A stretch of DNA of 64,000 nt from a virus. The translations under genes were made by a program, and so were the position numbers. Location of the stretch: IMG/VR virus record IMGVR_UViG_3300043449_002292, positions 1 through 64,000 of that record, one strand, 5' to 3'. The notes under the pieces were generated by a model. That model did no database searches, was not told where the DNA came from, and was given only the letters and a program-made list of their open reading frames with translations. Below, piece after piece: positions 1 to 64,000 of this stretch; the first letter of the stretch is position 1, and the number at the start of each line of letters is the position of its first letter.

Positions 1-112
1 ACGCATCCACCGTCTCATCTTTCGGAATCCGCTCGGTGACGATCCGGCTGACGTGTTCCTTGAGCTGGAACTCGATCGCGTCCTGGAGCCAGAGGTTGAT
101 CTCGATGCTCAT
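1..112 (-). CDS. hypothetical protein, truncated by window edge
   Basis: ATG at 112 (MSIEINLWLQDAIEF...) overlaps the upstream stop (ATGA); frame open to position 1. Confidence 0.55.
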   Translation of the reverse strand, partial: MSIEINLWLQDAIEFQLKEHVSRIVTERIPKDETVDA

Positions 113-429
113 GTTCCGGGCTCCCGCTCTTCCTTCATCTTGAGAATCCGCCAGGCGTGCTCGAAACAGTCTCTGGCGAGCCACATCGGGATGAACCCAT
201 CCTCCAGCTCCTTGATGATCTTCGTCTGACTCTTCTCGGATTGGACCGGGAACCAGCCCTCGGGGTAATCCCCAAACTCCTCTGGGATAAGGATCCGGCA
301 CATGAGGGGAGAAGGTCCTGCTTGCATCCCGGTCACGTTTGTCTGCCAGCCGAGCTGGACTCGACCGGAATCAGATTTGTGCGGGTAGAGGGTGATCTCC
401 TTGATGATCCTCACTTCGATGTCGGCCAT
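109..429 (-). CDS. hypothetical phage protein
   Basis: start MADIEV preceded by AAGGAG SD. Confidence 0.7.
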   Translation of the reverse strand: MADIEVRIIKEITLYPHKSDSGRVQLGWQTNVTGMQAGPSPLMCRILIPEEFGDYPEGWFPVQSEKSQTKIIKELEDGFIPMWLARDCFEHAWRILKMKEEREPGT

Positions 430-719
430 GGATTCTCCTTGCGGTGCTCGCCACGTTCGATAGAACCGACGAGCAGGTAGCCGTCGAGGTACGTTTGCGG
501 AGGGAGGCCCAGCCACCGGATGAGAGCGGCGCGATCCTCTCGAACAGCGTTCGCAGCATCCACGCCGCAGTCCAACCGCGCCTGTGCCGCTGCCCACGCT
601 TCACGGAAGTGGTCACGCTCGGCGCGCAGCTTCTCCACCTCAGCGACCAGGGCATTGATGTTGTCTTCACGCGGGGGAGCAAAGCGCGGATCATTGAGCG
701 GATATTCATTATCGATCAT
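411..719 (-). CDS. hypothetical protein with short coiled coil
   Basis: GAGGAG SD, tight operon packing. Confidence 0.65.
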   Translation of the reverse strand: MIDNEYPLNDPRFAPPREDNINALVAEVEKLRAERDHFREAWAAAQARLDCGVDAANAVREDRAALIRWLGLPPQTYLDGYLLVGSIERGEHRKENPWPTSK

Positions 720-721
720 GT

Positions 722-955
722 TTACTCCTCGACCATAAGTTCAGACTTGACGATGAGGACATAGCAATCCGTCATGAAGCCCACAAGCTCTCCCGTCTCG
801 AGGTTGACCGAGTTGTAGTGTTCATCCGTGTCCCGCTCAAAGATGTCGGCGGTCTTGAGGAGGACCGGGCAGCCGGGCCTTTCTACGAATGTCTGACCGA
901 TTCCAACGTAATCCCATGGAGTGAGAGACTTGACTGTGCTTCGTGTGATCTTCAT
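722..955 (-). CDS. hypothetical protein
   Basis: GAGGAG SD, operon packing. Confidence 0.7.
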   Translation of the reverse strand: MKITRSTVKSLTPWDYVGIGQTFVERPGCPVLLKTADIFERDTDEHYNSVNLETGELVGFMTDCYVLIVKSELMVEE

Positions 956-964
956 GTTTACTCC

Positions 965-1393
965 TCAGCTAAACTCACCTGAAATATAATCATATGTGCC
1001 CTCGCCGTGACCCACACAGCCCCCGTCCTCAAAGAACTCGATCCTGTGACGGACGAGCCCGTTGGGCCCCGGTTCAGCGTGGTTGTTCTCCATGAAGTTC
1101 GGGTCTCGAGGCGGCGCGCCAGTCCGCGAGCGATTCGTGATGACCCCCATCATCTTGTCGAATGGGATGATCTCTTGGTACTCGTTGATGATGATCCGGT
1201 CAGGTTCGATGAACATCCTGATCCAATCCTCGATGTTGTTGATCCCGAGCTCCGGGACGACGTGGAGGCTGAAGCACCAGCCCATCGAGCTCTTCCCGAT
1301 GTGGATGCAGTCCTCGGTCCCGCGGAGGTCCCAGAATGACTCGGCACTTTCGTAGTCGAAGCCTCGGCGGACGCTGTAGTAGTTCGTTCCCAT
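965..1393 (-). CDS. conserved hypothetical phage protein
   Basis: MGTNYY...HIGKSSxGWxF motif typical of a widespread phage family. Confidence 0.8.
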   Translation of the reverse strand: MGTNYYSVRRGFDYESAESFWDLRGTEDCIHIGKSSMGWCFSLHVVPELGINNIEDWIRMFIEPDRIIINEYQEIIPFDKMMGVITNRSRTGAPPRDPNFMENNHAEPGPNGLVRHRIEFFEDGGCVGHGEGTYDYISGEFS

Positions 1394-1396
1394 CGA

Positions 1397-1645
1397 TCAG
1401 CCTCCGCAGCGGCTCTCATGAAGGTTCACCTCACCCTCGATCAGGCCGAGGGTCGAGTATTCTCTGAAGTGCTTCACACCCGGTGACCAGCCCTCAGGAG
1501 CAGGCTGCGTCGCGTACCAGACACTGTCGCCCTTCCAGGTGACGTCGAAGACCTGCCGATCACAGGGGATCTGGATGTCCATGGTGCCGCCGAAGGATCG
1601 GGCGAGCTGGTTGTCGCAGGCAAGAAGCATGATGATCGTGAGCAT
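1397..1645 (-). CDS. small phage lipoprotein
   Basis: LLAC lipobox, then RxFGG...TWK..WY pattern common in phage lipoproteins. Confidence 0.7.
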   Translation of the reverse strand: MLTIIMLLACDNQLARSFGGTMDIQIPCDRQVFDVTWKGDSVWYATQPAPEGWSPGVKHFREYSTLGLIEGEVNLHESRCGG

Positions 1646-1656
1646 TTTATCTCCTT

Positions 1657-1896
1657 TCAAACCCAGTAATCGACGTTGTCAGGGGCGACGATCTCCGAGG
1701 CGTCGAGCTCCATGTGGTCGAAATCATAGTTCCGGCTGATGCACTGGCGGGCAAGCTCTTCAGCACGATCATTGATCGCATCGCCGGAGTATGACCCATC
1801 CTCATCGGGTGTGAGCTCATCCAGCCCGACAGCGACCTCGACCTCGACGGACTTCTCGCAGATCATCGTCACCTTGACCTTGAAGAACCTATCCAT
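1657..1896 (-). CDS. acidic hypothetical protein
   Basis: AAGGAGGTG SD, immediately downstream of a promoter. Confidence 0.7.
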   Translation of the reverse strand: MDRFFKVKVTMICEKSVEVEVAVGLDELTPDEDGSYSGDAINDRAEELARQCISRNYDFDHMELDASEIVAPDNVDYWV

Positions 1897-1899
1897 CGA

Positions 1900-2142
1900 T
1901 CACCTCCTTTGTGATCCAATCATACCATGCTCGCCACCCGTTTGCACGGGTTCATCGAGCTTCCTGAAGTGTGACTCTGAAAGAGTTTTTACACTGCCGT
2001 CGACGAACACGCGCCACTGGATGTCGAAGGGGATCGTGGAATCACGTTCGATGATGAGCCCGGGCATGCCGTGGATGTGCGCGAGCGAGCCGATCCGGAT
2101 CGACCGGGGAAGGTCAATCACGACGAGATCACCTGGTTTCAT
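1900..2142 (-). CDS. MKPGD-family small KOW/SH3-like protein
   Basis: MKPGDLV start; beta-rich pattern. Confidence 0.8.
   Translation of the reverse strand: MKPGDLVVIDLPRSIRIGSLAHIHGMPGLIIERDSTIPFDIQWRVFVDGSVKTLSESHFRKLDEPVQTGGEHGMIGSQRR
1919..1947 (-). promoter_or_regulatory. class I promoter GTGCAA-N17-TATGAT
   Basis: 17-nt spacer; motif repeated across the window. Confidence 0.75.
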
Positions 2143-2416
2143 CGATCACTTCGAGCTCACTGTTCTCCATGTCGTATTGCTCCCCATCGAAGAGCACGAC
2201 GCTTCCGCTGACGAGCATGCCTGGTGGCATCGGATGCACGTTCTTCCGCCACCCATCGATCACTAGCCCGATCGAGTTGATCATCGGGTCACCCGGGGAT
2301 TTCCAGTAGATCCCGTCGAGTCCGATGCCCGGCTTGAACCGCACGAGAGTTCCCAGTGGCAGGTGACCCTTGATGAAGACGTGAAGCTGCATGTAGGCCC
2401 ATCTCAGGATCCGCAT
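2129..2416 (-). CDS. SH3-like small protein (array member)
   Basis: internal PLGTLVR; ends LEVIDETR overlapping the next MKPGD. Confidence 0.7.
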   Translation of the reverse strand: MRILRWAYMQLHVFIKGHLPLGTLVRFKPGIGLDGIYWKSPGDPMINSIGLVIDGWRKNVHPMPPGMLVSGSVVLFDGEQYDMENSELEVIDETR

Positions 2417-2607
2417 CCGATCACCTTCCAATCGTAGTAGTTCTGATGCATGATCTCACCGTTGACGAGCAGCTTGCAGCCCCTGAGAAACTGGTCAAGC
2501 ATCTGGTTTCCCGACCGTGGCTCCTCGACCGAGATCACCAGCGCGACCGCGTCACCGATGACGAAGTTCTCGGGAAATTTTAGGGTCACGAGATCACCCG
2601 GTTTCAT
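2404..2607 (-). CDS. MKPGD-family small KOW/SH3-like protein
   Basis: MKPGDLV at 2607. Confidence 0.75.
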   Translation of the reverse strand: MKPGDLVTLKFPENFVIGDAVALVISVEEPRSGNQMLDQFLRGCKLLVNGEIMHQNYYDWKVIGCGS

Positions 2608-2791
2608 TGAGCGGCTCCGAGTGCTTGTGTACCCAATCAAGACTCCATGATCTCACATGCTTTCCACCGACTAGGAAGTCAACACTTTCATCTCTTTCCC
2701 TGACATCGGTGACCATGAAGATTGCACCTCCGTTGAACATGGGCGGCATGTCATCAGGGTATCTCCAGCGACGAAGGTCACCGGGTTTCAC
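2594..2791 (-). CDS. MKPGD-family small protein
   Basis: GTG-KPGDLRRW. Confidence 0.75.
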   Translation of the reverse strand: MKPGDLRRWRYPDDMPPMFNGGAIFMVTDVRERDESVDFLVGGKHVRSWSLDWVHKHSEPLNETG

Positions 2792-3018
2792 CCAATCACC
2801 TCGCTGTATGTGTGAATCTCCATCTGGGACACGTGCTCAACGAGGTTTCCGTCTTCGAGAATCGTCCACAAGATCTCACCGCGGTCTCTTCCGCTCCAGC
2901 CGAGATCGTTGCGTCTGTGATTTCGCTCAACCCGCATGCTGATGGTGATGAATGTCAACCCATCAAATTCTGCGGCTTTCCAGTTCCACCGACGCAGCTG
3001 TCCCTTCTTCACTCGCAT
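2788..3018 (-). CDS. MKPGD-related small protein
   Basis: VKKGQLRRW variant; ends EVIG. Confidence 0.7.
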   Translation of the reverse strand: MRVKKGQLRRWNWKAAEFDGLTFITISMRVERNHRRNDLGWSGRDRGEILWTILEDGNLVEHVSQMEIHTYSEVIG

Positions 3019-3200
3019 TCGATCACCTCCAGAAAGCTGCTGTCACACTCCTCCACGAGCTCCCCGTCGTGGATGTAATCGACAGCTGTCCATGAGCCCG
3101 CAACGGTGGGCAAGGGTCGCGGATCGACCTTGACGATGAGGACGATCTTTCCGCTTCGGATACCGACATCCTTGAGACGTGCGAGATCACCGGGCTTCAT
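3009..3200 (-). CDS. MKPGD-family small KOW/SH3-like protein
   Basis: MKPGDLARL...GKIVLIV...LEVI. Confidence 0.75.
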   Translation of the reverse strand: MKPGDLARLKDVGIRSGKIVLIVKVDPRPLPTVAGSWTAVDYIHDGELVEECDSSFLEVIECE

Positions 3201-3387
3201 CGAGCAGCTCCAGGTCTTCTTTTGCCCATGCCGTTTCACGATTGTCCCATAGGACCCACCAGTCGCATACTGAGTAGATGTCGATGCCATCGGCGTTGGT
3301 GACGGGCCTGAGGATCATGCAGACGTTAGAGTCACTCCACTCACGCCAGGCAGGATGCACGATCCTGCAGAGATCACCGGGTTTCAT
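3187..3387 (-). CDS. MKPGD-family small protein
   Basis: MKPGDLCRI...DLELLDEAR. Confidence 0.8.
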   Translation of the reverse strand: MKPGDLCRIVHPAWREWSDSNVCMILRPVTNADGIDIYSVCDWWVLWDNRETAWAKEDLELLDEAR

Positions 3388-3583
3388 CGATCTTCCACAG
3401 GTCCAGCTTGTGGACGGTCATTACCTTGCCATCGACCAGGACTTCCCAGATGTTGGGTGAGGATAGAACTCCGTCGGCTTCGCCCAAGTTTCGGATCAGA
3501 AGGCAGACCTTGCCTTCTTCTGCGCGAACCCAGGGTGTCTGATCCTTCGCCTTGATGATTCGCATGAGATCACCCGGCTTCAC
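3374..3583 (-). CDS. MKPGD-family small protein
   Basis: KPGDLMRI...WEVLVDG...IDETR. Confidence 0.8.
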   Translation of the reverse strand: MKPGDLMRIIKAKDQTPWVRAEEGKVCLLIRNLGEADGVLSSPNIWEVLVDGKVMTVHKLDLWKIDETR

Positions 3584-3752
3584 TGATCACCTCGTAACTG
3601 TAGACAAGCTTATTCTCAAGGTCGGCATCCCAGATCTTGCCATCAATTAGAAATCGCCAGCGGGCCCGGGCATTCAGGGGACTAAGACCGATGTAGACCC
3701 CGAGGTAGACGGCATCGAATCGTTTGATCCGAACGAGATCACCGGGTTTCAT
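3570..3752 (-). CDS. MKPGD-family small protein
   Basis: MKPGDLVRI at 3752. Confidence 0.75.
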   Translation of the reverse strand: MKPGDLVRIKRFDAVYLGVYIGLSPLNARARWRFLIDGKIWDADLENKLVYSYEVISEAG

Positions 3753-3942
3753 CGATCCTCCGAAGGTAATTCTCACCGATGTCACGGGTTGTGCCGTTGA
3801 CAAGGACTAGCCAGGTCTTGTGGACTGCGGTGAGCTGAGATTCCTCAACGATAACTGCAAAACGATTATTCCAGGTGTCGTAGGGAGAAAGATCCCAGAC
3901 ACTCTCTGGAAGCTCGATCCGAACGAGATCACCGGGCTTCAC
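3739..3942 (-). CDS. MKPGD-family small protein
   Basis: KPGDLVRI...WLVLVNG...IDETR. Confidence 0.8.
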   Translation of the reverse strand: MKPGDLVRIELPESVWDLSPYDTWNNRFAVIVEESQLTAVHKTWLVLVNGTTRDIGENYLRRIDETR

Positions 3943-4537
3943 CGATCACCTCCGTGAACGCCTCGAGGTAACCGCAGGTCGTTCCGAAGACGCCTCTAGG
4001 GCCGAGGCATTTACAATTCTTGAGGCCCTCGATCATGACGATCACGAAGGGCTCATCTCGATCGTCCTTCCAACGACGGAGCTCACCCACGCGGACGGAT
4101 GTGAACTCCCAGTCCCCTGGGTTGAGGGTGTGGATCACGTCGCCGATGTCAGCCCGGGGCCAAGGGTAGCCCCTGACGTAGCTCAGGCCCGTCACAACGC
4201 CTACAGTTCCGCGAGGGAAACGCAGCCTGTTCTTGTCGCAACGACGGTCCCTCCATGCGATCGCCGTGGCACCCTTGGGAATCGCGGTGAATCCTGGCTT
4301 GATCATGATACCATCATATCCTATGGCAGGTCGTGTTGCACGGGTGAGCCCCACTCGTTCTGGTCCTCGCTGGAGGGTGGAGTTGATACGGACCCATTCG
4401 ACAGTGAAGGTCATGAGCGCACCCTCGCTGAGGATCTGGCAGACGAGCCCGTTGAGATGCTTGAGAACGATGAGAGGTCTCCCGCCCAGCCCAGGGGCGA
4501 CGTCGTCCGCCCACCATCGAAGCTCACCCGGTTGCAT
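3929..4537 (-). CDS. in-frame fusion of three MKPGD-like modules
   Basis: MQPGELRW / MIKPG / VRVGELRRW modules in one frame, with an internal promoter. Confidence 0.6.
   Translation of the reverse strand: MQPGELRWWADDVAPGLGGRPLIVLKHLNGLVCQILSEGALMTFTVEWVRINSTLQRGPERVGLTRATRPAIGYDGIMIKPGFTAIPKGATAIAWRDRRCDKNRLRFPRGTVGVVTGLSYVRGYPWPRADIGDVIHTLNPGDWEFTSVRVGELRRWKDDRDEPFVIVMIEGLKNCKCLGPRGVFGTTCGYLEAFTEVIGEAR
4313..4341 (-). promoter_or_regulatory. class I promoter GTGCAA-N17-TATGAT (internal; leaderless ATG at 4306)
   Basis: motif and 17-nt spacing. Confidence 0.7.
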
Positions 4538-4796
4538 TCAACGTCGTTACCTCATCCTCGACCACCCAGCAGACTCGATCGTTGAGGAGAACCTCCAGCA
4601 TCGTGTATGATGTCGGGTCGCGGTCCGGATCGCCCGAGACGTATCTTCCCGGAAGCAGGAGACCGATCTGGTCGTGCTCCCACTTGCCCTGCCAGTCGTC
4701 GGTGCCGTCAGGTCGGTTCCAGACATCTAGATAGGTGATAGGAACCTTGCATGCGACGTTCCACCTTCGGGGCTTCAGGAGATCGCCAGGCTTCAT
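4524..4796 (-). CDS. MKPGD-family small protein
   Basis: MKPGDLL at 4796. Confidence 0.75.
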   Translation of the reverse strand: MKPGDLLKPRRWNVACKVPITYLDVWNRPDGTDDWQGKWEHDQIGLLLPGRYVSGDPDRDPTSYTMLEVLLNDRVCWVVEDEVTTLNATG

Positions 4797-5035
4797 CGTT
4801 GCGCGTCCGCGAGTGTGGCGTGGCTCGCCCCCGCCCACCAGAGCTCTCCGCCGATGAGGAGCTGGAGCTTCATGACGTCGAACCCTCCGACCTTCCGGAC
4901 CCCCACTGCGACGACGACCGCGACCTCACCGGGATCCCAGGCACGCTCACGACCCCGGCTCGAGAAGGTGGGATGCATGCTGTCACGGACGATGACACCC
5001 GCGTAGGCAGGCAGCACGAGATCACCCTTCTGCAT
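4793..5035 (-). CDS. MKPGD-family small protein
   Basis: MQKGDLV. Confidence 0.75.
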   Translation of the reverse strand: MQKGDLVLPAYAGVIVRDSMHPTFSSRGRERAWDPGEVAVVVAVGVRKVGGFDVMKLQLLIGGELWWAGASHATLADAQR

Positions 5036-5189
5036 TGCTCAGTTCCCACGGAAAGTAGTAGAGGCACTCACCGTCGGATGTGAGAACGCGGTATGCGGTC
5101 TCGCCCTCGGTCACGTCCACCTCGACGATCAACCCGAGCCCAAAATCGCAGTTATCGGCGACAACATGGACGAGATCACTGATTCCCAT
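5022..5189 (-). CDS. 55-aa SH3-like array member (below ORF-track cutoff)
   Basis: MGISDLVHVVADNCDFGLGLIVEV...YRVL...WELSNAEG; 14-nt overlaps at both ends. Confidence 0.7.
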   Translation of the reverse strand: MGISDLVHVVADNCDFGLGLIVEVDVTEGETAYRVLTSDGECLYYFPWELSNAEG

Positions 5190-5457
5190 CTAGCACCTCA
5201 AGGTCCTCGATGCGGACTGCCCTCATGATTCCATCGACGAGACCATGTGCCTCCTCCACCTCTACATGAATCTCATCCTGTCCAAGCATCGAGCCCGTGT
5301 CCCACTCCTTCGAAACCCCCAGAACGAGGAATGGCTTCCCCTCGAGGATCCAATCGTATCCCAAGCGCTTCACGCGGACGAGGTCACCCACGTGGACCGG
5401 CTGCGAGCAGCCGAACCTGGGCTCGTTCAGGTAGAACAGGACGGGTTTCTCATCCAT
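5176..5457 (-). CDS. SH3/KOW-like protein (VGDLVRV)
   Basis: VGDLVRVK...EDLEVL; ATG 7 nt from the -10 box. Confidence 0.7.
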   Translation of the reverse strand: MDEKPVLFYLNEPRFGCSQPVHVGDLVRVKRLGYDWILEGKPFLVLGVSKEWDTGSMLGQDEIHVEVEEAHGLVDGIMRAVRIEDLEVLDGNQ

Positions 5458-5463
5458 ATGATC

Positions 5464-5492
5464 ATCATACCACATCGGCAGGTGGATTGCAC
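5464..5492 (-). promoter_or_regulatory. class I promoter GTGCAA-N17-TATGAT
   Basis: motif and spacing. Confidence 0.75.
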
Positions 5493-5671
5493 GGGACCAG
5501 CAGGTCGGGTGTGACCTCTATGATCTTCCCATGCCACAGGATCCGCCAGATCGTAAGGGGCTTCCCGCGTTTGCTGTGGGTGGCGACGATGAGGGCCGGC
5601 TCATCATGGAACTTCCTCATATAGGCCCCGAGTCCCACGACCCTGATGAGAACGAGATCACCGGGCTTCAT
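5465..5671 (-). CDS. MKPGD-family small protein
   Basis: MKPGDLVLI. Confidence 0.75.
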   Translation of the reverse strand: MKPGDLVLIRVVGLGAYMRKFHDEPALIVATHSKRGKPLTIWRILWHGKIIEVTPDLLVPCNPPADVV

Positions 5672-5858
5672 CTACCAACTCAAGATGATCGATCAGGAAG
5701 AATTCATTACCGTCCCAGAGCATAACATTGGCGACCTCATCGCAGTCATCGAAGCTCCACGCCGTGCTGATCACGAATCCCAACTCGCTCTCATCGTAGA
5801 GACGACGACCGCAAAGAAAACGAGACGGTTTAAGTTTAACAAGATCACCTGATTTCAT
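5658..5858 (-). CDS. MKPGD-family small protein
   Basis: MKSGDLVKL...LELVDEAR. Confidence 0.75.
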   Translation of the reverse strand: MKSGDLVKLKPSRFLCGRRLYDESELGFVISTAWSFDDCDEVANVMLWDGNEFFLIDHLELVDEAR

Positions 5859-6109
5859 TCTTTAGGTCCTGGCGGTTTCAACCCTCTATAGAAACGAGAA
5901 TAATGGCAAGTTGAATTTACTTCGCCCATCATGAGAACGGTCGGGTATCGGTGATGAGGGGCAGCGGGTGGAGTGATCCAAATAGCCGGAACGTAATCAT
6001 CATTACCTAGATGGAACCATACGAGCTCACCCGATTCTGGAACATTTATCGCCCTGGTGACCTGTCCATCATCGCGTTTAAACTCACCGATCCTGAACAG
6101 GTAATTCAT
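5855..6109 (-). CDS. hypothetical protein (PESGELVW, PWWP/SH3-like)
   Basis: ORF ending in an ATGA overlap; start uncertain. Confidence 0.5.
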   Translation of the reverse strand: MNYLFRIGEFKRDDGQVTRAINVPESGELVWFHLGNDDYVPAIWITPPAAPHHRYPTVLMMGEVNSTCHYSRFYRGLKPPGPKE

Positions 6110-6140
6110 GGATCGCCCTGGGTCCTGTGGGATAATCTTA

Positions 6141-6800
6141 TTATTCATCCTGCCAGCCCACGCAATCCCAGCAAGCTCCGACATCACGACCGTGCTGCGT
6201 TCTAGCGTCAAGCTCCACGTTATCAAACCTAAAAGATTCAAAAATTCGATCAGTCACCGATCCAACGACCCTGTTCTGATCATCGCATGAGTTGAATGTC
6301 ATATTTTTCAACTCATCAAGCTCGCTGTTAATCTCTTTCACGATCAACGCGCCGTATCTCCTCGCAAGCTCAACGTGCTGTAGTTCATGAAGCTTGATTA
6401 ACGCGATAAGATTCGTGAATGATTCGGAGTCGGGAGTTTGGGACCCTGAGTAGTGTGGAAGGATTATCTCAGTATTGATAGTCAAACGCTGTAAGTCGCA
6501 GCTATCGCTGTTCAGTTCAGGGACGAAGTAAGATGACGTCACTGCGCTCATGGTTTTTCCAGAGTTCGGATCTTTCGGACCAAGTTCGATCACACTGTTC
6601 CGGAGCTCAGCCCCTGTTTGACCCGTAACAACGTAGAGGCGTTCCGTAATATCGTGCTTGATAAATTGCGCAGCGACAGGGTCGACAGGATCGATCAATC
6701 CATCGAGCGGATCAAGGGTTTCAGAAGGACTCCCAATGTTACTAAGATCTGGGTTGTAACAAGCAGACGCAACCAGCAAAATGATACTCGACGATAACAT
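6141..6800 (-). CDS. secreted/lipoprotein Zn-metalloprotease-like (DUF922-like)
   Basis: signal peptide with ASAC lipobox; Y.V.G.T..EL motif; HELQH; FD..T.HG-like end. Confidence 0.65.
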   Translation of the reverse strand: MLSSSIILLVASACYNPDLSNIGSPSETLDPLDGLIDPVDPVAAQFIKHDITERLYVVTGQTGAELRNSVIELGPKDPNSGKTMSAVTSSYFVPELNSDSCDLQRLTINTEIILPHYSGSQTPDSESFTNLIALIKLHELQHVELARRYGALIVKEINSELDELKNMTFNSCDDQNRVVGSVTDRIFESFRFDNVELDARTQHGRDVGACWDCVGWQDE

Positions 6801-6822
6801 CTCTTTTCCTCGTTAAGTAGTG

Positions 6823-7119
6823 TTACTCATCATTACGAATCGGTATCACATCGACGTGTGACTCGTAGCACCAGACGATCTCACCGTTGGGTAGCATGAT
6901 CTGGCATCGTCCCAGGCCCTCGGGTCCATCGACGTGATGCTCGATGAGGGTCGCGATCGTGCCTGTTGGAACGTGATTGTATCGACCAGCGTCCGAACGC
7001 CAGACCGGAACCTGGGACATGGCACCCGTGTATGATCTTGGACTGCCCCGGAGATCGATCGGAATGTAGCGTTCCCGCTGATTCAAGCAAACGAGATCAC
7101 CGCTTCGCAGTATTGACAT
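6823..7119 (-). CDS. SH3-like protein (LRSGDLV)
   Basis: family N-terminal motif. Confidence 0.65.
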   Translation of the reverse strand: MSILRSGDLVCLNQRERYIPIDLRGSPRSYTGAMSQVPVWRSDAGRYNHVPTGTIATLIEHHVDGPEGLGRCQIMLPNGEIVWCYESHVDVIPIRNDE

Positions 7120-7165
7120 CGGCAGCTCCGACCCTCGTTAATCGTAACATGAGCAGCCCAAGTGT

Positions 7166-7393
7166 TCAAGCTCGCTCACGATCTTCGACCTTGGTAAAGT
7201 AGATTAACGGTGCCTGGATCGTTCCGGAAGGCCCAAGCACCTGAAGCGATCTACCACTGGTTCCCTCACGCTGGATGACACGTAGGACAAGGCAGACACC
7301 AAGTTGCCTGATGTCCTGCCACTCTTCCTGATGATCGTTCCACTCACGCATACGAACTAGATCGCCGACCTCGATGTGAGTGGATGGCGACAT
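7166..7393 (-). CDS. SH3-like protein (IEVGDLVR)
   Basis: family N-terminal motif. Confidence 0.65.
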   Translation of the reverse strand: MSPSTHIEVGDLVRMREWNDHQEEWQDIRQLGVCLVLRVIQREGTSGRSLQVLGPSGTIQAPLIYFTKVEDRERA

Positions 7394-7398
7394 GGATA

Positions 7399-7830
7399 TT
7401 AATCGACCGCATCCTTCGAGAGATGAAGAGCGAGCCTCGCTGCGAGGACGCGAATTCTCTTCGCCTCCTTCTTCGTGACGCGGACCTTACCGTCGATATC
7501 CTTTCTGAGCGCGGTGGTGCGCTCCTTGTTAAGAGCCTCAGCGTCCGGGACGGGCTCGATGAACTCCTCGGCTTTAAGTGACATTTCCTGATCCTCCTCA
7601 TCTAAGTGTTTCAAACTTCGCGGGTTTACAGGCTTAATCCAACGTGAGGGGACGATGCCGACCTGACCTTCGAATATCACCTGCCATGATGGGATGAGCC
7701 AACCCGTCGGCAGATGCTTCACCAGCAAGACAAGATCACCCGTCTTGATCATCTTGTTGGATTCGTGATTCAGCGTCTCAAAGACTGACGGGATCGATAC
7801 GGTCACCTCTGCGAGATCGCCGGGCTTCAT
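7399..7830 (-). CDS. MKPGD-family protein fused in frame to a second small ORF (MSLKAEE...)
   Basis: MKPGDL start; internal GAGGAGG SD plus ATG. Confidence 0.6.
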   Translation of the reverse strand: MKPGDLAEVTVSIPSVFETLNHESNKMIKTGDLVLLVKHLPTGWLIPSWQVIFEGQVGIVPSRWIKPVNPRSLKHLDEEDQEMSLKAEEFIEPVPDAEALNKERTTALRKDIDGKVRVTKKEAKRIRVLAARLALHLSKDAVD

Positions 7831-7892
7831 TATCTAATCTTAACCTGAATCGTCGAATTGTTCAACGAATTGAATATCTACAGCAGGGGGAC

Positions 7893-8138
7893 ATGAGGAT
7901 GAAAGCGATCGAAAAGCTCGAGAAGGCGCCCCTCCAATCGAAGAAGTTTATCGCCTACCTGATTTCCAACTTAGGGTCGAAGCTCCTGATGTTCTGGATG
8001 GTCTACAGCAAGGAGTCTGACTTCGTTCTCACAGCAGTCGTCACCGCTGCGGCGTTCATAGACATCGGATACATCCTGGGTCAGGCAGCGCTCGACAAAT
8101 ATGTCAGGGTCACATCGATGAAGGGTGAGGGGAGCTAA
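7893..8138 (+). CDS. small two-TM membrane protein, holin-like
   Basis: SKKF...YILGQAALD pattern, two hydrophobic segments. Confidence 0.6.
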   Translation: MRMKAIEKLEKAPLQSKKFIAYLISNLGSKLLMFWMVYSKESDFVLTAVVTAAAFIDIGYILGQAALDKYVRVTSMKGEGS

Positions 8139-8557
8139 CCCTCTTTCTTCGTGCTGCAGCTGTCGCACAAAGTTCGGACCCACCCGCCGCTCCTGGGCTT
8201 ACCAAGCGCGCCGCAGACCTCGCAGGTCCTGTACGACAAAGCCTCGGCCATCGAGATCAGACCACGAACGTATTCGTCCGAGTTATCCACGTAGAAGCGA
8301 AGCCCACCGAACTTCTCCTTCACCTGAACCGCGCGAACCTGGACCCTCTCATCGAACTCCTCAACGGTCATGTGCTTCTTCGCACGATGATGGTTCATAT
8401 GCTGCTGGATGTGGGCACACAGAGCGTCGATAATTTCAAACCATCCATCACTGCACTCGAAGCCGAAGCACATGAGTGTCACTTTCGGATCACCGTCCCT
8501 GTCCCTGAAGATCTGTGGGTACCGCTCACACAGCTCCTTGTCTCTCTCAGGTGTCAT
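8135..8557 (-). CDS. conserved phage protein with C-terminal Zn finger
   Basis: GW..II; QVKEKFGGLRFY; CEVCG...CDSC. Confidence 0.85.
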   Translation of the reverse strand: MTPERDKELCERYPQIFRDRDGDPKVTLMCFGFECSDGWFEIIDALCAHIQQHMNHHRAKKHMTVEEFDERVQVRAVQVKEKFGGLRFYVDNSDEYVRGLISMAEALSYRTCEVCGALGKPRSGGWVRTLCDSCSTKKEG

Positions 8558-8781
8558 CGCTCCTCCTGAGCGTCACGCGTCCGCTGCTTTCCGAGCATCA
8601 TCTCGAGCGCCTCGATCAAAATCCGCTGGAATCCCTCGGCATCGTCCACCTGCAGTCCGAAAGCAGCGTAGAACTCCGTCTCCTTCCCGTCCTCGATCTC
8701 GAAGACGAGACGCATCCCGCCACCTTCGATGGGTTCCTCGGTGATTCCGATGAGTCCGGGAACCTCAGTAACCGGTGCCAT
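8554..8781 (-). CDS. hypothetical protein
   Basis: GGAGG SD, ATGA coupling. Confidence 0.65.
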   Translation of the reverse strand: MAPVTEVPGLIGITEEPIEGGGMRLVFEIEDGKETEFYAAFGLQVDDAEGFQRILIEALEMMLGKQRTRDAQEER

Positions 8782-9112
8782 CGTTCCTCCCGCCGGGAAG
8801 CCGCTCGATCAGACCGGGATAGTAACCCGTGCCCTCCTTCAGGTGCCGAACCAGGTTCTGGGGACCGTAACCGTCCGGGTCACAGTGCGCATCCCAATGC
8901 TCGGTGATCTCATCGTGCGCGGCCATCATCACGGTCCGAAGACGCAGGTTCTCCTGTGAGAGCCGGGTGACCTCGGCCTGCAGCGCCTGGACGCGATTGG
9001 GCTCACTCACCCACTGGGCGAACTGACGGACGATCCCTTTCTCAGACTCCAGGAGCTTCCTGATGTCCTCCTCATCGATGTGATGCAACCACTTGGGTAA
9101 AGATTCACTCAT
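8765..9112 (-). CDS. hypothetical coiled-coil protein
   Basis: start MSESLP with GAGGAG SD. Confidence 0.65.
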   Translation of the reverse strand: MSESLPKWLHHIDEEDIRKLLESEKGIVRQFAQWVSEPNRVQALQAEVTRLSQENLRLRTVMMAAHDEITEHWDAHCDPDGYGPQNLVRHLKEGTGYYPGLIERLPGGRNDGTGY

Positions 9113-9446
9113 CTCTGCTCTCCTCTTCGTGCTTCCGTGCAAGACTGCTGAGCCAGCTGTTGAGCGTCTCAGGATCGAAATCCTGCTTCTTGTGATCCAT
9201 CGAGGGGTCCTGACCCCACCGGGAAGCCATCCAGCCCTCGACAATTTTCCGCCAGAGCGTCACGTCGATCTGGAGTCTGAGGCTCGGACAGCTCAACTCT
9301 CCATCTCGCCAATCAACGGTGGCCGTTTCGAGGGAAGCCGTCCATCCCTCACCATCAAGGTGCAGGTAGACGTTGTCGTTCTCGAAGCATTCCTGGTAGA
9401 GGTGGAAGTCCCTTTGATCGTATGCGATGGTGCATCGTGTGCTCAT
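9105..9446 (-). CDS. conserved hypothetical protein
   Basis: MSTRCTI...FHLYQECF...VYL pattern; leaderless promoter upstream. Confidence 0.75.
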   Translation of the reverse strand: MSTRCTIAYDQRDFHLYQECFENDNVYLHLDGEGWTASLETATVDWRDGELSCPSLRLQIDVTLWRKIVEGWMASRWGQDPSMDHKKQDFDPETLNSWLSSLARKHEEESRDE

Positions 9447-9452
9447 GAGTTT

Positions 9453-9481
9453 ACTATAAATTGGTAAACCACATTTTGCAT
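9453..9481 (-). promoter_or_regulatory. class I promoter ATGCAA-N17-TATAGT (leaderless)
   Basis: 17-nt spacer; ATG 7 nt from the -10 box. Confidence 0.6.
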
Positions 9482-9544
9482 CATGATCGTGAAATTTGTG
9501 AGGAGCCCTCCTGCGTTCGACAGGAATTCCACTCGCGGTTTGAG

Positions 9545-10681
9545 CTACGCCGTTGCGGTGCTCAAACCTGCCGCCTTACCGGCTGCGTTCAACGCGGCCG
9601 CGTAAGCACGATTAGGCGCCGAGCGTGCAGCGGTGAGGGCGGCCTCGGCAGCACTGCTCCCAGCAGTCTTCGCAATCTGAGCGACCACGTTGGGGAGCTC
9701 CGCGGCTGAGATCAGCGTCGATTTTCCAGCGCCCTTCCCAAGGCCTGTCAGCATGAGCATGCCGTCCTTGCTTAACGTGAGGCCGACCTGCTTCGACGCG
9801 CCGCCCGCCGTCGTGTAAGCGAACTTTGGCACCGTCGCGAGAAGCTTCTCGATCTGCGCTGGCGCAAATTTGGCAACTGCCTCCACACCCTGCCTGCCCG
9901 CCACGCCGAGCGCGTTCTTTCCGAACTCGATCAAGCTCGTTATGGCAGCCTTAACCTCAGTAACTGCCGTTGGCGCCGCCGCAGCGACCTTCTCGACTAT
10001 CTTCGTGAAGGTGCCGCTGCCAGGAAGTTTGGCAATCTGCCCCTTGATCGCGTTGAAGATCTTTGTTATGTTGGGAACTATTTTGGTTTCAACGAACGTA
10101 AGCCCCTTCAGCAGGGGCCCCTCGGCCTGCACAGCACCCTGAACGATTGTTTTGTTGATGGCCGACAAACCCTTGAATGCTTCTGCCGCGCCAGCGGCGA
10201 TGGAGCTGCCAAGTCCTCTTGCCCATTCACCGAGAGTAACGAAAGGCTTCATTAGCTTTCCAAGAGCGCCAGCTTCTCCGAAGATGCCGGAGGGTTCGAT
10301 CGCCGCGGCAGAGAACAGGCAGAAAAGCACATTCATGTAAAAGTCGAAGCCAGATGATGAGAAAATCTTGCTGCCGTAGTAGAGAACACCCGCGGCTCCG
10401 AATGCTGACCCGACCCCGAGCTGAGCGAGTCCTGGAAGGCTTCCAACAGCCTGACCGAGGCCAAGTGTGATATCTGCGAAGAGGCCCTCGTTTAGCTGCT
10501 CACGATCAACAGCGCCTGTCTGTAGAGCATATCGTAGAATCTTGCGCTCCTCTGCGATGATGATGCTCGCGAGCGCCTGGTTCTGCATGACTTCCAGCAG
10601 GGCTCCATGAATCTCCATGGAGTCAAGCTCTTTCTCTATCAGGAGAGCTTCTCTAAGAATCCTATGCGTGCTTGTTCTCAT
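9545..10681 (-). CDS. Ala/Gly-rich helical putative virion/ejection protein
   Basis: RILRE tag, LNE|G site, hydrophobic helices, ATATTTA motif upstream. Confidence 0.7.
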   Translation of the reverse strand: MRTSTHRILREALLIEKELDSMEIHGALLEVMQNQALASIIIAEERKILRYALQTGAVDREQLNEGLFADITLGLGQAVGSLPGLAQLGVGSAFGAAGVLYYGSKIFSSSGFDFYMNVLFCLFSAAAIEPSGIFGEAGALGKLMKPFVTLGEWARGLGSSIAAGAAEAFKGLSAINKTIVQGAVQAEGPLLKGLTFVETKIVPNITKIFNAIKGQIAKLPGSGTFTKIVEKVAAAAPTAVTEVKAAITSLIEFGKNALGVAGRQGVEAVAKFAPAQIEKLLATVPKFAYTTAGGASKQVGLTLSKDGMLMLTGLGKGAGKSTLISAAELPNVVAQIAKTAGSSAAEAALTAARSAPNRAYAAALNAAGKAAGLSTATA

Positions 10682-10721
10682 TTGTCACCGCATTTAAATA
10701 TACGTTGACGAGATCTTTTCA

Positions 10722-11225
10722 CTAGCGGATCTCAATTTTCACATCAACCACCGAGAAGGCGACCTGCGTCACCCACGGTGCGTCATCCTGCACGTCAAGC
10801 TCTCCGAACCCCATCGCCCCCGGGGTTGCCTGCATCGCCCAGGTCTCGATAGGAGTGCCATCGGAGTGCAGCACCTTGATCTCAATCTTTCGTGGAAGCG
10901 GCTTCATGAGCCAGGACCGGAAATAGCTATTGAGGGCAATCTCGGGCACGTTGATCGTCTCGATCGTGAGATCACCACGATCGATCATCCCGGATGTGAA
11001 CGTGGGCAGCTTGATCCCGGTAAGCGGGACATCGGCGCTGAGACCTTCGATCCGCATGATCCAGGGAGATCGCTTCATCGTGAAGCCCTTCTCGGCCTCC
11101 TCAACAACCTCCTCAACAACCTCCTCGACAGCCTCAGCGACAGCCTCGAGGATCTTCAGCTCCTCCGGCGGAGCCTCGATAACTGCCGCCTTCCGAGGCG
11201 CTCGAACCCTCTTCTTCTCGCTCAT
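10722..11225 (-). CDS. tail-tube (T4 gp19-like) related protein
   Basis: IxIKVL..DGT.IETW...P...FGELD pattern; acidic N-terminal extension. Confidence 0.5.
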   Translation of the reverse strand: MSEKKRVRAPRKAAVIEAPPEELKILEAVAEAVEEVVEEVVEEAEKGFTMKRSPWIMRIEGLSADVPLTGIKLPTFTSGMIDRGDLTIETINVPEIALNSYFRSWLMKPLPRKIEIKVLHSDGTPIETWAMQATPGAMGFGELDVQDDAPWVTQVAFSVVDVKIEIR

Positions 11226-11237
11226 TTGAACTCCTGA

Positions 11238-11477
11238 TCAATTGTAATCAAGTTGGGATCGGTTTTTAACTTTCCCGAGATCCATCGCCAGGCATATGAG
11301 CTTTCCGAACCTCGGGTGCAGCACGCCGAGTGTGGGGATACCCTGGGTGATCACCTCGGTGTTAAGATCGCACAGCATGACGATCTCACCTGCCTGAAGA
11401 TGATGATCGACCCGACCCCTCCAACCGTAGGTGTTGTTCTTCACCCTCAGCAGATCACCTAGCTTGACGTTTTCCAT
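11238..11477 (-). CDS. SH3-like protein (VKLGDLLRV)
   Basis: family motif; leaderless promoter. Confidence 0.7.
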   Translation of the reverse strand: MENVKLGDLLRVKNNTYGWRGRVDHHLQAGEIVMLCDLNTEVITQGIPTLGVLHPRFGKLICLAMDLGKVKNRSQLDYN

Positions 11478-11483
11478 ATCATT

Positions 11484-11512
11484 ATTTTACCACAGGTCGG
11501 CTGCGGTTGCAC
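11484..11512 (-). promoter_or_regulatory. class I promoter GTGCAA-N17-TAAAAT
   Basis: motif and spacing. Confidence 0.75.
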
Positions 11513-12211
11513 CTAAACCGTTAACCGTCTGTCGATGAGATCATTGATGAGGTCCCAGGCTTCCTGTATCTCGCCCGTCCTGCGTAGAACGCGATACGCG
11601 AGGTTCTCATTCGAGAGCTCACCGTCACGCTCCAGCCCAGCCTTCCGGAGCTTGGTGATACGCTTCATGGCGGCCAGCAGGGGCCCCTCCTCCTGTGAAT
11701 CGGAGGCCCTGCGGATCACCTCACGAAAATCCTGCACCTTGCCCATCACCTTCGACTCATCGAATGATGCACCATCATCCGGTGGCTCCAGAGCCCATTC
11801 ATTCCGGGTGATGCTCCAGCGGCCCGTCACCTCGGGAGGATCCTCGTTGACATCCTCGACGTAGACCTCGACCGGAATACCCCTGACTGTGATGTCGTGC
11901 TCCTCCTCCCACTTGAATTTCGCGAGCTTGCAGGCTCGCTGGGCAGCCTCTGAATCGTCGAAGGAGCTGAGGTCTGCGATGATGTGGAGGTCAAGGTCGC
12001 TGCCCGGTCCCCAGGTTTTCCCCGCATAGCTGCCGGTCAGGATGACGTCCTCAACGTCGAGATCAAGCTCGAGCTCCTCGAGAAAGCGTTCCGCGATCCG
12101 AGCGAGGGCATTCGCGACGTCGGGTCTGAGGCCCTCAGGGGTCCATACCCTCTCGCTGAGCCACGACTTCGGCCTGATCGAGCTTATCGCAGCCCGCGTG
12201 TCCAATCTCAA
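11513..12211 (-). CDS. Pol-beta superfamily nucleotidyltransferase
   Basis: LTGS...SDLDLH, VEVYVE, ENLAYRVLRR. Confidence 0.8.
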   Translation of the reverse strand: MRLDTRAAISSIRPKSWLSERVWTPEGLRPDVANALARIAERFLEELELDLDVEDVILTGSYAGKTWGPGSDLDLHIIADLSSFDDSEAAQRACKLAKFKWEEEHDITVRGIPVEVYVEDVNEDPPEVTGRWSITRNEWALEPPDDGASFDESKVMGKVQDFREVIRRASDSQEEGPLLAAMKRITKLRKAGLERDGELSNENLAYRVLRRTGEIQEAWDLINDLIDRRLTV

Positions 12212-12519
12212 TCCTCGGTCGGGCGACCCATCGGGGCGCGCTCGACGTCGTCCAGCGCCGGCTCCTCGAGGTTGCGGTAGAGCGTGCGTGAGGAGACGCC
12301 CAGGTTCTTCGCTGCGTCAGGAACTCGGCCGTCAGACTTCGCCATCGCGTTGTAGATGCTGTTGCGCCAGTCGAGAGGGTCCTTGATACGGGTGGCGAGC
12401 AGGTCCGTGATGTTCTGAGGCTTGTAGAACTTGCGTGACTTCTTCTTACGTTGACGCTTCTTCTCATCGAGGATCGTCTCCTCGACAAACTCACGGATTA
12501 GCTGCTCGATCTTGTCCAT
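12208..12519 (-). CDS. Fis-type HTH DNA-binding protein
   Basis: AAKNLGVSSRTLYR. Confidence 0.75.
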   Translation of the reverse strand: MDKIEQLIREFVEETILDEKKRQRKKKSRKFYKPQNITDLLATRIKDPLDWRNSIYNAMAKSDGRVPDAAKNLGVSSRTLYRNLEEPALDDVERAPMGRPTED

Positions 12520-12523
12520 GCTT

Positions 12524-12790
12524 TTAGGTATTTCGCTCGTCCGCTTTCTTGGACGAAAAATTGTCCTTGGCATGTGCAAGTGCCCCACGTCGCACACCAA
12601 TCTCTCGGTCCAGGTACCAGCGGGCTTTCTCGAGATCCTCGATGAACGCGTCAGGATCCTTGATCCCGTTGCGGCTGATATACTTCACCACGTTTCCGAG
12701 GTTGAAATTCAACTGCCACGCATCGATAACATCGATTGCCTCGTGACCAGTATCCTTCCGGTAGTGAGCAGGGTGGTCGACAGCGTTCAT
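12524..12790 (-). CDS. DUF3310-family protein
   Basis: VDHPAHY...GNVVKY..R...EDLEKARWYL. Confidence 0.85.
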   Translation of the reverse strand: MNAVDHPAHYRKDTGHEAIDVIDAWQLNFNLGNVVKYISRNGIKDPDAFIEDLEKARWYLDREIGVRRGALAHAKDNFSSKKADERNT

Positions 12791-12900
12791 TCCCAAACCT
12801 CAGTGAGGCAGGAACCCGCTGCGATCGTCGGATCCCCGCCGGAGGCGAGGAAGTAGGCCCAGAGCTCAATCTCGTAGTTCATTCTCTCGATCTTCGTCAT
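12787..12900 (-). CDS. 37-aa hypothetical peptide
   Basis: fills the gap with ATGA overlaps at both ends. Confidence 0.45.
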   Translation of the reverse strand: MTKIERMNYEIELWAYFLASGGDPTIAAGSCLTEVWE

Positions 12901-13361
12901 TTCTTCTCCACAACCCAGTTCGCGTATGATTTCAGGTCACGATTCCTCATATCGTGGTAGGACTCGTAGTTGATCTCCAACCCCATCCCTCGCGCGAAGC
13001 GCTCACCGATCACCCACGCCTCCCACTCCTCACCGAGAACCTCGGTCCTGACGCGTAGGGTCTCGCGGCTCCGTTCATTCCGATGCTTGAACTCATCGGA
13101 ATGGGGAAATCGTAGGCTGTAATCGGGCGCCTCCGAGAGGAGGATATGACCGATCTCGTGCAGCAGACCGAAGAGCTGGCTCTCAGGTGTCCTGCCCGGA
13201 TTGAGGACGATCATCCGCCGTGTGAAGTTCACATGATCGTCCTCGGATCGGCTCCACTCAAGGTCCCAGCCACGCTCGTTGAGCCATGTCTCGATCTTGA
13301 TGAAAGATTGCGGGATCGGATTACCCATGAACAGCGCGTCGCGCAGGAAGATGGGTCGCAC
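12897..13361 (-). CDS. HExxH metallopeptidase-like protein (ImmA/IrrE-like)
   Basis: LLHEIGH...EE.EAW. Confidence 0.7.
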   Translation of the reverse strand: MRPIFLRDALFMGNPIPQSFIKIETWLNERGWDLEWSRSEDDHVNFTRRMIVLNPGRTPESQLFGLLHEIGHILLSEAPDYSLRFPHSDEFKHRNERSRETLRVRTEVLGEEWEAWVIGERFARGMGLEINYESYHDMRNRDLKSYANWVVEKK

Positions 13362-13364
13362 GGA

Positions 13365-13568
13365 TCACTCTCGCATCAGATCGTTGATGTCCGCCGTGAA
13401 GCTCTCGCTCCCACCCTGTGGGATATCAAGACGGACGATCGCTAGGAACTTTCGAGCAGAGGTGCCGCCCTCGAAGTGCTCAGTTCCCGCCCGTTCCACG
13501 AGCTGCGTCACGGTGCCGATCAGCTTACCGTTGTAGACATGACTCACCCTATCGCCGACCTTTATCAT
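13365..13568 (-). CDS. SH3-like protein (IKVGDRV)
   Basis: family motif, GGAG SD. Confidence 0.7.
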   Translation of the reverse strand: MIKVGDRVSHVYNGKLIGTVTQLVERAGTEHFEGGTSARKFLAIVRLDIPQGGSESFTADINDLMRE

Positions 13569-13579
13569 CTGATCTCCAT

Positions 13580-13816
13580 TTAGGCTGATGTTCTCTGCGC
13601 CTTCTGTATTATAGCATCCGCCACCAGGAGATTACCAATCACGAAATCATTTTGCATGATATCATCGATGTCGACGGAGGTCGGTAGCGGTAACCGCTCC
13701 AGCTTCATGATGTAGGTGCTGAGGGTGAGAGAATAGTAGAGGTTATTGGCGATCGTCTCAGCGTTGTTCCTCGCCCTCTCAAATGGTCCCCTCGATTTTA
13801 CTAAGCTCATCATCAT
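13580..13816 (-). CDS. hypothetical protein
   Basis: GGGAGG SD; CTATTTA upstream. Confidence 0.6.
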   Translation of the reverse strand: MMMSLVKSRGPFERARNNAETIANNLYYSLTLSTYIMKLERLPLPTSVDIDDIMQNDFVIGNLLVADAIIQKAQRTSA

Positions 13817-13866
13817 GCTGGCCTCCCTCGATTAAATAGGTCGAGGATGGGACCAACACAGGTAGT

Positions 13867-14265
13867 TTAGCCGACGCCTGCGTGCCCGTTCGATGCAGTG
13901 ATCGGAAGGAATTGGTTCTGCGGAATGTTTGTCAGCCCTGCGATCACCTGGTAACGGACGTTCGTGCCGACGCTGCAGGAGATATACAGGGAAATGGTTC
14001 GTAGCTCATCTCGGAACGATACACCCTGTCCTAGCGTGAAGTAATTACCTGCCGCTGCTGACAACCCGTTCTGGGTCATCGCAACAGCGATCTCATCGGT
14101 GTTAACGGTCCCCACATTCTGCACGTTGAAGAAGCGCGTCACCTGCGGAAAGCTGATCGAGTGCACCTGACCTGCTGAGATCGTGGAACCCGTAATGTAT
14201 GGGATCGCAGACGCCTGGTAAGCGGGCACGTAGCCCTCATTAATAACTGGATAACTGAGACCCAT
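13867..14265 (-). CDS. putative virion protein, paralog of 58185-58562
   Basis: PAYQ.SA.P..T..FP.VTRFF...NYF...AGLT.IP shared with the paralog. Confidence 0.75.
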   Translation of the reverse strand: MGLSYPVINEGYVPAYQASAIPYITGSTISAGQVHSISFPQVTRFFNVQNVGTVNTDEIAVAMTQNGLSAAAGNYFTLGQGVSFRDELRTISLYISCSVGTNVRYQVIAGLTNIPQNQFLPITASNGHAGVG

Positions 14266-14281
14266 ACACACCTCTTGGGGA

Positions 14282-14289
14282 ATAATTAT
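14282..14289. promoter_or_regulatory. palindromic ATAATTAT, putative bidirectional class II promoter
   Basis: lies between divergent genes; reads ATAnTTA on both strands. Confidence 0.5.
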
Positions 14290-14310
14290 CAGGCAGCCGG
14301 AGAAAGTATA

Positions 14311-15831
14311 ATGTCAGGATTCGCTTCGATCGCAAGAAATGGTGGCCAGGGAGCCGGCGGGAGCAACACGGCGAACGCTTCGCAGACCTCACAGTTCGGT
14401 GAGACCCTTGTCGCGCAGCTCACACCCTCTGCGCAGGCAACATTCGTTCACGGCCTGAACATTATCAACTTCATCACCCGCTCGATCGGCGCAGGATCAT
14501 CGGTGACGTCCTACAGCGGAAGCGCCTTTCTCCAATCTGGCACCGCGACGACGGGATCCGCCGCGATCCAGATGCGTCGCGGCCTCACCTACCGTCCGGG
14601 CCAGGGATCACTGTGCCGTGTAACCAGCATCTTCGGGCCTCCTGTCGCTGATACCTACCAACTCTGCGGTATGGGTAACGTCGAAGCGGGATTCTACTTC
14701 GGTTACCAGGGGCTCGACTTCGGAGTTCACCACTTCACAGGAGCCCTGCGAGAAGTTCGGACTCTCACGATACCTGCCGGAGGAGTCGGTCTTGGTGCGT
14801 CAGTTACGGTGACTCTCAACGGTCAGTCGAAGACTTTCACAATCAATGGCGGATCAGACCGCAATCAGACTTCGTGGGAGATTTCATATCAGGATTGGAC
14901 AAACGTCGGTGGTGGGTGGGTCGCAGAAGCCTACGACGGTGTGATATACTTCATCGCGTTGCGAACAGGTGCTCGAACTGGGACGTACAGCACGACTATC
15001 GCTAGCGCGGAGTTCGCGCGGTACATCGCCGGGTCCTCGGTCGCCGGTACCTTCGTCTCGCAGTCGGCCTGGAACATCGACACGATGGATGGCAATGGAC
15101 CGAGCAGAATGATCCTCGATAAGACGAAGGGCAATGTCTACCAGATCGGATTCCAGTATCTCGGATTCGGCAACACGAGGTTCGCGATCGAGGATCCACA
15201 GACCGGCCAGTTTCAGGCCTGTCACATGATTCGACAGGCAAACTCCCGTCTCACACCGGTCCTGAGCGATCCGCACGTCTCGGTAATCTGGACGACCTCG
15301 AACGCGGGATCCACAACGTCAACGCACATGACGGGAACCTCGGGAGCGATCTTCTGTGAGGGTGAGGTCGCCCGCAACATCGGGCCTGCTTTCTCTGCCT
15401 ACGGCGTGAACATCGACGTTGGGACTGCGGAAGAGCCGATCCTCACAGTGAGAAGCAACAGGATCTTCAGAGGCACCGTCGGTTACGGCGAGATGGACGT
15501 CAGCACGCTCTCGGTGACGGTGCCTAGCACGGGAAACCACTACATCACCCTAAGGCTCTACAAGAATCTCAGGCTGACCGGACCTGTAAACTTTGTGAAT
15601 GTCAACGCCGACCAGTCAATTGCCTCATACGATACTGCAGCAACAGGATTCGACACGAACCAGAACACCCTGGTGGCGACCTACGTCATCCCATTTGGAG
15701 GCTCTATCAACCTTGACTTGAAGGGTGATAACTTCTTCCTGTCAGTTGGAGAGTCGCTGACAATCACGGGTCAGTCGACCCTCGCGGGCGCTGATGTTGC
15801 GTGCGCTGTCACATGGTTCGAAGATCAGTGA
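14311..15831 (+). CDS. beta-rich virion structural protein
   Basis: long Gly/Thr/Ser-rich ORF; YRPGQG...FQYLGFG motifs seen in phage structural proteins. Confidence 0.75.
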   Translation: MSGFASIARNGGQGAGGSNTANASQTSQFGETLVAQLTPSAQATFVHGLNIINFITRSIGAGSSVTSYSGSAFLQSGTATTGSAAIQMRRGLTYRPGQGSLCRVTSIFGPPVADTYQLCGMGNVEAGFYFGYQGLDFGVHHFTGALREVRTLTIPAGGVGLGASVTVTLNGQSKTFTINGGSDRNQTSWEISYQDWTNVGGGWVAEAYDGVIYFIALRTGARTGTYSTTIASAEFARYIAGSSVAGTFVSQSAWNIDTMDGNGPSRMILDKTKGNVYQIGFQYLGFGNTRFAIEDPQTGQFQACHMIRQANSRLTPVLSDPHVSVIWTTSNAGSTTSTHMTGTSGAIFCEGEVARNIGPAFSAYGVNIDVGTAEEPILTVRSNRIFRGTVGYGEMDVSTLSVTVPSTGNHYITLRLYKNLRLTGPVNFVNVNADQSIASYDTAATGFDTNQNTLVATYVIPFGGSINLDLKGDNFFLSVGESLTITGQSTLAGADVACAVTWFEDQ

Positions 15832-15832
15832 G

Positions 15833-16849
15833 CTAAGCCGCCCGCTTCTTGGTGAGGCGCTCCGCAGCCTTCTTCTCCTTGTCCTTCCGGGCGATCTCAT
15901 TGATCTTCTCGTCGGTGGTGCCACGCTGCTCGTCGTAGAAAGCCGACATGTTCCGGCCGGTGACGAGCTGGATGACCGCGAGCTCCTTCGCCTTCGCCTC
16001 GACAACGCAGTCGATCTCGAGACCGTGAGGATCGACGGGACCATCGACGAAGTTGGAGTGGGCGGTGGCAGCGACATCACGACCCTCACGCTCGCGGGCC
16101 GACTCGGAGTAATGGGTGACAGGGCGGATACCGGCCGGCCAGGTGCTCGCTGCGAGGTGAAGGGCATCACGTTCGGAGAGGCCGCCATCGCAGAACTTGT
16201 GATGGTGATAGTCGAAGACGACCGGCGTCCCGGTGCGCTGCCAGACGGTGTGGAGATCGACGACGCTGTAGCACTTCGCCTTGTCATCGTTCTCGACCGT
16301 GAGACGTCGCTTGACATTCTCGGGCACCCGCTCGAAGTTGCGGCACCAGCGATCCATCGACTCCTCCTTCTGGCCGAAGGCGCCGCCGAGGTGGATGTTG
16401 ATCTTCGCCTCGGGGGTGTTGGGCAGGCCGATGGCGTCCATGATCTCACCGTGGATGCGGAGGTCACGGATGCAGTTGGCGACGACGTGCTCGCGGGGGG
16501 AGGTCAGGCAGTTGAACTGGCCCGGGTGGAAAGAGAGGCGCTGACCACCCTCACGGGCAAGCTTACCGGCGAGCTCGAGGGTGCTTCGAATTGCCTGCCA
16601 GTCGGGTAGCTGCTCGAACTCGTATTCCGAGGCCCACGGGGCCAGGTCGGAGGTCATCCGATACACCTGGATCCCATTGGTGTTGTTCCATTGGATGATT
16701 CCGCAGAGTGTCTCCACATTCTCCAGGGTGAGGCGGGATGCGTGCTGCAGGCCCTTCTCGGCGAATGTGCGCTTGATCATCGATCGAAAGCCACCCTTCT
16801 TCGGACCGAGGGTCATGTTGAGACAGGCGTAGCCGAAACGAGTTGCCAT
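15833..16849 (-). CDS. uvsE: UV-damage endonuclease
   Basis: GYAC, R.TSDLAP, SFHPGQF, TVENDD, VFDYHHH, HYS, EAKAKE. Confidence 0.95.
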   Translation of the reverse strand: MATRFGYACLNMTLGPKKGGFRSMIKRTFAEKGLQHASRLTLENVETLCGIIQWNNTNGIQVYRMTSDLAPWASEYEFEQLPDWQAIRSTLELAGKLAREGGQRLSFHPGQFNCLTSPREHVVANCIRDLRIHGEIMDAIGLPNTPEAKINIHLGGAFGQKEESMDRWCRNFERVPENVKRRLTVENDDKAKCYSVVDLHTVWQRTGTPVVFDYHHHKFCDGGLSERDALHLAASTWPAGIRPVTHYSESAREREGRDVAATAHSNFVDGPVDPHGLEIDCVVEAKAKELAVIQLVTGRNMSAFYDEQRGTTDEKINEIARKDKEKKAAERLTKKRAA

Positions 16850-16866
16850 GGTTAACCTCCAATCCT

Positions 16867-16895
16867 ATCCTACCATGGATTGAAGGCTATTGCAT
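16867..16895 (-). promoter_or_regulatory. class I promoter ATGCAA-N17-TAGGAT
   Basis: motif and spacing upstream of uvsE. Confidence 0.65.
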
Positions 16896-16915
16896 GGGTT
16901 CAGGACGGGTCGGCC

Positions 16916-17266
16916 CTAGTAATCTTCCTCTTCCATGTCCTCATCGGACTCGAGATCCTCGGTCTCACCCACGGCCCAGTCATTCACGTAACTCTTCAGA
17001 TGCTCGCACATGTCATCGATCATGCCCATGACCTCATCCTTCACGCGCGCCGGACGTGATGCACCGCGGCTGAGCATGTCCGCGATATCGATCGCGTAGC
17101 GCTCCATGATGCCGTTAAAGTCCAACTCAGGAATATCATCGTCGTCCATCTCGGGTGGGGGTGATCCGTAGACAGCCTCGATCTCCTCGGGGAAAGAACC
17201 CTCACGAAGGGCACGTTTCGCCTCTTCCTTGATAATCCTACGCATCATTGACTCGGTCAATCTCAT
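16916..17266 (-). CDS. acidic protein with RRIIKEE N-terminal tag
   Basis: MRLTESMMRRIIKEE...ALRE. Confidence 0.75.
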   Translation of the reverse strand: MRLTESMMRRIIKEEAKRALREGSFPEEIEAVYGSPPPEMDDDDIPELDFNGIMERYAIDIADMLSRGASRPARVKDEVMGMIDDMCEHLKSYVNDWAVGETEDLESDEDMEEEDY

Positions 17267-17283
17267 AATTACCTCTCCTCGTG

Positions 17284-17291
17284 ATAATTAT
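17284..17291. promoter_or_regulatory. palindromic ATAATTAT, putative bidirectional class II promoter
   Basis: between divergent genes. Confidence 0.5.
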
Positions 17292-17292
17292 A

Positions 17293-17883
17293 ATGAAGCT
17301 GGAGAAAATGATGGGCAAGCGATCGCAGCAGAAGAATAACCCTGGTTACTACAAGGGTCTCAGCCGCAAGACCCGACGGGCCCGCGAGAAGCACTTCAAG
17401 CGCCAGAGCGCGATGCGCTGGGATGATCCCTCCGCCTACAAGCCAGCTCCCGGGGATGACAAAAAGACAAAGCCATCAAAATGGAATGCAATTGTTAAAA
17501 GGAGATTCGGAATGAAGAAGAATGAGGGTATTGATTTCAGCCAGATCGACATCGAGCTCATGGTTGCCGAAGCCCTGGTGTATGCCGACGCTGCGCTCCT
17601 CGAGCGACAGGGACTCAATGAGGCGAAGAAGAAGGGCGGAGGATCAGCGACAGCCCTAAAGAACAAGGCGAAGTCCGCGAACGCACCCCTCGGAACCCTC
17701 CGCGCGATCTACAACAAGGGACTCGCTGCATGGAGGACAGGTCATAGACCCGGTGCCTCACAGCATGCCTGGGCGATGGCACGCGTTAACTCGGTTCTCG
17801 CTGGTGGACCAGCGCGGAAAGTTGATGCCGCACAGTGGAAGCGGATCCAGAAGTTCAGGAAGGGTCGTCGTAAGCGTCGTTAA
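17293..17883 (+). CDS. basic conserved phage protein (DUF5824-like)
   Basis: YKPAPGD..TKPSK; GLAAWRTGHRPGASQHAWAMARVNS. Confidence 0.8.
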   Translation: MKLEKMMGKRSQQKNNPGYYKGLSRKTRRAREKHFKRQSAMRWDDPSAYKPAPGDDKKTKPSKWNAIVKRRFGMKKNEGIDFSQIDIELMVAEALVYADAALLERQGLNEAKKKGGGSATALKNKAKSANAPLGTLRAIYNKGLAAWRTGHRPGASQHAWAMARVNSVLAGGPARKVDAAQWKRIQKFRKGRRKRR

Positions 17884-17887
17884 AACT

Positions 17888-17912
17888 TGGGCCCTGTTGA
17901 GGGCCCATTTTT
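17888..17912. terminator. rho-independent terminator between convergent genes
   Basis: TGGGCCCT-GTTG-AGGGCCCA followed by TTTTT. Confidence 0.75.
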
Positions 17913-17924
17913 AAAACGTAGACT

Positions 17925-18596
17925 CTAAGTTCCGGGTGTCGTGGCGGGTGTTGTCGGTGGTGCCGCGCCGGTCGCAGCCTGTGTAATGTTTGCCGCGACC
18001 TGAGCGCCCTTATCTCCACCCTTGAAAAGCGCGCTGAGACCTCCCTTCCCTGCTCCCGGAAGGAGATCGCTGAACTTAATCTTGCAAACAGTCTGCGAGG
18101 CGAGCCTAACGAATGGGCCCTCCTGAACGAAACCAGACTTAATCGCCTCAGTTATCGCGATGGTGATAAAATTATCCGGCTGCAGGCCAATCATTGTAAT
18201 GACTTTGTCTATCAACGCTCCCTGGACGGCTGCTGCGAGCTTCGTCACGACGGTCTTGCAGGCACCGGGAGAGAACATCGCACGAAGATCCGCGATCCCA
18301 AGTCCAGCAACGAAATTGGTGATGATATCGCGAAGAAATCCTGGTTGAAGCCCAAAGTAATCAGCGAGCTTATCAGCCGCGATCTTCTTAACGCCACGAA
18401 ATAGATCTAGACCCGCGACCTGCTCATTAACCGATTTACGCTCAAGCTTTCGAAGCGATTCGAAGCAGTAGTCGTCCAGCTCGTGTACAGTGTAACCACG
18501 ACTTTCGAGCATGGCAACGTCGCTACCTAACTTTGACCAGTAACGATGCGCCTCTTCATTCCTTTCACGAATGATCTCAATGCTTCTTCCTGCCAT
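17925..18596 (-). CDS. putative virion protein
   Basis: ATATTTA upstream, GAGG SD, IIRE tag. Confidence 0.7.
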   Translation of the reverse strand: MAGRSIEIIRERNEEAHRYWSKLGSDVAMLESRGYTVHELDDYCFESLRKLERKSVNEQVAGLDLFRGVKKIAADKLADYFGLQPGFLRDIITNFVAGLGIADLRAMFSPGACKTVVTKLAAAVQGALIDKVITMIGLQPDNFITIAITEAIKSGFVQEGPFVRLASQTVCKIKFSDLLPGAGKGGLSALFKGGDKGAQVAANITQAATGAAPPTTPATTPGT

Positions 18597-18626
18597 CTTA
18601 ATTCCTCTTTTTCATAAATATGCCGA

Positions 18627-18896
18627 TCAACTTTCGCGTAACAAAATTATAAGACGTCCGCTTCCTCTTAATACCCGGTGCCAGCTTTCACGAGGAATCA
18701 TATACGATCGACCCGGAGTCAACTCGAATGGTAGTCCTTCCTGCAGCTGAAGCTTCCAACCTCGACCCTCAATGACCTCAACAACTCGATCCCTTCGATC
18801 CATATGCCACTCCAGCTCATGGATGGGAACGTCCCGCGAGAACTCCCGGATCATGCTGCTGTCCGAGAGTCTCACCTCACGATAGGGTCGACCCAT
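18627..18896 (-). CDS. small cupin-like phage protein
   Basis: REF...L.WH.DRRDR...GW.LQ...WHRV..G. Confidence 0.8.
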   Translation of the reverse strand: MGRPYREVRLSDSSMIREFSRDVPIHELEWHMDRRDRVVEVIEGRGWKLQLQEGLPFELTPGRSYMIPRESWHRVLRGSGRLIILLRES

Positions 18897-19555
18897 TACC
18901 ACCAGCCTGGGATATTCCTGCCGAAGAGCTTCGTGGAGCGACAGGCCCAGTAACCGCCCTTCGTCTTGTCCTTCTTGTCAGCGCACCCGTGCCGCTCGCC
19001 GAAGCTCTTGCGACGGGCTTTCGCAGCTGGGCCGCTGCCCATCGCATCGGGCATGCTGGAACCGAAAGAGACCTTCTTGACGTTGCCCGTCTTCGGATCA
19101 CGAACGTAGACGTGGGCTCGGCCTCCCGACCTGCTGGCACCCGCTGCGCCGAGCTTTACGGTGCGACCCTTGTACTTCGCCTCATCGAGACCCTCATCCC
19201 ACATCGGGAAATCAAGCGGCACCATCCGCCCCTCGTACATCGCCCATTCACCGATGTCGCTCTGGAAGAGTTCATACTCCGTCTCACTCGCCTCGTAGAG
19301 CCCCTGTTCCCAGATTTGACGAGCTTCGTTGAAAAGATCGAAGAATTCTTTGGTTCCCGGTCGATAAACATTGTCATCGAGGCCCACCCTGTTGCTGATG
19401 TGATATCGCAGACCCTCTGACAGGCTAGCACCGATTCCAAGCCTACTCACCGCAGCAGTCTCGTGCTGCTTTTCATCAGCGTAGATGTCATGATCCCGCA
19501 GCTTTTTCCGCTTCATCTTGCGGCCATCAGCATCGAAATCTTCCGACTTCGACAT
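18896..19555 (-). CDS. conserved phage protein; possibly C-terminal part of a frameshift fusion
   Basis: VYV.DPKTGNVKKVSFG...RKSF..RH.C..KKDKTK.GYWAC; frame stays open upstream to the A9 run. Confidence 0.8.
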   Translation of the reverse strand: MSKSEDFDADGRKMKRKKLRDHDIYADEKQHETAAVSRLGIGASLSEGLRYHISNRVGLDDNVYRPGTKEFFDLFNEARQIWEQGLYEASETEYELFQSDIGEWAMYEGRMVPLDFPMWDEGLDEAKYKGRTVKLGAAGASRSGGRAHVYVRDPKTGNVKKVSFGSSMPDAMGSGPAAKARRKSFGERHGCADKKDKTKGGYWACRSTKLFGRNIPGWW

Positions 19556-19662
19556 CGCTCCGAAATACTTTCCCTTATCGTCAGGGTGCGGAATCGGGGT
19601 CTCGCTCTTCGTCGCCTGCGGAGGCCAGGTTTTGTCAACCGGACCACCAACATGACCCTCAC

Positions 19663-20157
19663 TTACTTTTTTTTTACTGACTTTCCCTTCTTCGACTTTG
19701 GAATGTCATACCACTCAGACTCGTTTGTCTTCTTCATGTTGCGACGCTTCTTCATGTACCAGGGCTTCTTCGCCTCGTCCATACCACCGCGTGCGGTCTC
19801 GGCATGCAGGTAATCGTAGATAACGTCGATCATCTCGGAAGCTACGGCGATCTTCTCCTGCACCCATTCAGGAAGATCGTCCCCATCTTCCAGCATATCG
19901 TGAAGTTCCTGAGCCTGTGCGGTGAGATTGTAGAGATTGTTTTTGATCATGGAGGATTCCTCGTAAGAGTCTGAATCCTCAAATCTCATTCCGCCGCTCA
20001 TTTTCATTACTGGGGCCGCGCCGTCCTCATGACCTCCGTATCCGAGAATGTCGAGCATCGGCATCGCAGCAGCCATGGCGTTTGGAAGCTGACCCTCACG
20101 TGCCATGCAACCGCACTCGGCGATGATCATCTTGCGTAGCTGGTTCCTGTTCATCAC
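19663..20157 (-). CDS. phage protein with LRKMIIAE tag
   Basis: DDLPEWVQEKIA.A..MI...DYL motif. Confidence 0.8.
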   Translation of the reverse strand: MMNRNQLRKMIIAECGCMAREGQLPNAMAAAMPMLDILGYGGHEDGAAPVMKMSGGMRFEDSDSYEESSMIKNNLYNLTAQAQELHDMLEDGDDLPEWVQEKIAVASEMIDVIYDYLHAETARGGMDEAKKPWYMKKRRNMKKTNESEWYDIPKSKKGKSVKKK

Positions 20158-20435
20158 TTCTTCCCCTTATTCTTGAACTTTACTTCGACAGAGGGCGTGC
20201 GTGGATGAGCCAATCTCGACTCCTCCGAGAGACGTGCAACCTCAATCGCTGCCATCTTGAGAACCGTCTCGGCCTGCTCGAGGGTGAGACCACCGCCTAG
20301 CAGCTCCACTACGCTCATCTCAGCGATCTCGCTAAGCTCCTTCGCTCCCGCACGGCCACCATGCTGTAACGATCCCACAGCGAGTCTGATTGGATCCTTT
20401 ATCATTATGCTCTTGGGTTTCACGTTTGCCCTCAT
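20154..20435 (-). CDS. hypothetical protein
   Basis: ORF coupled to the downstream gene; start uncertain. Confidence 0.55.
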   Translation of the reverse strand: MRANVKPKSIMIKDPIRLAVGSLQHGGRAGAKELSEIAEMSVVELLGGGLTLEQAETVLKMAAIEVARLSEESRLAHPRTPSVEVKFKNKGKK

Positions 20436-20466
20436 ACCACTATACATATTCAGGTAGGACGGAAAT

Positions 20467-20940
20467 ATGAGAGACGTTGGGTCTAAAATGCTGATGCTTG
20501 AATACGTCGGATTCATGAGGATGATGCAGCTCTGGTTTCACGGCGCGCACCACCTCACGAAGGGTGTGAGCTTCTCAGGTGATCACGTTAACCTGTATGG
20601 AAAGATATATCAGGCCATCGAGGATCAGATCGACGGAGTCATAGAAAAATCCGTCGGTCTATTTGGAGATGAGTGTGCTTGTCCCATGCTGGTCACCGAA
20701 AAGGCGCTGGAGATTATGTCGGAATATCCGAGTCCTGCTGAGCTCAACGGCGCAAGCCAGGCAGCGATCGGTCTGCAAATCGAGCGTGATTTTCTCAAAT
20801 TCTCGCAGAGTCTCTATGATGTCCTAAAAAAGCTCGGTGATATGACGTTGGGGTTGGACGATATGATCATGGCGACGGCAAATGCACATGAGACCCACGT
20901 CTACCTGCTCCAGCAGCGAATTAAGTCGAGTCTCGGCTAA
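20467..20940 (+). CDS. ferritin/Dps-like protein
   Basis: HGAHH..KG..F..DH..L...Y....DQID...EK; HE...YLL. Confidence 0.75.
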   Translation: MRDVGSKMLMLEYVGFMRMMQLWFHGAHHLTKGVSFSGDHVNLYGKIYQAIEDQIDGVIEKSVGLFGDECACPMLVTEKALEIMSEYPSPAELNGASQAAIGLQIERDFLKFSQSLYDVLKKLGDMTLGLDDMIMATANAHETHVYLLQQRIKSSLG

Positions 20941-20947
20941 AACAGCG

Positions 20948-20971
20948 AAGGGGAGGCCGAAGCCTCCCCTT
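20948..20971. terminator. hairpin terminator between convergent genes
   Basis: AAGGGGAGGC-CGAA-GCCTCCCCTT. Confidence 0.75.
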
Positions 20972-20993
20972 ACTTTACCGACCCTCTATCGGA

Positions 20994-21374
20994 TCAGGCG
21001 CGGCCGAGGGCGTCCTCACCGTCCTCGGAGCCCACGATGTAGGGAGTCGTGCGACCACCACCGCGGACGGTGTGGTAGCGACCCTCGTAGCGGACGACGC
21101 GGTAGCCGGAGCGCTCGACCGGAACGCGACGGATCTCCTCACCCGTGGAGCGGACGCGGATCGTGACGGGCTTGCGGGCCCGGCGGGGCGTCTGCGTCGT
21201 GGGGGTCGCAGCCGGCGGGGTCACCATCACCTGGGACGGACGGGACGAGGACCGGGACGTCGAGGTCGTGGTCGTGGTCGTGGTGGAGCGGGTCGCCGAG
21301 GGGGCTGCCGCGGTGACGGTGGTGGCGTTACGGGTGGTGGACTTGGTGCTGCTGTTACGATTACGGTTGCTCAT
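20994..21374 (-). CDS. basic Thr/Arg-rich protein with disordered N-terminus
   Basis: AAGGAG SD, strong GC3 bias, terminator downstream. Confidence 0.7.
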   Translation of the reverse strand: MSNRNRNSSTKSTTRNATTVTAAAPSATRSTTTTTTTSTSRSSSRPSQVMVTPPAATPTTQTPRRARKPVTIRVRSTGEEIRRVPVERSGYRVVRYEGRYHTVRGGGRTTPYIVGSEDGEDALGRA

Positions 21375-21729
21375 TTGTCTCTTTCTCCTTTGGTTTTGAC
21401 GAGGTCCATTGGGCCGCCTCGTGAATTAATACTAGCTTGAGGTCACAGGTTTTGCAGAGGTTTTTGAATTTTTCTGGTGTTTTTATCAGCTCGAGCTTCT
21501 TTCCACGGCTCAGCGCCTTCACTGCTCGTTCCGTCCTCAGCGCGCACGAGAGGCAGCAGACGGGCCACGATGCCAACAAATGGACTGGCCGCCGGGAGCG
21601 CGTGTATCTTGCTCCTCGGCGGCCAGCGTTGTGCTCATCGATCCTTCTCCCGACGTCCGTCGAGATACCACAGTAGAGCGTGCCGTCAGCGCACTCGACG
21701 AGGTAGAGGTGGTAGAGCTTACTCGTCAA
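21361..21729 (-). CDS. GIY-YIG nuclease (YhbQ/UPF0213-like)
   Basis: YLVECADGTLYCGISTD..RR..EHN.G.GARYTR.RRP. Confidence 0.85.
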   Translation of the reverse strand: MTSKLYHLYLVECADGTLYCGISTDVGRRIDEHNAGRRGARYTRSRRPVHLLASWPVCCLSCALRTERAVKALSRGKKLELIKTPEKFKNLCKTCDLKLVLIHEAAQWTSSKPKEKETNEQP

Positions 21730-21946
21730 TGTACTCGAGCATCTGATCGGTCTCATGCATCGAGTCGCCCAGCTTCGCGCGGATCTTCGCGATCCGGAGC
21801 GCAGCCTTGAGTGCCTTCACATCGACGCCGTGCTGATCCTCATACTCCTCGAGGATCTCCTTCTGCGTCTCACGAAGCAGCCCCATCTCATTCTCGAGGG
21901 AGGTTAGCTTCTCAACCAGCTCACGAACAACTTCCTTGGTAGCCAT
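21719..21946 (-). CDS. GapR/DUF2312-like DNA-binding protein
   Basis: VEKL..LE.E......KE......G.DVKALK. Confidence 0.65.
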   Translation of the reverse strand: MATKEVVRELVEKLTSLENEMGLLRETQKEILEEYEDQHGVDVKALKAALRIAKIRAKLGDSMHETDQMLEYIDE

Positions 21947-21978
21947 CTTGATTCTCCTTTACCTTGATATTAATGATC

Positions 21979-22215
21979 TCAGTCTCGTTTTTCAAGCTCA
22001 TCGTCCCAGGCCATGAGCACCTGGTCATTTACCAATACCTCAAAACACTCATGATCATTCGGGTCCTTACCTACGCTCTTGATGATCATCGCTAGGTTCC
22101 CATCGTAGTTGTCAGAAGCATTCTTCACAGGAGAAAAGTTCTTTAAAGATACGTGACGAGCCCTGTGAGATGTCTTCAGACGAACTAACGAACCTGGCGA
22201 GAAGACGGACATCAC
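21979..22215 (-). CDS. SH3-like protein (FSPGSLVRL)
   Basis: family-like motif, EVLV...W.DEL. Confidence 0.65.
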   Translation of the reverse strand: MMSVFSPGSLVRLKTSHRARHVSLKNFSPVKNASDNYDGNLAMIIKSVGKDPNDHECFEVLVNDQVLMAWDDELEKRD

Positions 22216-22481
22216 GCGAGGTCCTCGCCCTCGGGCTCCTCGTAATCGACCTCCTCAATCTCTGTCCCGCAGGATTCACAAACGTGAACATTCACACGGG
22301 AATTTGACTGAAGAACAGTTACAATATCGTCCATGATATCAGCGAAGCTTTCAATCTCGCTAACTGCGAAGTTTAGAACCAGCTTTCCCGCTGGGACGAA
22401 CACCAGCCCCGTCTCCTTCACCATCCAAGCTCCGTGAGGTAACCTGATCGATCCCCTGGGTGGCTGCAGCGCTTGATTCAT
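22212..22481 (-). CDS. hypothetical protein with CxxC
   Basis: strong SD; CESCG. Confidence 0.6.
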   Translation of the reverse strand: MNQALQPPRGSIRLPHGAWMVKETGLVFVPAGKLVLNFAVSEIESFADIMDDIVTVLQSNSRVNVHVCESCGTEIEEVDYEEPEGEDLA

Positions 22482-22665
22482 TTATTTCCTCTTTTACCTT
22501 GATGACGGGAGCTGGAAACATCCTCTCGAGCTCTTCGACGGATGGGACGTCCACTCCGCACTCGGCCAACGCAGCAACAAACTTATCCTTGCTGTCGATA
22601 CCACGTGACTTCAACCAGTCCTGCTCATTGATTCTTCGACGAGCTATGTAAGAGTTCCAGTTCAT
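22360..22665 (-). CDS. hypothetical protein
   Basis: ATGA coupling; tail overlaps the next gene by 122 nt. Confidence 0.6.
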   Translation of the reverse strand: MNWNSYIARRRINEQDWLKSRGIDSKDKFVAALAECGVDVPSVEELERMFPAPVIKVKEEINESSAAATQGIDQVTSRSLDGEGDGAGVRPSGKAGSKLRS

Positions 22666-22898
22666 TCCTCAATTATCCTCATTTGCTTTCGAATGTTTTG
22701 GTCGAGTATCCGGAAAACGAGCCTCGCAGCTTCCTCGGAAATTTTAGGCTTTAGATACTCGACAAGCGCGCTCTCAATCTGGAACCTATCACTCGCCTTC
22801 TGGCGTGCCAGAAATTTGGCGGACCTCTCGTAGATACGATCAAGCTTTTGCTCATCCCAATCGAGGATCTCGAGTAATCTGGTTTCCAGGTCTATCAT
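22662..22898 (-). CDS. hypothetical protein
   Basis: ATGA coupling. Confidence 0.65.
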   Translation of the reverse strand: MIDLETRLLEILDWDEQKLDRIYERSAKFLARQKASDRFQIESALVEYLKPKISEEAARLVFRILDQNIRKQMRIIEE

Positions 22899-23185
22899 GC
22901 TGCCTGAGTGTAAATATCTCCCAACATCGAAGCCATCGAATCCTGAAAGCGCGGATCCATTGCCACCCGTCGGGACTCCTCGTCCAGCCGATCCTCAGGG
23001 ATGCCCTGCGTGATGCAGAGCTCACGAGCGATCTTCTGCATCGCCCGAAGGAGCAGATTCCGTGCTGTGGAGACGGAGACCTCATCACCATCAGCAGCCA
23101 TACGCTCAGCGATCACTCGATACTCGAGACCGCCCTCAACCGTCGCGTAACCGTTGCTGAACTTGGAACCATTGGGCATGCTCAC
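22895..23185 (-). CDS. stand-alone sigma region-4.2-like HTH protein
   Basis: GLEYRVIAERM...VSVSTARNLLLRAMQKI resembles the sigma4.2 HTH. Confidence 0.65.
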   Translation of the reverse strand: MSMPNGSKFSNGYATVEGGLEYRVIAERMAADGDEVSVSTARNLLLRAMQKIARELCITQGIPEDRLDEESRRVAMDPRFQDSMASMLGDIYTQAA

Positions 23186-23967
23186 TTGGACTCCTGAGCA
23201 GCGTCAAGCGCTGCGATCTCTGCTTGAGTGATCGGAAAGTTGACATGATCGGTTGGGCTCTCGATAAGCCCGAAACGAAGCCTGATAATCTTCTCCTCAC
23301 GTGCCGTGAGCTTCGTGAGTCCACGCCGGATCGCAGCTGCGATCTTCTCACGATCGATTCCCTCATCGATCTCCTCGGGACCGGAACCGACGATCGTATC
23401 GCCGAGACGAGGGCCTTCATCACCATCCTCGCCAGGACCGTGCGAGTCGAGTGAGAGGGTGTACTTGGAGGTCTGCAGTAGGATGTCGAGAGATCCCTGC
23501 CCAACGCCGAGGATATCAGCGAGCTCCTCAACGGTGGGTTGGACCCCGAATTCGCGCTGATATTCCTCCGCTGCACGACGGGCGCGCCAGACGAGACTGT
23601 TCGCGCCCGCCGGCAGGCGGATCGAAGAAGATTGGAGGGTGATGTGCCGCATGACGGATTGACGAATCCACCAGGTCGCGTAGGTGGAGAACTTGAATCC
23701 ACGACGCCAATCAAAACGATCGACAGCCTTCATCAGGCCAAGCGTCGATTCCTGGATCAGATCCTCGAAATCGCAACCACGATTCTGATACTTCTTGGCG
23801 ATCGAGATCGCCAGCCGGATGTTCGACTGCACCATCCGATTACGGGCAGTGCTTCGAACGAACTCATCCTTGCTCTCCATCTGTTGGGCGAGGTTAACCT
23901 CATCCTCACGAGTCAGGAGAGAATGGCGGCCGACTTCCTTAAAGAAGCCTTGCATCATGTCAGGCAC
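23182..23967 (-). CDS. RpoD-family sigma factor lacking region 4.2
   Basis: LLTREDE, SNIRLAISIAKKY, DLIQE...GL.KAVDRFD..RGFKFSTYATWWIRQ, region 3, LTAREEKIIRLRFGL, then ends. Confidence 0.9.
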   Translation of the reverse strand: MPDMMQGFFKEVGRHSLLTREDEVNLAQQMESKDEFVRSTARNRMVQSNIRLAISIAKKYQNRGCDFEDLIQESTLGLMKAVDRFDWRRGFKFSTYATWWIRQSVMRHITLQSSSIRLPAGANSLVWRARRAAEEYQREFGVQPTVEELADILGVGQGSLDILLQTSKYTLSLDSHGPGEDGDEGPRLGDTIVGSGPEEIDEGIDREKIAAAIRRGLTKLTAREEKIIRLRFGLIESPTDHVNFPITQAEIAALDAAQESK

Positions 23968-23977
23968 GTGATCCTCC

Positions 23978-24253
23978 TTAGTTTTCTTCTTCGTAGTAGT
24001 AGCCGTAGCCGTCCTCGTAGGACTCGACCGGAAGGGAACGCAAGTACTCCTCATGGAGTCGCTTACGAGTTTCCCGAACGCGGAGCTCGTCAACAAGGTA
24101 GCAGAGCTCCACCTCAACATCGTAGGTCTCACGACCCCGACGACGATCGGATTCGACCCATCCGCGATACTGATTTACCTTCATGCGGATCTCATCCTCA
24201 GGCATGATCGCAATATAATCACGATCGTGCACAGGAACACTTCTACTCGACAT
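23978..24253 (-). CDS. hypothetical protein
   Basis: first gene after a class I promoter. Confidence 0.65.
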   Translation of the reverse strand: MSSRSVPVHDRDYIAIMPEDEIRMKVNQYRGWVESDRRRGRETYDVEVELCYLVDELRVRETRKRLHEEYLRSLPVESYEDGYGYYYEEEN

Positions 24254-24331
24254 TCACTTTTCTCTTTGCTTGAAGTTCCGGTGGAGGTTATCTACCGCCG
24301 GCGGGATCGGCCGTTGCCTCAACCCTTCTTT

Positions 24332-24360
24332 ATCATACCACGTTCTGGCATGGTTTGCAC
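24332..24360 (-). promoter_or_regulatory. class I promoter GTGCAA-N17-TATGAT driving the sigma operon
   Basis: motif and spacing. Confidence 0.75.
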
Positions 24361-24378
24361 GCTTGCACGCGCTTTATT

Positions 24379-24660
24379 TCAGGTCAGCTTCTGCTTGATG
24401 GCCCGAACGTCGTCCTCAACATTATCAAGACGTTGGGTAAGTCCAGAGATCGCAGCCTCGAAAGTCTTACGATCCGCCTCATGGCTATCGACTGTCTTCT
24501 CAAGTGCCTTTACAAGATCATGAAGCTTCTCGTTCTGGGTTTCCAGATACTTCTGGAGCACCGGAAGAACCTTTGAGGCAAGCCAGTAAAGGATCGCAGT
24601 TGATAATGCGAGGGCTCCAAGCGGACCTGTGACTGCCTCAATTAGGAAATTCCAATCCAT
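24379..24660 (-). CDS. TM plus coiled-coil protein (holin-like)
   Basis: N-terminal TM, C-terminal coiled coil; ATAGTTA upstream. Confidence 0.6.
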   Translation of the reverse strand: MDWNFLIEAVTGPLGALALSTAILYWLASKVLPVLQKYLETQNEKLHDLVKALEKTVDSHEADRKTFEAAISGLTQRLDNVEDDVRAIKQKLT

Positions 24661-24689
24661 CGCTCTAACCTCCGTGAGCCTGGCTATAA

Positions 24690-26285
24690 CTATTCTGCAG
24701 GTGAGTCATCGACGATGGTGCAGCCCACAGAAAGTAGCATGCTCGCCGCAGAATGTGCATTTTCCAGCGCAGAGCGGACGACCTTCAGGGGATCGACGAT
24801 ACCGACCTCAAGCGTATCAACGTAACGTTCCGTGGCAGCGTCATAACCCTGGTTGTCACGCAGTCGCTCGACCTTCGAGAGAACGAGCTCAGGATTCCTG
24901 CCAGCGTTGGAAACGATCTGGCGCAGGGGCGCGCAGCACGCCTGCAGGATCACCTCGGCGCCCTGCTTGAAGGAATCGCTGCGGTTCCTGACCGCCTTAC
25001 GGCGAACACGTGCGGCAGCTCGAACGAGCGCGGTGCCGCCACCCGGTAGTATTCCCTCCTCCACGGCGGCTTTCGTTGCGTGAAGAGCGTCATCGACACG
25101 ATCACGTCGCTCCTTCAGCTCTGGCTCCGTAGCTCCACCAACACGTAGGATCGCAACACCGCCAGCAAGACGAGCAAGGCGCCGCTTGAGAGCGTCACGT
25201 TCATGCTGGTCCAGAGTCGGATCATCGATCTGGGATCGGATCTCGGCGGCGCGGGCCTCAATGGCCTCCTTCTTACCAGCAGCATCGATGAGGACGCTCC
25301 TGTAACGACCAACGATCGCGCGCTTGCAGCGACCGAGATCTGAAAGGCTGACCTTCATGAGTTCGGACTCGCCCGTGATAACCTGGGTTCCGAGCAGGAC
25401 AGCAAGGTCCTGCAGGGCATGCAGACGATTCTCACCGAACTCAGGACCCTTGATGGCGCTCACCTGTAGGATGCCCTTCGTCCTGTTGACGACGAGACCC
25501 TGCATCGCCTCACCTTCGATATCATCGGCGACGATAAGGATGGGCTTCTGGGCGGAGTGAATCTTCTCCAGCAGCGGTAGGATCTCCTTTAGGGTCGTGA
25601 TCCTGTTGTTGGTGAGCAGCACGTAGGGAGACTCCAGGGAGGAGACCATCTTCTCGTTGTCTGTCACGAAGTAGGGTGATAGGTAACCACGGTCGAGCTC
25701 GGCACCCTCAACGACATGAAGGCTCGTGCTGAAACCCTTCGCCTCCTCAACCGTGATTGTCCCATCACGTCCGACAGCCCGCATCGCCTGAGCGAGGAGC
25801 TCGCCAATCTCGCGTTCACCGTTGGCGGAGATCGTTCCAACCTGGATCACCTCCTCGTCCGAGGAGACAGGTTTCGCCATCGCTCGAAGCTCATCGATCA
25901 CACTTGCAACTGCCCATGACATGCCCGCTCGAACATCGGGGCTGCTGTGATCACCGGATAGGACCCGTAACCCACCGTTGAAGATCGCGTGTGTGAGCAC
26001 GGTCGCCGTGGTGGTCCCATCACCTGCCGCATCACAGGTGCGATTGGCAGCCTCCTTGACGATCTGGGCGCCAAGGTTCATGTTGCGGTCCCTGAAGTCG
26101 ATCGCACGGGCGACGCTAACACCGTCCTTTGTTACGACCGGGGGAGCCCCAGGGATCTCAATTATCACATTCTGACCGGAGGGTCCCATCGTGACCCTGA
26201 CTGCCTGCGCAAGCGAATCCACACCCTTACGTAAGCTCTCGCGTGCCTCTTCATCGAAGATGAGAGACTTGAAACCCTCAGTCAT
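24690..26285 (-). CDS. groEL: chaperonin GroEL
   Basis: TMGP.G, VTKDG, GDGTTTAT, LAGGVA..VG..T..E, EEGILPGGG, G.VDP. Confidence 0.97.
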   Translation of the reverse strand: MTEGFKSLIFDEEARESLRKGVDSLAQAVRVTMGPSGQNVIIEIPGAPPVVTKDGVSVARAIDFRDRNMNLGAQIVKEAANRTCDAAGDGTTTATVLTHAIFNGGLRVLSGDHSSPDVRAGMSWAVASVIDELRAMAKPVSSDEEVIQVGTISANGEREIGELLAQAMRAVGRDGTITVEEAKGFSTSLHVVEGAELDRGYLSPYFVTDNEKMVSSLESPYVLLTNNRITTLKEILPLLEKIHSAQKPILIVADDIEGEAMQGLVVNRTKGILQVSAIKGPEFGENRLHALQDLAVLLGTQVITGESELMKVSLSDLGRCKRAIVGRYRSVLIDAAGKKEAIEARAAEIRSQIDDPTLDQHERDALKRRLARLAGGVAILRVGGATEPELKERRDRVDDALHATKAAVEEGILPGGGTALVRAAARVRRKAVRNRSDSFKQGAEVILQACCAPLRQIVSNAGRNPELVLSKVERLRDNQGYDAATERYVDTLEVGIVDPLKVVRSALENAHSAASMLLSVGCTIVDDSPAE

Positions 26286-26289
26286 TCAG

Positions 26290-26502
26290 TTAGTCCCTCA
26301 GGATGCGGCGCTGCGGCGCCTCGGTCACGATGTTCTCATTGGTGATCGCACGACGGACGCCAGTGAGCGTGTTGACGGCGACCAGAAGATCACCGGCGCG
26401 AACAGCAACCTCCTCGGTCTGAAGGACGCCACGGGAACGAAGGGATGCCTGCTCCACGTCAGTGAGAGGCTGATCGAATGAAAGACCTGAATTTACTGCC
26501 AT
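26290..26502 (-). CDS. hypothetical protein
   Basis: AGGAG SD; directly upstream of groEL; not recognisably GroES. Confidence 0.7.
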   Translation of the reverse strand: MAVNSGLSFDQPLTDVEQASLRSRGVLQTEEVAVRAGDLLVAVNTLTGVRRAITNENIVTEAPQRRILRD

Positions 26503-26525
26503 TTGCTACTCCTGAGTTATTGTAA

Positions 26526-27356
26526 TCACGCCGCCTTGGAAGGAAACTGAATCCAAAGACGATCGAATGACGCGATCCACTTCGACCACGTCTTGTCGCT
26601 TGTAAGCGACATAATATCTAGGCCCTGCATCCTGGAACGGAGATCATCGTTCTGACGAGCTGGCACGCTGAATGTCGTCTGGTCCCAGGTCTCATTCAGA
26701 TTCTCGAACCCGATCATGCCCAGGTTATGCTCAAAGATAGCGCGGGTCTCAGGCTTCTTCGCGAAGTAAGCCTCCAGCGCGCCCTCTTCGGTGACCAGGG
26801 CTGTCGCGCGTTTGTCGCCGATTCCCGGGATTCCGGGAATGTTATCGGCACCGTCACCGCGGAGTGCCTTCCAGCGGACGTAATCGTAAGTGGGAGCCTC
26901 AACGAAGATGTCCTTGACGGGGGAGTAAAGTGAGATCCTACGATCCTCAGTGCTCAGCAGCTGGGTAAAATCGGAGTCCGTGGAGACAATCGTCACACGA
27001 TCCCCTGCGTGAACCTTCTCGGCGAGATGAGCGATGACATCATCAGCCTCATAGTCAGGATGCCTCGTCACGATGACCGGCAGGTGGCGCGAGATGATGT
27101 CTGTGATCTGTCGCTTCTGATTCCGGAAGGTGTCATCCATCCCAGTCCGCTGTGCCTTGTAGGTGCCCTCGGAGGCCTCGATACGCCGACGTGGCACGCC
27201 CTCCATGACAAAGTAGGCGACGTCAGGTTTGAAGCGATCAACGAGGGAACGGACTGAACGTAGGGCTGCGAAGGTGCAGCCATGCTCGGCGTCCTGCATC
27301 GCAACGCGGGCACGGTGGATGAGGTTGAGACCATCGATGATTAGGACGTGTCGCAT
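26526..27356 (-). CDS. 5'-3' exonuclease / flap endonuclease (T4 RNase H-like)
   Basis: IIDG.N, YKA.R, EADDVI, STDSD, L.GD.ADNIPGIPGIG.K. Confidence 0.93.
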   Translation of the reverse strand: MRHVLIIDGLNLIHRARVAMQDAEHGCTFAALRSVRSLVDRFKPDVAYFVMEGVPRRRIEASEGTYKAQRTGMDDTFRNQKRQITDIISRHLPVIVTRHPDYEADDVIAHLAEKVHAGDRVTIVSTDSDFTQLLSTEDRRISLYSPVKDIFVEAPTYDYVRWKALRGDGADNIPGIPGIGDKRATALVTEEGALEAYFAKKPETRAIFEHNLGMIGFENLNETWDQTTFSVPARQNDDLRSRMQGLDIMSLTSDKTWSKWIASFDRLWIQFPSKAA

Positions 27357-27763
27357 TAGACTTTTACCCTCGCCTTGGTTCCATCGGGAAGCGTTACCGT
27401 CGCGGTCTGCGGTGAGTCATCCGTATCGAATGCGGATGAAAGCGTAACCGGCGCCTGCTGCTCGAAGACCTCCCCGGCAAGGGCGACCGTCTTATCGATC
27501 ATCGCGTTCACCTGCTGGGTCGTTCGTTCGATGAGCGTTCGACGGAGCTCATCGACGCTGATGAAATACTCAGCAGCCTGTGGGTCCAGTGGAACGCTCT
27601 TCGGGCTGCCTGCGAGTTGGATCATCCAGACCGTTTCAGCCCCTGAGATCGTCCGGCGTAGGATCTCCTCGGTGACTTGGGCAGGATGAACCCGACGTTC
27701 GCCGTTGGGTATCAGATAAACGATCTGGCCGACTTGTAACGATGGTAGAGTTGTTTCGCTCAT
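27356..27763 (-). CDS. hypothetical protein (VGQIVY SH3-like start)
   Basis: leaderless promoter upstream. Confidence 0.75.
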   Translation of the reverse strand: MSETTLPSLQVGQIVYLIPNGERRVHPAQVTEEILRRTISGAETVWMIQLAGSPKSVPLDPQAAEYFISVDELRRTLIERTTQQVNAMIDKTVALAGEVFEQQAPVTLSSAFDTDDSPQTATVTLPDGTKARVKV

Positions 27764-27769
27764 ACCACC

Positions 27770-27798
27770 ATTATAAGCCGGCCAGAATGTTATTGCAC
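27770..27798 (-). promoter_or_regulatory. class I promoter GTGCAA-N17-TATAAT
   Basis: motif and spacing; ATG 7 nt downstream. Confidence 0.8.
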
Positions 27799-27811
27799 GG
27801 GATCGTGCTGG

Positions 27812-28216
27812 TTAGCGCTTGAAGCCCCAACCGAGACCACCCATGGTTACGCCACGGGAACGGACGACAGAGCGAATCTCACGGCGGACAGCCTCACGAA
27901 CGGCCTCCTCCTCCTGCTTCTCCTCATCCATCTCCTTCTTGGCAGCCCGCATCTCCTTGCGGATCATCTCGCGGACGGCCTTCTCCTCGTCGCCATGTCC
28001 CTTCTTACGACGGGCTTCCATGGGCTCATCGTCCATCTCTTCCATCATGTCGCCGTCTTCCTCGGTACCCTCGGTGGTGACCTCACCGTCGAGCCAGGGA
28101 TCGCCCTCGTCATCGCCGCCGCCAAACTGATCAGCCATCGGGTCCTTGATGCCCTTGTGTGAGCCCTCGGTCATGAGACCGGAGAGCTTCGCCATCCTTG
28201 CTTTATCGAAAATCAT
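27812..28216 (-). CDS. acidic putative scaffold/internal head protein
   Basis: RMAKLSGL.TE; VREMIRKE; ATAATTA upstream. Confidence 0.75.
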   Translation of the reverse strand: MIFDKARMAKLSGLMTEGSHKGIKDPMADQFGGGDDEGDPWLDGEVTTEGTEEDGDMMEEMDDEPMEARRKKGHGDEEKAVREMIRKEMRAAKKEMDEEKQEEEAVREAVRREIRSVVRSRGVTMGGLGWGFKR

Positions 28217-28286
28217 CTGAGTTGCCTCCGCTTTTAATTATTCCTGATTGCTTAAAGTTTCGAGATTAAAAAATAAAAAGAATCTC

Positions 28287-28799
28287 TTACGCTTTAACTA
28301 AAGTAAATAGCATGAGATTGCCTCTATTACGGAGAAGTCTTGACAGATTCTTCGCATCAAGACACCATCTGCCGCCCCTTTTCACATAAATAAGTCCCTC
28401 GGCTCGACTTATGATATAAGGTCCGGGCGCTTTAATGTCCACCTCGTCGAAGGAGGTGGGTCCGCCCGGGGGCAGGGACGGAGATTTTGATTGCTGACCT
28501 TCGGTATGTGCTACGAAGGTATTAAAAATCGTAGGATCACCTTCAAAATACCACCAACCGTCTTTCCCCTTTACATAAACTGGTTGGTATGCTCCACCAT
28601 TGTTATAAAGAACTTTCGAACCCGCAGGGTGTGAATCTAGCTGCGCTGGTGAATCCATCTCACCTGTGTCCGACGCAAGAAACTGAAATCCAGCCGGGGC
28701 AGGACCGGCAGGGGTTTGGGTCTGTTCACGCAGAACTCGAGACGTTTCTTCTCTGATAATTCTGCGAAGCTTGCTCTCTGACATCATCATGCTAAACAT
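28287..28799 (-). CDS. protein with LRRIIREE tag
   Basis: SESKLRRIIREETSRVLRE. Confidence 0.75.
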   Translation of the reverse strand: MFSMMMSESKLRRIIREETSRVLREQTQTPAGPAPAGFQFLASDTGEMDSPAQLDSHPAGSKVLYNNGGAYQPVYVKGKDGWWYFEGDPTIFNTFVAHTEGQQSKSPSLPPGGPTSFDEVDIKAPGPYIISRAEGLIYVKRGGRWCLDAKNLSRLLRNRGNLMLFTLVKA

Positions 28800-28849
28800 C
28801 CAGTCAAGTAGTGATAACTATATCAGAGAGTCATAAAAAATGATGAGAG

Positions 28850-29197
28850 CTAATCATTAGATCCGATTTTTTCACGGACAGACTGCGTAATCTTTTTCCC
28901 CTTTTCTGCTGCCTGTCCAAGCGGCTCAAGACCAAGTATAGCGCGAACCTTATCGTACTCCTGCCCGGAGAGTCCGTCCTTTAGAAGACTCAGATCAATG
29001 AACTGCTTGAGGTCCATATCAATGACAGGAACTTCCTCACCGTCAAGGCCAGGTTCAAATTCACCCGTCTGATGGGCAACAAAGATGAAGAGCATCTTCG
29101 GATCGTCCTGATCGGGCGGAACATGGATGAAAGGAATCTGGGACTCTCCTTCCTCATAGACGATCTCTGGAATCCAGTTCTTAGAATTTTTGCTCAT
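28850..29197 (-). CDS. hypothetical phage protein
   Basis: clean ORF. Confidence 0.7.
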   Translation of the reverse strand: MSKNSKNWIPEIVYEEGESQIPFIHVPPDQDDPKMLFIFVAHQTGEFEPGLDGEEVPVIDMDLKQFIDLSLLKDGLSGQEYDKVRAILGLEPLGQAAEKGKKITQSVREKIGSND

Positions 29198-29249
29198 GAT
29201 CTAATTTATACTCACACCGCGAACATCATAAACTCAATACGCGACCAGA

Positions 29250-30515
29250 TCACGCTTTCTTGGATTTAGCGGCTGCAATCTCAACCTGACCCGTCTGCAG
29301 CTTCCTATCAAAATCGTCCAGCATTGAGAGATAGCTCTTTCCTATCTCCGTCGTGCTCAAATTCGCGCGGTCCTGCGTGCTGATTGGTAAACCCATAGCT
29401 CGAGAAGCTTCATTAAAGATAGAGTCGTAGGCGCTTACGAGCTGTCCCTGGATCTGAGATTTTGCAGCCCCCAGCATAATCGTTTCCGCAGCCTTCAGGT
29501 CATCTGTCTCCGTTACGCCGGGAGCTTGTTGGCGCATCTTCTTGACCGCCTCCTTGAACTTTTCCGGATCCTCTTTCTGCTGCTTCTGCAACTCGGATGA
29601 GATCTTCTCTTTGACATTCTTTATGTTGGAGTCGTAAAGTTTGAGACCCGCCGATGAGGCTTGCGATAATGAGTTTATAAGCTCATCAAAATTCTTCGCC
29701 TCAGCTATCTTTTTAACAACAGCAACACGACCAGAAACTATCTTGAGAATCTCTTCCGCACGAAGCCTCTCATCATCGACGTATTTCTTCGCGATGCCCC
29801 CCAGCTTCTGTATCTCGCGTTGGGCCTCAGGCTTCAGCTGAGAGGGAGCTTGTCCGGGCACCTGAGCGGGTGCGGGCACGGCCTGCTCACTTATTCCGGT
29901 TGAGTATCTGTAACCGAAAAAATTAAGTGCCCTTTCGACCCGTGGGGTTATTGCAACCCTCGTTTTGCTTTTCTTCTTTTCCTTCTTTGTGGTAGCTGCA
30001 TCGGCGGCGAGAATCTCGCTTTTGCTCTCCGCCTCCGCATTGGAACCAGCGCGAATGTTCGAATAATATCCCTTTATTTCAGGAGGAACGTACGGGCTCG
30101 CTTCATCGGAATATAGCTTGTCAGTCCTTCTTGTCGAAGCGTACAGCAGCGGGTTCGCTGCAAAAACGAGAAACTTCGGACCGAAACCTCCGAGACCGTC
30201 GATCCCATCCATCTCGTAGAATTCACGAAAGTACTTGAGGTTTTCTTTTGTCTCCTTGTCATACTCCCGGCGTTTTTGAGCGAACTTTTCGAAGGCTTCA
30301 CCTATCTTCTTTTTATCGTTCGAAAACGATGCCTGAATCACGTTCAGATTCAGAGCGAGGGTGCTGCCGAGTAGCTTAAAGGATGAGACCAGCGATTTGA
30401 AAAAGCTGCCGATGCTACCGACGATGTTATTCATATCGTCAGCGCTCAACGTCATATAGCTCGGCATCGAAGCCAAGCGTTCGGTTAGCAGTCTCCTATC
30501 GGTTCTCACCGTCAC
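29250..30515 (-). CDS. helical putative virion protein
   Basis: long ORF with LTE/ISE sites. Confidence 0.75.
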   Translation of the reverse strand: MTVRTDRRLLTERLASMPSYMTLSADDMNNIVGSIGSFFKSLVSSFKLLGSTLALNLNVIQASFSNDKKKIGEAFEKFAQKRREYDKETKENLKYFREFYEMDGIDGLGGFGPKFLVFAANPLLYASTRRTDKLYSDEASPYVPPEIKGYYSNIRAGSNAEAESKSEILAADAATTKKEKKKSKTRVAITPRVERALNFFGYRYSTGISEQAVPAPAQVPGQAPSQLKPEAQREIQKLGGIAKKYVDDERLRAEEILKIVSGRVAVVKKIAEAKNFDELINSLSQASSAGLKLYDSNIKNVKEKISSELQKQQKEDPEKFKEAVKKMRQQAPGVTETDDLKAAETIMLGAAKSQIQGQLVSAYDSIFNEASRAMGLPISTQDRANLSTTEIGKSYLSMLDDFDRKLQTGQVEIAAAKSKKA

Positions 30516-30517
30516 TC

Positions 30518-31018
30518 CTATCCGCCGATCTTTATTGGAACAGGACCTGGCGCCGGAGTGGGTGGGGGAGAGACTGCTGGAGTTGGAGACTTAACTGCAT
30601 TCGCAGTGGTGGCCCCCGCAGACTTCTGAATCTGCAACGCATAGGGATCGCGTGGATCTGCTGCGTCGTCGGAATCAACACCGCTCGTGAGAATCTGGCC
30701 CAACCCCTCAAGAAAGGCAACAAGAGCCGTCTTCTCGTCCTCATCGAACTGCGCGATGTACTCCTCGAGCTCGCGTTTCACGTCCGAGTCCTTCGTGGAA
30801 CGACCCGACCTGACGATGTTGAGCTTCTCGATGATGTCCTCGACCGTGATGGGCTCGCTGCTAGGCTGAGCTGCCTGCTGGTCCGCGGCAGGTGCTGGAG
30901 CCGGGGCGGGCGCTGCGGGAGCTGCTGGGACTGCGGGTGGGGGAGCGTCAGCGGCCTGCTCATGAAGCTTCCGAAGGTAGCTCATCAGCTCCTTCTCGGT
31001 CCTGATCGTCTTCATCAC
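30518..31018 (-). CDS. Pro/Ala-rich putative virion protein
   Basis: LHE|Q; conserved-looking core LN.VRSGRS. Confidence 0.75.
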   Translation of the reverse strand: MMKTIRTEKELMSYLRKLHEQAADAPPPAVPAAPAAPAPAPAPAADQQAAQPSSEPITVEDIIEKLNIVRSGRSTKDSDVKRELEEYIAQFDEDEKTALVAFLEGLGQILTSGVDSDDAADPRDPYALQIQKSAGATTANAVKSPTPAVSPPPTPAPGPVPIKIGG

Positions 31019-31191
31019 TCACCGCCCTCGTTGTAGCGGATCCTGTTGTGGGGGCGCTCACGATAACGCTCGTTATAGCGACGAGCAGGAGAGTCGGCAT
31101 GATTCTCGGCATACTCCTTGATCTTCTGCCTTGACTCCTCCTCACGACGGACGATGTCCTGCATGAACTTATCGAACTCAAATTCCGGCAT
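31015..31191 (-). CDS. 58-aa hypothetical protein (below track cutoff)
   Basis: MPEFEFDKFMQDIVRREE...; GGAG SD, ATATTTA upstream, GTGA overlap. Confidence 0.6.
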   Translation of the reverse strand: MPEFEFDKFMQDIVRREEESRQKIKEYAENHADSPARRYNERYRERPHNRIRYNEGGE

Positions 31192-31579
31192 CTTCTTGCT
31201 CCAGTATCGTTAAATATGACCTATCCGACTCTACACCGACAACAAGAGCTTTAAACTCAAGACCTACGATGACGACGTCAAGCTTCTCATTAACTATGAA
31301 CGCCTGCAGCAAACGTTGCGAGCGGTCGGACGTTTTTAAGGATACGATCTTCCTGCCTGTGACATCGATGCTCGTCGATAGAATGCTCAGCTGGGTGTAG
31401 TCTCCGTCGAGGCTAACAAGGCATTCAAGATCAGGAGCAGCGACCCTCTCCCCCTTCTCCTCGACGATATCCAGCTCTAATCCCTCTGAGGCGAAGAAGT
31501 AGGAGCGATGCTCACCGATATCCGTATGAGCAGACGTCGTTGTAGATGAGCTCGGCTTCATTGGCATACTCCCTATCAA
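31178..31579 (-). CDS. hypothetical protein, start unclear
   Basis: fills the gap between neighbours; no clear start near 31520. Confidence 0.4.
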   Translation of the reverse strand: MIGSMPMKPSSSTTTSAHTDIGEHRSYFFASEGLELDIVEEKGERVAAPDLECLVSLDGDYTQLSILSTSIDVTGRKIVSLKTSDRSQRLLQAFIVNEKLDVVIVGLEFKALVVGVESDRSYLTILEQEDAGI

Positions 31580-31898
31580 GCTCCGTCACGCAATCAACAC
31601 CGTGGGTAAAGACCTCGATCGTGACCCTGGGGCCACTGCATGTGATCGAGGCATGATGGTTCCGATCGTCCTCGTAATCCATGAGCTCATTGAGGAACGA
31701 CCTTGCAGCACCGCGGCTCCCGAACTCGTAGGTCCTGCAGAGCCGCTCCGGTGACTGCTTCGTGAACCACCTGCTCTCGCTGCGTGGAGCCACGGGCAGC
31801 ACCCTCGTATCCACGTGGAAGTCACGAGGCATGATAGGCTGCGCCGTCTCATGCTCGAAATACTCACGTAGCAGGTTCGAGACCCTCGGGGCCCTCAC
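31512..31898 (-). CDS. pterin-4a-carbinolamine dehydratase-like protein
   Basis: L.RTYEF...F......NHH.......V.I...TH....VTELD...A. Confidence 0.75.
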   Translation of the reverse strand: MRAPRVSNLLREYFEHETAQPIMPRDFHVDTRVLPVAPRSESRWFTKQSPERLCRTYEFGSRGAARSFLNELMDYEDDRNHHASITCSGPRVTIEVFTHGVDCVTELDREYANEAELIYNDVCSYGYR

Positions 31899-31901
31899 GA
31901 T

Positions 31902-33497
31902 CTACTTCCTCCCGCGACGAGCTGCCTTAATCTTAGATGCAAACTCCTCACCCTCAGGAGAGCCCTTCAGGAACTCACCGACGGCGAGCTCGGGTGGCTT
32001 CTTGCCAGCCGAGAGACTCTTGAGCGTGGAGTATGCAGGCTTCAGATAGTTGCCATACTCCTCAACATCAGCGTCCTCAGCAGCCATGATGAACGCGGCC
32101 GTGAGCAGGTTGATGTAGTTGTTGTCCTCGGCCTCATCGAGTATGTAGTCAACGAGGTCACGGTACACACCGTCACGCTGCATCTCATCTAGCTGCATCT
32201 CCTCACGCGAGCTGAGCTTTGGCTCACCGAACTCAGCGAGAAATCCCTCACCGATTCGACGACCAAATCCCTTTCCGCTCGGACCCTTGAACTTCATATC
32301 AGCAATCTGAGACAGAGCTTCATAGGTGATCATTCCCTCGAAGTTCTTGTAGATCTGCGTCTGCGTCAGGAGCTTCGGATTCTCTTCCATAGCACGCGCA
32401 AACTCCGACATGCCTTCCTCTTCGATCAGCTCTTTCAGGACGCTCTGGTTCTCAGGAGCTGACAAACCGTCAATGAAAGCTTCCATAACGGAATTTCTGA
32501 CGTATGCGCGGTCGTCCTTACCGCTGAGGTAAGCGAGGAGAGCACGGACGCCGGTAACATCACGGATGAATGACTGGCGGAGCCCCGAGGCTGCAGCGTA
32601 ACCCATCGGCTTCGCATACTTCTGCCACTCAAAGCTTGCTGGAACAGTTGACTGAGAGGCAGGTTCAACGGATTTCTTGGAGGATTTCGAGACCTTCGCA
32701 GAATCTCCAACCGCGACGGTGTTCGCCCTGATGAAATACTTCACAAAGTTCGCGAGATCCCTGTCCTTACGCTTAGTGAAGGCATCCTGAACCTTCTGCA
32801 TCTTCTTATCGTCGACGTCTTCCATTCCGTCGAGGATCTCCATGAAAGTCTCAAGATCGGATCCGCTGATGAGAATATCATCAACAAGACCAATGACTTT
32901 CTTGATATCGCTTCGAACCAGCCCAAAGTTTCCAAGCGCATTTGGATACTCACGAAGCAGATCCTCAAGCTCAGAATCGCCTGCTGATTTCGAGGCTCCC
33001 TCCTCCTCATCGTCGTCCGAGGGTCCGAGGTCCTCACCCTTGTAAGCCTGATACATGAGCTTTCCGACGCCCTTGTACTCATCCGACTGTTCGCGCATAA
33101 GGGCATTAAGAACTGCGTTCTTACGACGAATGGACTCGATCTGGACCTCCTCATCATCGCTGCCCTCTTCCTCAAGCTGCTCGATGATACGCTTGAATGC
33201 CATGTAAGCTTTTTCGACATGGTCGACTGGCACCATCTCAGAGAGAGCTTGCACCGCGAGACCGAGCTCTTTTGGATTCATCGGGACATATTCATCGTCC
33301 TCAACAGGTGGACGCTCAACCTCGAGCTGAGTTGACATGCGATCGCTGGGAGAGAGCGGGAGCTCTGACGGTAGTGATGACGAATCAGGACCGACTGTCA
33401 GACGACGGTTGACATCACTCTTTTTGATGTCGCTCTCGCTAAGTGACTTCCTGATTATGCTCTGCAAAACCGATTTCTTTACCCTGACAGTAGACAT
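31902..33497 (-). CDS. large acidic putative virion protein
   Basis: LQSIIRKSLSE tag; ATAATTA upstream. Confidence 0.75.
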   Translation of the reverse strand: MSTVRVKKSVLQSIIRKSLSESDIKKSDVNRRLTVGPDSSSLPSELPLSPSDRMSTQLEVERPPVEDDEYVPMNPKELGLAVQALSEMVPVDHVEKAYMAFKRIIEQLEEEGSDDEEVQIESIRRKNAVLNALMREQSDEYKGVGKLMYQAYKGEDLGPSDDDEEEGASKSAGDSELEDLLREYPNALGNFGLVRSDIKKVIGLVDDILISGSDLETFMEILDGMEDVDDKKMQKVQDAFTKRKDRDLANFVKYFIRANTVAVGDSAKVSKSSKKSVEPASQSTVPASFEWQKYAKPMGYAAASGLRQSFIRDVTGVRALLAYLSGKDDRAYVRNSVMEAFIDGLSAPENQSVLKELIEEEGMSEFARAMEENPKLLTQTQIYKNFEGMITYEALSQIADMKFKGPSGKGFGRRIGEGFLAEFGEPKLSSREEMQLDEMQRDGVYRDLVDYILDEAEDNNYINLLTAAFIMAAEDADVEEYGNYLKPAYSTLKSLSAGKKPPELAVGEFLKGSPEGEEFASKIKAARRGRK

Positions 33498-33554
33498 TCG
33501 TGATCATCCTTCGGTAAAATCTACTCTAATTATTCTACACTCAGAATAGAAAGC

Positions 33555-33581
33555 GAAAAGGCCGCGATTAGCGGCCTTTTC
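33555..33581. terminator. rho-independent terminator
   Basis: GAAAAGGCCGC-GATTA-GCGGCCTTTTC. Confidence 0.8.
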
Positions 33582-33603
33582 TTTTGCAGAAGACGTTGGG
33601 CTC

Positions 33604-33870
33604 TTACTTTGCCTTCGTCTCAGCGGCGGGGGCAGCGTCAGTCTCAGAAGCTGGGACCTCGACAACCACGGCGCCCGCAGCCTCAGCAGCCGGCGCAGCC
33701 TCAGCAGCGGGAGCAGCCTCAACGGCGGGTGCGGCAGCCTCGGTCACCTCAGCAGCGGGAGTCTCCTCAACCGCGTCGCCACCGAAGACACCGGTGTAGA
33801 AGGCGGTGAGAGCCGCGATAACGGCCGCGAGGACAGCGGCGAGGACCTTGTTGTTCTTGATCATTTCCAT
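33604..33870 (-). CDS. small membrane-anchored Ala/Glu/Pro-rich protein
   Basis: N-terminal TM, EAAPAA repeats. Confidence 0.7.
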   Translation of the reverse strand: MEMIKNNKVLAAVLAAVIAALTAFYTGVFGGDAVEETPAAEVTEAAAPAVEAAPAAEAAPAAEAAGAVVVEVPASETDAAPAAETKAK

Positions 33871-33880
33871 TTCTTTCTCC

Positions 33881-34147
33881 TTAGTTGATCATGTCATCAT
33901 CGTTTGACTTTCTCTTAAACGATACCTGCCTACCCTTGTTTTTATCCACCATGGACATTTCCATCAGGGCGACATGTGAGGCAACACTCCTAAGATCACG
34001 TGCCATTCGCTCATCAAACGTAGCTAAAATATTCACCATCTCGAGCAGCTTTTCAAGCTTTTGCTCATTAATTTCCAACCTTTCCCGAAGTTCAGCTATC
34101 TCATCGCTTCGATCGTTGAACCCGAACATGGCACGTAAGAATCTCAA
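33881..34147 (-). CDS. coiled-coil hypothetical protein
   Basis: operon packing. Confidence 0.6.
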   Translation of the reverse strand: MRFLRAMFGFNDRSDEIAELRERLEINEQKLEKLLEMVNILATFDERMARDLRSVASHVALMEMSMVDKNKGRQVSFKRKSNDDDMIN

Positions 34148-34149
34148 AA

Positions 34150-34419
34150 CTAACCCTTTTCCTGCTTCGCGATGTAATCGTAGATGCTTTCAGCGTCGGA
34201 GGCCGTGAGCTTCTTGATCCTCTTCTCCTTCTTACGTTTCACCAGCTCGTCCATCATCCTGTGTGTGTGTGAGTCACCATCAACGACCAGTTGACAGAAT
34301 TCCACGAACATCTCCTGAAGGGAGAGTTTCTTTCGGAAAGCGAACACCCTCATTTCAGCGTGCAGCTCCGAGGGTATCTTGATGTGAATGCACTTCCTGG
34401 GGTCGAGGACGAGGTTCAC
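34150..34419 (-). CDS. ribbon-helix-helix-like DNA-binding protein
   Basis: IHIKIPSELH......KKLSLQEMF. Confidence 0.6.
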   Translation of the reverse strand: MNLVLDPRKCIHIKIPSELHAEMRVFAFRKKLSLQEMFVEFCQLVVDGDSHTHRMMDELVKRKKEKRIKKLTASDAESIYDYIAKQEKG

Positions 34420-34423
34420 CTGC

Positions 34424-35311
34424 CTACGCAGCTCCTCCGCCTCCTCCCTTCGCTCCGACTGCATATGAATCCGGTGGTGGCTCTGGACGTTCCAATGATA
34501 TGTGATAGTTCTTGCTCAGTAAATTTTTAAGCTGCTTATTGAGCTTATCTGCGTGATCTGGGAACTGACTTTTCAGATAAGATTCTGCCTGATCGATAAC
34601 ATTCTTCTTCACATCAACGAGAGATGTGTAATTCTTTATTAGATTTGCAATCTTCTCGGTGAATACGTCCATGTTAATCTTTGGCTCTGGCTTCTCTTTC
34701 TTGGCTTCCTGCTCATACAGGACACGAAGGGAACGATGCCGAAAGCTTTCAGCGACAGCCTCGGCGTCAGCATCATCTGCTGCTTCCATACCAGCCACAA
34801 GTGCCTGATGAACCGCCGTCTTTCCAGCTTCACTGGATTTCGGAGGCGGTGGTTTTGCTGCGCCTGGTGCCGCGGGTGCCGCGGGTGCACCTGGGACGGC
34901 AGGAGCTCCTGGTGCGGCAGGGGTGGCAGCTGGAGCTGCCGCGGCGGCGCCTGCAGCGGCCATAGGGTCAGGGGTCAGAGCAGGCGCTGGGGTTGCAGAT
35001 GCGGCAGGAGCTGGTGGAGTCAAAGCGGGTGTCGGAGCCGCTGCGGCTGCAGGATCAGGGGTCAAAGCAGGGGCCGGCGTGGCAGCGGTGGCGGCAGGAT
35101 CTGCCGGAGGAGTCGCAGCAGCAGGATCAGTCGGAGGTGGCGTAGCAGTAGGATCAGTCGGAGGTGGCGTAGCTGGTGCTGCGGCAGCAGGGTCGGCGGG
35201 CGCGCCGGGCGGTGTAGGTGCAGCCTGCTCGTAGAGCTGTTTCGTGAGGCTGAGCCTATAACCCTCCTGAATGATTAAGCGGCGAATCTGAGATTTACTT
35301 ACGACTTTCAT
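34424..35311 (-). CDS. Pro/Ala-rich repeat protein with IRRLIIQE tag
   Basis: ATPP.DP and PALTPDP repeats; LYE|Q sites. Confidence 0.75.
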   Translation of the reverse strand: MKVVSKSQIRRLIIQEGYRLSLTKQLYEQAAPTPPGAPADPAAAAPATPPPTDPTATPPPTDPAAATPPADPAATAATPAPALTPDPAAAAAPTPALTPPAPAASATPAPALTPDPMAAAGAAAAAPAATPAAPGAPAVPGAPAAPAAPGAAKPPPPKSSEAGKTAVHQALVAGMEAADDADAEAVAESFRHRSLRVLYEQEAKKEKPEPKINMDVFTEKIANLIKNYTSLVDVKKNVIDQAESYLKSQFPDHADKLNKQLKNLLSKNYHISLERPEPPPDSYAVGAKGGGGGAA

Positions 35312-36033
35312 TTTGATGCCTCCACCATCCGCTCAACCTTCCTGATACGATCCTCGATGATAGACCACTTAAGTTCCTTCATCATGGCAAAAACATATGA
35401 ACGTCGATCTTTCAGGTAATCTCGATAGTATGAATGCTCCCAACAGTCCAACACAACTATGGGGACCGAAGAGAACGGTATTCCAACGTTATGTAAATCG
35501 ACCACAACATTCATGTATCTCTTCAAGAAGAAATTATAGACTGTGACAACCCAACCGTTTCTTGAGCTGAGAGCACAGGCGATGAAGTCCCGTTGCCATG
35601 CGTCAAAGCTGCCAAAGTCTCTTTCAAGTCTCATATACGCTAGCGAATCCATAGAGACCGTAGAGCGTAAATCTGAGATATTCTCGAAAAACATTCCGTG
35701 AAGAAACGCAGCATTGAGATTATGAACTTCGTCAATTTTGAGACTACGGAATGCTGAATTGTTCGGGTTCGCAGCGTCACGATCAGCTGTGTCGAGGGCC
35801 GCGGACACCTCGTTCAAGGCCTTGGCGTAACCCTCCATCAGCTCCTGATGAGCAGTCTTATTTTCCTCGCTCAGCTTCTCGGTTGCCATATCGTACTTCG
35901 AAGCGTTTACAACGTAAGCCTCGGCGAGCTTTTCGGGAGCAGGACCAACCTTACGGGAAACAGCAAGAGATTCTTTTATGATCTCATTTATATCATCCTC
36001 ATTGATTCCGAGGATTCTCTGCTTTGTTTTCAT
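35308..36033 (-). CDS. Fe/Mn superoxide dismutase-like protein with N-terminal extension
   Basis: H...Y, N...LH..FF, DFGSF..W, GW, LDCWEHSYY.DY. Confidence 0.85.
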   Translation of the reverse strand: MKTKQRILGINEDDINEIIKESLAVSRKVGPAPEKLAEAYVVNASKYDMATEKLSEENKTAHQELMEGYAKALNEVSAALDTADRDAANPNNSAFRSLKIDEVHNLNAAFLHGMFFENISDLRSTVSMDSLAYMRLERDFGSFDAWQRDFIACALSSRNGWVVTVYNFFLKRYMNVVVDLHNVGIPFSSVPIVVLDCWEHSYYRDYLKDRRSYVFAMMKELKWSIIEDRIRKVERMVEASK

Positions 36034-36040
36034 GTTAGTT

Positions 36041-36373
36041 TTAAACCTCAAAATCCCTTTCGAATTCATCGATTGTGTAAACCTGCGGCGACTGACCGGG
36101 AGAAACAATCGTCTGACCTGCTGTTGACGTGATCGGACCCGTCACATTCTCAGGAGAAATCAGGCTAACTTTCACCGCTCCGCCCTCATCCTTGCTAACG
36201 CTTTGAACCGTGAATTTCTGCTTGGTTTTCTTGTTCGTCACCTCGAGACCTGCGTCGACCATGACTTTTCCGCCAGCTCCTATCACGTCCATTTCGAGCA
36301 AGGTCGAAAACAGTCTGGACTCGAACTGCTCACGAATCAGGCCGATTACCTTTTTTTCTGACCGACTTCTCAT
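36041..36373 (-). CDS. hypothetical protein with LIRE tag
   Basis: ATGA coupling. Confidence 0.65.
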   Translation of the reverse strand: MRSRSEKKVIGLIREQFESRLFSTLLEMDVIGAGGKVMVDAGLEVTNKKTKQKFTVQSVSKDEGGAVKVSLISPENVTGPITSTAGQTIVSPGQSPQVYTIDEFERDFEV

Positions 36374-37791
36374 TTTGACTCCTTAATACCGGCAAGCTTG
36401 CACCATCTGTCGACCGCAGACTCTGTGAATATTACCGATCCCCCGACTAGACTATTAAGCTCTTTACGTAGTTCGTCCTGGTTGATAACCCTAAGGTTTG
36501 TTTTACGTTCGGAGTCCGAGGAGCCTGCCGTGATTGATGGACGACCGAGTATGTTGGACAGTGAATGACGACGAACTATCGCAGACCCACCACCGGCAGC
36601 GCCAGCGCCACCTGCGGCTGCGACACCGGCTGCAGCCGCACCAGCACCAGCACCTGCGGCTGCAGCCGCTGAGGCACCCGCTGCAGCCGCACCGCCGCCC
36701 GCGACAGCGGCTGGTGTTGGACGAGAAATTCCCAGAGAAGCCCCGATCGATGCGAGTCCTCCGAAAACTAGAGCCTCCGCCGGATCAAAAGTGACCAGAT
36801 TCGTTGAGGTGTCCGTGGTCTTCTGCGCCATCATCTCGAAAACTTTCTTGAACTCATCGAGGCTGAGAAGCTTGAGATCGTCGGAGAATTGTGAAGCCGT
36901 AAGGCTCGTGGGCTTGATTGCTGGAGTTCCTCTAAACTTCCTATAAATGCTTACTATAAACCCTTCAGCCGGCGACGAAATCTTGAAGTTACGTCCAACC
37001 ACACTATCGATATCGAACCCTTTGCTAGCAGCGAGAGATGCAAGTGTGGAGTCGAGCTTTGCGCGGCTCGGCGCCGATACCTTGAGAAAGAGCTCCTTCA
37101 CGCCACCTGGTGCGGGTTTAGGTTCACCATCATCTCCCCTGCCGACGACGTAAATTTTATCGGCAGAAACGTTCTCAAGCGGTAGAGTCGAAGACACCCC
37201 AGGCGCTGACAGCATGACATCGAAGCCTTCATCAGCCGATGCCTTTCCGATCACCATGAATTTCCTACCTTCATGATAACGATCAAAATCACCGAGAGCG
37301 GAAATTTCAGAGAATGGAACGCGGCGTGGAGACCTGAGCTTTGCACCGCCGCCCCTTAGTTTGATGAGATCGAAAACTATCGCTTCGTCAGTGAAGAACT
37401 TTAGCTCTGTCTTGAAATCGTTGATGATCAACAGACGAACTGCGTCCATCGCATTGAGGATTGTGAATTTCAAAACCTCGGCTGCTGTGATGGCATCGAC
37501 CAACTTTCTCTGGCTTCTATCGAGACCGATCGCGCTGAGGATTGGGTCCGGTTCCGAAGAAATGGCCTCCTCGAGCTTATCGATCGTCCCACGTAACGCC
37601 GCTTTCGTGTTGGACATCTTGGAGATCGCGGGAAGATCTTCGATGTCTGATAAGGGCTCAATCGATTGACGTGCAGCTTCGAATGATGCACGATCGACCG
37701 CCTCACTCATGAGGTAGTCTAAATTTCTGCGCTTGAGAGAACGGGAGGCGTCGTCATACCTACGTCCCATGTTACGCCCAATGTTGCTCAT
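36370..37791 (-). CDS. putative virion protein
   Basis: Ala/Gly-rich linker; C-terminal RW.KLAGI.E motif; ATACTTA upstream. Confidence 0.7.
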   Translation of the reverse strand: MSNIGRNMGRRYDDASRSLKRRNLDYLMSEAVDRASFEAARQSIEPLSDIEDLPAISKMSNTKAALRGTIDKLEEAISSEPDPILSAIGLDRSQRKLVDAITAAEVLKFTILNAMDAVRLLIINDFKTELKFFTDEAIVFDLIKLRGGGAKLRSPRRVPFSEISALGDFDRYHEGRKFMVIGKASADEGFDVMLSAPGVSSTLPLENVSADKIYVVGRGDDGEPKPAPGGVKELFLKVSAPSRAKLDSTLASLAASKGFDIDSVVGRNFKISSPAEGFIVSIYRKFRGTPAIKPTSLTASQFSDDLKLLSLDEFKKVFEMMAQKTTDTSTNLVTFDPAEALVFGGLASIGASLGISRPTPAAVAGGGAAAAGASAAAAAGAGAGAAAAGVAAAGGAGAAGGGSAIVRRHSLSNILGRPSITAGSSDSERKTNLRVINQDELRKELNSLVGGSVIFTESAVDRWCKLAGIKESK

Positions 37792-37825
37792 CTTGTGAGA
37801 ATACCCCTGCTGGGAACTAAGTATT

Positions 37826-38284
37826 TCAGATCAGTGCTATCTGGCGAACCTTTACACCCGCTTCTCTCAAGAGATCGATGCCTGACGTGTCACGATAGCG
37901 TTCGATGTAGACTATCTCATCGATTCTAGCATTAACAATCGCCTTCGCGCACATACGACATGGGCTGAGACTCACGTACATCTTCTTACGTTTCGGGCTG
38001 TTAAAGTCGAGTTTGATGAGAGCATTTACCTCGGCATGGATAAACCCTGATTCACCGGCGGCGGAGGATTCACGTGTGTTTGATCCGCCAGCGTGATCCC
38101 CGTTGTATCCGAGGGAGAGCAACTGCGTGTTATCATCCGTGACCACGATTGCGGCCACCTTAAAGTTGGGATCTGGGGATCTTTTTGAGATTGTTCGGAC
38201 TACGTCAGCCCAGATAAGATCCCAGCTGGGACGATCGTCGATTGGATTACAGCGTAAATCGTTGAGAAAATCGTTATGGGTCAA
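37826..38284 (-). CDS. dCMP deaminase
   Basis: GYNG, HAEVNA, SPCRMC. Confidence 0.92.
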   Translation of the reverse strand: MTHNDFLNDLRCNPIDDRPSWDLIWADVVRTISKRSPDPNFKVAAIVVTDDNTQLLSLGYNGDHAGGSNTRESSAAGESGFIHAEVNALIKLDFNSPKRKKMYVSLSPCRMCAKAIVNARIDEIVYIERYRDTSGIDLLREAGVKVRQIALI

Positions 38285-39129
38285 GCCCGCTCCTGATCAA
38301 AGATTGTCTCTATGTTAACATTTTTTGGCAGGCTGAAACCCGCTGCCTTTCGATGCCCACCTCCGCCGAACCTCTTGGCGACCTCGCTCACGTCGGAATC
38401 CTCATGATGAGCGCGGAGGCTCACCTTCACCTGCCGCGTCTCGTGGTCATAGAACCAGATCACCGCGAAGTCGCACTTGGGAGACAGGGCCGCCCCAATC
38501 TCCGACATCCAGTGCGATGAGTTAACGACAAGAACGTCCTTTCCATCTATCTTACGTGGTGTGGCATGCTTCGCTATCTTTGAGATGACAGTCTTCGAAT
38601 ACGCGAGGATGTAAGCCCCTCGTTCCTGGGCGTCATCCACCGCAGAATCGTCGAGGTATTTATCGAACTCCTCGAAATCGAATGGGACCATGTCGAAGGC
38701 TGCCGCGAACTCCTTTGAGTATGGGATCTGCCACTTCCAGAGATCACGGTCCTCGATGAATTTTATCATGCGAGGCGCCTCCTTACCTGGATGGAAGAAA
38801 TTCCAGGCAAGCATCGCACCGCTGTGATTCATATCAAATCGGGTGCATGAGACGTCGTGAAGCTCAACCATCGCTGACTTGTGGTGATCGATGATGAGGA
38901 AGTTGCGTGCTTCCTTTATCAGCTGCTTCGTGGTCACGTTGTCATACGAGAAATCCAAAACCACGACGTTCTTACCCTTCACGTCGGGTGGGGTTTCACC
39001 ATACTTCGCTGCGTGATATTCGGCTCGATCTCCAAGGAGCTTCCAGGCAGAGTAAGCTGCGCCGAATCCATCAGTGCAGCTCGCGTGGTAAATAACAAGA
39101 TCGACGCTTGAAGGTTCCAGCATGCTCAT
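38281..39129 (-). CDS. DHH/DHHA1 phosphoesterase
   Basis: YH..C.DG, DFS, IDHH, DRDLW, GGGGH..AAGF. Confidence 0.9.
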   Translation of the reverse strand: MSMLEPSSVDLVIYHASCTDGFGAAYSAWKLLGDRAEYHAAKYGETPPDVKGKNVVVLDFSYDNVTTKQLIKEARNFLIIDHHKSAMVELHDVSCTRFDMNHSGAMLAWNFFHPGKEAPRMIKFIEDRDLWKWQIPYSKEFAAAFDMVPFDFEEFDKYLDDSAVDDAQERGAYILAYSKTVISKIAKHATPRKIDGKDVLVVNSSHWMSEIGAALSPKCDFAVIWFYDHETRQVKVSLRAHHEDSDVSEVAKRFGGGGHRKAAGFSLPKNVNIETIFDQERA

Positions 39130-39148
39130 GTGCTCTCCGGACTAAAGT

Positions 39149-39177
39149 ATTATCCTACAGTCCCGTTCGAATTGCAC
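39149..39177 (-). promoter_or_regulatory. class I promoter GTGCAA-N17-GATAAT
   Basis: motif and spacing. Confidence 0.55.
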
Positions 39178-39725
39178 ATGATTGGATGGTGGCGAAAACA
39201 CCTTGGTTCATAGAGATTTTTTCCGCCAACCTCGATGAGCTTATCATCATCGACTAGCTTCGTAGTATAAAAAGCGTCATCACCGCAAATCGGGCATACA
39301 GCTGGACATTTCTCGATCCTCGTCGCGTAGGGAAGAAGCTCGCTGACCTCATCGAACGGCTCACACTTCGCGCTAAGGTCAAGGGTTGCGATTAGAACGG
39401 AAGTCCCATTCTTGATGATCTGGCGAACCGCCGGTGCCACCCCGTCTATCATGAAGGCTTCATCTATGGCCACCACATCGACATCATTCTGAAGGTCATG
39501 CAGGTGGTTCAGAATGCTTTTCCCGGATGTGACGCAGCGAGCTGGCCACTTAGCTCCGGAGTGAGTGCAGATCTGAGATTCTTCATAACGTGAGTCCATT
39601 GACGGCTTGTAAACTTGCACGTTACGTTCTTGAAGTTTGAGACGCTCCAACGACGCAATCAAGCGCGAAGTTTTAGAGCCCCACATCGGACCGCAGAAGA
39701 TGATCAGCTCTGGATTTTTAGCCAA
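39150..39725 (-). CDS. tdk: thymidine kinase
   Basis: GPM.GSKTS, KP..D.RY, IDEA, C..CG, VGG...YEPRC. Confidence 0.93.
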   Translation of the reverse strand: MAKNPELIIFCGPMWGSKTSRLIASLERLKLQERNVQVYKPSMDSRYEESQICTHSGAKWPARCVTSGKSILNHLHDLQNDVDVVAIDEAFMIDGVAPAVRQIIKNGTSVLIATLDLSAKCEPFDEVSELLPYATRIEKCPAVCPICGDDAFYTTKLVDDDKLIEVGGKNLYEPRCFRHHPIMCNSNGTVG

Positions 39726-40125
39726 GCTTCACCGCCCTTCCGTAATCATCCTCGAGCCTTTTCGGAACATCATCAACACGATCGCCTACCTCTATCACTT
39801 GACTATCCTCAAGAGCTTCGAGCCTGTATGGGCACTCAGATTGCACATACAGCACGTCCATAGGACGCAGGACCTTCATTCGAAAAGGATGCTTTTCTGA
39901 ATTCTCCAGAGTTTTTTCATTTCCAAATGAAACTTTAATTTTCCCACTAAGAACGAAGAATACCTCATTCTTAACGTTGTGATACTTCAAGCTTGTGCGC
40001 TCTCCCTTCCTGATGTGGATGAGCTTACCGTGAATATGACTCAAGGCATGCCAAACCCGAGTTTCGCCCCACGGTTTGCTTTCGGATATTGAGCTTGAAA
40101 CCCAAGCTTCCTTAGGCGCTGGCAT
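39718..40125 (-). CDS. cupin, mannose-6-phosphate isomerase type II-like
   Basis: KPWG, SLKYH..KNE, R.EDDYGR. Confidence 0.75.
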   Translation of the reverse strand: MPAPKEAWVSSSISESKPWGETRVWHALSHIHGKLIHIRKGERTSLKYHNVKNEVFFVLSGKIKVSFGNEKTLENSEKHPFRMKVLRPMDVLYVQSECPYRLEALEDSQVIEVGDRVDDVPKRLEDDYGRAVKLG

Positions 40126-41128
40126 TGAGGCCCCACCAATCGAGGGTGAGCTGTAAACCCTCTTCAAACTGCACCTGAGGTTCCCAGCTGATCGCCTGCT
40201 TCGCGATTGTCACATCAGCGAGCGTGTCCCGAACGTCGCCGAGCCGGGCCGGTGCATTGCTCACCTCGAGGTTCGGGAACTTCAGACGGAGCATATCGAG
40301 AACCTCGATATTCGCGAGTGACTTACCGGATCCCACGTTAAATGCATGACCGCGAAGGGGATGCTCACACTCAGCGGCAAGCCGGTTCGCACGTGCGACG
40401 TCCTTCACGAAGACGAGATCGCGAGTCTGGTAACCGTCACCGTCGGAACGAAGCGGACGTCCCTCCTTCAGGGCGGAGCACCACGCTGCGACTGCAGTGG
40501 AGTAGGGTGACTTACCGTCCTGGCCCGGTCCGTAAACATTGAAGTAACGAAGGCAGACGCTACGCTGATCGTAGAGACGACCGAAGAGGGTCAGATAGTC
40601 CTCGATCATCCGCTTCTGAAGACCGTAGGGCGACTGTGGGTTCGAAGGCGCGAACTCCGTGGTCGGCAGCTGGTCGATCTCTCCGTAGACTGCAGAGGAG
40701 GAGGAGAAAACGAACTTCGTTCCCGTTCCACGGATCGCGTCTAGAAGGGCGAGAGTTCGAGTGACGTTGAGGTCATTCGACTCGAAAGGATGCTCAACCG
40801 AGAAACCCACACGCGGCATCGCTGCAAGGTGGAAAATCACACCATAACGACCCTCCTTTGAGCGCTCCAGGACCTGCTGACATGCGAAGTCACCCTCGAT
40901 CACAAGAATCGAGCCCTCCACGCGCGAGGACTCAGGGTGCTTACTCTCAAAGGCATCGAGCAGATCCGCCGGGGAAGCTCGGAAGCTAAGACCGATAAGA
41001 GCATCGAGGGAGCCATTCGACATATCATCTACGATGTCTATCGTGTAACCATTCTCACGCAGCTCCCGAACAACATGGGAACCGATAAAACCACAACCAC
41101 CCGTAACCAGAGCACGCTTGCTATTCAT
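40112..41128 (-). CDS. NAD-dependent NDP-sugar epimerase/dehydratase (GalE/WbpP-like)
   Basis: TGGCGFIG, SSS, YGLQK, RYFNVYGP, GDG.QTRD. Confidence 0.92.
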   Translation of the reverse strand: MNSKRALVTGGCGFIGSHVVRELRENGYTIDIVDDMSNGSLDALIGLSFRASPADLLDAFESKHPESSRVEGSILVIEGDFACQQVLERSKEGRYGVIFHLAAMPRVGFSVEHPFESNDLNVTRTLALLDAIRGTGTKFVFSSSSAVYGEIDQLPTTEFAPSNPQSPYGLQKRMIEDYLTLFGRLYDQRSVCLRYFNVYGPGQDGKSPYSTAVAAWCSALKEGRPLRSDGDGYQTRDLVFVKDVARANRLAAECEHPLRGHAFNVGSGKSLANIEVLDMLRLKFPNLEVSNAPARLGDVRDTLADVTIAKQAISWEPQVQFEEGLQLTLDWWGLNASA

Positions 41129-41131
41129 TCA

Positions 41132-42115
41132 TCACCTCTTGAAAAAATGATAACCCTTGAAATCAGTCGAGAGCAGAAATCTAATTGACAGCTTTTCATC
41201 CTTCATCTTCCTCGCTCTAACCGAGCAGAGGATGTCACACCAATCCCTGATCAATGACTGTGAAAGCTGTTCATCAGTCTGATCGATCAGTTTCGGGGAG
41301 ACGAATACCATCCCGTCCCTGATCACGCCTTCGTTGGTCGAACGAACAGCCTCCTCAACGCGTATCAGATCGACTATCGGAAAGACCTTCGGATACGGCT
41401 GCATCGGACGACCGAAGTTATCGCTGGAATTCGCGATCGCGTCCAGCATCTCGAAGTCCCTCTCGTAGCAGTGGAGCGAGTTCGAGGTGTGGACATACTC
41501 ACCGAGCTCGACCCCCAGCTCATTCGCCATGATCTCCTGCATCGTGGTGAATGCCGGAACGTCGTAGGCGATGCCGAGGATGATATCGCTCGACCGCATG
41601 TTGACGTGGAGGTGGAGCTTGCCCTCACGGATAAAGAACTGGAGCGCGAGGGTGCACGGGACATCCTTCACTGCGTGGAGGGAGTCGTCAGGGGTCCTGA
41701 TGTGGATCACCGCCCGACGGGAGTCGGGATCCTTCCGGAGCTCCTCCTTCACGTAATCCCACTGGACGATACCGCCTGCCGCGATCCGATCATGCGGTCG
41801 GAAGATTCGAGCCCCGTAGGCGGAGTTCGCCGTCTTGCCGTCATCGCTGATTCCCTTCCAGAACGATGCGTAATACGAGATCCACTCCGTGGAATCGTTA
41901 CCGCTCAGATACCACAGAGTCTCCGCGACGAAATATGACAGGGAGAAATTTCGAGCTTCCACAAATGGGAGACGATCACGCGGATCCTTAATCCTGAACT
42001 GAACGCCCAGTTTCTCCTTGATCTTCATCCCACGAGGAGATGAAACAAACTCAGACTCATCCCTGACCATCCTACAAAGATCAATGTAGGCCTGCGTGAA
42101 ATTACCGTATGTCAT
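41132..42115 (-). CDS. thymidylate-synthase homologue, predicted dCMP hydroxymethylase-type
   Basis: SRRA, PC catalytic Cys, MRSSD..LG..YD with Asp at the E. coli ThyA Asn177 position (codon 41561-41563), SLH.Y. Confidence 0.85.
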   Translation of the reverse strand: MTYGNFTQAYIDLCRMVRDESEFVSSPRGMKIKEKLGVQFRIKDPRDRLPFVEARNFSLSYFVAETLWYLSGNDSTEWISYYASFWKGISDDGKTANSAYGARIFRPHDRIAAGGIVQWDYVKEELRKDPDSRRAVIHIRTPDDSLHAVKDVPCTLALQFFIREGKLHLHVNMRSSDIILGIAYDVPAFTTMQEIMANELGVELGEYVHTSNSLHCYERDFEMLDAIANSSDNFGRPMQPYPKVFPIVDLIRVEEAVRSTNEGVIRDGMVFVSPKLIDQTDEQLSQSLIRDWCDILCSVRARKMKDEKLSIRFLLSTDFKGYHFFKR

Positions 42116-42639
42116 GTATTCATCTCCAACCACGTGAGAATCTCGGTGATCTCCCTGTTAAGATTCTCGTCATCGACCCAAAGTGTGAGGCACTCGCATT
42201 TCGTCCACGCTTGGAATTGCTCATAGAGACCGTCCAGCTTCCTGAGGGCTTCCTCGTCAATGTAATCGTGCAGGTCGTCACGTATCCCAGAGTAGCTCTT
42301 GCGACGGCAGATAACGAACTTACCGCCAGCCTCAGCAAACTTGTCATCAATCTTCCTGAGGATCTCAAAGTCAGTGTCCCTGTTGAAGAACTGCGCATAC
42401 ACCCACTCGGAGGCATGATTTCGGTCCATGATCACGCTGGTTCCCGTCTGCAGGAGGAACTCGGTCAGGAACGTGGATCCGTAAATCAGCAGATTCTTGA
42501 AGTAGCTCGGATCGTGAAGATCCGCATACCATTCGCCCTTGTTCTTGAAAGTAGGAACTCCGAGAAGTCTCGATAGCTCAGCGGCGATCTCGGACTTACC
42601 CGTCATGTCTGGACCCTCGAGTCCGATCAAAATTGCCAT
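42112..42639 (-). CDS. dNMP kinase (thymidylate kinase-like)
   Basis: EGPD.TGKS P-loop, DR...SE.VY. Confidence 0.85.
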   Translation of the reverse strand: MAILIGLEGPDMTGKSEIAAELSRLLGVPTFKNKGEWYADLHDPSYFKNLLIYGSTFLTEFLLQTGTSVIMDRNHASEWVYAQFFNRDTDFEILRKIDDKFAEAGGKFVICRRKSYSGIRDDLHDYIDEEALRKLDGLYEQFQAWTKCECLTLWVDDENLNREITEILTWLEMNT

Positions 42640-42640
42640 T

Positions 42641-43696
42641 TCAGCCTCTCTTCGCGTGTTGCTCGATTATATCAATCTTATGCCCAGGGCTAAAATCGAC
42701 AACCTTGCGAAGGGCATTTTCCTGCTGTTCGATAATTTCGACTCTCTCCTTCACGCTCATCTGCGAGATTCTCATAACGCAGCGAATCACATCTGATGGA
42801 TCATCAACGAGAAAATCGCCTAAGCCGACGGGTCTAGCGTGAACGTATTCATTCGGAATCAGTGAGATGACGCCGGCTTGGATCGCCTCCGTGAATCGCA
42901 TCGTGATGTTGCCGTAAGGTGTGTAATCATCACGTGTGATGTGGGTCACGGCCACGGAGTTGTTGATGACGCCGAAGATCTCCTTGTAAGCAAGTCGATG
43001 ACCGAAAGCGATGTTCGGATTCTCGCGAAGCAGGATGCTTGGATCCTTGCGCTCAGGGCTCCTCTCAAGCCAGTTACCCCAGACCTTCGTCTGGATCCCA
43101 CGCTCCCGTAGTGCCTGACTTGGGTTCGAGTAATACTTTTTGAACTGCGGGTCACGATCGTAGTTGTTACCCACATAGGTGTAGTTGTATGAATACTCAG
43201 CGGGCTTGAAGAGCCGTCGTGCCGAGGAAGCCCATGGCATCGAGATTCGAGAACGCGTCTGCTCACGTGGATTGATGCAAGCGTCCGCGAGCTGAGCATT
43301 CGGCCAGCGAAGCTCCTCCTCCGGGGTCATCTTCAGATCGCCGTCATGGATGATGATGGGAACGCCCTTCTTGTGATAGTGGTCGAGGAGCTCACACTGC
43401 CGTCGGTAGTCCGGCTCGGTCGCCCGATCGCCCCCGAGGCTTGCATCATTCTTCCAGGTCGGCCAGCGCCACTCAACGAAGAGAACGTCACCTTCCGGAA
43501 ATCCAGTATCGTCGTATTCGACACCGGAATAGGGTTCGTCGTCTCGACGCTTCTGCACCTGGACCATGGTGTGGCCGCGGCGCTGCATCTCATCGACCAG
43601 ATCAACTCGACCACCACGATAGTGGTCGGGGGTGTTCGAAACAGTTTGCTTTTCGAAAGGGGTTACAAAGCCCCAGAATGAGTATAGAATTCGCAC
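42641..43696 (-). CDS. GT-B glycosyltransferase, T4 beta-glucosyltransferase-like
   Basis: YVGN..DR; Y...G.ITMRFTEAI..G resembles BGT 'FITLRVWETM'. Confidence 0.75.
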   Translation of the reverse strand: MRILYSFWGFVTPFEKQTVSNTPDHYRGGRVDLVDEMQRRGHTMVQVQKRRDDEPYSGVEYDDTGFPEGDVLFVEWRWPTWKNDASLGGDRATEPDYRRQCELLDHYHKKGVPIIIHDGDLKMTPEEELRWPNAQLADACINPREQTRSRISMPWASSARRLFKPAEYSYNYTYVGNNYDRDPQFKKYYSNPSQALRERGIQTKVWGNWLERSPERKDPSILLRENPNIAFGHRLAYKEIFGVINNSVAVTHITRDDYTPYGNITMRFTEAIQAGVISLIPNEYVHARPVGLGDFLVDDPSDVIRCVMRISQMSVKERVEIIEQQENALRKVVDFSPGHKIDIIEQHAKRG

Positions 43697-43704
43697 CTTT
43701 TACC

Positions 43705-46700
43705 TCACATGACCTTGATTTTCTTACCTTTTGTCGACAAACCGAAGTCGGAACGATCGACCTCAGCAACGCACAGCGTGTACGGCTCGAAACCAATCTT
43801 ACCGTCCCAATCCCACATGAACATCTTTTCCGTGTTTCCAGCCTCACCCATCACCTGAAGCATGAGGTAGGGCTTACCGTTCTTCGTCTTCTTCTCGACC
43901 GAGCTCACGACGACGAACCAGTAGATGTCAAGTCTCTCCCAGTTATCGATGGAGTAAACCTCCTTGTCCTTGAATTTCTGACGAAGTTCTGGGGAGATGA
44001 GGGAGACCGGATCCATCTTACCCGAGAGCTCGATCTGCATGAGAGCCATCTCACGACGAGTCCACTCGGGCATGCCCTCAGTCTCGACGAGGAGCTCACG
44101 GAAGCGCTTGACACCACGCTGCGGATCCTTCTTAGCCCATTTCTTGATGTCCTCCGCGTTCTCGATAAGAACATGATGCATCTGCTTCCAGGATGAGAAC
44201 TGCTTACCCTTACCGACAATGCCCATCGATTCGAACCCACCGGCTTTGATGAGAGCCTCAAGGGCCCGACGATTGAACTTCGAGGGTCGCCACTGACCGT
44301 CTTCCTTCCATAGCATCTCCTCGATGGACCTATACGGACGGCATGCCACGATCTCCTCGATCGCTGTCTCACCGACGCCCTTGATTGTGTTGAAGGACGG
44401 AATTAGGAGCTTACGCTCAGCATCGACGGACCATTGGTTCGTGGAGAGGTTGATATCGACGTTGCCGATATCATAGCCCATCTTCTTCACGTCGGAGATT
44501 GCCTGGGCACGGTCGTCCGGGTTTCCGATCATCGATTCCATGTAAGCGCAGAGCCACTCAGCCTCGTAGTATGTCAGGAGCCAGGCGCAGTAGTAGGAAT
44601 CGATCGCATAGGCGAGAGCGTGGGAGAGGTTGAAGCCGTAACCTGCGAAGAAGAGGATGTCGTCCCAGAGCTTCGAGGCCACCGACTCCTTGATCCCGTT
44701 CCCGACAGCGCCGTTGACGAAGCTGTCCTTCATCGCCTTCGCCTTCTTCATCGACTCTTCAGGGTTACCGCCCTGACGCTTCAGAATGTTCTTTCGGACC
44801 TTATCACACTCGGACTTCGGGAATCCTGCCACCACGTTGCAGAGCTGCATGAGCTGCTCCTGGAAGATGATGCAGCCGAATGTTGGCTCCAGCACCTGCT
44901 TGATGAGTGGGTGCTTGTAATCAATGTTACGCGGATTCGCCTTCGCCTCGAGGTAGAGCTTATCAACCTTCGCCGCTAGCGGACCTGGCCGGAAGACTGA
45001 AGTGAGTGTGGCGATGTCGATGATCGATCGTGGCTTCGCATTCTGGAAGAGACGCTGGGCACCCTTGCTGGTGAGCTGGAAGACACCCGGGGTGCGGGTC
45101 GTCGCCTCATGGTAGACGTTCTCATACACTCTCTGATCATCAAAATCGAGCACGTCGTTCGACATATACTTATCGAACCATGCCTTGACGTCCTTGAACT
45201 TCGGGTCCTTGAGGCCATGATGACGTTCAAGGATGAGCTCGATCGTTCGACGGATCATGCGCAGAGTTTCGAGCCCGAGGAGGTCGAACTTAACCCAACC
45301 AAGCATCTCGAGATGCTTGTAGTTCATGCCCTCGACCCAGGGGGTCTGCTGCTCGCCCTTCGCCATGATGAGTGGCATCCGCTCCTGGATACGTTCGGAG
45401 ATGATGACACCTCCGGCATGACGACCGAGGGCCTTATTCTGCCGGAAGAGAACCTTGATCGACTCGGAGACCTGCGGGTACTTGTCGATGAATTCCCGGA
45501 AACTCGGGCTGTGCTCGTAGCTCTCCTCGAACGTCAGGACGAAGAGGTTCTTGTCGTCGCCGACCTTGCGGGTCGCATCCATGACCTCCTTCTCCACGGT
45601 CTTCAGGGAGGCATTCACCTCCTCGAGCGGGATGTCGTACAGTCTCGAGATATCGCGAACGAGGGTCTTCAACTTGAAGGTGTTGTAGTTCGAGATTGGA
45701 ACGATGTTCTCACCGCCGAACTTCGAACGAAGGATCGCCAGGAGCTGATCGCGGTTCTCAACGTCAGTATCGATGTCAGGTAAACCCTCACGGTCCGGAG
45801 ACAGGAACCGCTCGAAGAGCAGACCATACTTGATTGGATCAACATCGGTGATCCCGAGCACGTAGCAGACGAGCGAGCCCGCACCGGAACCTCGACCAGG
45901 ACCGATGAACATCTCCTCCTTCGCAGCCGAGATGATCTCCTTCATCGTGAGGAAGTAGGAGGCGAAATCCTTCTGCTTGATAACATCGATCTCGTAGTCT
46001 GCACGCTCAACGTAGTCCTGACGGCCAGCGAGACCCTTCGCGGCAAGACCCGCCTTCACAGCATCAACAAGTGCCTCATTCGCGGTCTTACCCTTCGGGA
46101 TGACGTAACTCGGAAGCTTAACGGAGCGATCAGGCTGCACGTCACCGATCTCCTCATGGGCGAGATGCCAGGTGCGCTCGACAGCCTTACGGATGAGATC
46201 CTCCTGGCCATGGTAGAACGCTTCGGTCTGCCGGGATGTAAGGAACTCGTCCCAGACCTGGGACGCGTTCTTCGGGTAGAGCTCACACTTCAGCTGGTCC
46301 TTGCTCTTCGGGATTGAATCAGCCGAAAGCTCGGCGTAGTTGAGCCAACCGAGCTTCTTGTAGATCTCACGCTCACGCCAGTGCTCAGGGCGGGCGTAGT
46401 GGGAGTCGCAGGTGACGACAAGCTGATCCGTCATGCCCTGCCGCTGGGCAAACTCGATGAGAGCGCGGTTGACGATGTGCTGCGCCGGGAGCCGATTGAA
46501 CTGAAGCTCCAGCATCACGTTCTTCCGACCAACGGCCCACGCGAGGCCATCGAAGGAGTTACCGATGCGGTTGATGACGCGCTCCATCATCGATGGATCG
46601 TCGAGTAGTCGGCTGTTGAGACTGTCGAAGCTGTGTTCCTGCAGCTCACGGAAAACCTCAAAGGCAAGCGGACCACCGACGCAAGCAGTCGAGACGATGA

Positions 46701-47328
46701 AGTTGTCGTCCTCCTGTGCCTCCTTCAGCATCCGAAGATCGACACGCGGGAACTTGTAGAAACCCTCGGAGTATCCGCGGCTCACAAGACCGAAGAGTCG
46801 CTCGAGACCCTTGCTGTGTCGAGGTAGGACCACGAGATGGTGACGACGGTTGATCGGATTGAAGTGCTTTGTGGACTTCGTCTCGTCCTCATTCTCGATC
46901 GTGAGGGCCGAGTTATCGGTGTCGATGCCGATCGTCTCGTCATTCTCATCGGTTGTGGCAACAATGGGAGTCACCACATTCTCGGGCTTTACCTTCGCTT
47001 TCGCGTGGCTCTTGCGATCACGCTTGAGCTGCTGCCACTCATCGTACTCACCGCGCCAGGCATCGAGATCCGGGTGGATATACATCTCACAACCTGGGAT
47101 GAGCTTGAAGTCCTTCCCAGCCTTTCGCATCTTATCGACGTGCAGCCACGCATGACCGAACGAGTTCATGTGACCGTGGTTCGTCATCGACCAGCCGTCG
47201 AGGCCATTCTCCGCGCAGAAGTCGATGTGCTCCTGTGGAAGACCGAGTCCGTCGAACACGCTGAAGCCGTCATGGGAATGCAAGCCGAAGAACTTCTCCG
47301 GACGCTTCAATTCGCTTCCATCTGCCAT
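43705..47328 (-). CDS. dnaE: DNA polymerase III alpha subunit (family C)
   Basis: PHP H.H..FS.FDG, GRGSGAGSLV, PDIDTD, HAGG, KFDLLGL, GFN.SHA.AY, C-terminal OB fold. Confidence 0.97.
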   Translation of the reverse strand: MADGSELKRPEKFFGLHSHDGFSVFDGLGLPQEHIDFCAENGLDGWSMTNHGHMNSFGHAWLHVDKMRKAGKDFKLIPGCEMYIHPDLDAWRGEYDEWQQLKRDRKSHAKAKVKPENVVTPIVATTDENDETIGIDTDNSALTIENEDETKSTKHFNPINRRHHLVVLPRHSKGLERLFGLVSRGYSEGFYKFPRVDLRMLKEAQEDDNFIVSTACVGGPLAFEVFRELQEHSFDSLNSRLLDDPSMMERVINRIGNSFDGLAWAVGRKNVMLELQFNRLPAQHIVNRALIEFAQRQGMTDQLVVTCDSHYARPEHWREREIYKKLGWLNYAELSADSIPKSKDQLKCELYPKNASQVWDEFLTSRQTEAFYHGQEDLIRKAVERTWHLAHEEIGDVQPDRSVKLPSYVIPKGKTANEALVDAVKAGLAAKGLAGRQDYVERADYEIDVIKQKDFASYFLTMKEIISAAKEEMFIGPGRGSGAGSLVCYVLGITDVDPIKYGLLFERFLSPDREGLPDIDTDVENRDQLLAILRSKFGGENIVPISNYNTFKLKTLVRDISRLYDIPLEEVNASLKTVEKEVMDATRKVGDDKNLFVLTFEESYEHSPSFREFIDKYPQVSESIKVLFRQNKALGRHAGGVIISERIQERMPLIMAKGEQQTPWVEGMNYKHLEMLGWVKFDLLGLETLRMIRRTIELILERHHGLKDPKFKDVKAWFDKYMSNDVLDFDDQRVYENVYHEATTRTPGVFQLTSKGAQRLFQNAKPRSIIDIATLTSVFRPGPLAAKVDKLYLEAKANPRNIDYKHPLIKQVLEPTFGCIIFQEQLMQLCNVVAGFPKSECDKVRKNILKRQGGNPEESMKKAKAMKDSFVNGAVGNGIKESVASKLWDDILFFAGYGFNLSHALAYAIDSYYCAWLLTYYEAEWLCAYMESMIGNPDDRAQAISDVKKMGYDIGNVDINLSTNQWSVDAERKLLIPSFNTIKGVGETAIEEIVACRPYRSIEEMLWKEDGQWRPSKFNRRALEALIKAGGFESMGIVGKGKQFSSWKQMHHVLIENAEDIKKWAKKDPQRGVKRFRELLVETEGMPEWTRREMALMQIELSGKMDPVSLISPELRQKFKDKEVYSIDNWERLDIYWFVVVSSVEKKTKNGKPYLMLQVMGEAGNTEKMFMWDWDGKIGFEPYTLCVAEVDRSDFGLSTKGKKIKVM

Positions 47329-47344
47329 TTTATCTCCTGGGTCA

Positions 47345-47373
47345 ACTATATCAGGACCCAGGATGGTTTGCAC
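47345..47373 (-). promoter_or_regulatory. class I promoter GTGCAA-N17-TATAGT driving the dnaE/modification operon
   Basis: motif and spacing. Confidence 0.75.
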
Positions 47374-47387
47374 GAGTTACGAGTCGA

Positions 47388-47999
47388 CTAGAGATCGTCC
47401 TTTGGCGTGTCGTATCGATTCAGGACGACCATATTCTTGTAAAGATCCTCCCGAGCTTGCGCTCGTTGAGCGCGACCCAGTTGGATCCGCGCTTCCAGAT
47501 CTTTCTGATAATTTGGGTCATGCTTACGTGACAGTGCTGCGTGCCACTCGTCCGATGCGTCCCTCATGCGCTTCGAGTTCGCGGCGCGCTCTCGCTCGAG
47601 AGCCCGTTCCTCGGCGGCCTCTTTATTACGTTGTTTTTGCGCCTCAGCCTCTTTCTTCTTGGCGGAAGTTATCTTGGCTTGAGCCTCTGAATGATAATCC
47701 CTGATCGCTTTGGCCGCGGCGATTCTATATTCCTTTCTCTCCCTTGGGTTGCCGTTCCACTCACGTGGGAGATACTTCGCATCGTAGAGCCCTCTTTCAA
47801 ACTCGCCCAACCACTTTGCAGGATCCCAGCCTCTGTCCATCTTATCCCTCAGCTTCGGCCAAAGATCATTCTCTGTGGTAAAATGCTTCTCCGCCTTATC
47901 TTCACCCGACTTGAACCAATCGAAAAATCCTTCGTTCAGTCTGAGCTCGCGCGTGATCTCTTCACGAATAATCCGCTTGATTCTTGAATCATTTATCAT
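47388..47999 (-). CDS. protein with IKRIIREE tag
   Basis: INDSRIKRIIREE...LNE|GFFD; ATATTTA upstream. Confidence 0.75.
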   Translation of the reverse strand: MINDSRIKRIIREEITRELRLNEGFFDWFKSGEDKAEKHFTTENDLWPKLRDKMDRGWDPAKWLGEFERGLYDAKYLPREWNGNPRERKEYRIAAAKAIRDYHSEAQAKITSAKKKEAEAQKQRNKEAAEERALERERAANSKRMRDASDEWHAALSRKHDPNYQKDLEARIQLGRAQRAQAREDLYKNMVVLNRYDTPKDDL

Positions 48000-48036
48000 T
48001 GTGGGCTGACCTCACAAACGTTAAATATCATCTGAA

Positions 48037-48474
48037 TCACAAAACGAACGTCAGCAAGGTATTTATCTTTTTCATTCTTTCGCGATGATATTCTCTTCTT
48101 TCAGAAGTCCAACTTGATTTGGACCGCTCAGACATTTGCGTCTTTCTTTCTTCGTTACCTTCCCAGTGACCTTTCACGATGTAACTGATTTTCTTCTTAA
48201 CATCTTCTCTTCTTGTTGGGTTCTTATCTCCAAGAAGATACTTTTGTTTGTTCTCTTCGTCAGACCAAAACTTCTTCTTGATCTCTGACATTGTTTGAGA
48301 AACAGGTCTAGTCTCGATTCCATGATGTTTCATCCATCTGCAAATCGTAGATACGCCTGTGTTGTTTTCAAGAGCTATTTCTTTTTGTGTCTTCCCAAGA
48401 TCGCAATATTCACGATGAAGCCACTCTTTATCGACCCAAGGACCCGATTTTCTCATTGAAACTCCTACGCTCAT
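48037..48474 (-). CDS. HTH plus NUMOD-like DNA-binding protein, homing-endonuclease remnant
   Basis: DKEWL..EY....KT..EIA.....V.TI.RW; G.KNP....VKKKIS; visibly AT-rich. Confidence 0.6.
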   Translation of the reverse strand: MSVGVSMRKSGPWVDKEWLHREYCDLGKTQKEIALENNTGVSTICRWMKHHGIETRPVSQTMSEIKKKFWSDEENKQKYLLGDKNPTRREDVKKKISYIVKGHWEGNEERKTQMSERSKSSWTSERREYHRERMKKINTLLTFVL

Positions 48475-48490
48475 AACTATAGCGTGAGTC

Positions 48491-48583
48491 TCATCTTTCT
48501 AAGAAAAGCCTACCGTTGAGGTGATCCCCAGCGTCCTTGGCTGCCGCCCTGATGATCTCGATGTTTTCCTTCGATAGTGCCAT
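48491..48583 (-). pseudogene. 30-codon ORF, probable truncated gene
   Basis: GGAG SD + MALSKENIEIIRAAAKDAGDHLNGRL; stops where composition turns AT-rich. Confidence 0.35.
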
Positions 48584-48636
48584 GCAGATCTCCTATCGGG
48601 GATTATAAGGAGCGACCGCCCCTCTTTTTAACCGCC

Positions 48637-48951
48637 TCAGCCCTTGCCGGGACGCTGACCACGGTGTTTCAGCTTCGACCTGGACATCTTCTCAGCCCGA
48701 TCCGTTGGCACTCCAGATGCCCTCAAGCGTGCAAGACGAACCTTCGTGAAATCGTCATCGGTCTCGTAAACCGCTCCCACGTCGAGCCCAGAATCATCGG
48801 AGCCCTCCCCACCTGGAATCATGGGTCTGTCAATGTCGTAACCGCCCTTCTCCTCCAGACCGTCATCCTGGACAATCAGTTTTTTACCGCGTTCGACGGA
48901 GGCAAGCTCCTCACGAATGATCCTTCTGAGCCGCGATTCGGTGATGCGCAT
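48637..48951 (-). CDS. protein with LRRIIREE tag
   Basis: MRITESRLRRIIREEL. Confidence 0.75.
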   Translation of the reverse strand: MRITESRLRRIIREELASVERGKKLIVQDDGLEEKGGYDIDRPMIPGGEGSDDSGLDVGAVYETDDDFTKVRLARLRASGVPTDRAEKMSRSKLKHRGQRPGKG

Positions 48952-48969
48952 TCCCTCTCCTATCGCTAA

Positions 48970-49713
48970 CTATCTCATCCTGAGAGATCGTTCGGGGCGC
49001 TGACCAACTTTTCTCGTGGTACGGAAACGACGGGCCTCCGGCTCTGGGGGCAGAGAATATGAGTCAAGACCACCGATGAAGCCCGCGTCAACCCAGGCGA
49101 TGATGTCATCTACAAGGTTCGACGGCGTGCCCGACCACCCTGAGACACGTCCAACGTGGTCCAGTATCTCACGACGTTTGCCCTCACCCCACACCCACGC
49201 GGCGGTTCTTTTTATCTCCTGCATCCTCGTTTCAAGCTGCGTTGCAAGACGCTCCAACGACGTGACATGTTCTTCGATGGGAGCGTCCTCGACCTCAAGG
49301 TCAAGCTCAGCGGCGATCTCCATGAGACGACCGCCGTCTCCCTTCTGAAGTGCCTTGTGGGCGTCCCGGAACATCTTCGCCCTCTCAACCTGTTCACGTT
49401 CGCTGAGCTCTTCCCTGAGAAGGGCGTCAGGATGAGTTTTCGATGAGATCTTCCTGAAAAGCTTACGCTGCCATGTAGGCTGCTTGGGCGTCTCTTCCTG
49501 CTCCTCATCCGCTTTGGATATGGGATTTGACTCAGGCTGAGCCTGCTGTCTTTGAGGCATCAGGTCACCCGCTCGGGCTAGAAGCTCCATCACAGCGCGC
49601 TGAAGCTGCCATCCTCGACGATCGAATTCCTCCTCGAGATCATATAGTTCCTCTCGAAGGTAACCGATCTTCAGCGCAAGCTTTTTGAGCCGACGATCGC
49701 CAGATTGGCTCAC
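48970..49713 (-). CDS. J-domain-like protein
   Basis: KLFRKISSKTHPD...F..A..A. Confidence 0.7.
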   Translation of the reverse strand: MSQSGDRRLKKLALKIGYLREELYDLEEEFDRRGWQLQRAVMELLARAGDLMPQRQQAQPESNPISKADEEQEETPKQPTWQRKLFRKISSKTHPDALLREELSEREQVERAKMFRDAHKALQKGDGGRLMEIAAELDLEVEDAPIEEHVTSLERLATQLETRMQEIKRTAAWVWGEGKRREILDHVGRVSGWSGTPSNLVDDIIAWVDAGFIGGLDSYSLPPEPEARRFRTTRKVGQRPERSLRMR

Positions 49714-49967
49714 CTCTTATCCAGCTCTCGGATCCAAGCTAAAACTTTAGGATCGAGCAAAGAGGCTGGCCACGCCCAAAATCTCTTGATCTCCCGTGCA
49801 TGGTGTCGTGTGAGCGCGACACAATCATTCTTAGCGTCTTTCACCCGCGTCGAGTCATGTGCAACCTTGAGCTCAGATACCCTAAACAAGTGATAGGAAA
49901 CACTCAGAATCGCGCCCAGCGTGTATGTTACCGCAGTAGCAATGAGAATATCAGAACCTAGCATCAT
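49710..49967 (-). CDS. small membrane protein
   Basis: N-terminal TM; ATACTTA upstream. Confidence 0.6.
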   Translation of the reverse strand: MMLGSDILIATAVTYTLGAILSVSYHLFRVSELKVAHDSTRVKDAKNDCVALTRHHAREIKRFWAWPASLLDPKVLAWIRELDKR

Positions 49968-49979
49968 CTCACCTCGATG

Positions 49980-50489
49980 CTAAGTATTTCCACCCTCACG
50001 ATCTTGCTTCAAGCTTTTTGCGTTCCTCTTCGTTGCGACGGTCTCTGGTCGATCACCGACGGAGCGTCGACTCTCCGGATTTTCTGTATTCGCGAGAATT
50101 TCGATCCGCGCCAGCTCCTGAATCCTCAGGTTTCCCGTATCACGAACGGCCTCGAGCGCCCGACGCATCCCGTCCTGTGTAGCAGTGAGCCTGATCAGCT
50201 CGTGCTCAGAGCTACGCTGAGAAGATTGCAGTGAGGAGATGAGGGAGGTCAGAAATTCCTTTACTCGGGCTAGTTTTTGATCTGGTGGAGCATCATCGCT
50301 GCTGATCTCAGTGAGCAATTCGTTCATCAGATTGGACATCTCATTTATCACTGTCGATGTCGCGGCGTTGGAGATTCTGCGCTCCTCTATCGTTGCCTGA
50401 TTCATCTCTAGCTTGGAGATGAGCTCATTCGCAAGTTTAACAATTTCTTGCGAGACATTCGAAATTCTATCGAACTCTTCCTGCGTCAT
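49980..50489 (-). CDS. coiled-coil hypothetical protein
   Basis: ORF; R.VG.RPE motif shared with 48970-49713. Confidence 0.65.
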   Translation of the reverse strand: MTQEEFDRISNVSQEIVKLANELISKLEMNQATIEERRISNAATSTVINEMSNLMNELLTEISSDDAPPDQKLARVKEFLTSLISSLQSSQRSSEHELIRLTATQDGMRRALEAVRDTGNLRIQELARIEILANTENPESRRSVGDRPETVATKRNAKSLKQDREGGNT

Positions 50490-50520
50490 GATCAATTTTA
50501 TCGAGATGTGGAGCAGGTAA

Positions 50521-50556
50521 AAAGAAAAGGGGGTGGTCCCTTGCGAGACCACCCCC
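50521..50556 (-). terminator. rho-independent terminator
   Basis: GGGGGTGGTC...GACCACCCCC followed by a T-rich tail on the minus strand. Confidence 0.8.
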
Positions 50557-50582
50557 AGCTTGACCCTACGGGTCAGAAGCTA

Positions 50583-52715
50583 TTACAGCTTCTGGACGAC
50601 GAGCTGGTCACCAATCTCGACCGCGAAGGCGAACTTCACGCCAGCCTTGCCACCGTCGAACGAGTAGTCGGCGGAAGCAGGGGCCGCGAGCTCGGCCACG
50701 GAGCCGGAGCGGAGCAGCTGACCGTTGAAGAACACCATGGAGTTGTCCTTCGTGAGACCCGCGAAGGTCAGATCGCCCATGCCGGCGCCCGCGGTGACGT
50801 CGACAGCGGTCTCGGCTGCAACACCGGCCGCCGCGACGAAGAACGCCTTCTCGGCGCCGCCGCCCGCGGCGATCGCGTTGAACGCGCCGAGGATGGAGTC
50901 GACGGTCGGGTAGGACGTCGCGAAGGTCGCCCACTCACCGGAGTTCGCGAGCTTGAGGCCGGAGGTCGCGCTGTTGAGCAGCTGTGAACCACGGTAAGCA
51001 TCGTCGAACTTGATGAAGCCAGCAGCCACCGAGGAGCTCATGATGAAGTCACCGCTGCCGCCCTTCGTGACGCGCTGCTCGCCGCTGCGGTCGAGCGTTA
51101 GGCCATCGGCGCCGTTGAGGTTCGCCTTGACGCCCCACATCTCGGACCAGCGGTCGGTCGAGAGACCAACCTTGAACGCATTGGGGACGGAGGGCTTCAG
51201 CGAGCCGGAGATCGTCATCAGGTCGACGAAGTTGTAGGTGAGGCCCGCCTCATCCTTCATCGCGCCGGTGGCGTCGACGACGTAGAGGCGCTGCTGAGTG
51301 TCACCATCGATCTTGATCTGATTCGCGGTCACGCCGGCGTTGAAGTCAGCAACAGCACCGTTGACCGTCAGGCCGTTTCCGATGAGGGCCGCACCGCCGA
51401 TGTCGAGACCGGCCGAGCCGCTGATACCGCCCGCGACGGCGAGCTTCCCGCCGTCGAAGGTGAGGCTCGCCTCATCCTTGATCTCGTTCGACGGGCCGAC
51501 GATGTAGAGGCGCTGGGGCACGTCACCGTCGATCTTCATCTCAGGAGCGGAGACACTCACGGCAGAGCGGATCGCGCCTGAGCCGCTAATCGCCTGGTTG
51601 AACTCCCAGCCAGCCGAGGAGTTGTTCCAGATGATGGTCTTGTCGGTGGCTCCCCTGAGGGTGATACCGCCGCCAGCTGCAGTCACGTCCGTCGGGGTAG
51701 CGACAGAACCGAGCTCGACGTTCTTGTCATCGACCGTGAGGGTCGTTGAGTTCACCGTTGTGGTCGTTCCATTGACAGTGAGGTCACCCGCGACCGTGAG
51801 GTGCGAGGAGACGCTCATCGCGCCGGTGACGAAGAGCGTCGAACCGTCGAAGTTGAGGTTCGCCTCATCCTTCATCGATCCATCAGCATCGACGATGTAG
51901 AGGCGCTGGGCCACGTCGCTGTCGATCTTGATCGCGGAGGCGGAGAGCGTTCCGGCCACGTCAACGATGCCGGCGAAGTCAGCCTTGCCGGTCACGTCGA
52001 GAGTGCCACCAACGGTAGCAGCGCCGTCGACTGCAACCGAGGCGCCCTGGAGGGCTCCCGAGCCGCTGACAACGCCGACGACCGCGAGTTTGCTACCGTC
52101 GAAGGTGAGGCTCGAGGTGTCCGCGATCTCGTTGGATGCACCGACGAGGTAGAGGTTACCAGCCACGTCACCGTCGATCTTGATCTCGTTGGCGGTGATA
52201 CCGGCGTTGAAGTCAGCGACAGCGCCGGAGACGGTCATTCCGTTTCCGATCGTCGCTGCGCCGTCGACCGCGACGGAAGCGCCCTGGAGGGCGCCTGAGC
52301 CGCTGACGATTCCGACGACCGAGAGCTTGTCGCCGCTGGCGTCGTAAACGAGGCCTGCATCATTCGCGAGGTCGCCGGACACGGACGCGAAGACGAGGGA
52401 GCCTGCTCCTGCGGTGAGATTCTCAACGCGGGCGGCCGAACCGGTGATCGAGCCAACGACGTCGAGGTCCTTGAGGACTTCCATCTTGGCGGCGGGGGCC
52501 GAGGCGCTGATGTGCGCGGCGAGGTCGAGGAGCTGAACGTTTACGAATGAACCCTCCTGCTCCTTCCACTCAGCGCCGATGATGCTGCCGATCTGCTCGG
52601 TAAGAGCCTCGATATCGCCGGCGAGCGTCCCGAGCTCGAGCTCGGACTTGATCTGCTCGGCGCGGATCTTCGTCATGGATCCCGCGCGGGTATCCAGATC
52701 TGTTCTGTTAGCCAT
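50583..52715 (-). CDS. tail-fibre-like structural protein with internal repeats
   Basis: 4x KID.D...RLY.V.....KDEA.L.FDG; GDLTVNGTTTTVNSTTLTVDDK; C-terminal FNGQLL. Confidence 0.85.
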   Translation of the reverse strand: MANRTDLDTRAGSMTKIRAEQIKSELELGTLAGDIEALTEQIGSIIGAEWKEQEGSFVNVQLLDLAAHISASAPAAKMEVLKDLDVVGSITGSAARVENLTAGAGSLVFASVSGDLANDAGLVYDASGDKLSVVGIVSGSGALQGASVAVDGAATIGNGMTVSGAVADFNAGITANEIKIDGDVAGNLYLVGASNEIADTSSLTFDGSKLAVVGVVSGSGALQGASVAVDGAATVGGTLDVTGKADFAGIVDVAGTLSASAIKIDSDVAQRLYIVDADGSMKDEANLNFDGSTLFVTGAMSVSSHLTVAGDLTVNGTTTTVNSTTLTVDDKNVELGSVATPTDVTAAGGGITLRGATDKTIIWNNSSAGWEFNQAISGSGAIRSAVSVSAPEMKIDGDVPQRLYIVGPSNEIKDEASLTFDGGKLAVAGGISGSAGLDIGGAALIGNGLTVNGAVADFNAGVTANQIKIDGDTQQRLYVVDATGAMKDEAGLTYNFVDLMTISGSLKPSVPNAFKVGLSTDRWSEMWGVKANLNGADGLTLDRSGEQRVTKGGSGDFIMSSSVAAGFIKFDDAYRGSQLLNSATSGLKLANSGEWATFATSYPTVDSILGAFNAIAAGGGAEKAFFVAAAGVAAETAVDVTAGAGMGDLTFAGLTKDNSMVFFNGQLLRSGSVAELAAPASADYSFDGGKAGVKFAFAVEIGDQLVVQKL

Positions 52716-52946
52716 TTTTTCTTTCCTTTAGTTAGAGAAATACACAAACATGCGATCATTTCCACCACCATTGGGGAAGTTGATCACGATCTCTAATCAA
52801 ACGGAACAGGCGTCGGGATCGGTGCGCCATGCGCATGGGATCCTGCCTTCGAGATTAAATATTCCCGAAACGTAAATTAACGAAAATTAACGCAAAAAAA
52901 ATCGAAAAAAATTTAACGTTTCTCTAAACCAACGTGCTGATCACTA

Positions 52947-53168
52947 TCAAGCACCGTAGAGGGCCTTCTTGAGAGCCCGCACCTGGGCATCGTAAGCGCT
53001 GAACTCACCGTTCACGAACTCGAGGGCGAGCGCAGCGCAGCCACCATCGAGATCATCGAACTCGAACCTAAACTTCCCGCCTGCTCCCTTTCCCGCGCTG
53101 AGCAGTTTCCTGCCGCGCAGCTTTAGGAACGCTGCCATCGCGAGATCTGATGTCGTGTAGCTCTGCAT
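52947..53168 (-). CDS. DUF5659-like small protein
   Basis: Y.TSDLA.AAFL...G......F.F.F. Confidence 0.7.
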   Translation of the reverse strand: MQSYTTSDLAMAAFLKLRGRKLLSAGKGAGGKFRFEFDDLDGGCAALALEFVNGEFSAYDAQVRALKKALYGA

Positions 53169-53241
53169 GATTCTGCTCCGTCCTACCTTTACTGCTGCTA
53201 AATATTGGTTCCTAAACCTGCGAAAATGCTTATTTTGAAAA

Positions 53242-54180
53242 TTATGCGACGTAAGAATACGTTGCCCTGATGACGTCGGAGACCAGCAGGTTACGTGCGA
53301 AGGTGACGCTGCCACCGGACAGGGAGTAGTCATGATCCTGGCCCTGGGTGAGCAGCTGACCGTTCAGGAACAGCATGAGGGAGCTCGCAGGATCGGGGTC
53401 CTGTGGTAGTGTCAGACCCGTCACCTCGTTATTCACGACGGTGATGCTGGCTGGCTCAACAGCGAGAGCGAAGAGCTTCGTCGTTACCTGCCGCGAGTAC
53501 ATCGCCCTGAGAACGTCGGTCTGGACGGGCGCGACCTCGTTGATGAACGTGACAGTGTTGCCTGACAGGCTGAAGTCGGATCCGAGCGTCAGGAGCTGAC
53601 CGTTCAACCACAGCATGAGTGATCCAGCGTCGATCGACTGGTTCGGCAGGGTGAAGATCGTGTTGACACCATCGCGGATACCGACGGGCTCGGCGTTGAG
53701 GACGAGATCGGTCACCGTGCCGGAGCGGGCCTGACCGGACAGCGAGACCTGAACCTGGCCGTTCGACCCCGTCGAAACGAGGACACCCTCGCCGCCGATG
53801 AGGTAGGGTGTCGATCCGTCGGACAGGGTTGTTAACGACCCGCTCAGGCCGTTCGTGGCGACTACGGGACCCGTGAACGTCGCGCCTGACAGCTGCGCCA
53901 GTCCCGTAGGATCGAGATTGCCTCCGGAAGCGAATTCCACCAGATCGCCATCCGCCGTGCCATCACGAAACCAGTATTTCTTCGAGACCCCGCCGATGAT
54001 GAGACGAACCTCCATCGACTGGAAACGAACGCCAGCCGGGATCGCCTCGACGGCAGCCGCCTTCGCAGCGGATGCGGTCGCTCCGACATACGGGCCCGAC
54101 CATGCGTCAACCGGCGCCGGGTTGACAGGTTGCAGACCGTAGGGAAGCTGCAGGCCAGCGTATGGAACGAGAGCGCTCAT
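53242..54180 (-). CDS. virion fibre-associated protein
   Basis: two L.LNGQLL...DY..SG domains. Confidence 0.8.
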   Translation of the reverse strand: MSALVPYAGLQLPYGLQPVNPAPVDAWSGPYVGATASAAKAAAVEAIPAGVRFQSMEVRLIIGGVSKKYWFRDGTADGDLVEFASGGNLDPTGLAQLSGATFTGPVVATNGLSGSLTTLSDGSTPYLIGGEGVLVSTGSNGQVQVSLSGQARSGTVTDLVLNAEPVGIRDGVNTIFTLPNQSIDAGSLMLWLNGQLLTLGSDFSLSGNTVTFINEVAPVQTDVLRAMYSRQVTTKLFALAVEPASITVVNNEVTGLTLPQDPDPASSLMLFLNGQLLTQGQDHDYSLSGGSVTFARNLLVSDVIRATYSYVA

Positions 54181-56207
54181 GATCTAGTCACCCGGTGCTC
54201 ATGACTGTTCGGACTGTACGATTCAGCGTTCGTCATCGTATAAACATCGTAGGAGGTTGCCGTCCCACCTGAATCGAGGACGTTAAAGGTCGACTTCAAG
54301 TAACTAGTGGTGATGTTCGCGTTCAACGCGTCAACGTCAATGACAGACGTCAATCCCGTTCCCGCGGGCAGTGCAAATGAGAAGATCCTGTTAATCGTAC
54401 CCGTACTGATGGAGAAGGGATTGCTGCCGTCCGTGAAGATCTTACCCGACAGACCACGGACATCATTCGAGCTCAGCGGGGCCTGCTCAACCGACCCAAA
54501 GAAGATGAGGTTCAGGAAGGATACGACGGTCACGGCGCTCGTGACACCCGCGGAGGAGAGGTGCTGCTGGTAGGTATCGATCACTCGGACGCGGTAACGG
54601 ATGGATGTCGAAGATTTCAGGTTCTGGTCGTTGTGGTTGAAGAGTGTGATGTTGGAAGTTCCCGGTCCGACAGATACAGGGTTCACGTTCAGGTCGATCC
54701 AAGTGTTTCCGTCCGTCGAGTACTGCAGCACGTAACTCACGAGGTTCACCAATGGGCTGATGCGTGTGATGGTTCCCGTGAGGTTGGAGGAAATATTGCC
54801 CTTCTCACGCTTCAGATTCGCTTCGATCTGCTCAAGGGACGCTCCTGCGACTGCGAGGGCGATCGTCGGCACCTGGTAGGCAGCAGGTGTCAGGTTCAGG
54901 GTCGCTGTTGCGGTAGCGCCGACTGAATCGGTGACCGTGTATCGATAGTTGAAGGCGGCGGTATTGAATGCCGTATCCGACAACGTGTGCGTGAAGCTTG
55001 ACGCAGATGAGGTCGACGTGCTTAGGGTCGTCCACCCTCCAGCGCCGCCCCGGCGCCATTCGAGGACGGCGGCGCTGACCGTCGCATTCAGGCTGTTTAT
55101 GGTGTGTGAGAAGTTGATGACGTTGCTGATGTTTGTCTGGTTGAAAGAGATCGTCGTGGATGACGTCAGACCCACCGTCGGGTTGATAGGCTCCACCGTC
55201 GCGAGGGCGAGGACCTCGGCCGCCGTCTTCCCAGTTGCGGGGATGGTATCACCCGACGCATAGCGGCCGAATGTCTTGCCACCCGAGAGGCTCACCACGA
55301 GATCATTCTGGAACACCGTCTCGCTCTGACCCCCGCCGGTCGTCGCGATCGTTATTTGACCTGTTGATCCTGTCGTGATCGAGATACCTTGGCCCGCGAC
55401 CATATAGTCGCTGCCATCGTAAAGCTTGGTCAGTGAGCCAGTAAGACTGGTGACAGAGATGTCACCGCCTGTGATGCTGACACTTCCGGAGTTCTGCGTT
55501 GCTATGGATCCAAGACCCAGGTTCGTCCGAGCGGTGGCTGCGTCTGAGGCACCGGTACCACCATCCGCTATGGCAAGATCCGTAATACCCGAGATCGTCC
55601 CACCTGTGATGGTGACGCTGTTCGAGTTTTGGGTGGATATTGTTCCCAGTCCGAGATTAGTTCGAGCTGTCGAGGCTGACGTCGCTCCCGTACCTCCGTT
55701 CGCAACTGTGACCGGTGTTGAGAGAGCAACAGTCACCGTAGATCCTGCACCGCCATCCGTGATGGTGATGCCAGTTCCTGCCTGAATCCTCGAAGTCAGA
55801 TACGATGGATCGACGCTGAGGGATAGTAAGCCACTCGGATCAGCGACCCCGACAAGACCGCTCCCATCCTCTACGCTCACGCCAGCTGATAGGGATGCAA
55901 GGTACGTTTCGTCAAGCGAAATGGTCGCGCTCCCATCGCTACCGGTCACGACGAGGGTTCCAGCTCCGGGTTTTATCGCTGACGTGCCGTCGAGGAGCGT
56001 TAGGGCACCCTTGCATCCCTCATCGATCGTCAGTCGACCCGTGATATACTCGTCGCCCTCGATCCTTAAGGACGCGCGCTTGTAGCCCTCCAGACCGATC
56101 TGGAGCTCATGCGGAGCAATCACCTTCGTGATGTCCAGCGTGCGCTTGTTTTTAACTACGACGAAGTCTTTCTTATCGACCTCACGTCTATCAATCTGCG
56201 TCGACAT
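54177..56207 (-). CDS. tail-fibre-like protein
   Basis: GGTGA..A..ARTNLGLG repeats, Ig-like C-terminal region. Confidence 0.8.
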   Translation of the reverse strand: MSTQIDRREVDKKDFVVVKNKRTLDITKVIAPHELQIGLEGYKRASLRIEGDEYITGRLTIDEGCKGALTLLDGTSAIKPGAGTLVVTGSDGSATISLDETYLASLSAGVSVEDGSGLVGVADPSGLLSLSVDPSYLTSRIQAGTGITITDGGAGSTVTVALSTPVTVANGGTGATSASTARTNLGLGTISTQNSNSVTITGGTISGITDLAIADGGTGASDAATARTNLGLGSIATQNSGSVSITGGDISVTSLTGSLTKLYDGSDYMVAGQGISITTGSTGQITIATTGGGQSETVFQNDLVVSLSGGKTFGRYASGDTIPATGKTAAEVLALATVEPINPTVGLTSSTTISFNQTNISNVINFSHTINSLNATVSAAVLEWRRGGAGGWTTLSTSTSSASSFTHTLSDTAFNTAAFNYRYTVTDSVGATATATLNLTPAAYQVPTIALAVAGASLEQIEANLKREKGNISSNLTGTITRISPLVNLVSYVLQYSTDGNTWIDLNVNPVSVGPGTSNITLFNHNDQNLKSSTSIRYRVRVIDTYQQHLSSAGVTSAVTVVSFLNLIFFGSVEQAPLSSNDVRGLSGKIFTDGSNPFSISTGTINRIFSFALPAGTGLTSVIDVDALNANITTSYLKSTFNVLDSGGTATSYDVYTMTNAESYSPNSHEHRVTRS

Positions 56208-56223
56208 TCAGACCTAAATATGA

Positions 56224-56249
56224 CAAGGGACCGAATCGTCGGTCCCTTG
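56224..56249. terminator. hairpin / terminator
   Basis: CAAGGGACCGA-ATCG-TCGGTCCCTTG. Confidence 0.6.
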
Positions 56250-56256
56250 CTCTCAT

Positions 56257-56640
56257 TCAGTATCCGTCTTTTAGTCTTCGACAGATTTTCTCGTGCTTCT
56301 TGAGGTATGCTTCATGCAGCTCATCAGGAGTGACACCCACGAGCTTCAGTGTCGTAAAGAAGTACTTCATCGCATCGACGATCTCCTCAAGGAATGCCTC
56401 ACGATCGAGATGAGGAACGTCGGTCTGACGATGAGGCTTGGCATTCTTCAGCTCCTGCAGAGCCTCGAACATCTCCTCCACACCGCGAAGGGTCACGTCA
56501 CGGACAAGCGTCTGTGATTGCTTCGTCGAGAGATCGATCGGCCACTGGGGGTAGTAACCCTCGAAGCGTTCACAAAGGAGCTGCATGAACTCCTCGCGAA
56601 GCTCGAACATCTGATCGAGCTTGTCAGTTGACGTCGACAT
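56257..56640 (-). CDS. all-alpha dCTPase/dUTPase (T4 gp56-like)
   Basis: EE.FE....KP; EEIVD...F; Y..K.......GY. Confidence 0.8.
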   Translation of the reverse strand: MSTSTDKLDQMFELREEFMQLLCERFEGYYPQWPIDLSTKQSQTLVRDVTLRGVEEMFEALQELKNAKPHRQTDVPHLDREAFLEEIVDAMKYFFTTLKLVGVTPDELHEAYLKKHEKICRRLKDGY

Positions 56641-56866
56641 TCGCCATGCCCTCGGCGGCGAGCTCATCAGCCTTGTCCGAGAGACGCTGAACAGCATCCA
56701 GGAAGGCCTGATTGTCAGCGTCGTTGATCATGAGCTTGCTCCCGTCGACCGTCAGTCGAAGGGTCCTGAGATTATCGATGATGTCAGTTCCAGTCAGCAG
56801 GGCGAGCTGAAGAAGGTCGACGATGCGGACGATAGCCTGATCAGAAAGTGTAACTGTCTCGTTCAT
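56624..56866 (-). CDS. hypothetical protein
   Basis: AGGAG SD. Confidence 0.7.
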   Translation of the reverse strand: MNETVTLSDQAIVRIVDLLQLALLTGTDIIDNLRTLRLTVDGSKLMINDADNQAFLDAVQRLSDKADELAAEGMANVDVN

Positions 56867-56916
56867 TTGATTTCTCCTGTTAGATTGTAATAGAAGCTGA
56901 GGAGGTTTATAGGAAG

Positions 56917-57726
56917 CTAGTTCTGTCTTGTCGGCGCCCACCAGGTGGTTCGACCGTCGAGTGTCTCTTCCCTGATTACCTCTTCTCCATCTTCGTCTTT
57001 AGTTCTTCCATAGCAGAGAAAAGCTTCTCCGTAGCCACCCTCGTTGTTATCAAAGTCCTTATATGATTTGATCGTTGCCCCCTGAGACTGGTATGAATCC
57101 CGGAGCACTCTCTTGATGCTGTCATTGAGAGCTTCGAACTCCTCTAGACTCAGGGAATCAACCTTTCGGTGCGGAGAGAGCCGGGCAAGCCAGAGCGAAT
57201 CGGCCTTCACGTAATTACCAACGCCAGCGATGATCCCCTGATCCATCACCGCCTCGGCAAGGGTCCACTTCGGTTTCTTCAAGAGGGACTCCTGGAACCG
57301 CTCATGGCTCACGTCCTCGGCCAGCATGTCAGGACCCAGGGTCCTTAGCTTGTCAGCCAGCTTCCGCCGCCCCCGGACCCACTTCAGAGTCCCAAAGTTA
57401 CGGGTGTCATTGTAGTAGACATCCGTTCCATCGTCGAGGCTCAGACGCATTCTGGCGTGGCGCGATGCACTTCGTGACCAATGACCCGTCATGCCCAGAG
57501 TCGACCAGATCGAGGAGTCCCCGCCGTCGAGCAGGATGTAGATGAACTTGCCATGGCACCCAGCGCCGACGATCCGCTTGGGCAGCTCAGAAACAAGTTC
57601 GTCGTAACCGTCGAAGGGTCGCTTATCGTAGCGTCCTGACAGGATCTTCAAACCCACGATCGTTCGGTCTGTGAGAGCTCGAGCGAGACCCTCGGCAGCG
57701 AGCTTGCATTCGGGACCTTCAGGCAC
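56917..57726 (-). CDS. Fpg/Nei DNA glycosylase lacking the Zn finger
   Basis: PEGPE, GKF, LGMTG, D.RNFG, LGPD, DQ..IAGVGN, GRTTWW. Confidence 0.92.
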   Translation of the reverse strand: MPEGPECKLAAEGLARALTDRTIVGLKILSGRYDKRPFDGYDELVSELPKRIVGAGCHGKFIYILLDGGDSSIWSTLGMTGHWSRSASRHARMRLSLDDGTDVYYNDTRNFGTLKWVRGRRKLADKLRTLGPDMLAEDVSHERFQESLLKKPKWTLAEAVMDQGIIAGVGNYVKADSLWLARLSPHRKVDSLSLEEFEALNDSIKRVLRDSYQSQGATIKSYKDFDNNEGGYGEAFLCYGRTKDEDGEEVIREETLDGRTTWWAPTRQN

Positions 57727-58144
57727 TTGCCACCCCCAGGGTCTTCATCAGATGATGATGGTAATCATTGAGAGCGTGATCGTTCGGTTGCACGGCGCGC
57801 CAATCGCCGAGGATGAAGATCCGATAAGCGTCATCACCGTACTTGCCGATACCGTGGAGCTCCTTAGCCTGCTTCCAGCCGCCCGCAGCATACTCAGCCG
57901 ACATCCGCTTGAGGGTCTGCGTTCGCTTCCGCTGCATGCCGAGCGGCCGGATGAGATCCTCGAGGTCAGCGTCCGGTGCTGTTGCAAGCGCCTGTGGTGT
58001 GGGCCAGCGTTGGAACATCTCCTCGACGACGGGTTCCATCTGAGCACGCTTCGTGAGATTGAGGCACAGGCAGCAGACGAGGATCTTCCAGCCGTCTGGC
58101 CAGTACTTCTCCTGAATGAGACCGAATTTAGGTGGAATCCACAT
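57719..58144 (-). CDS. MBD4-like HhH DNA glycosylase
   Basis: W......LN.T; PLG; ELHGIGKYG.D.YRIF; P.DH.LN.Y. Confidence 0.85.
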   Translation of the reverse strand: MWIPPKFGLIQEKYWPDGWKILVCCLCLNLTKRAQMEPVVEEMFQRWPTPQALATAPDADLEDLIRPLGMQRKRTQTLKRMSAEYAAGGWKQAKELHGIGKYGDDAYRIFILGDWRAVQPNDHALNDYHHHLMKTLGVASA

Positions 58145-58184
58145 GTATAGATTCTACCTGAAATTTTAAGTTTTACAGGATCGA

Positions 58185-58562
58185 CTACCCGACTCCTACG
58201 AAGCCGTTTGAACCCGTGATGGTCAGGAAATTCCTGGTTGGAATGCCCGTGAGCCCCGCGATAACCGAATACGATATCGAGGCAGCGGTTGAGCTCGAGA
58301 GGAACAAGGTATCCGTTCTAATTTCACCAGTATAGCTGCTTCCCGACGGAACCGAGAAGTAGTTCGTTCCCTTGACGCCAGCTTCAGTAAACCCAAACCT
58401 GAGTGTCAATGAGCTGTTATTCTGTATCGTGAAGAAGCGGGTTACAAACGGGAAACTTACCTGGTTCACAGTCGTAACCGTCGAAGACGTTACGAATGGA
58501 ACTGCCGAAACCTGATAGGCTGGGACGAAACCCTCATGCATCGATGGATTATTCAAGCTCAT
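58185..58562 (-). CDS. putative virion protein, paralog of 13867-14265
   Basis: shared motifs; ATATTTA upstream. Confidence 0.75.
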   Translation of the reverse strand: MSLNNPSMHEGFVPAYQVSAVPFVTSSTVTTVNQVSFPFVTRFFTIQNNSSLTLRFGFTEAGVKGTNYFSVPSGSSYTGEIRTDTLFLSSSTAASISYSVIAGLTGIPTRNFLTITGSNGFVGVG

Positions 58563-58578
58563 GACATCTCACTGAGCT

Positions 58579-58585
58579 TAAATAT
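58579..58585 (-). promoter_or_regulatory. representative class II (-10-only) motif ATATTTA
   Basis: one of about 19 ATAnTTA copies just upstream of virion-type genes. Confidence 0.6.
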
Positions 58586-58609
58586 CACGCGCGTACAAAG
58601 CTGACAGTC

Positions 58610-59410
58610 TTATTTGGCTGGTAAAGCAAGCAAAGCTGACCAGACGGAACTGTCCTGGGCTGCTACCCTGCTCTTAGCATCCGCTTCAGAGACCTTCAGG
58701 GCTGCTGCGAGAGCTGCGATGCTCTTCGGACCGATAGCACCATCGATCTTGCCGATATCAAAGCCTGCCCTGCAGAGGAGAGCCTGCGTCACCGCTGGGA
58801 AACTCTGAAGATCCCCGTGACCTACAAGAAGGGCACCGCAGAGAGCAGCTTGCTCATAACCGAGACGATCGAGGACGCCTTTGAGTTCGCCCCAGAAATC
58901 GAAGTGCCATGACTCCTTAGCGCTCTCATCCGCTAGCTTGATGACGGGAGACCATCCGAGTGGAATCGCAATCTCCCAAAGCTTGTCAAGCTGCTTGTTC
59001 GCCGGCACACCCGGAAACTTGAGCTCTGAGAGGTGCACGTCGATGCTGCGACCCGCATTATGACCAGAACGACCTGAAAGCGCGACGAACGCATTCTTCA
59101 TGGTCGCTGCGTTCCACTTGGAAGATCCGACCGCCGGTTTGCCAGCGTTCACCCAGTTGTCGTATTTTTCCCTCGCGGTCCGCTGGACTGAAACATCACG
59201 GTGGCATTCCGTAACTCGAAAGTCACCGCCCGCTGCTGCGACCGCATCAGATAGAGACTTCAGGGCAGGTGCCATCTCGGGATGAGCGACACCAGCCTTG
59301 CCGAGCTTCGCAAGCGAAATTAAGTTCGACCTGGGACCACCTGTCCCGCCAGACTTGTTGTATGACGAAGCGATCGAGGAATCAACCGGAACGAGCTTTA
59401 CTGGTGTCAT
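58610..59410 (-). CDS. endolysin: M15-type peptidase plus peptidoglycan-binding domain
   Basis: R....Q, SGH..G.SID, ESWH; C-terminal GFD.G.IDG.IGPK. Confidence 0.8.
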   Translation of the reverse strand: MTPVKLVPVDSSIASSYNKSGGTGGPRSNLISLAKLGKAGVAHPEMAPALKSLSDAVAAAGGDFRVTECHRDVSVQRTAREKYDNWVNAGKPAVGSSKWNAATMKNAFVALSGRSGHNAGRSIDVHLSELKFPGVPANKQLDKLWEIAIPLGWSPVIKLADESAKESWHFDFWGELKGVLDRLGYEQAALCGALLVGHGDLQSFPAVTQALLCRAGFDIGKIDGAIGPKSIAALAAALKVSEADAKSRVAAQDSSVWSALLALPAK

Positions 59411-59499
59411 GTTGCTACCCTGCATGGGGAATTGTTGTGCCCCCACTCATGCTTAAATATGCCAGAGCTCGAACGATTACAACATCTTAGCGTCGAGAC

Positions 59500-60132
59500 C
59501 TAGTATCCGAACGCCTCAATCGTATGCTGAAACGGCTTACCCTCGATCTCTCGAACCTGCTGCAGCATCTCCTCCGCTAGCCAGCAGATCTCGCGTTGAG
59601 CGTCTGGCTTCATTCGAAGTCCGAGGAAATGGTTGAAAGATCGCCAGTTGAACATCACGTCCATGGTGATCTGGTTGCCGTATGGAAGGTAGAAGCGTGC
59701 TGATTCTTTGGCTCGCTTTCGATCCATTCCCCCGTCAACAAGCCTCTGCAAGGTCTCATGGTAGCGCATGATCGCGTCTTCCATAAATGCGATATACCTT
59801 GACTGCTCCTCGATCGACCAATCCTTTGGCAGGTAGTACTTGTCATCCTTCAGCTCCTTGTACCGAGCCGACTCGGCATTGATCGAGACCCCGATACGAT
59901 GCTTGAGGAGCTGGACATGGACGCTTGTATCCACTGTTACTAGGAATTGCAGGCTCGACTTTTCAAAAACCGTGTGATGGCCCTGCTCCGCAAGCATTTT
60001 TAGAAGTTGCGGAATTCTGTTACGCTTATCATTGGTAATTTCTCGTGATGTCGACGTCCACGCAGACAATGCGTGCGTTTCGTCTGATCCGTACCACCCA
60101 GTAAGCTGAACCTTGTTATCCTGAAATGACAT
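59500..60132 (-). CDS. thyX: flavin-dependent thymidylate synthase
   Basis: H...FE, KHR......ESARY, KESARF.LP, AQREI. Confidence 0.93.
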   Translation of the reverse strand: MSFQDNKVQLTGWYGSDETHALSAWTSTSREITNDKRNRIPQLLKMLAEQGHHTVFEKSSLQFLVTVDTSVHVQLLKHRIGVSINAESARYKELKDDKYYLPKDWSIEEQSRYIAFMEDAIMRYHETLQRLVDGGMDRKRAKESARFYLPYGNQITMDVMFNWRSFNHFLGLRMKPDAQREICWLAEEMLQQVREIEGKPFQHTIEAFGY

Positions 60133-60337
60133 TTCTCAATCTCTCCCTGATGTATTTGTCCCAGGTGATTTCAAATCCCCACTGCACCAGCATGAGAGTG
60201 GGTCCGATGACGATGGTGATTCCTGCGGATTTTGTGACCTCACCAGTGAATGCGAATGCAATCAGAAATCCGCATGACATCGAGAGCACTCGCCAAGCAA
60301 TCACCTTGGCGAGCAGCTCAAGCTTCGCTGGTTTCAC
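60116..60337 (-). CDS. DUF2061-like membrane protein
   Basis: K.IAWR.....TG.......E..W. Confidence 0.7.
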   Translation of the reverse strand: MKPAKLELLAKVIAWRVLSMSCGFLIAFAFTGEVTKSAGITIVIGPTLMLVQWGFEITWDKYIRERLRNVISG

Positions 60338-61368
60338 ATAGCCACGCAGACTGTCTCAAGCAAAAGGCGGGTAACGACGTATGGATCGACGTTAGCACAG
60401 GGTCGACGATCCTCGAGGTATCCGCAGCCCTCCTGCGCGACGTGCAAGGGAATCCGAATCGAAGCACCTCGATCGCTCACACCCCATCGAAACTCTCGGT
60501 AGGAGCACGTCTCGTGGTGACCAGTGAGACGAAGCTCAATACCGTGACCGTAGTGAGAAATGTGATGCTCATGGCGAGCGCTAAGCCGTTCGCAAGCTTC
60601 CTTGATCGCATGGATTCCTTCGGGTTCACGCATCCTCTTCGTTGAGAAATTGGTATGGGCACCTGCACCGTTGAGCTCTGCTACAGGCTTCGGATCGAGC
60701 TTCACGGTAATCCCGTGCTTCTCACCAATCCGGTAGAGAAGCCAACGAGCAAAGATGAGGTGATCGGAGACTGTAAGAGCGTCCGCAGTTCCAACCTGGA
60801 ACTCCCACTGGCCGGGCATCACCTCAGCGTTGATTCCGCAGAGTAGGATCCGGGAGTCGAGGCAAGCGGCCATGTGTTCCTCGACAAGCTCACGACCGAA
60901 GACCTCATCGCTTCCGACACCACAGTAGAATGGACCCTGCTGAGGTGGGTATCCACCCGTAGGCCAGCCGAGGGGTCGACCGTCCTTGAACATCGTGTAT
61001 TCCTGCTCGATTCCGAACAGAGGCTCGTGCTCGAGTGTTCTCGCCATGACTTCACGAAGCTTACTGCGAGTATTAGACTCATGAGGCTGCCCATCGGCAG
61101 TAAACACTTCACAAAGAACAAGAATGTGAACTCTCTCGTGATTCTTATCCCGAGTGGGATCGAGTATAAAATGAGCTGGAATCAGGACACAATCGCTCTT
61201 GTCTCCTGTCGCCTGCCCAGTAGAAGATCCATCGAAAGTCCAACGAGGAACATCCTCAATTCCAAAGGGCTTGCTGGAATTATCGTATTGAAAAACTTTA
61301 GTCTTGCTTCGGAGCTTATGGGTTGGCTGGCTTCCATCCTGCCAGATGTATTCGGCAACGATGTTCAT
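60334..61368 (-). CDS. glnII: glutamine synthetase type II
   Basis: AEYIW.DG, LRSKT, W.FDGSST.QA, EQEY, YCGVG, NAEVMPGQWEFQVG, NGAG.HTNFST, RLTG.HET, EDRRP. Confidence 0.95.
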   Translation of the reverse strand: MNIVAEYIWQDGSQPTHKLRSKTKVFQYDNSSKPFGIEDVPRWTFDGSSTGQATGDKSDCVLIPAHFILDPTRDKNHERVHILVLCEVFTADGQPHESNTRSKLREVMARTLEHEPLFGIEQEYTMFKDGRPLGWPTGGYPPQQGPFYCGVGSDEVFGRELVEEHMAACLDSRILLCGINAEVMPGQWEFQVGTADALTVSDHLIFARWLLYRIGEKHGITVKLDPKPVAELNGAGAHTNFSTKRMREPEGIHAIKEACERLSARHEHHISHYGHGIELRLTGHHETCSYREFRWGVSDRGASIRIPLHVAQEGCGYLEDRRPCANVDPYVVTRLLLETVCVAM

Positions 61369-61373
61369 GACGG

Positions 61374-61976
61374 TTAGTCCAACGTGTACTTGAGGTCAAT
61401 CTTGCAGGTGAGGGTCGGAAGACGGAGCTCATTCGCAAGGTTGTGATTCTTCGCGTCCTGGGCATCGAGATACCAATCCGCGTGACCCTTCTCGTGAACC
61501 ATCTTCAGGAAGTAATCCGAGGGCTTACCGCAGTTACGGGCCATCATCTCGTAGACCTTCTTGTTCAGTCGATCGACCTCCTTCGCGTCGGCCTTGATCT
61601 CCTCGACCTTTCCGAAAGCGCCGGAAGAGACATCATGGATCATGAGGGTCGCGTCAGGGTCCATGTAGCGCATTCCCTCAGCGCCGAAGCTGAAGAGGAT
61701 AGCTCCACAGCTCATTGCCTTTCCCTCGACAATCGTCGCTACAGGAATCTTGGAGGCCCGGATCGAAGAGATCATCGACATAAGGGAGTAGACCTGACCG
61801 CCGTAGCTGTCGATCACCACCGGGATTACCGACTGACCGGTGTTCTGGGCTCGGCTCATTGCGTCCATGAACTCCTTCGCGGAGTCCTCATCGAACTTGT
61901 TGACTCGAATGATGATCGGGTCAACCCGAAGTTCCACTGCCTTGATGTGCTGAGAGACATCTGCGATAAAATTCAC
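61374..61976 (-). CDS. clpP: ClpP-like protease
   Basis: IDSYGG.V, G.AMS.G, MIH, DWYL.A..A. Confidence 0.88.
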   Translation of the reverse strand: MNFIADVSQHIKAVELRVDPIIIRVNKFDEDSAKEFMDAMSRAQNTGQSVIPVVIDSYGGQVYSLMSMISSIRASKIPVATIVEGKAMSCGAILFSFGAEGMRYMDPDATLMIHDVSSGAFGKVEEIKADAKEVDRLNKKVYEMMARNCGKPSDYFLKMVHEKGHADWYLDAQDAKNHNLANELRLPTLTCKIDLKYTLD

Positions 61977-62052
61977 TGCATACCCCACTTGTGTGATGTT
62001 ACTGATTATTTTTTCGATCTCTTCCTCGGAGTCATTCCGCTTCAGCCTGGCG

Positions 62053-64000
62053 CTACCCACACTTCGCGAAACCGCAGCTTCCACAGGAGAGGCAACCTTC
62101 CTGGTAGATGAGCTCCGAATTTCCACACTGTGGGCACCCTTTTTCAGTTGACTTAGTGCCATCCTTGATATACCCCTTTAAAACCCTTGCAATCACCCTA
62201 GCATATGAAAACATATCGCTATTCTTATCCTTTTGCAACTGCTCCACAACATAATGGAGCGGAACCTCATGACGTAGGGCGAGTGAGATCGTCCTCGTAA
62301 AGGCTCCCTGCGTTGGGTTGTCAAAAAGGTTCACGACGTCCTTGAAGATGAGATTATCGTCATCTCCGACAGGAACAACGAGATTGTAGGTTGCGACGCC
62401 ATCACGCTTACCATTCTTGACGAGTGAGCCAGACTTGTACTTCTTTGGGATCTCGATGTTCTCCGGAATCCCGCAGAAGACCTCATACGGCTTACCCTCA
62501 TTGAGTCCGATCAGGACGAGCCAAGATTCGGTGACGTCACCGTTACGAACTGTCGCACGATGTATGTCACAATCAAGAGACTTCGGACGCTTCGGGATGA
62601 GGCGACCGTCCTCACCCTTCTTTTCCTTCTTCGGTTCATCAACCTGAACAAGAACGCCCGTCCTGCAACCATCGCGATAGACCGTGAAGCCCTTACATCC
62701 CATCTTCCATGCCTTCAGATAGACATCGTTCACGATCTCGCGGGTGGCAGAGTTGGGTAGGTTGCATGTCTTAGAGATCGAGTGATCGATCCACCTCTGG
62801 GCTGCAGCCTGAATCTCAACCGACTTCGTCCAGTCGATGTCATTCGCAGTTCCACCCCAGTATGGGCTCTCCTTCGGGTCGGTCTTACCAGTGATATCCA
62901 TCCACTTCTTGAACCAGTGGTGGTAGACCGTATACTCCTGCCACTTGTCGCCCATCGGATCGACAAAGTCAACCCTGGAAGTGAGATCACCCTGTGTGAT
63001 CTTGCGACGGCGCTTGTAGGAGAGGAGGAATGCGGGTTCGATGCCGGATGTCGTCCGAGTGAGACATGAAACCGAGCCGACTGGTGCCGTGGTGGTAAGC
63101 GCGATGTTACGACGACCCGTGGTCCTCCACATGTCCATAGCATCTTCTTCGCAGGCAGAAATTACCTTTCTGAGATATTTGTGACTCTTTTCCTTCTCGT
63201 AGTCCCATACCGGGAAGGCGCCTCTCTCCTTCGCCATGATAAGTGACGACGTGTGTGCACCGATGGCAAGCTCCTTGTAGATCGACTCTGTGATCTCAAT
63301 TGAGCGACTGTCTCCGTAGCGCACATTTAACGCGGCGAGCGCGTCTCCGAGACCAGTGATGCCAAGACCGGTGCGACGACCGTTGAGTCCTGCAGCTCGG
63401 ATCTTCTGCCAGAGATCAATCTCAATCTGCTTGACATTTGCAGGCTCCTTGTCATTGCGGATCTTCTCAAGAATCCGATCGACACATTCAACCTCGAGAT
63501 CAACGAGATCATCCATCAGGCGCTGTGCCTTCATGACAACCTCATTGAAAAAGTCGAAGTCGAACCTTGCGTCATCAGTGAATGGGTCCCTCACGAATGA
63601 TGTGAGATTGACCACCATCAGACGGCAGGAGTCGTATGGGCTTAGCGGGATCTCACCGCATGGATTGGTGGAGATTGTCTTGTAACCGACATCGCGGTAG
63701 CAATCCACGATACCCTGATCTACCACCGTATCCCAGAAGAGCGCGCCGGGCTCAGCGGAAGCCCATGCAGCATCCACAAACTTATTCCAGACCTGCTTCG
63801 CGTCGACCATCTTGACGATCTCCGCGTCCTCGGGGTGTGCCTCGACCGGCCAGCGAAGGCAGAACCCGACGTTGCTCTCCACTGCCTGCATGAACTCATC
63901 GGTGAAGCGGATGGAGATATTGGCACCGGTCACCTTCTTCAGGTCACGCTTGATATCGATGAAGGTCTCGATCTCCGGGTGCCGGCAGTCGATGGTGAGC
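62053..64000 (-). CDS. nrdJ: class II (B12-dependent) ribonucleotide reductase, 5' end outside the window
   Basis: NPCGE, GLG..GL, APVG, SGIEP, KG.TVYRDG, C-terminal Zn ribbon. Confidence 0.92.
   Translation of the reverse strand, partial: LTIDCRHPEIETFIDIKRDLKKVTGANISIRFTDEFMQAVESNVGFCLRWPVEAHPEDAEIVKMVDAKQVWNKFVDAAWASAEPGALFWDTVVDQGIVDCYRDVGYKTISTNPCGEIPLSPYDSCRLMVVNLTSFVRDPFTDDARFDFDFFNEVVMKAQRLMDDLVDLEVECVDRILEKIRNDKEPANVKQIEIDLWQKIRAAGLNGRRTGLGITGLGDALAALNVRYGDSRSIEITESIYKELAIGAHTSSLIMAKERGAFPVWDYEKEKSHKYLRKVISACEEDAMDMWRTTGRRNIALTTTAPVGSVSCLTRTTSGIEPAFLLSYKRRRKITQGDLTSRVDFVDPMGDKWQEYTVYHHWFKKWMDITGKTDPKESPYWGGTANDIDWTKSVEIQAAAQRWIDHSISKTCNLPNSATREIVNDVYLKAWKMGCKGFTVYRDGCRTGVLVQVDEPKKEKKGEDGRLIPKRPKSLDCDIHRATVRNGDVTESWLVLIGLNEGKPYEVFCGIPENIEIPKKYKSGSLVKNGKRDGVATYNLVVPVGDDDNLIFKDVVNLFDNPTQGAFTRTISLALRHEVPLHYVVEQLQKDKNSDMFSYARVIARVLKGYIKDGTKSTEKGCPQCGNSELIYQEGCLSCGSCGFAKCG

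Follow-up and report, generated by a model that had tools for sequence, protein, structure and literature searches.

A chain of small overlapping phage genes that share one coding junction and are reshuffled among relatives

The genes on the minus strand between positions 5858 and 1900 of a 64,000-nt viral sequence (positions 1 to 64,000 of IMG/VR record IMGVR_UViG_3300043449_002292; hereafter the window) form, on balance probably, a cassette array that works without an integrase, is coupled in translation, and recombines at its own junction. These genes are real and conserved and share one joint that is constrained at synonymous sites, and related phages differ by gain, loss, and reordering of whole genes, with homology switching inside that joint. 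An initial annotation had read the region as a diversified library of small barrel-shaped binders linked by a junction serving at once as ribosome binding site, start, stop, protein motif, and recombination site, and possibly used for host takeover or anti-defence. In line with that proposal, the gene content of relatives is not collinear, amino acids and codon bias do not fully account for the conservation of the junction, and the modules are homologous, the single one modelled being an SH3-like barrel. However, the proposal is only partly supported, because we infer the coupling and the recombination-substrate role, strong Shine-Dalgarno (SD) sequences occur at about a third of the junctions of the window, and the modules show no hypervariability in place. 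Our search of the literature found no published description of such an array.

The window belongs to a contig of 142.9 kb (estimated completeness 43%), whose source is best explained as an uncultured freshwater jumbo phage carrying the array as its hyperplastic accessory region. The contig encodes a Gp23-family major capsid protein of the T4 type (PF07068, 211 bits, contig positions 99678-100445), but its replicase is DnaE-type and not of the gp43 type found in T4; a RecA-family (RecA/UvsX-like) recombinase gene lies at contig positions 67247-68050. A complete array-bearing contig of 298 kb (G005) has capsid and polymerase gene types in common with this phage.

Results

The array consists of 17 consecutive ORFs running as a single chain from 5858 down to 1900, all on the minus strand, a point on which the initial annotation was silent. 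Each of the eleven starts it had named (5671, 5189, 5035, 4537, 3942, 3752, 3583, 3387, 3200, 2607, and 2142) does lie in an exact 14-nt overlap with the preceding gene, and at the remaining junctions the stop overlaps the next start by 4, 10, 11, or 13 nt. The canonical junction is exemplified at 3922-3952 (minus strand), where the SD sequence GAGGTGATC, a GTG start, the 14-nt overlap, and the upstream TGA follow one another; the other ten, on the same strand, occupy 2122-2152, 2587-2617, 3180-3210, 3367-3397, 3563-3593, 3732-3762, 4517-4547, 5015-5045, 5169-5199, and 5651-5681. The chain is probably polycistronic. Promoter-like sites in 1-9000 number 4 against 4.1 expected, terminator-like sites in the same interval do not exceed the shuffle frequency, and neither kind falls at a junction.

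Membership in the family was assessed with an HMM built from 74 relatives, from which the proteins of the window and their orthologues were excluded. It matches 14 of the 17 ORFs at E<0.01 and four further ORFs, three upstream (7830-6823) and one standing alone outside the array (21982-22254, minus strand, E=1.6e-8). The count of about 17 modules is therefore approximately right, with two weak matches (G04 and G13) and one fusion (G07), but the array extends beyond 5858, and every MKPGD-type start of the whole 142.9-kb contig falls within 1900-7830. We describe it as a tightly packed chain of about 20 ancient paralogues, which best explains these data.

In the direction of translation, the extended array opens with U1 (7399-7830), a 143-aa protein with an MKPGDL start and a second, internal GDLV motif (E=2.5e-4), followed by U2 (7166-7393, 75 aa, with an N-terminal extension, E=3e-5) and U3 (6823-7119, 98 aa, E=7.5e-7). 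Two ORFs on the same strand then separate these from the main chain: U4 (6141-6800), a non-family 219-aa DUF922 protein (PF06037, E=1.8e-16) whose N-terminus is lipoprotein-like and which carries an HExxH motif, and U5 (5855-6241, 128 aa), which has no family-HMM match and overlaps G01 by 4 nt. The chain proper begins with G01 (5658-5858, 66 aa, MKSGDL...LVDEAR, E=6e-10), G02 (5465-5671, 68 aa, starting within a 14-nt overlap, E=1e-13), and G03 (5176-5475, 99 aa, a module with an N-terminal extension, E=2.4e-4). G04 (5022-5189, 55 aa) has a degenerate N-terminus, MGISDL, while its orthologues in loci L065 and L079 start MKPGDL. It is followed by G05 (4793-5035, 80 aa, matched by the HMM), G06 (4524-4796, 90 aa, E=1e-12), G07 (3929-4537, 202 aa), G08 (3739-3942, 67 aa), G09 (3570-3752, 60 aa), and G10 (3374-3583, 69 aa), the last two both matched by the HMM and both with orthologues in L079. 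The remaining members are G11 (3187-3387, 66 aa), G12 (3009-3200, 63 aa), the RRW-type modules G13 (2788-3018, 76 aa) and G14 (2594-2791, 65 aa), G15 (2404-2607, 67 aa), G16 (2129-2416, 95 aa, an N-terminal extension plus module), and G17 (1900-2142, 80 aa), the last module, with HMM matches for G14 to G17. Downstream, on the same strand, lie D1 (1657-1896), an acidic non-family gene of 79 aa with a perfect GGAGGTGATCG-ATG site before its start, and D3 (965-1393), a conserved 142-aa gene.

Among 1.84 billion proteins, the family comprises 100 cluster representatives, 62 of which start MKPGDL, about half of these with a [DNS]E[TAS][RG] end. The module proteins found no family in Pfam, PHROG, or PADLOC and no sequence match in the PDB, and the 20 proteins tested did not reach the Pfam gathering thresholds for KOW/SH3, U1 giving E values of about 0.1 against SH3_2 and SH3_9, far below the cut-off. 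The family is best explained as a phage-restricted one without a name, made up of cytoplasmic proteins of 55-100 aa. For G08, the one module modelled, AF2 predicts five strands (residues 6-9, 28-35, 43-48, 51-56, and 60-62; pLDDT 89), and Foldseek aligns the model with PetP, PsaE, SH3, and KOW chains at TM 0.65-0.76 (probability about 1.0, E about 0.01), which points to an SH3-like five-strand small barrel. Within the window, paralogues are about 18-33% identical, and module interiors share an ungapped nucleotide identity of 28%. The module proteins may constitute a panel of distinct small putative binders active in the infected cell.

The canonical overlap, ATG-AAR-CCN-GGTGA, is read in two frames. 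The downstream codons for M-K-P-G-D (ATG AAR CCN GGT GAT) give, one frame over, the upstream tail D-E-T/A-R/G followed by TGA. As the ORFs confirm, the upstream stop is the TGA within GG-TGA-T, across the Gly-Asp codons, and the upstream proteins therefore end in DETR, DEAR, SEAG, NETG, or NAEG. Just before the overlap, the codons for the last β-strand of the upstream protein, L-E-V-I (CTG GAG GTG ATC), spell an extended SD sequence complementary to the 3' tail of 16S rRNA. The junction is thus wholly coding, with no intergenic DNA at canonical joints. With three or fewer mismatches allowed, the consensus pattern matches 6 times, against none in 100 shuffles, and an independent repeat finder grouped 13 junction copies into one 31-nt family. 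The GAGGTGATC part of the consensus proposed initially was overstated, being exact at only two of the eleven canonical junctions (3942 and 3583), with near-exact forms at 3018, 2791, 2416, 2142, and 1896. When strong SD sequences are defined by an anti-SD duplex energy of -10 kcal/mol or lower, they are present at 8 of 21 starts (the 17 array starts, those of the three upstream family genes, and that of D1). The 21-nt stretch reported as identical at the 3942 and 3752 junctions is confirmed (3937-3917 versus 3747-3727); among junction pairs in the window, exact identity has a median of 10 nt and a maximum of 23, a length that is marginal for RecA-type exchange and in that respect tells against recombination at the junction. 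No common hairpin was found across the six junctions folded (z-scores -2.5 to +1.2).

The amino acids encoded at the junction, together with codon bias, do not fully account for its conservation. The Val codon at -7 is GTG in 86% of junctions versus 24% of gene interiors (p=2e-13), and the codon for Asp5 is GAT in 82% versus 41% (p=7e-11). Both differences persist when each module type is counted once (GTG 15/18, GAT 28/31), and the codons enriched in the SD region are GTG, GAG, and ATC. These features suggest that the joint couples translation, such that a ribosome ending at the TGA would reinitiate at an SD-backed start 11 nt upstream. As strong SD sequences are limited to 8 of 21 starts, however, SD-driven coupling cannot apply to all of them.

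The same overlap could instead be a fusion device, in which a programmed +1 shift at GGG-TGA or CGG-TGA carries the ribosome into the next frame and yields multi-barrel proteins. In the prfB shift site, a stop codon stands in the A site with an SD sequence 3 nt upstream. The array recalls this arrangement in that an SD precedes an A-site stop and the next gene is read in the +1 frame of the one before it; moreover, in GGG-TGA tails a +1 slip reaches GGT, again glycine. In-frame fusion of modules is also tolerated, as in G07 an RWW-type module continues in frame, by read-through, into a 125-aa gene, x13 (4306-3929), which stands alone in L055, L065, and L079. Yet every downstream gene retains its own ATG or GTG start (the start-codon TG at +2 and +3 is invariant across 74 junctions), the spacing from the SD to the putative shift codon is about 10 nt instead of 3 nt, and most tails are CGG-TGA, which would re-pair poorly on GGT. 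We consider frameshifting extremely improbable and prefer reinitiation as the explanation of the overlap.

Seventeen loci anchored on D3 were compared. They contain 54 module types, in subsets that differ by locus, and module order differs in every one of them. Module x2 is followed by any of five different partners, in each case across a 14-nt (-14) junction, and G11 has orthologues in nine loci with five different upstream partners. G12 follows G11 in the window, but comes before it in L056, and in L055 it is eight modules upstream of G11. Between 31018 and 15837 the window is matched collinearly by the close relative L053, the final 164 nt being 99% identical; L053 then has 2.6 kb in place of the 14.4 kb of the window; G05 is the sole module common to the window and L053/L054 (87% nucleotide identity, block 5035-4779). 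D1 is missing from a contig of another sample (run X4, joint 1656->1912).

In a comparison of 74 junctions, the sequence at -7 and further upstream tracks the upstream module and that from +15 tracks the downstream module. The change of homology from one partner to the other thus falls between -6 and +14, as expected if exchange takes place inside the junction, and the breakpoints that the initial annotation predicted are found in relatives. Contigs of four other samples diverge from the window at 2588-2618, 3182-3219, 3391, 3566-3567, and 3943, all of them junctions. Exchange is not confined to canonical junctions, since G16, which in eight other loci directly follows G11 with a 4-nt overlap, is separated from it in the window. 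If recombination were random and illegitimate, selection for intact genes would likewise leave breaks at gene ends, a consideration that weighs against a special role for the joint.

Orthologues are under purifying selection, with dN/dS of about 0.2 (range 0.06-0.5), close to the 0.28 of the flanking D3. Each module type is a conserved orthologue and is not hypervariable where it stands. The dN/dS values also bear on the possibility that the array is a local gene accordion, produced by recent tandem duplication in one phage and fast divergence without exchange between phages. Its paralogues do stand in tandem with a repeated joint, and 12 module types of the window were seen in no other locus. 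However, the paralogues have diverged to the low identities given above, whereas orthologues elsewhere, at other positions and in other orders, share 68-85% nucleotide identity (D3, 92%), and a dN/dS of about 0.2 speaks against rapid diversification. The differing orders, orthologue identities, and dN/dS largely refute this very unlikely scenario, and near-identical copies were not found.

A further alternative is that the mosaicism reflects selection only: the joint would be kept merely for the N-terminus MKPGD, the last strand LEVI, the SD, and the stop, random illegitimate breaks would survive at gene ends, and the shared sequence would not itself serve as a substrate for recombination. That phage mosaics generally have their boundaries at gene ends (Hendrix-type mosaicism) suits this account, as does the shortness of the exact identity between junctions. 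In addition, a change anywhere in the 14-nt overlap is non-synonymous in one of the two frames, and the positions that do vary, +6 and +9, are those at which both frames tolerate variation; GTG at -7 suits SD pairing, so that selection on the SD could explain the synonymous bias; and T at +15 provides a TGA-T stop context. On the other hand, adjacency within the same arrays is broken far more often at -14 junctions, where 21% of comparisons retain it, than at -4 junctions, where 58% do, the locus comparisons being phylogenetically non-independent. GGT-GAT is preferred also where no stop overlaps the start (GGT in 14/20 types, GAT in 14/20), and so the stop and its context explain only part of the preference. 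Finally, swapping a single gene by random breaks would take two precise illegitimate events, and still the 54 module types are freely combined. We thus regard selection alone as a rather unlikely explanation.

Discussion

Because neighbouring genes overlap, a break leaves both of them whole only if it falls inside the joint. Under the recombining-array reading, the 10-23 nt of common sequence may be the substrate on which co-infecting relatives exchange genes, through a recombinase or through microhomology, and the joint would then be more than the only break site that selection tolerates. Such integrase-free cassette exchange would always yield intact, expressed genes.

The closest architectural parallels are the PeSL (promoter-early stem-loop) cassettes that T4-type phages carry in their hyperplastic regions (Arbiol et al. 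2010, PMC2839356). A PeSL is an intergenic regulatory cassette in which a sigma-70-type promoter and an AT-rich tract are combined with a terminator stem-loop, each gene forming a transcription unit of its own, and PeSL mini-circles have been demonstrated (PMC2839356). For such circles in the array, the data were short Logan contigs, in which joints with 20-nt sides are indistinguishable from repeat cross-mapping. Both systems place short repeats between small accessory ORFs of unknown function in phages with T4-type capsids, without an integrase; in both, related phages swap, gain, and lose whole small genes at the repeats, and the SD and start of the next gene form the end of the repeat. In contrast to PeSLs, the array repeat is coding in two frames, lacks intergenic DNA, a promoter, or a stable hairpin (neither a sigma-70-like early promoter in the scan of 1-9000 nor a stable stem-loop at the six junctions folded was found), and appears from its sequence to connect translation instead of transcription. 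Whereas PeSL-flanked ORFs are unrelated ORFans, the array cassettes belong to one protein family.

Like an integron, the array is built of small, exchangeable single-gene units on one strand with a repeated site at each boundary, and draws subsets that vary by genome from a large common cassette pool. Unlike integrons, which depend on IntI, the four array-bearing contigs searched (G000, G001, G004, and the complete 298-kb G005) have no tyrosine integrase (PF00589). The junctions also lack the imperfect palindrome of attC and show no consistent fold, and the repeat lies inside coding sequences of cassettes that are mutually homologous.

With respect to fold, the closest known proteins are the SH3-like and KOW small barrels, such as PetP, PsaE, NdhS, the KOW domain of NusG/Spt5, and ribosomal L21e/L24. 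The predicted G08 barrel has the five strands and 60-70 residues of this group, with the TM scores given above to PetP (7r0w_V, 2n5u) and PsaE. In contrast to the SH3/KOW families, the modules have no Pfam or PDB sequence match, and the Foldseek E value is only about 0.01. Nothing points to a ribosomal or photosynthetic role.

The proposed coupling resembles termination-reinitiation at overlapping stop/start sites (reviewed in PMC12548453), with stop and start overlapping on the same strand and the downstream SD inside the upstream gene. Coupled gene pairs usually overlap by 1 or 4 nt (ATGA, TAATG), whereas the array has a fixed overlap of 14 nt that is family-wide and repeated many times.

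Results

The array is a chain of homologous, conserved genes on the minus strand, in which 17 ORFs (G01 to G17) follow one another without gaps from 5858 to 1900. This chain, as described in the initial annotation, was confirmed on the window together with its 11 exact 14-nt overlaps. The preceding gene is overlapped by exactly 14 nt at each of the 11 starts named there, and the other joints of the array have overlaps of 4, 10, 11 or 13 nt. The joint encodes M-K-P-G-D-L in its downstream frame (ATG/GTG-AAR-CCN-GGT-GAT-CTC); in the other frame it reads GAA-RCC-NGG-TGA, and therefore the upstream proteins end in D/N/S-E-T/A-R/G followed by the stop. The full consensus gave 6 matches with at most 3 mismatches, compared with none in 100 shuffles, and an independent repeat search returned a 31-nt repeat family with 13 copies. 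No promoter and no hairpin were found at the junctions. A start-masking hairpin between two GATC palindromes was considered, but it appeared in two of six folds with a stability no greater than that of shuffled sequences and was rejected as a general feature.

The Shine-Dalgarno (SD) consensus claimed for the joint stands in part. The sequence GAGGTGATC, to which the generic 3' tail of bacterial 16S rRNA, GAUCACCUC, is exactly complementary, is exact at two canonical (14-nt) joints and near-exact at five others, so the element is less regular than had been stated. A strong anti-SD duplex is formed at 8 of 21 starts (the 17 array genes, three upstream family genes and the downstream gene D1), and the usual ribosome site in this phage is AAGGAG, which is far commoner than GAGGTGATC.

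That the modules belong to one family is borne out by a family HMM built from 74 members, with the window proteins and their orthologues left out, which recognised 14 of the 17 array ORFs. The same HMM also matches three upstream genes (7830-6823) and a lone gene at 22254-21982. For G04 and G13 the match is weak, and the orthologues of G04 elsewhere begin with MKPGDL, the canonical start. The proposed SH3-like barrel is likewise supported, as the model of G08 has five strands (pLDDT 89) and resembles PetP, PsaE, SH3 and KOW domains with TM-scores of 0.65-0.76, as well as many uncharacterised phage proteins. Scans of the modules against Pfam, PHROGs and PADLOC gave no family, a profile search against PDB sequences had no meaningful result, and matches in a protein atlas were confined to viral 'hypothetical protein' clusters, with DUF4314, PetP and YorP below threshold. 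Among 1.84 billion cluster representatives the family profile found 100 proteins; 62 of them have the MKPGDL start and about half end in the overlap-dictated tail, from which it follows that adjacency to a next member is common across the family. The modules range in pI from 4.1 to 9.4, and reading of their sequences by eye revealed no signal peptides or membrane segments. Orthologue groups have dN/dS values of 0.06-0.5, comparable with that of the conserved downstream gene D3 (0.28). The modules are conserved genes, each type with its own identity, and show no local hypermutation.

Some genes in and around the array depart from the simple pattern. G07 (3929-4537, minus strand, 202 aa) is a module read through in frame into the 125-aa gene x13, which in three related loci (L055, L065 and L079) is a separate gene preceded by a short spacer that contains a TATAAT-like element. 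The counterpart of this spacer is translated in G07 as a linker (RPAIGYDGI-MIKPGF), and the ATG at 4306 may still be used as the start of x13. For G07, AF2 gave a model of low confidence (pLDDT 32). D1 (1657-1896, minus strand) encodes an acidic 79-aa protein outside the family and lies behind a perfect GGAGGTGATCG-ATG site. In a contig from a different sample it is precisely missing (joint 1656->1912), and in all related loci there is no D1 between the array and D3; D1, too, behaves as a cassette. U4 (6141-6800, minus strand), situated between the main array and the upstream family members, encodes a 219-aa DUF922 protein (PF06037, E = 1.8e-16), which carries an HExxH motif and has an N-terminus resembling that of lipoproteins. 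None of the other arrays examined contains a relative of this protein.

The same joint was found by a DNA pattern scan in arrays on many further virus contigs. A search anchored on D3 (965-1393, minus strand, 142 aa) gave 26 freshwater metagenome loci and two IMG/VR loci, while searches by family alignment, G11, U4 or a 378-aa ORF yielded nothing usable. With modules clustered at 50% identity before array order was compared, relatives were found to gain, lose and reorder whole genes, and their arrays draw on one shared pool of modules, from which they take different sets in different orders, as the shuffling hypothesis had predicted. Where the window has G01 to G17, the array of L056 (D3 97% identical) reads x108-x2-G12-G11-G16-x33-x7-x48-x6, the x-numbers being module types clustered across loci, and that of L079 reads x143-G05-x117-G04-x13-x114-G09-x144-G10-x14-x32-x2-G11-G16-x33-x48-x6. 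L054 (D3 96% identical) shares only G05, and four loci have no array before D3. In total, 17 loci contain 54 module types, 26 of which were found only once. Nucleotide identity is 68-85% for shared modules compared with 92% for D3, so the histories of the modules differ from those of their flanks.

Between 31018 and 15837 the window is collinear with its close relative L053. The following 14.4 kb of the window (15837-1393) correspond to 2.6 kb in L053 (14440-17042), and the genes bounding this stretch are 91-99% identical in nucleotide sequence. As a whole, the 14.4-kb stretch is a hyperplastic region; it also contains a nucleotidyltransferase gene (11513-12211). A more distant array, at 2966-6930 of L032 (from the complete 298-kb genome G005), has many MKPGDM/L starts with GGTGAT, but the upstream frames that end at the TGA are all very short (5-37 codons). 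The GGTGA motif is thus retained even where no module ends at it.

The dual-coding joint is under constraint at the nucleotide level. Every base of the overlap is non-synonymous in one frame, and therefore conservation inside the overlap needs no further cause. Outside it there is a clear nucleotide-level signal beyond amino acids and codon bias, as was found by comparing codon shares at junctions with those in the interiors of the same genes and by counting them per module type (positions are relative to the downstream start codon, +1). GTG encodes Val at -7 in 86% of junctions and 24% of interiors (p = 2e-13; 15 of 18 module types), GAG encodes Glu at -10 in 91% and 72% (p = 0.006; 23 of 25), ATC encodes Ile at -4 in 100% and 79% (p = 0.001; 18 of 18), and GAT encodes Asp at +13 in 82% and 41% (p = 7e-11; 28 of 31). 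The Val, Glu and Ile biases fit selection for the SD. That of Asp may stem from TGA-T as the stop context, yet starts with no overlapping stop likewise prefer GGT-GAT, so homogenisation or another role of GGTGATC is possible.

Homology between arrays switches inside the joint. Among 74 junctions with a 14-nt overlap, those with the same upstream and different downstream modules have an identity of 0.7-1.0 through +14 and of about 0.4 from +15, and those with the same downstream and different upstream modules have about 0.3 through -7, rising from -6, which places the zone of exchange in the joint's own 20 bases. Contigs from four further freshwater or drinking-water runs diverge from the window at 2588-2618, 3182-3219, 3391, 3566-3567 and 3943, every one of these five points being at a joint. 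Joints in Logan contigs with 20-nt sides (e.g., 3752->5652 and 1393->3371) were not counted as deletions, since these contigs are short and the joints may be repeat cross-mapping. The main rival explanation for the position of the breaks is selection alone, by which breaks survive only where both overlapping genes stay whole. However, canonical joints break at a higher rate than 4-nt overlaps: neighbour pairs were retained in 21% of locus comparisons at the former and in 58% at the latter. Since the loci are related, these percentages are descriptive. Together with the synonymous-site signal at the joints, the higher break rate makes selection alone a less likely, though still plausible, explanation.

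The IMG/VR virus contig of 142,859 bp (43% complete according to CheckV), whose first 64 kb form the window, carries nearly all of its genes on the minus strand. It encodes GroEL, a DnaE-type polymerase III alpha subunit, ribonucleotide reductase and a RecA-family recombinase. Its matches among GenBank phages are distant (DnaE below 30% and GroEL below 47% identity), with none for the array by blastn or for G10 by tblastn, and it has no close relative among cultured phages. A Gp23-type (T4-like) major capsid gene lies at 99678-101327 of the contig (648-aa ORF) and the bacterial-type DnaE replicase at 43705-47373 of the window. This pairing is repeated in three further array-bearing contigs of 164-298 kb and is common to four large contigs, including a complete 298-kb genome; an 18%-complete fragment, G003, has DnaE and no capsid match. 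GATC occurs 10.4 times per kb across the contig, a 2.7-fold excess over the 3.9 expected from base composition, and 15.9 times per kb in the array (1900-5858), with two sites 18 nt apart in each canonical joint. A search of the contig, which is 43% complete, for a Dam-type methylase (PF02086) that might explain this excess found none.

Discussion

Phage genomes are mosaics, and the array is a new form of phage modular shuffling; we found no description of such arrays in the literature on related themes and the motif MKPGD. The nearest described system is the PeSL of T4-type phages, an intergenic promoter/stem-loop cassette at which small accessory genes are shuffled (PMC2839356). Both involve short repeats and the shuffling of small accessory genes with no integrase (PMC2839356). 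In contrast to PeSLs, which are intergenic promoter/terminator elements beside unrelated ORFans (PMC2839356), the repeat of the array lies in coding sequence, lacks a promoter and a hairpin, would link translation, and connects genes of a single family. The cassette logic is shared with integrons, but integrase and attC are features of integrons and not of the array; no integrase was detected in four array-bearing contigs, and a phage recombinase is present.

For structure and evolution the first reading is supported; the function it proposed is hypothetical. The joint would couple translation by termination-reinitiation, its 10-23 nt of shared sequence would be used for recombination, and the module proteins are putative binders. 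In twenty-odd coding bases the repeat unites ribosome site, start, stop and two protein ends, and the points of whole-gene exchange coincide with it. If the joint is truly a recombination substrate, gene-cassette systems could do without an integrase or non-coding DNA, which would account for how the lineage maintains so many exchangeable versions of one small binding fold (54 types in 17 loci). A broader scenario, which we consider rather unlikely, is that this selected dual-coding recombination site and a phage RecA/UvsX-type recombinase form an integrase-free cassette system, through which co-infecting jumbo-phage relatives trade single, translation-ready genes encoding SH3-like binders, of which the pool comprises 54 types or more, putatively for host takeover or counter-defence and with a repertoire that tracks the host strain.

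As each module type is under purifying selection, this family, nameless in Pfam, PHROGs and PADLOC, offers many candidate small host-protein modulators to screen. The top match of the family profile in the library of 1.84 billion proteins is P0001, a protein of 2558 aa with 10 matching stretches, which may be a large protein of repeated barrels of the same family.

Follow-up and report, generated by a model that had tools for sequence, protein, structure and literature searches.

The DNA analyzed here, a window of 64,000 nt from the record IMGVR_UViG_3300043449_002292, belongs to an uncultured large phage. The locus of interest carries a stand-alone DNA glycosylase gene and the following neighbours:

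56257-56697, minus strand: all-alpha (MazG/dUTPase_2-like) NTP pyrophosphohydrolase (phrog_12184)
56624-56941, minus strand: conserved unknown protein, 105 aa, between the Nei and pyrophosphohydrolase genes
56917-57726, minus strand: Nei-type bifunctional glycosylase/AP lyase with a zincless finger, 269 aa, GTG start (Pfam, PDB)
57719-58144, minus strand: MBD4-type HhH-GPD DNA glycosylase, stand-alone, predicted to be monofunctional, 141 aa (Pfam, phmmer, AlphaFold, Foldseek)
58185-58562, minus strand: conserved unknown protein, 125 aa, directly upstream of the glycosylase

In eukaryotes, MBD4 is seen as a protector of methylated CpG sites. The original prediction had assigned the 141-aa ORF to this family, and the motifs it quoted (ELHGIGKYGDDAYRIF ... 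QPNDHALNDYH) are present. In phmmer searches against the PDB, MBD4 was the top class (E 8e-33, residues 2-133, 15 MBD4 entries), a resemblance that by these scores far exceeds chance, while EndoIII (0.09), MIG (0.24) and MutY (0.9) gave marginal values. The AlphaFold (AF2) model of the protein (pLDDT 94.7) was compared with known structures using Foldseek, and the first 16 matches were all MBD4 structures (TM 0.90-0.94, rmsd 0.9-2.4 Å, 134-142 columns; TM 0.93 to 4e9e/6vjw), followed by MIG 1kea at TM 0.65. MIG, EndoIII and MutY share the HhH-GPD superfamily with the phage protein, and MIG (1KEA) likewise removes T or U opposite G, but these enzymes are longer, carry an Fe-S cluster and reach only TM 0.57-0.67; the phage protein did not cluster with them. 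A Cys4 Fe-S motif is absent from the 141 aa, in which the only cysteines are those of VCCLCL. HhH-GPD (8e-9) was the sole Pfam domain found, with no methyl-CpG-binding domain, a domain that is also not universal among eukaryotic MBD4 homologues. Searches and model together thus confirm the MBD4 assignment: the predicted product is a complete catalytic domain of the eukaryotic type, free of Fe-S. The protein has no PHROGs family, and no paper describing phage or prokaryotic MBD4-type enzymes was found in the literature, where one seeming match for a phage MBD4 turned out to be an accession number beginning with 'MBD4'.

Residue conservation was read over 75 sequences of the viral clade, together with 144 eukaryotic rows for the Asp560 column. 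The equivalent of human Q449, which contacts thymine N3/O2 by hydrogen bonding and whose replacement by alanine inactivates MBD4 (PMC3479182), is Gln11 (FGLIQE), found in 75/75 viral-clade rows. Tyr102 (GIGKY) corresponds to human Y540 and is invariant in all groups; in MBD4, a Y-to-F change at this position abolishes nearly all activity (PMC3458566). It stands in the hairpin where a Schiff-base Lys would be expected, and because Tyr replaces this Lys the phage glycosylase is predicted to be monofunctional. The catalytic Asp had been placed in the GKYGDD hairpin, which has to be corrected: the equivalent of human D560 is Asp122 of QPNDH, present in all 74 viral-clade rows (of 75) that cover the position and in 144/144 eukaryotic rows. 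Human L506 has an identical Leu in the phage protein, and Leu508 is conservatively replaced by Met. Two further positions differ. The arginine finger R468 is Leu30 (LNLTKR) here and mostly Leu in the viral clade (Leu 61, Gln 12, Arg 1), with an Arg at +3 in 74/75 sequences, and the position is also variable in eukaryotes (K 74, R 37, Q 14, C 9, V 6). Human K562 is replaced by Ala, a K-to-A change that lowers the activity of mouse MBD4 5-10 fold (PMC3458566). Judged from the alignment, the residues for uracil/thymine recognition and for catalysis are retained, and because those that form hydrogen bonds with O2, N3-H and O4 of uracil-type bases are invariant, cytosine should be excluded from the pocket.

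The downstream gene begins at a GTG and shares 8 nt with the end of the glycosylase gene. Its product matched Fapy_DNA_glyco (7.6e-17) and H2TH (2.5e-17) in Pfam, had its best PDB matches over the full length in 3a45/3a42/3vk7/4nrw (E 7e-39; 3A46 is MvNei1), and begins with M-P-E-G-P-E, i.e., with the N-terminal Pro nucleophile followed by Glu. As its C-terminal 60 aa hold a single Cys, there is no Cys4 zinc finger. These sequence features, all of which it has in common with mimivirus MvNei1 and human NEIL1, place the protein in the Fpg/Nei (H2TH) family and within its NEIL1/MvNei1 subgroup. The neighbour named 'Fpg/Nei' in the original prediction is therefore a bifunctional enzyme of that family, translationally coupled to the glycosylase, but a zincless Nei and not Fpg. 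The linkage of glycosylase and Nei was seen again in a lineage with 49% identity (L020), and close relatives have the two genes 1.6-3.4 kb apart, with an insert that encodes LRV-repeat proteins in L005. No Nei is present in the phages Xp12, Donnerlittchen or S-TIM54. Human NEIL1 is known to stimulate the monofunctional glycosylase TDG (PMC5566547); for the phage pair it is the gene overlap that suggests a similar cooperation, and other phage lineages lack a Nei partner.

The pyrophosphohydrolase, two genes beyond Nei and syntenic in relatives, was assigned by phrog_12184 ('nucleotide pyrophosphohydrolase', 5.5e-14), with Pfam dUTPase_2 under the cut-off (0.0019) and no PDB relative found; translation may in fact begin at an internal ATG. 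It had been proposed to be a dCTPase, of which the all-alpha NTP pyrophosphohydrolase part holds, while dCTP specificity is suggested by the context only. The 105-aa protein gave no Pfam or PHROG match above threshold and is syntenic in the IMG/VR relatives L002, L005-L008 and L010; the 125-aa protein, also without a Pfam or PHROG match, is syntenic in L002-L009.

Elsewhere in the window, further genes of nucleotide metabolism and putative base modification were found:

37826-38284, minus strand: dCMP deaminase (Pfam dCMP_cyt_deam_1, 1.8e-19)
41132-42133, minus strand: TS-fold (thymidylate synthase fold) pyrimidine hydroxymethylase homologue, dCMP hydroxymethylase-like (best PDB match MilA CMP hydroxymethylase, 1e-47)
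42112-42639, minus strand: dNMP-kinase-like protein adjoining the TS homologue (phrog_761 thymidylate kinase, 1.3e-9)
42641-43696, minus strand: glycosyltransferase-like protein near the TS homologue (weak Pfam Glyco_trans_1_2, 1.5e-4, under the cut-off)
59500-60132, minus strand: ThyX flavin-dependent thymidylate synthase (Pfam Thy1, 2.3e-37)

ThyX is the genuine dTMP source of the phage. The TS homologue has Asp at the E. coli N177 position, where SPO1 gp29 (a dUMP hydroxymethylase) has Asn in the alignment, and Asp at the L143 position (AYDVPAF, KDVPC), so that the Asp-type TS homologue expected in this genome is indeed there. Asp at N177 is a criterion for cytosine specificity and an acidic residue at L143 one for water access (PMC13326640). 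The same key residues occur in 5-hydroxy-dCMP synthase (PMC13326640), and from its residues the protein could alternatively be such an enzyme. No member of the PNK3P, ATP-dependent ligase or UDG families was detected in 143 kb of the record, which itself is only ~43% complete. The region had no megablast match among cultured phages, and DnaE of this phage has <30% identity to that of any cultured phage.

With the mammalian MBD4/MED1 domain (3IHO, 4E9E-H, 4DK9, 4EVV, 4EW0, 6VJW) the phage glycosylase shares the compact fold over its whole length at about 39-45% identity, as well as the catalytic Asp, the hairpin Tyr, the base-reading Gln and Leu506; unlike its mammalian counterpart it is encoded by a phage, coupled to Nei and devoid of both the methyl-CpG-binding domain and the linker, besides the replacements at R468 and K562. 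Its nearest non-viral relatives are algal and protist MBD4 homologues (Prasinoderma, Phaeocystis, Chara, Acrasis) and plant MBD4L, with 47-51% identity in the catalytic domain. These eukaryotic proteins are multidomain (220-1300 aa) with the catalytic domain at the C-terminus, in Acrasis together with a chromo domain; no longer or fused forms of the glycosylase were found in a set of 5.8 billion proteins, and it was a later exhaustive search of representatives that recovered the eukaryotic multidomain forms. The glycosylase of Xp12 and other Bradleyvirinae (QNN97216.1) is also of MBD4 type (PDB MBD4 5e-14 vs. EndoIII 5e-4), has a Leu finger and adjoins a MazG/PRA-PH pyrophosphohydrolase and an Asp-type TS homologue, but with 36% identity to the window protein it falls into a separate clade, keeps Lys562 and occurs in genomes without Nei. 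Trees were built with FastTree (238 rows) and IQ-TREE (quick and careful runs, 78 rows). The 19-row viral clade of the window glycosylase has high support (99/97); the viral forms as a whole were not recovered as monophyletic, nor was their monophyly rejected (AU p = 0.475), and the trees of 238 and 78 rows are compatible with viral forms nested in, or sister to, eukaryotic MBD4, which raises the question of kinship between the eukaryotic and viral domains.

The compact stand-alone domain is widespread in uncultured large phages, with at least 561, at least 132 and at least 60 IMG/VR stretches in three subclades, i.e., hundreds of contigs. A scan of the GTDB species genomes with patterns of the window clade gave one match, on a 6.4-kb contig of an archaeal MAG. 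As a raw co-occurrence count, an Asp-type TS homologue accompanied the glycosylase in 18 of 29 long IMG/VR contigs, where these homologues represent about four further TS subtypes, vs. a canonical Asn-type ThyA in only 3 of the 29; for comparison, any ThyA-fold gene occurs in at most 7.6% of cultured phage records. S-TIM54 itself has an Asp-type TS, and in Xp12 and Donnerlittchen the glycosylase gene abuts a module of pyrophosphohydrolase, Asp-type TS, dCMP deaminase and DHFR. Against this stand two near-complete genomes, G011 (100%) and G030 (91%), together with the six S-TIM54-like contigs examined from IMG/VR, all of which carry the glycosylase with neither a TS-fold gene nor a C5-methyltransferase, and many Bradleyvirinae that keep the Asp-type TS and lack the glycosylase, the gene being patchy in this group. 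One contig without TS (G002) ends just beside DnaE, the expected TS position, and a DnaE-based search for glycosylase-free relatives returned nearly exclusively contigs that already carry the gene. The link to the Asp-type TS, proposed in the original prediction as a check, is therefore frequent but not obligatory.

We consider it probable (roughly 0.6) that the protein is a monofunctional MBD4-type glycosylase that excises uracil-type bases opposite G in phage DNA containing modified cytosine, with a follow-up by Nei. Cytosine of this phage would very probably be replaced by a 5-hydroxymethyl-derived, possibly glycosylated, cytosine, whose deamination would leave a G:5hmU-type mispair that host Ung could not remove. 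The glycosylase would start base excision repair at such sites by flipping out and excising bases mispaired with G (T, U, 5-hydroxymethyl-U and probably further 5-substituted uracils), after which the coupled Nei would cleave the abasic site by beta,delta-elimination and, by analogy with NEIL1 and TDG, may also displace a slow-turnover glycosylase from its product. The gap would be filled with modified dCTP, from a pool that may be kept clear of dCTP by the pyrophosphohydrolase. A precedent is the mouse MBD4 domain, which acts on deaminated DNA of Xp12 (5mC) and T4gt (5hmC), where it removes T:G and hmU:G whatever the sequence context (bioRxiv 10.1101/2023.03.02.530819). The MBD4 domain, the Asp-type TS and the recurrence in Xp12-like phages all speak for the repair of deaminated modified cytosine as originally proposed; the facultative link to TS and the lack of Nei in Xp12, Donnerlittchen and S-TIM54 speak against it, and the original proposal is supported in part. 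Within this genome, we counted the TS homologue, the dNMP-kinase-like and glycosyltransferase-like proteins, dCMP deaminase and ThyX in its favour, and the replaced R468 finger and K562 against it, given the cost of the K-to-A change in mouse MBD4.

A plainer function is possible, if distinctly less probable: a general G:U / G:T mismatch glycosylase acting on ordinary deamination or replication errors, which has no special tie to cytosine modification and sits where phage repair genes lie. The two near-complete genomes lacking TS-fold and C5-methyltransferase genes, the TS count of 0/6 in the S-TIM54-like contigs, the patchy occurrence within Bradleyvirinae and the missing UDG-family gene in 143 kb of this incomplete record would all fit, as would the surroundings of the gene in TS-less genomes, where it adjoins RNR, Clp, topoisomerase II or radical-SAM genes. 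Such a general role accounts poorly, however, for the position of the gene in Xp12-like phages, right within their 5mC module, and for the excess of Asp-type TS, spread over several unrelated subtypes, relative to Asn-type ThyA and to the background of ThyA-fold genes in cultured phages. 

Phages with fully substituted cytosine destroy C-containing host DNA, as in the T4 paradigm. The original prediction had offered an attack on host DNA as an alternative; in such a scheme bases would be stripped from unmodified DNA, modified phage DNA would be spared and abasic sites would be nicked by Nei. The coupling of the glycosylase to an AP lyase would suit such an enzyme, but we regard it as very improbable because the residues reading the Watson-Crick edge of uracil/thymine are invariant and so should exclude cytosine; moreover, MBD4 requires a target mispaired with G, and the gene also occurs in genomes without modification genes. 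Equally improbable is a counter-defence role, in which the enzyme would mend G:U or G:T lesions left in phage DNA by the DNA-cytosine deaminases of a host or by mutator defences of a similar kind: the chemistry would suit these lesions and the family is widespread in environmental phages, but neither a host nor a deaminase defence or anti-defence setting could be identified, and the neighbourhood consists of nucleotide metabolism and replication genes and not of anti-defence islands.

Returning to the repair of deaminated modified cytosine, this reading suggests that phages which rewrite their cytosine bring their own matching deamination repair, and offers a testable account of how fully substituted genomes escape C-to-T decay. 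A bolder extension, which we put forward tentatively and consider rather unlikely as a whole, is a distinct and widespread viral MBD4 branch in which the finger loop (Leu with Arg at +3) and a C5 pocket opened by the Lys562-to-Ala change would serve deaminated hypermodified cytosine (e.g., glycosylated 5hmU) in any context, working with Nei as a two-enzyme module and having a direct history of horizontal transfer with the eukaryotic MBD4 domain. In methylation-sequencing chemistry, the phage proteins could also serve as small T:G / hmU:G glycosylases that may be independent of sequence context. In Xp12, a classic phage, the MBD4-type gene of the 5-methylcytosine module still carries the annotation 'hypothetical protein', and its Donnerlittchen counterpart that of 'endonuclease III'.

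The 141-aa glycosylase ORF lies in the first 64 kb (the window) of a 142,859-bp phage contig estimated to be ~43% complete (IMG/VR), where it is part of a tight minus-strand gene run from ThyX through a tail-fibre gene:

59500–60132 (−), ThyX
58610–59446 (−), VanY-type endolysin
58185–58562 (−), 125-aa unknown protein
57719–58144 (−), 141-aa target glycosylase ORF
56917–57726 (−), Fpg/Nei-family gene, 269 aa
56624–56941 (−), 105-aa unknown protein
56257–56697 (−), small NTP pyrophosphohydrolase
last of the run, beyond the pyrophosphohydrolase (−), tail-fibre gene

ThyX is also adjoined by a glutamine-synthetase-like gene (60334–61368 (−), 344 aa, Gln-synt_N and Gln-synt_C) that is kept at ~80% in the relatives L005 and L009.

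The MBD4 likeness noticed in the original prediction is unambiguous, as a PDB sequence search and a structure comparison both rank MBD4 first. Residues 2–133 matched every MBD4 glycosylase-domain entry at E 8e-33 (phmmer, all PDB sequences), with EndoIII, MIG, and MutY reaching merely E 0.09–0.9 in the same search. With 58 homologues as input, AlphaFold2 gave a model (mean pLDDT 94.7) that retrieved 16 MBD4 structures at the top of the Foldseek ranking (TM 0.90–0.94, rmsd 0.9–2.4 Å), followed by the Fe-S enzyme MIG (TM 0.65), and the lack of an Fe-S cluster motif was borne out, the protein having no Cys4 motif. Residue roles were taken from two 2012 MBD4 structure papers (PMC3479182, PMC3458566), and the human residues were mapped via the phmmer PDB alignment:

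Gln449, kept (FGLIQE)
Leu466 and Asn467, both kept
Leu506, kept
Tyr540, kept (GIGKY)
catalytic Asp560, kept (QPNDH)
Arg468 (finger), Leu
Leu508, Met
Lys562, Ala

Among 75 viral-clade sequences, the Gln449 and Tyr540 equivalents were invariant and that of Asp560 was present wherever the column was covered (74/75). The finger was Leu in 61 and Gln in 12, with an Arg at +3 in 74/75, and position 562 was Ala in 68/75. Since eukaryotic homologues vary at both positions (finger K, R, Q, C or V; 562 K, M or A; 144 sequences), these two differences fall within the family's own variation.

A word-indexed search recovered 96 near-length metagenomic homologues (40–94% identity), and an exhaustive HMMER search of 1.84 billion cluster representatives gave 2606 matches, the best 150 of which were mostly 200–1300-aa proteins with a C-terminal domain. 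According to cluster look-ups, the long multidomain matches are eukaryotic MBD4s (best at 47–51% identity) from Prasinoderma, Phaeocystis, Acrasis, Chara, Ceratiomyxa, Pigoraptor, Mastigamoeba, Pteridium, a mollusc, and a bird; in the Acrasis kona homologue P0100 (KAL0484736.1) a chromo domain replaces the methyl-CpG-binding domain. Only three groups matched among 50,697 cultured phage records: eight Bradleyvirinae (Xp12, YB23, Ep029, MET13-T1, FMYAK-P1, AXL_1, DoCa6, and Donnerlittchen), cyanophage S-TIM54, and an Aeropyrum virus with a longer, Cys-rich homologue. MBD4 was the best PDB match for the Xp12 and S-TIM54 proteins (5e-14 and 4e-15; EndoIII 5e-4). The family is abundant in IMG/VR, where stretches confirmed for three subclade queries numbered 60, 132, and at least 561. 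The single match in 185,579 GTDB species genomes, a 56%-identical homologue on a 6.4-kb contig from an archaeal MAG (NYZO01000017.1, 'archaeon isolate ARS54'), may come from a mis-binned viral contig. No PHROGs family covers the protein, the Xp12 copy is labelled hypothetical in GenBank, and no description of stand-alone MBD4-type glycosylases from phages or prokaryotes was found in the full-text literature. The 267–290-aa homologues P0142/P0263 (L022:10001–10804) join an N-terminal MBD4-type domain to a ~150-aa C-terminal part without an assigned domain; genes for UvdE, Cpn60, and a papain-like peptidase share their 88-kb viral contig.

In the trees, the window protein fell within a 19-row viral clade (support 99/97), apart from the S-TIM54-like and Xp12-like groups. 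The backbone lacked resolution, one single viral clade was not rejected (AU p = 0.475), and the trees give no direction of transfer.

The downstream neighbour carries the Pfam domains of both Fpg/Nei halves and aligns end to end with 3a45/3a42/3vk7/4nrw (E 7e-39; 3A46 is mimivirus MvNei1). The predicted Fpg/Nei family thus held, and the M-P-E-G-P-E N-terminus together with the absence of zinc-finger cysteines makes it a zincless NEIL1/MvNei1-type Nei, not an Fpg. Fpg/Nei enzymes require Pro as residue 2, which fixes the GTG start of the gene within an 8-nt overlap with the last glycosylase codons (GTGCCTGA). The longest pyrophosphohydrolase ORF shares 74 nt with the 105-aa gene before it; its true start is probably an internal ATG (residue 21, MSTSTDK...), with which the two genes would share 14 nt. 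The dCTPase label first given to this ORF is putative, drawn from a generic similarity to pyrophosphohydrolases.

The evidence for linkage between glycosylase and Nei is mixed. The order ThyX-(VanY)-unk125-glycosylase-Nei-unk105-pyrophosphohydrolase is kept in close IMG/VR relatives, and on an NCBI metagenome contig that encodes a homologue at 49% identity, Nei is again one gene off, with ThyX, an epimerase, and DnaE nearby. In several close relatives, including L005, L002, and L006, 1.6–3.4 kb of extra DNA splits the two genes at the exact spot of the 8-nt overlap; the sole insert inspected (L005:4062–7394) holds two genes for LRV/HEAT-repeat proteins of 521 and 582 aa. No H2TH gene was found in Xp12, Donnerlittchen, S-TIM54 or the 67%-identical contig G001. 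Taken together, the gene overlap, the slow release of the abasic product by the monofunctional MBD4 (PMC3458566), and the stimulation of the analogous TDG by NEIL1 (PMC5566547) suggest a two-step initiation of repair, in which the MBD4-type enzyme would remove the base and Nei would perform β,δ-elimination, possibly displacing the glycosylase from its product. From deaminated DNA of Xp12 and T4gt, the mouse MBD4 domain removes T:G and hmU:G whatever the context (bioRxiv 10.1101/2023.03.02.530819), so this chemistry fits fully substituted phage genomes.

Sixteen kilobases from the glycosylase, a nucleotide-metabolism gene set adjoins DnaE:

dCMP deaminase
DHH phosphoesterase
thymidine kinase
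cupin
NDP-sugar epimerase
TS-fold enzyme, 41132–42133 (−)
dNMP-kinase-like protein
GT-like protein

The best solved relative of the TS-fold enzyme is the CMP hydroxymethylase MilA (1e-47), and among cultured phages its nearest relatives are members of the SPO1 gp29 hydroxymethylase family. It has Asp at the E. coli N177 position, where SPO1 gp29, a dUMP enzyme, has Asn, and Asp at the L143 position, a combination that, by published criteria (PMC13326640), indicates a dCMP-specific enzyme predicted to make a non-methyl C5 group (hydroxymethyl, or possibly hydroxyl). Genuine dTMP comes from ThyX in this phage.

Xp12 is the classic 5mC phage. In Xp12 and Donnerlittchen, the glycosylase directly precedes genes for a MazG/PRA-PH pyrophosphohydrolase, TS homologue, dCMP deaminase, and DHFR, and the TS homologues of both phages and of S-TIM54 have the Asp. 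The gene directly after the Xp12 glycosylase (QNN97215.1, L001:6389–7162), whose annotation reads 'hydrolase (HAD superfamily)', matches PRA-PH (6.6e-15), a MazG-like NTP pyrophosphohydrolase, and is probably the dCTP/dUTP-clearing enzyme of the phage. Among 29 long IMG/VR contigs (109–482 kb) carrying the glycosylase, 18 had a TS-fold gene, with an Asp-type copy in 18/18 (~four sequence subtypes besides the Xp12 and S-TIM54 types) and an additional canonical Asn-type ThyA in just 3/29; an unmatched background is any ThyA-fold match in 7.6% of cultured phage records. The co-occurrence proposed as a check in the original prediction thus held for these 18 contigs, Xp12, and S-TIM54, and failed in G011 (100% complete) and G030 (91%), where neither TS fold nor C5-methyltransferase was found, and in six S-TIM54-like contigs (0/6 for TS fold; 0/6 tested for C5-methyltransferase). 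The 171-kb relative G002 (IMGVR_UViG_3300010885_057925, L270) was rejected as a TS-less case: its DnaE (1138–5767) is near the contig end, and the TS gene falls off that end, since TS abuts DnaE in the window. Many Bradleyvirinae have the Asp-type TS and no glycosylase. Given both TS-less carriers and glycosylase-less Bradleyvirinae, the glycosylase is an accessory gene whose tie to C5-cytosine replacement is frequent, not obligatory.

Because its searched long contigs have no TS-fold gene, the S-TIM54-like clade may have a different pathway for modifying nucleotides or DNA. The glycosylase of G011, like that of two S-TIM54-like contigs (G030 and L021), lies among genes for RNR, Clp, topoisomerase II, radical-SAM enzymes, and dCMP deaminase. 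Within this clade, the glycosylase adjoins radical-SAM enzymes and a short-chain dehydrogenase or epimerase (L021:7201–9915; L191:3438–4337), and in L021 also a dCMP deaminase.
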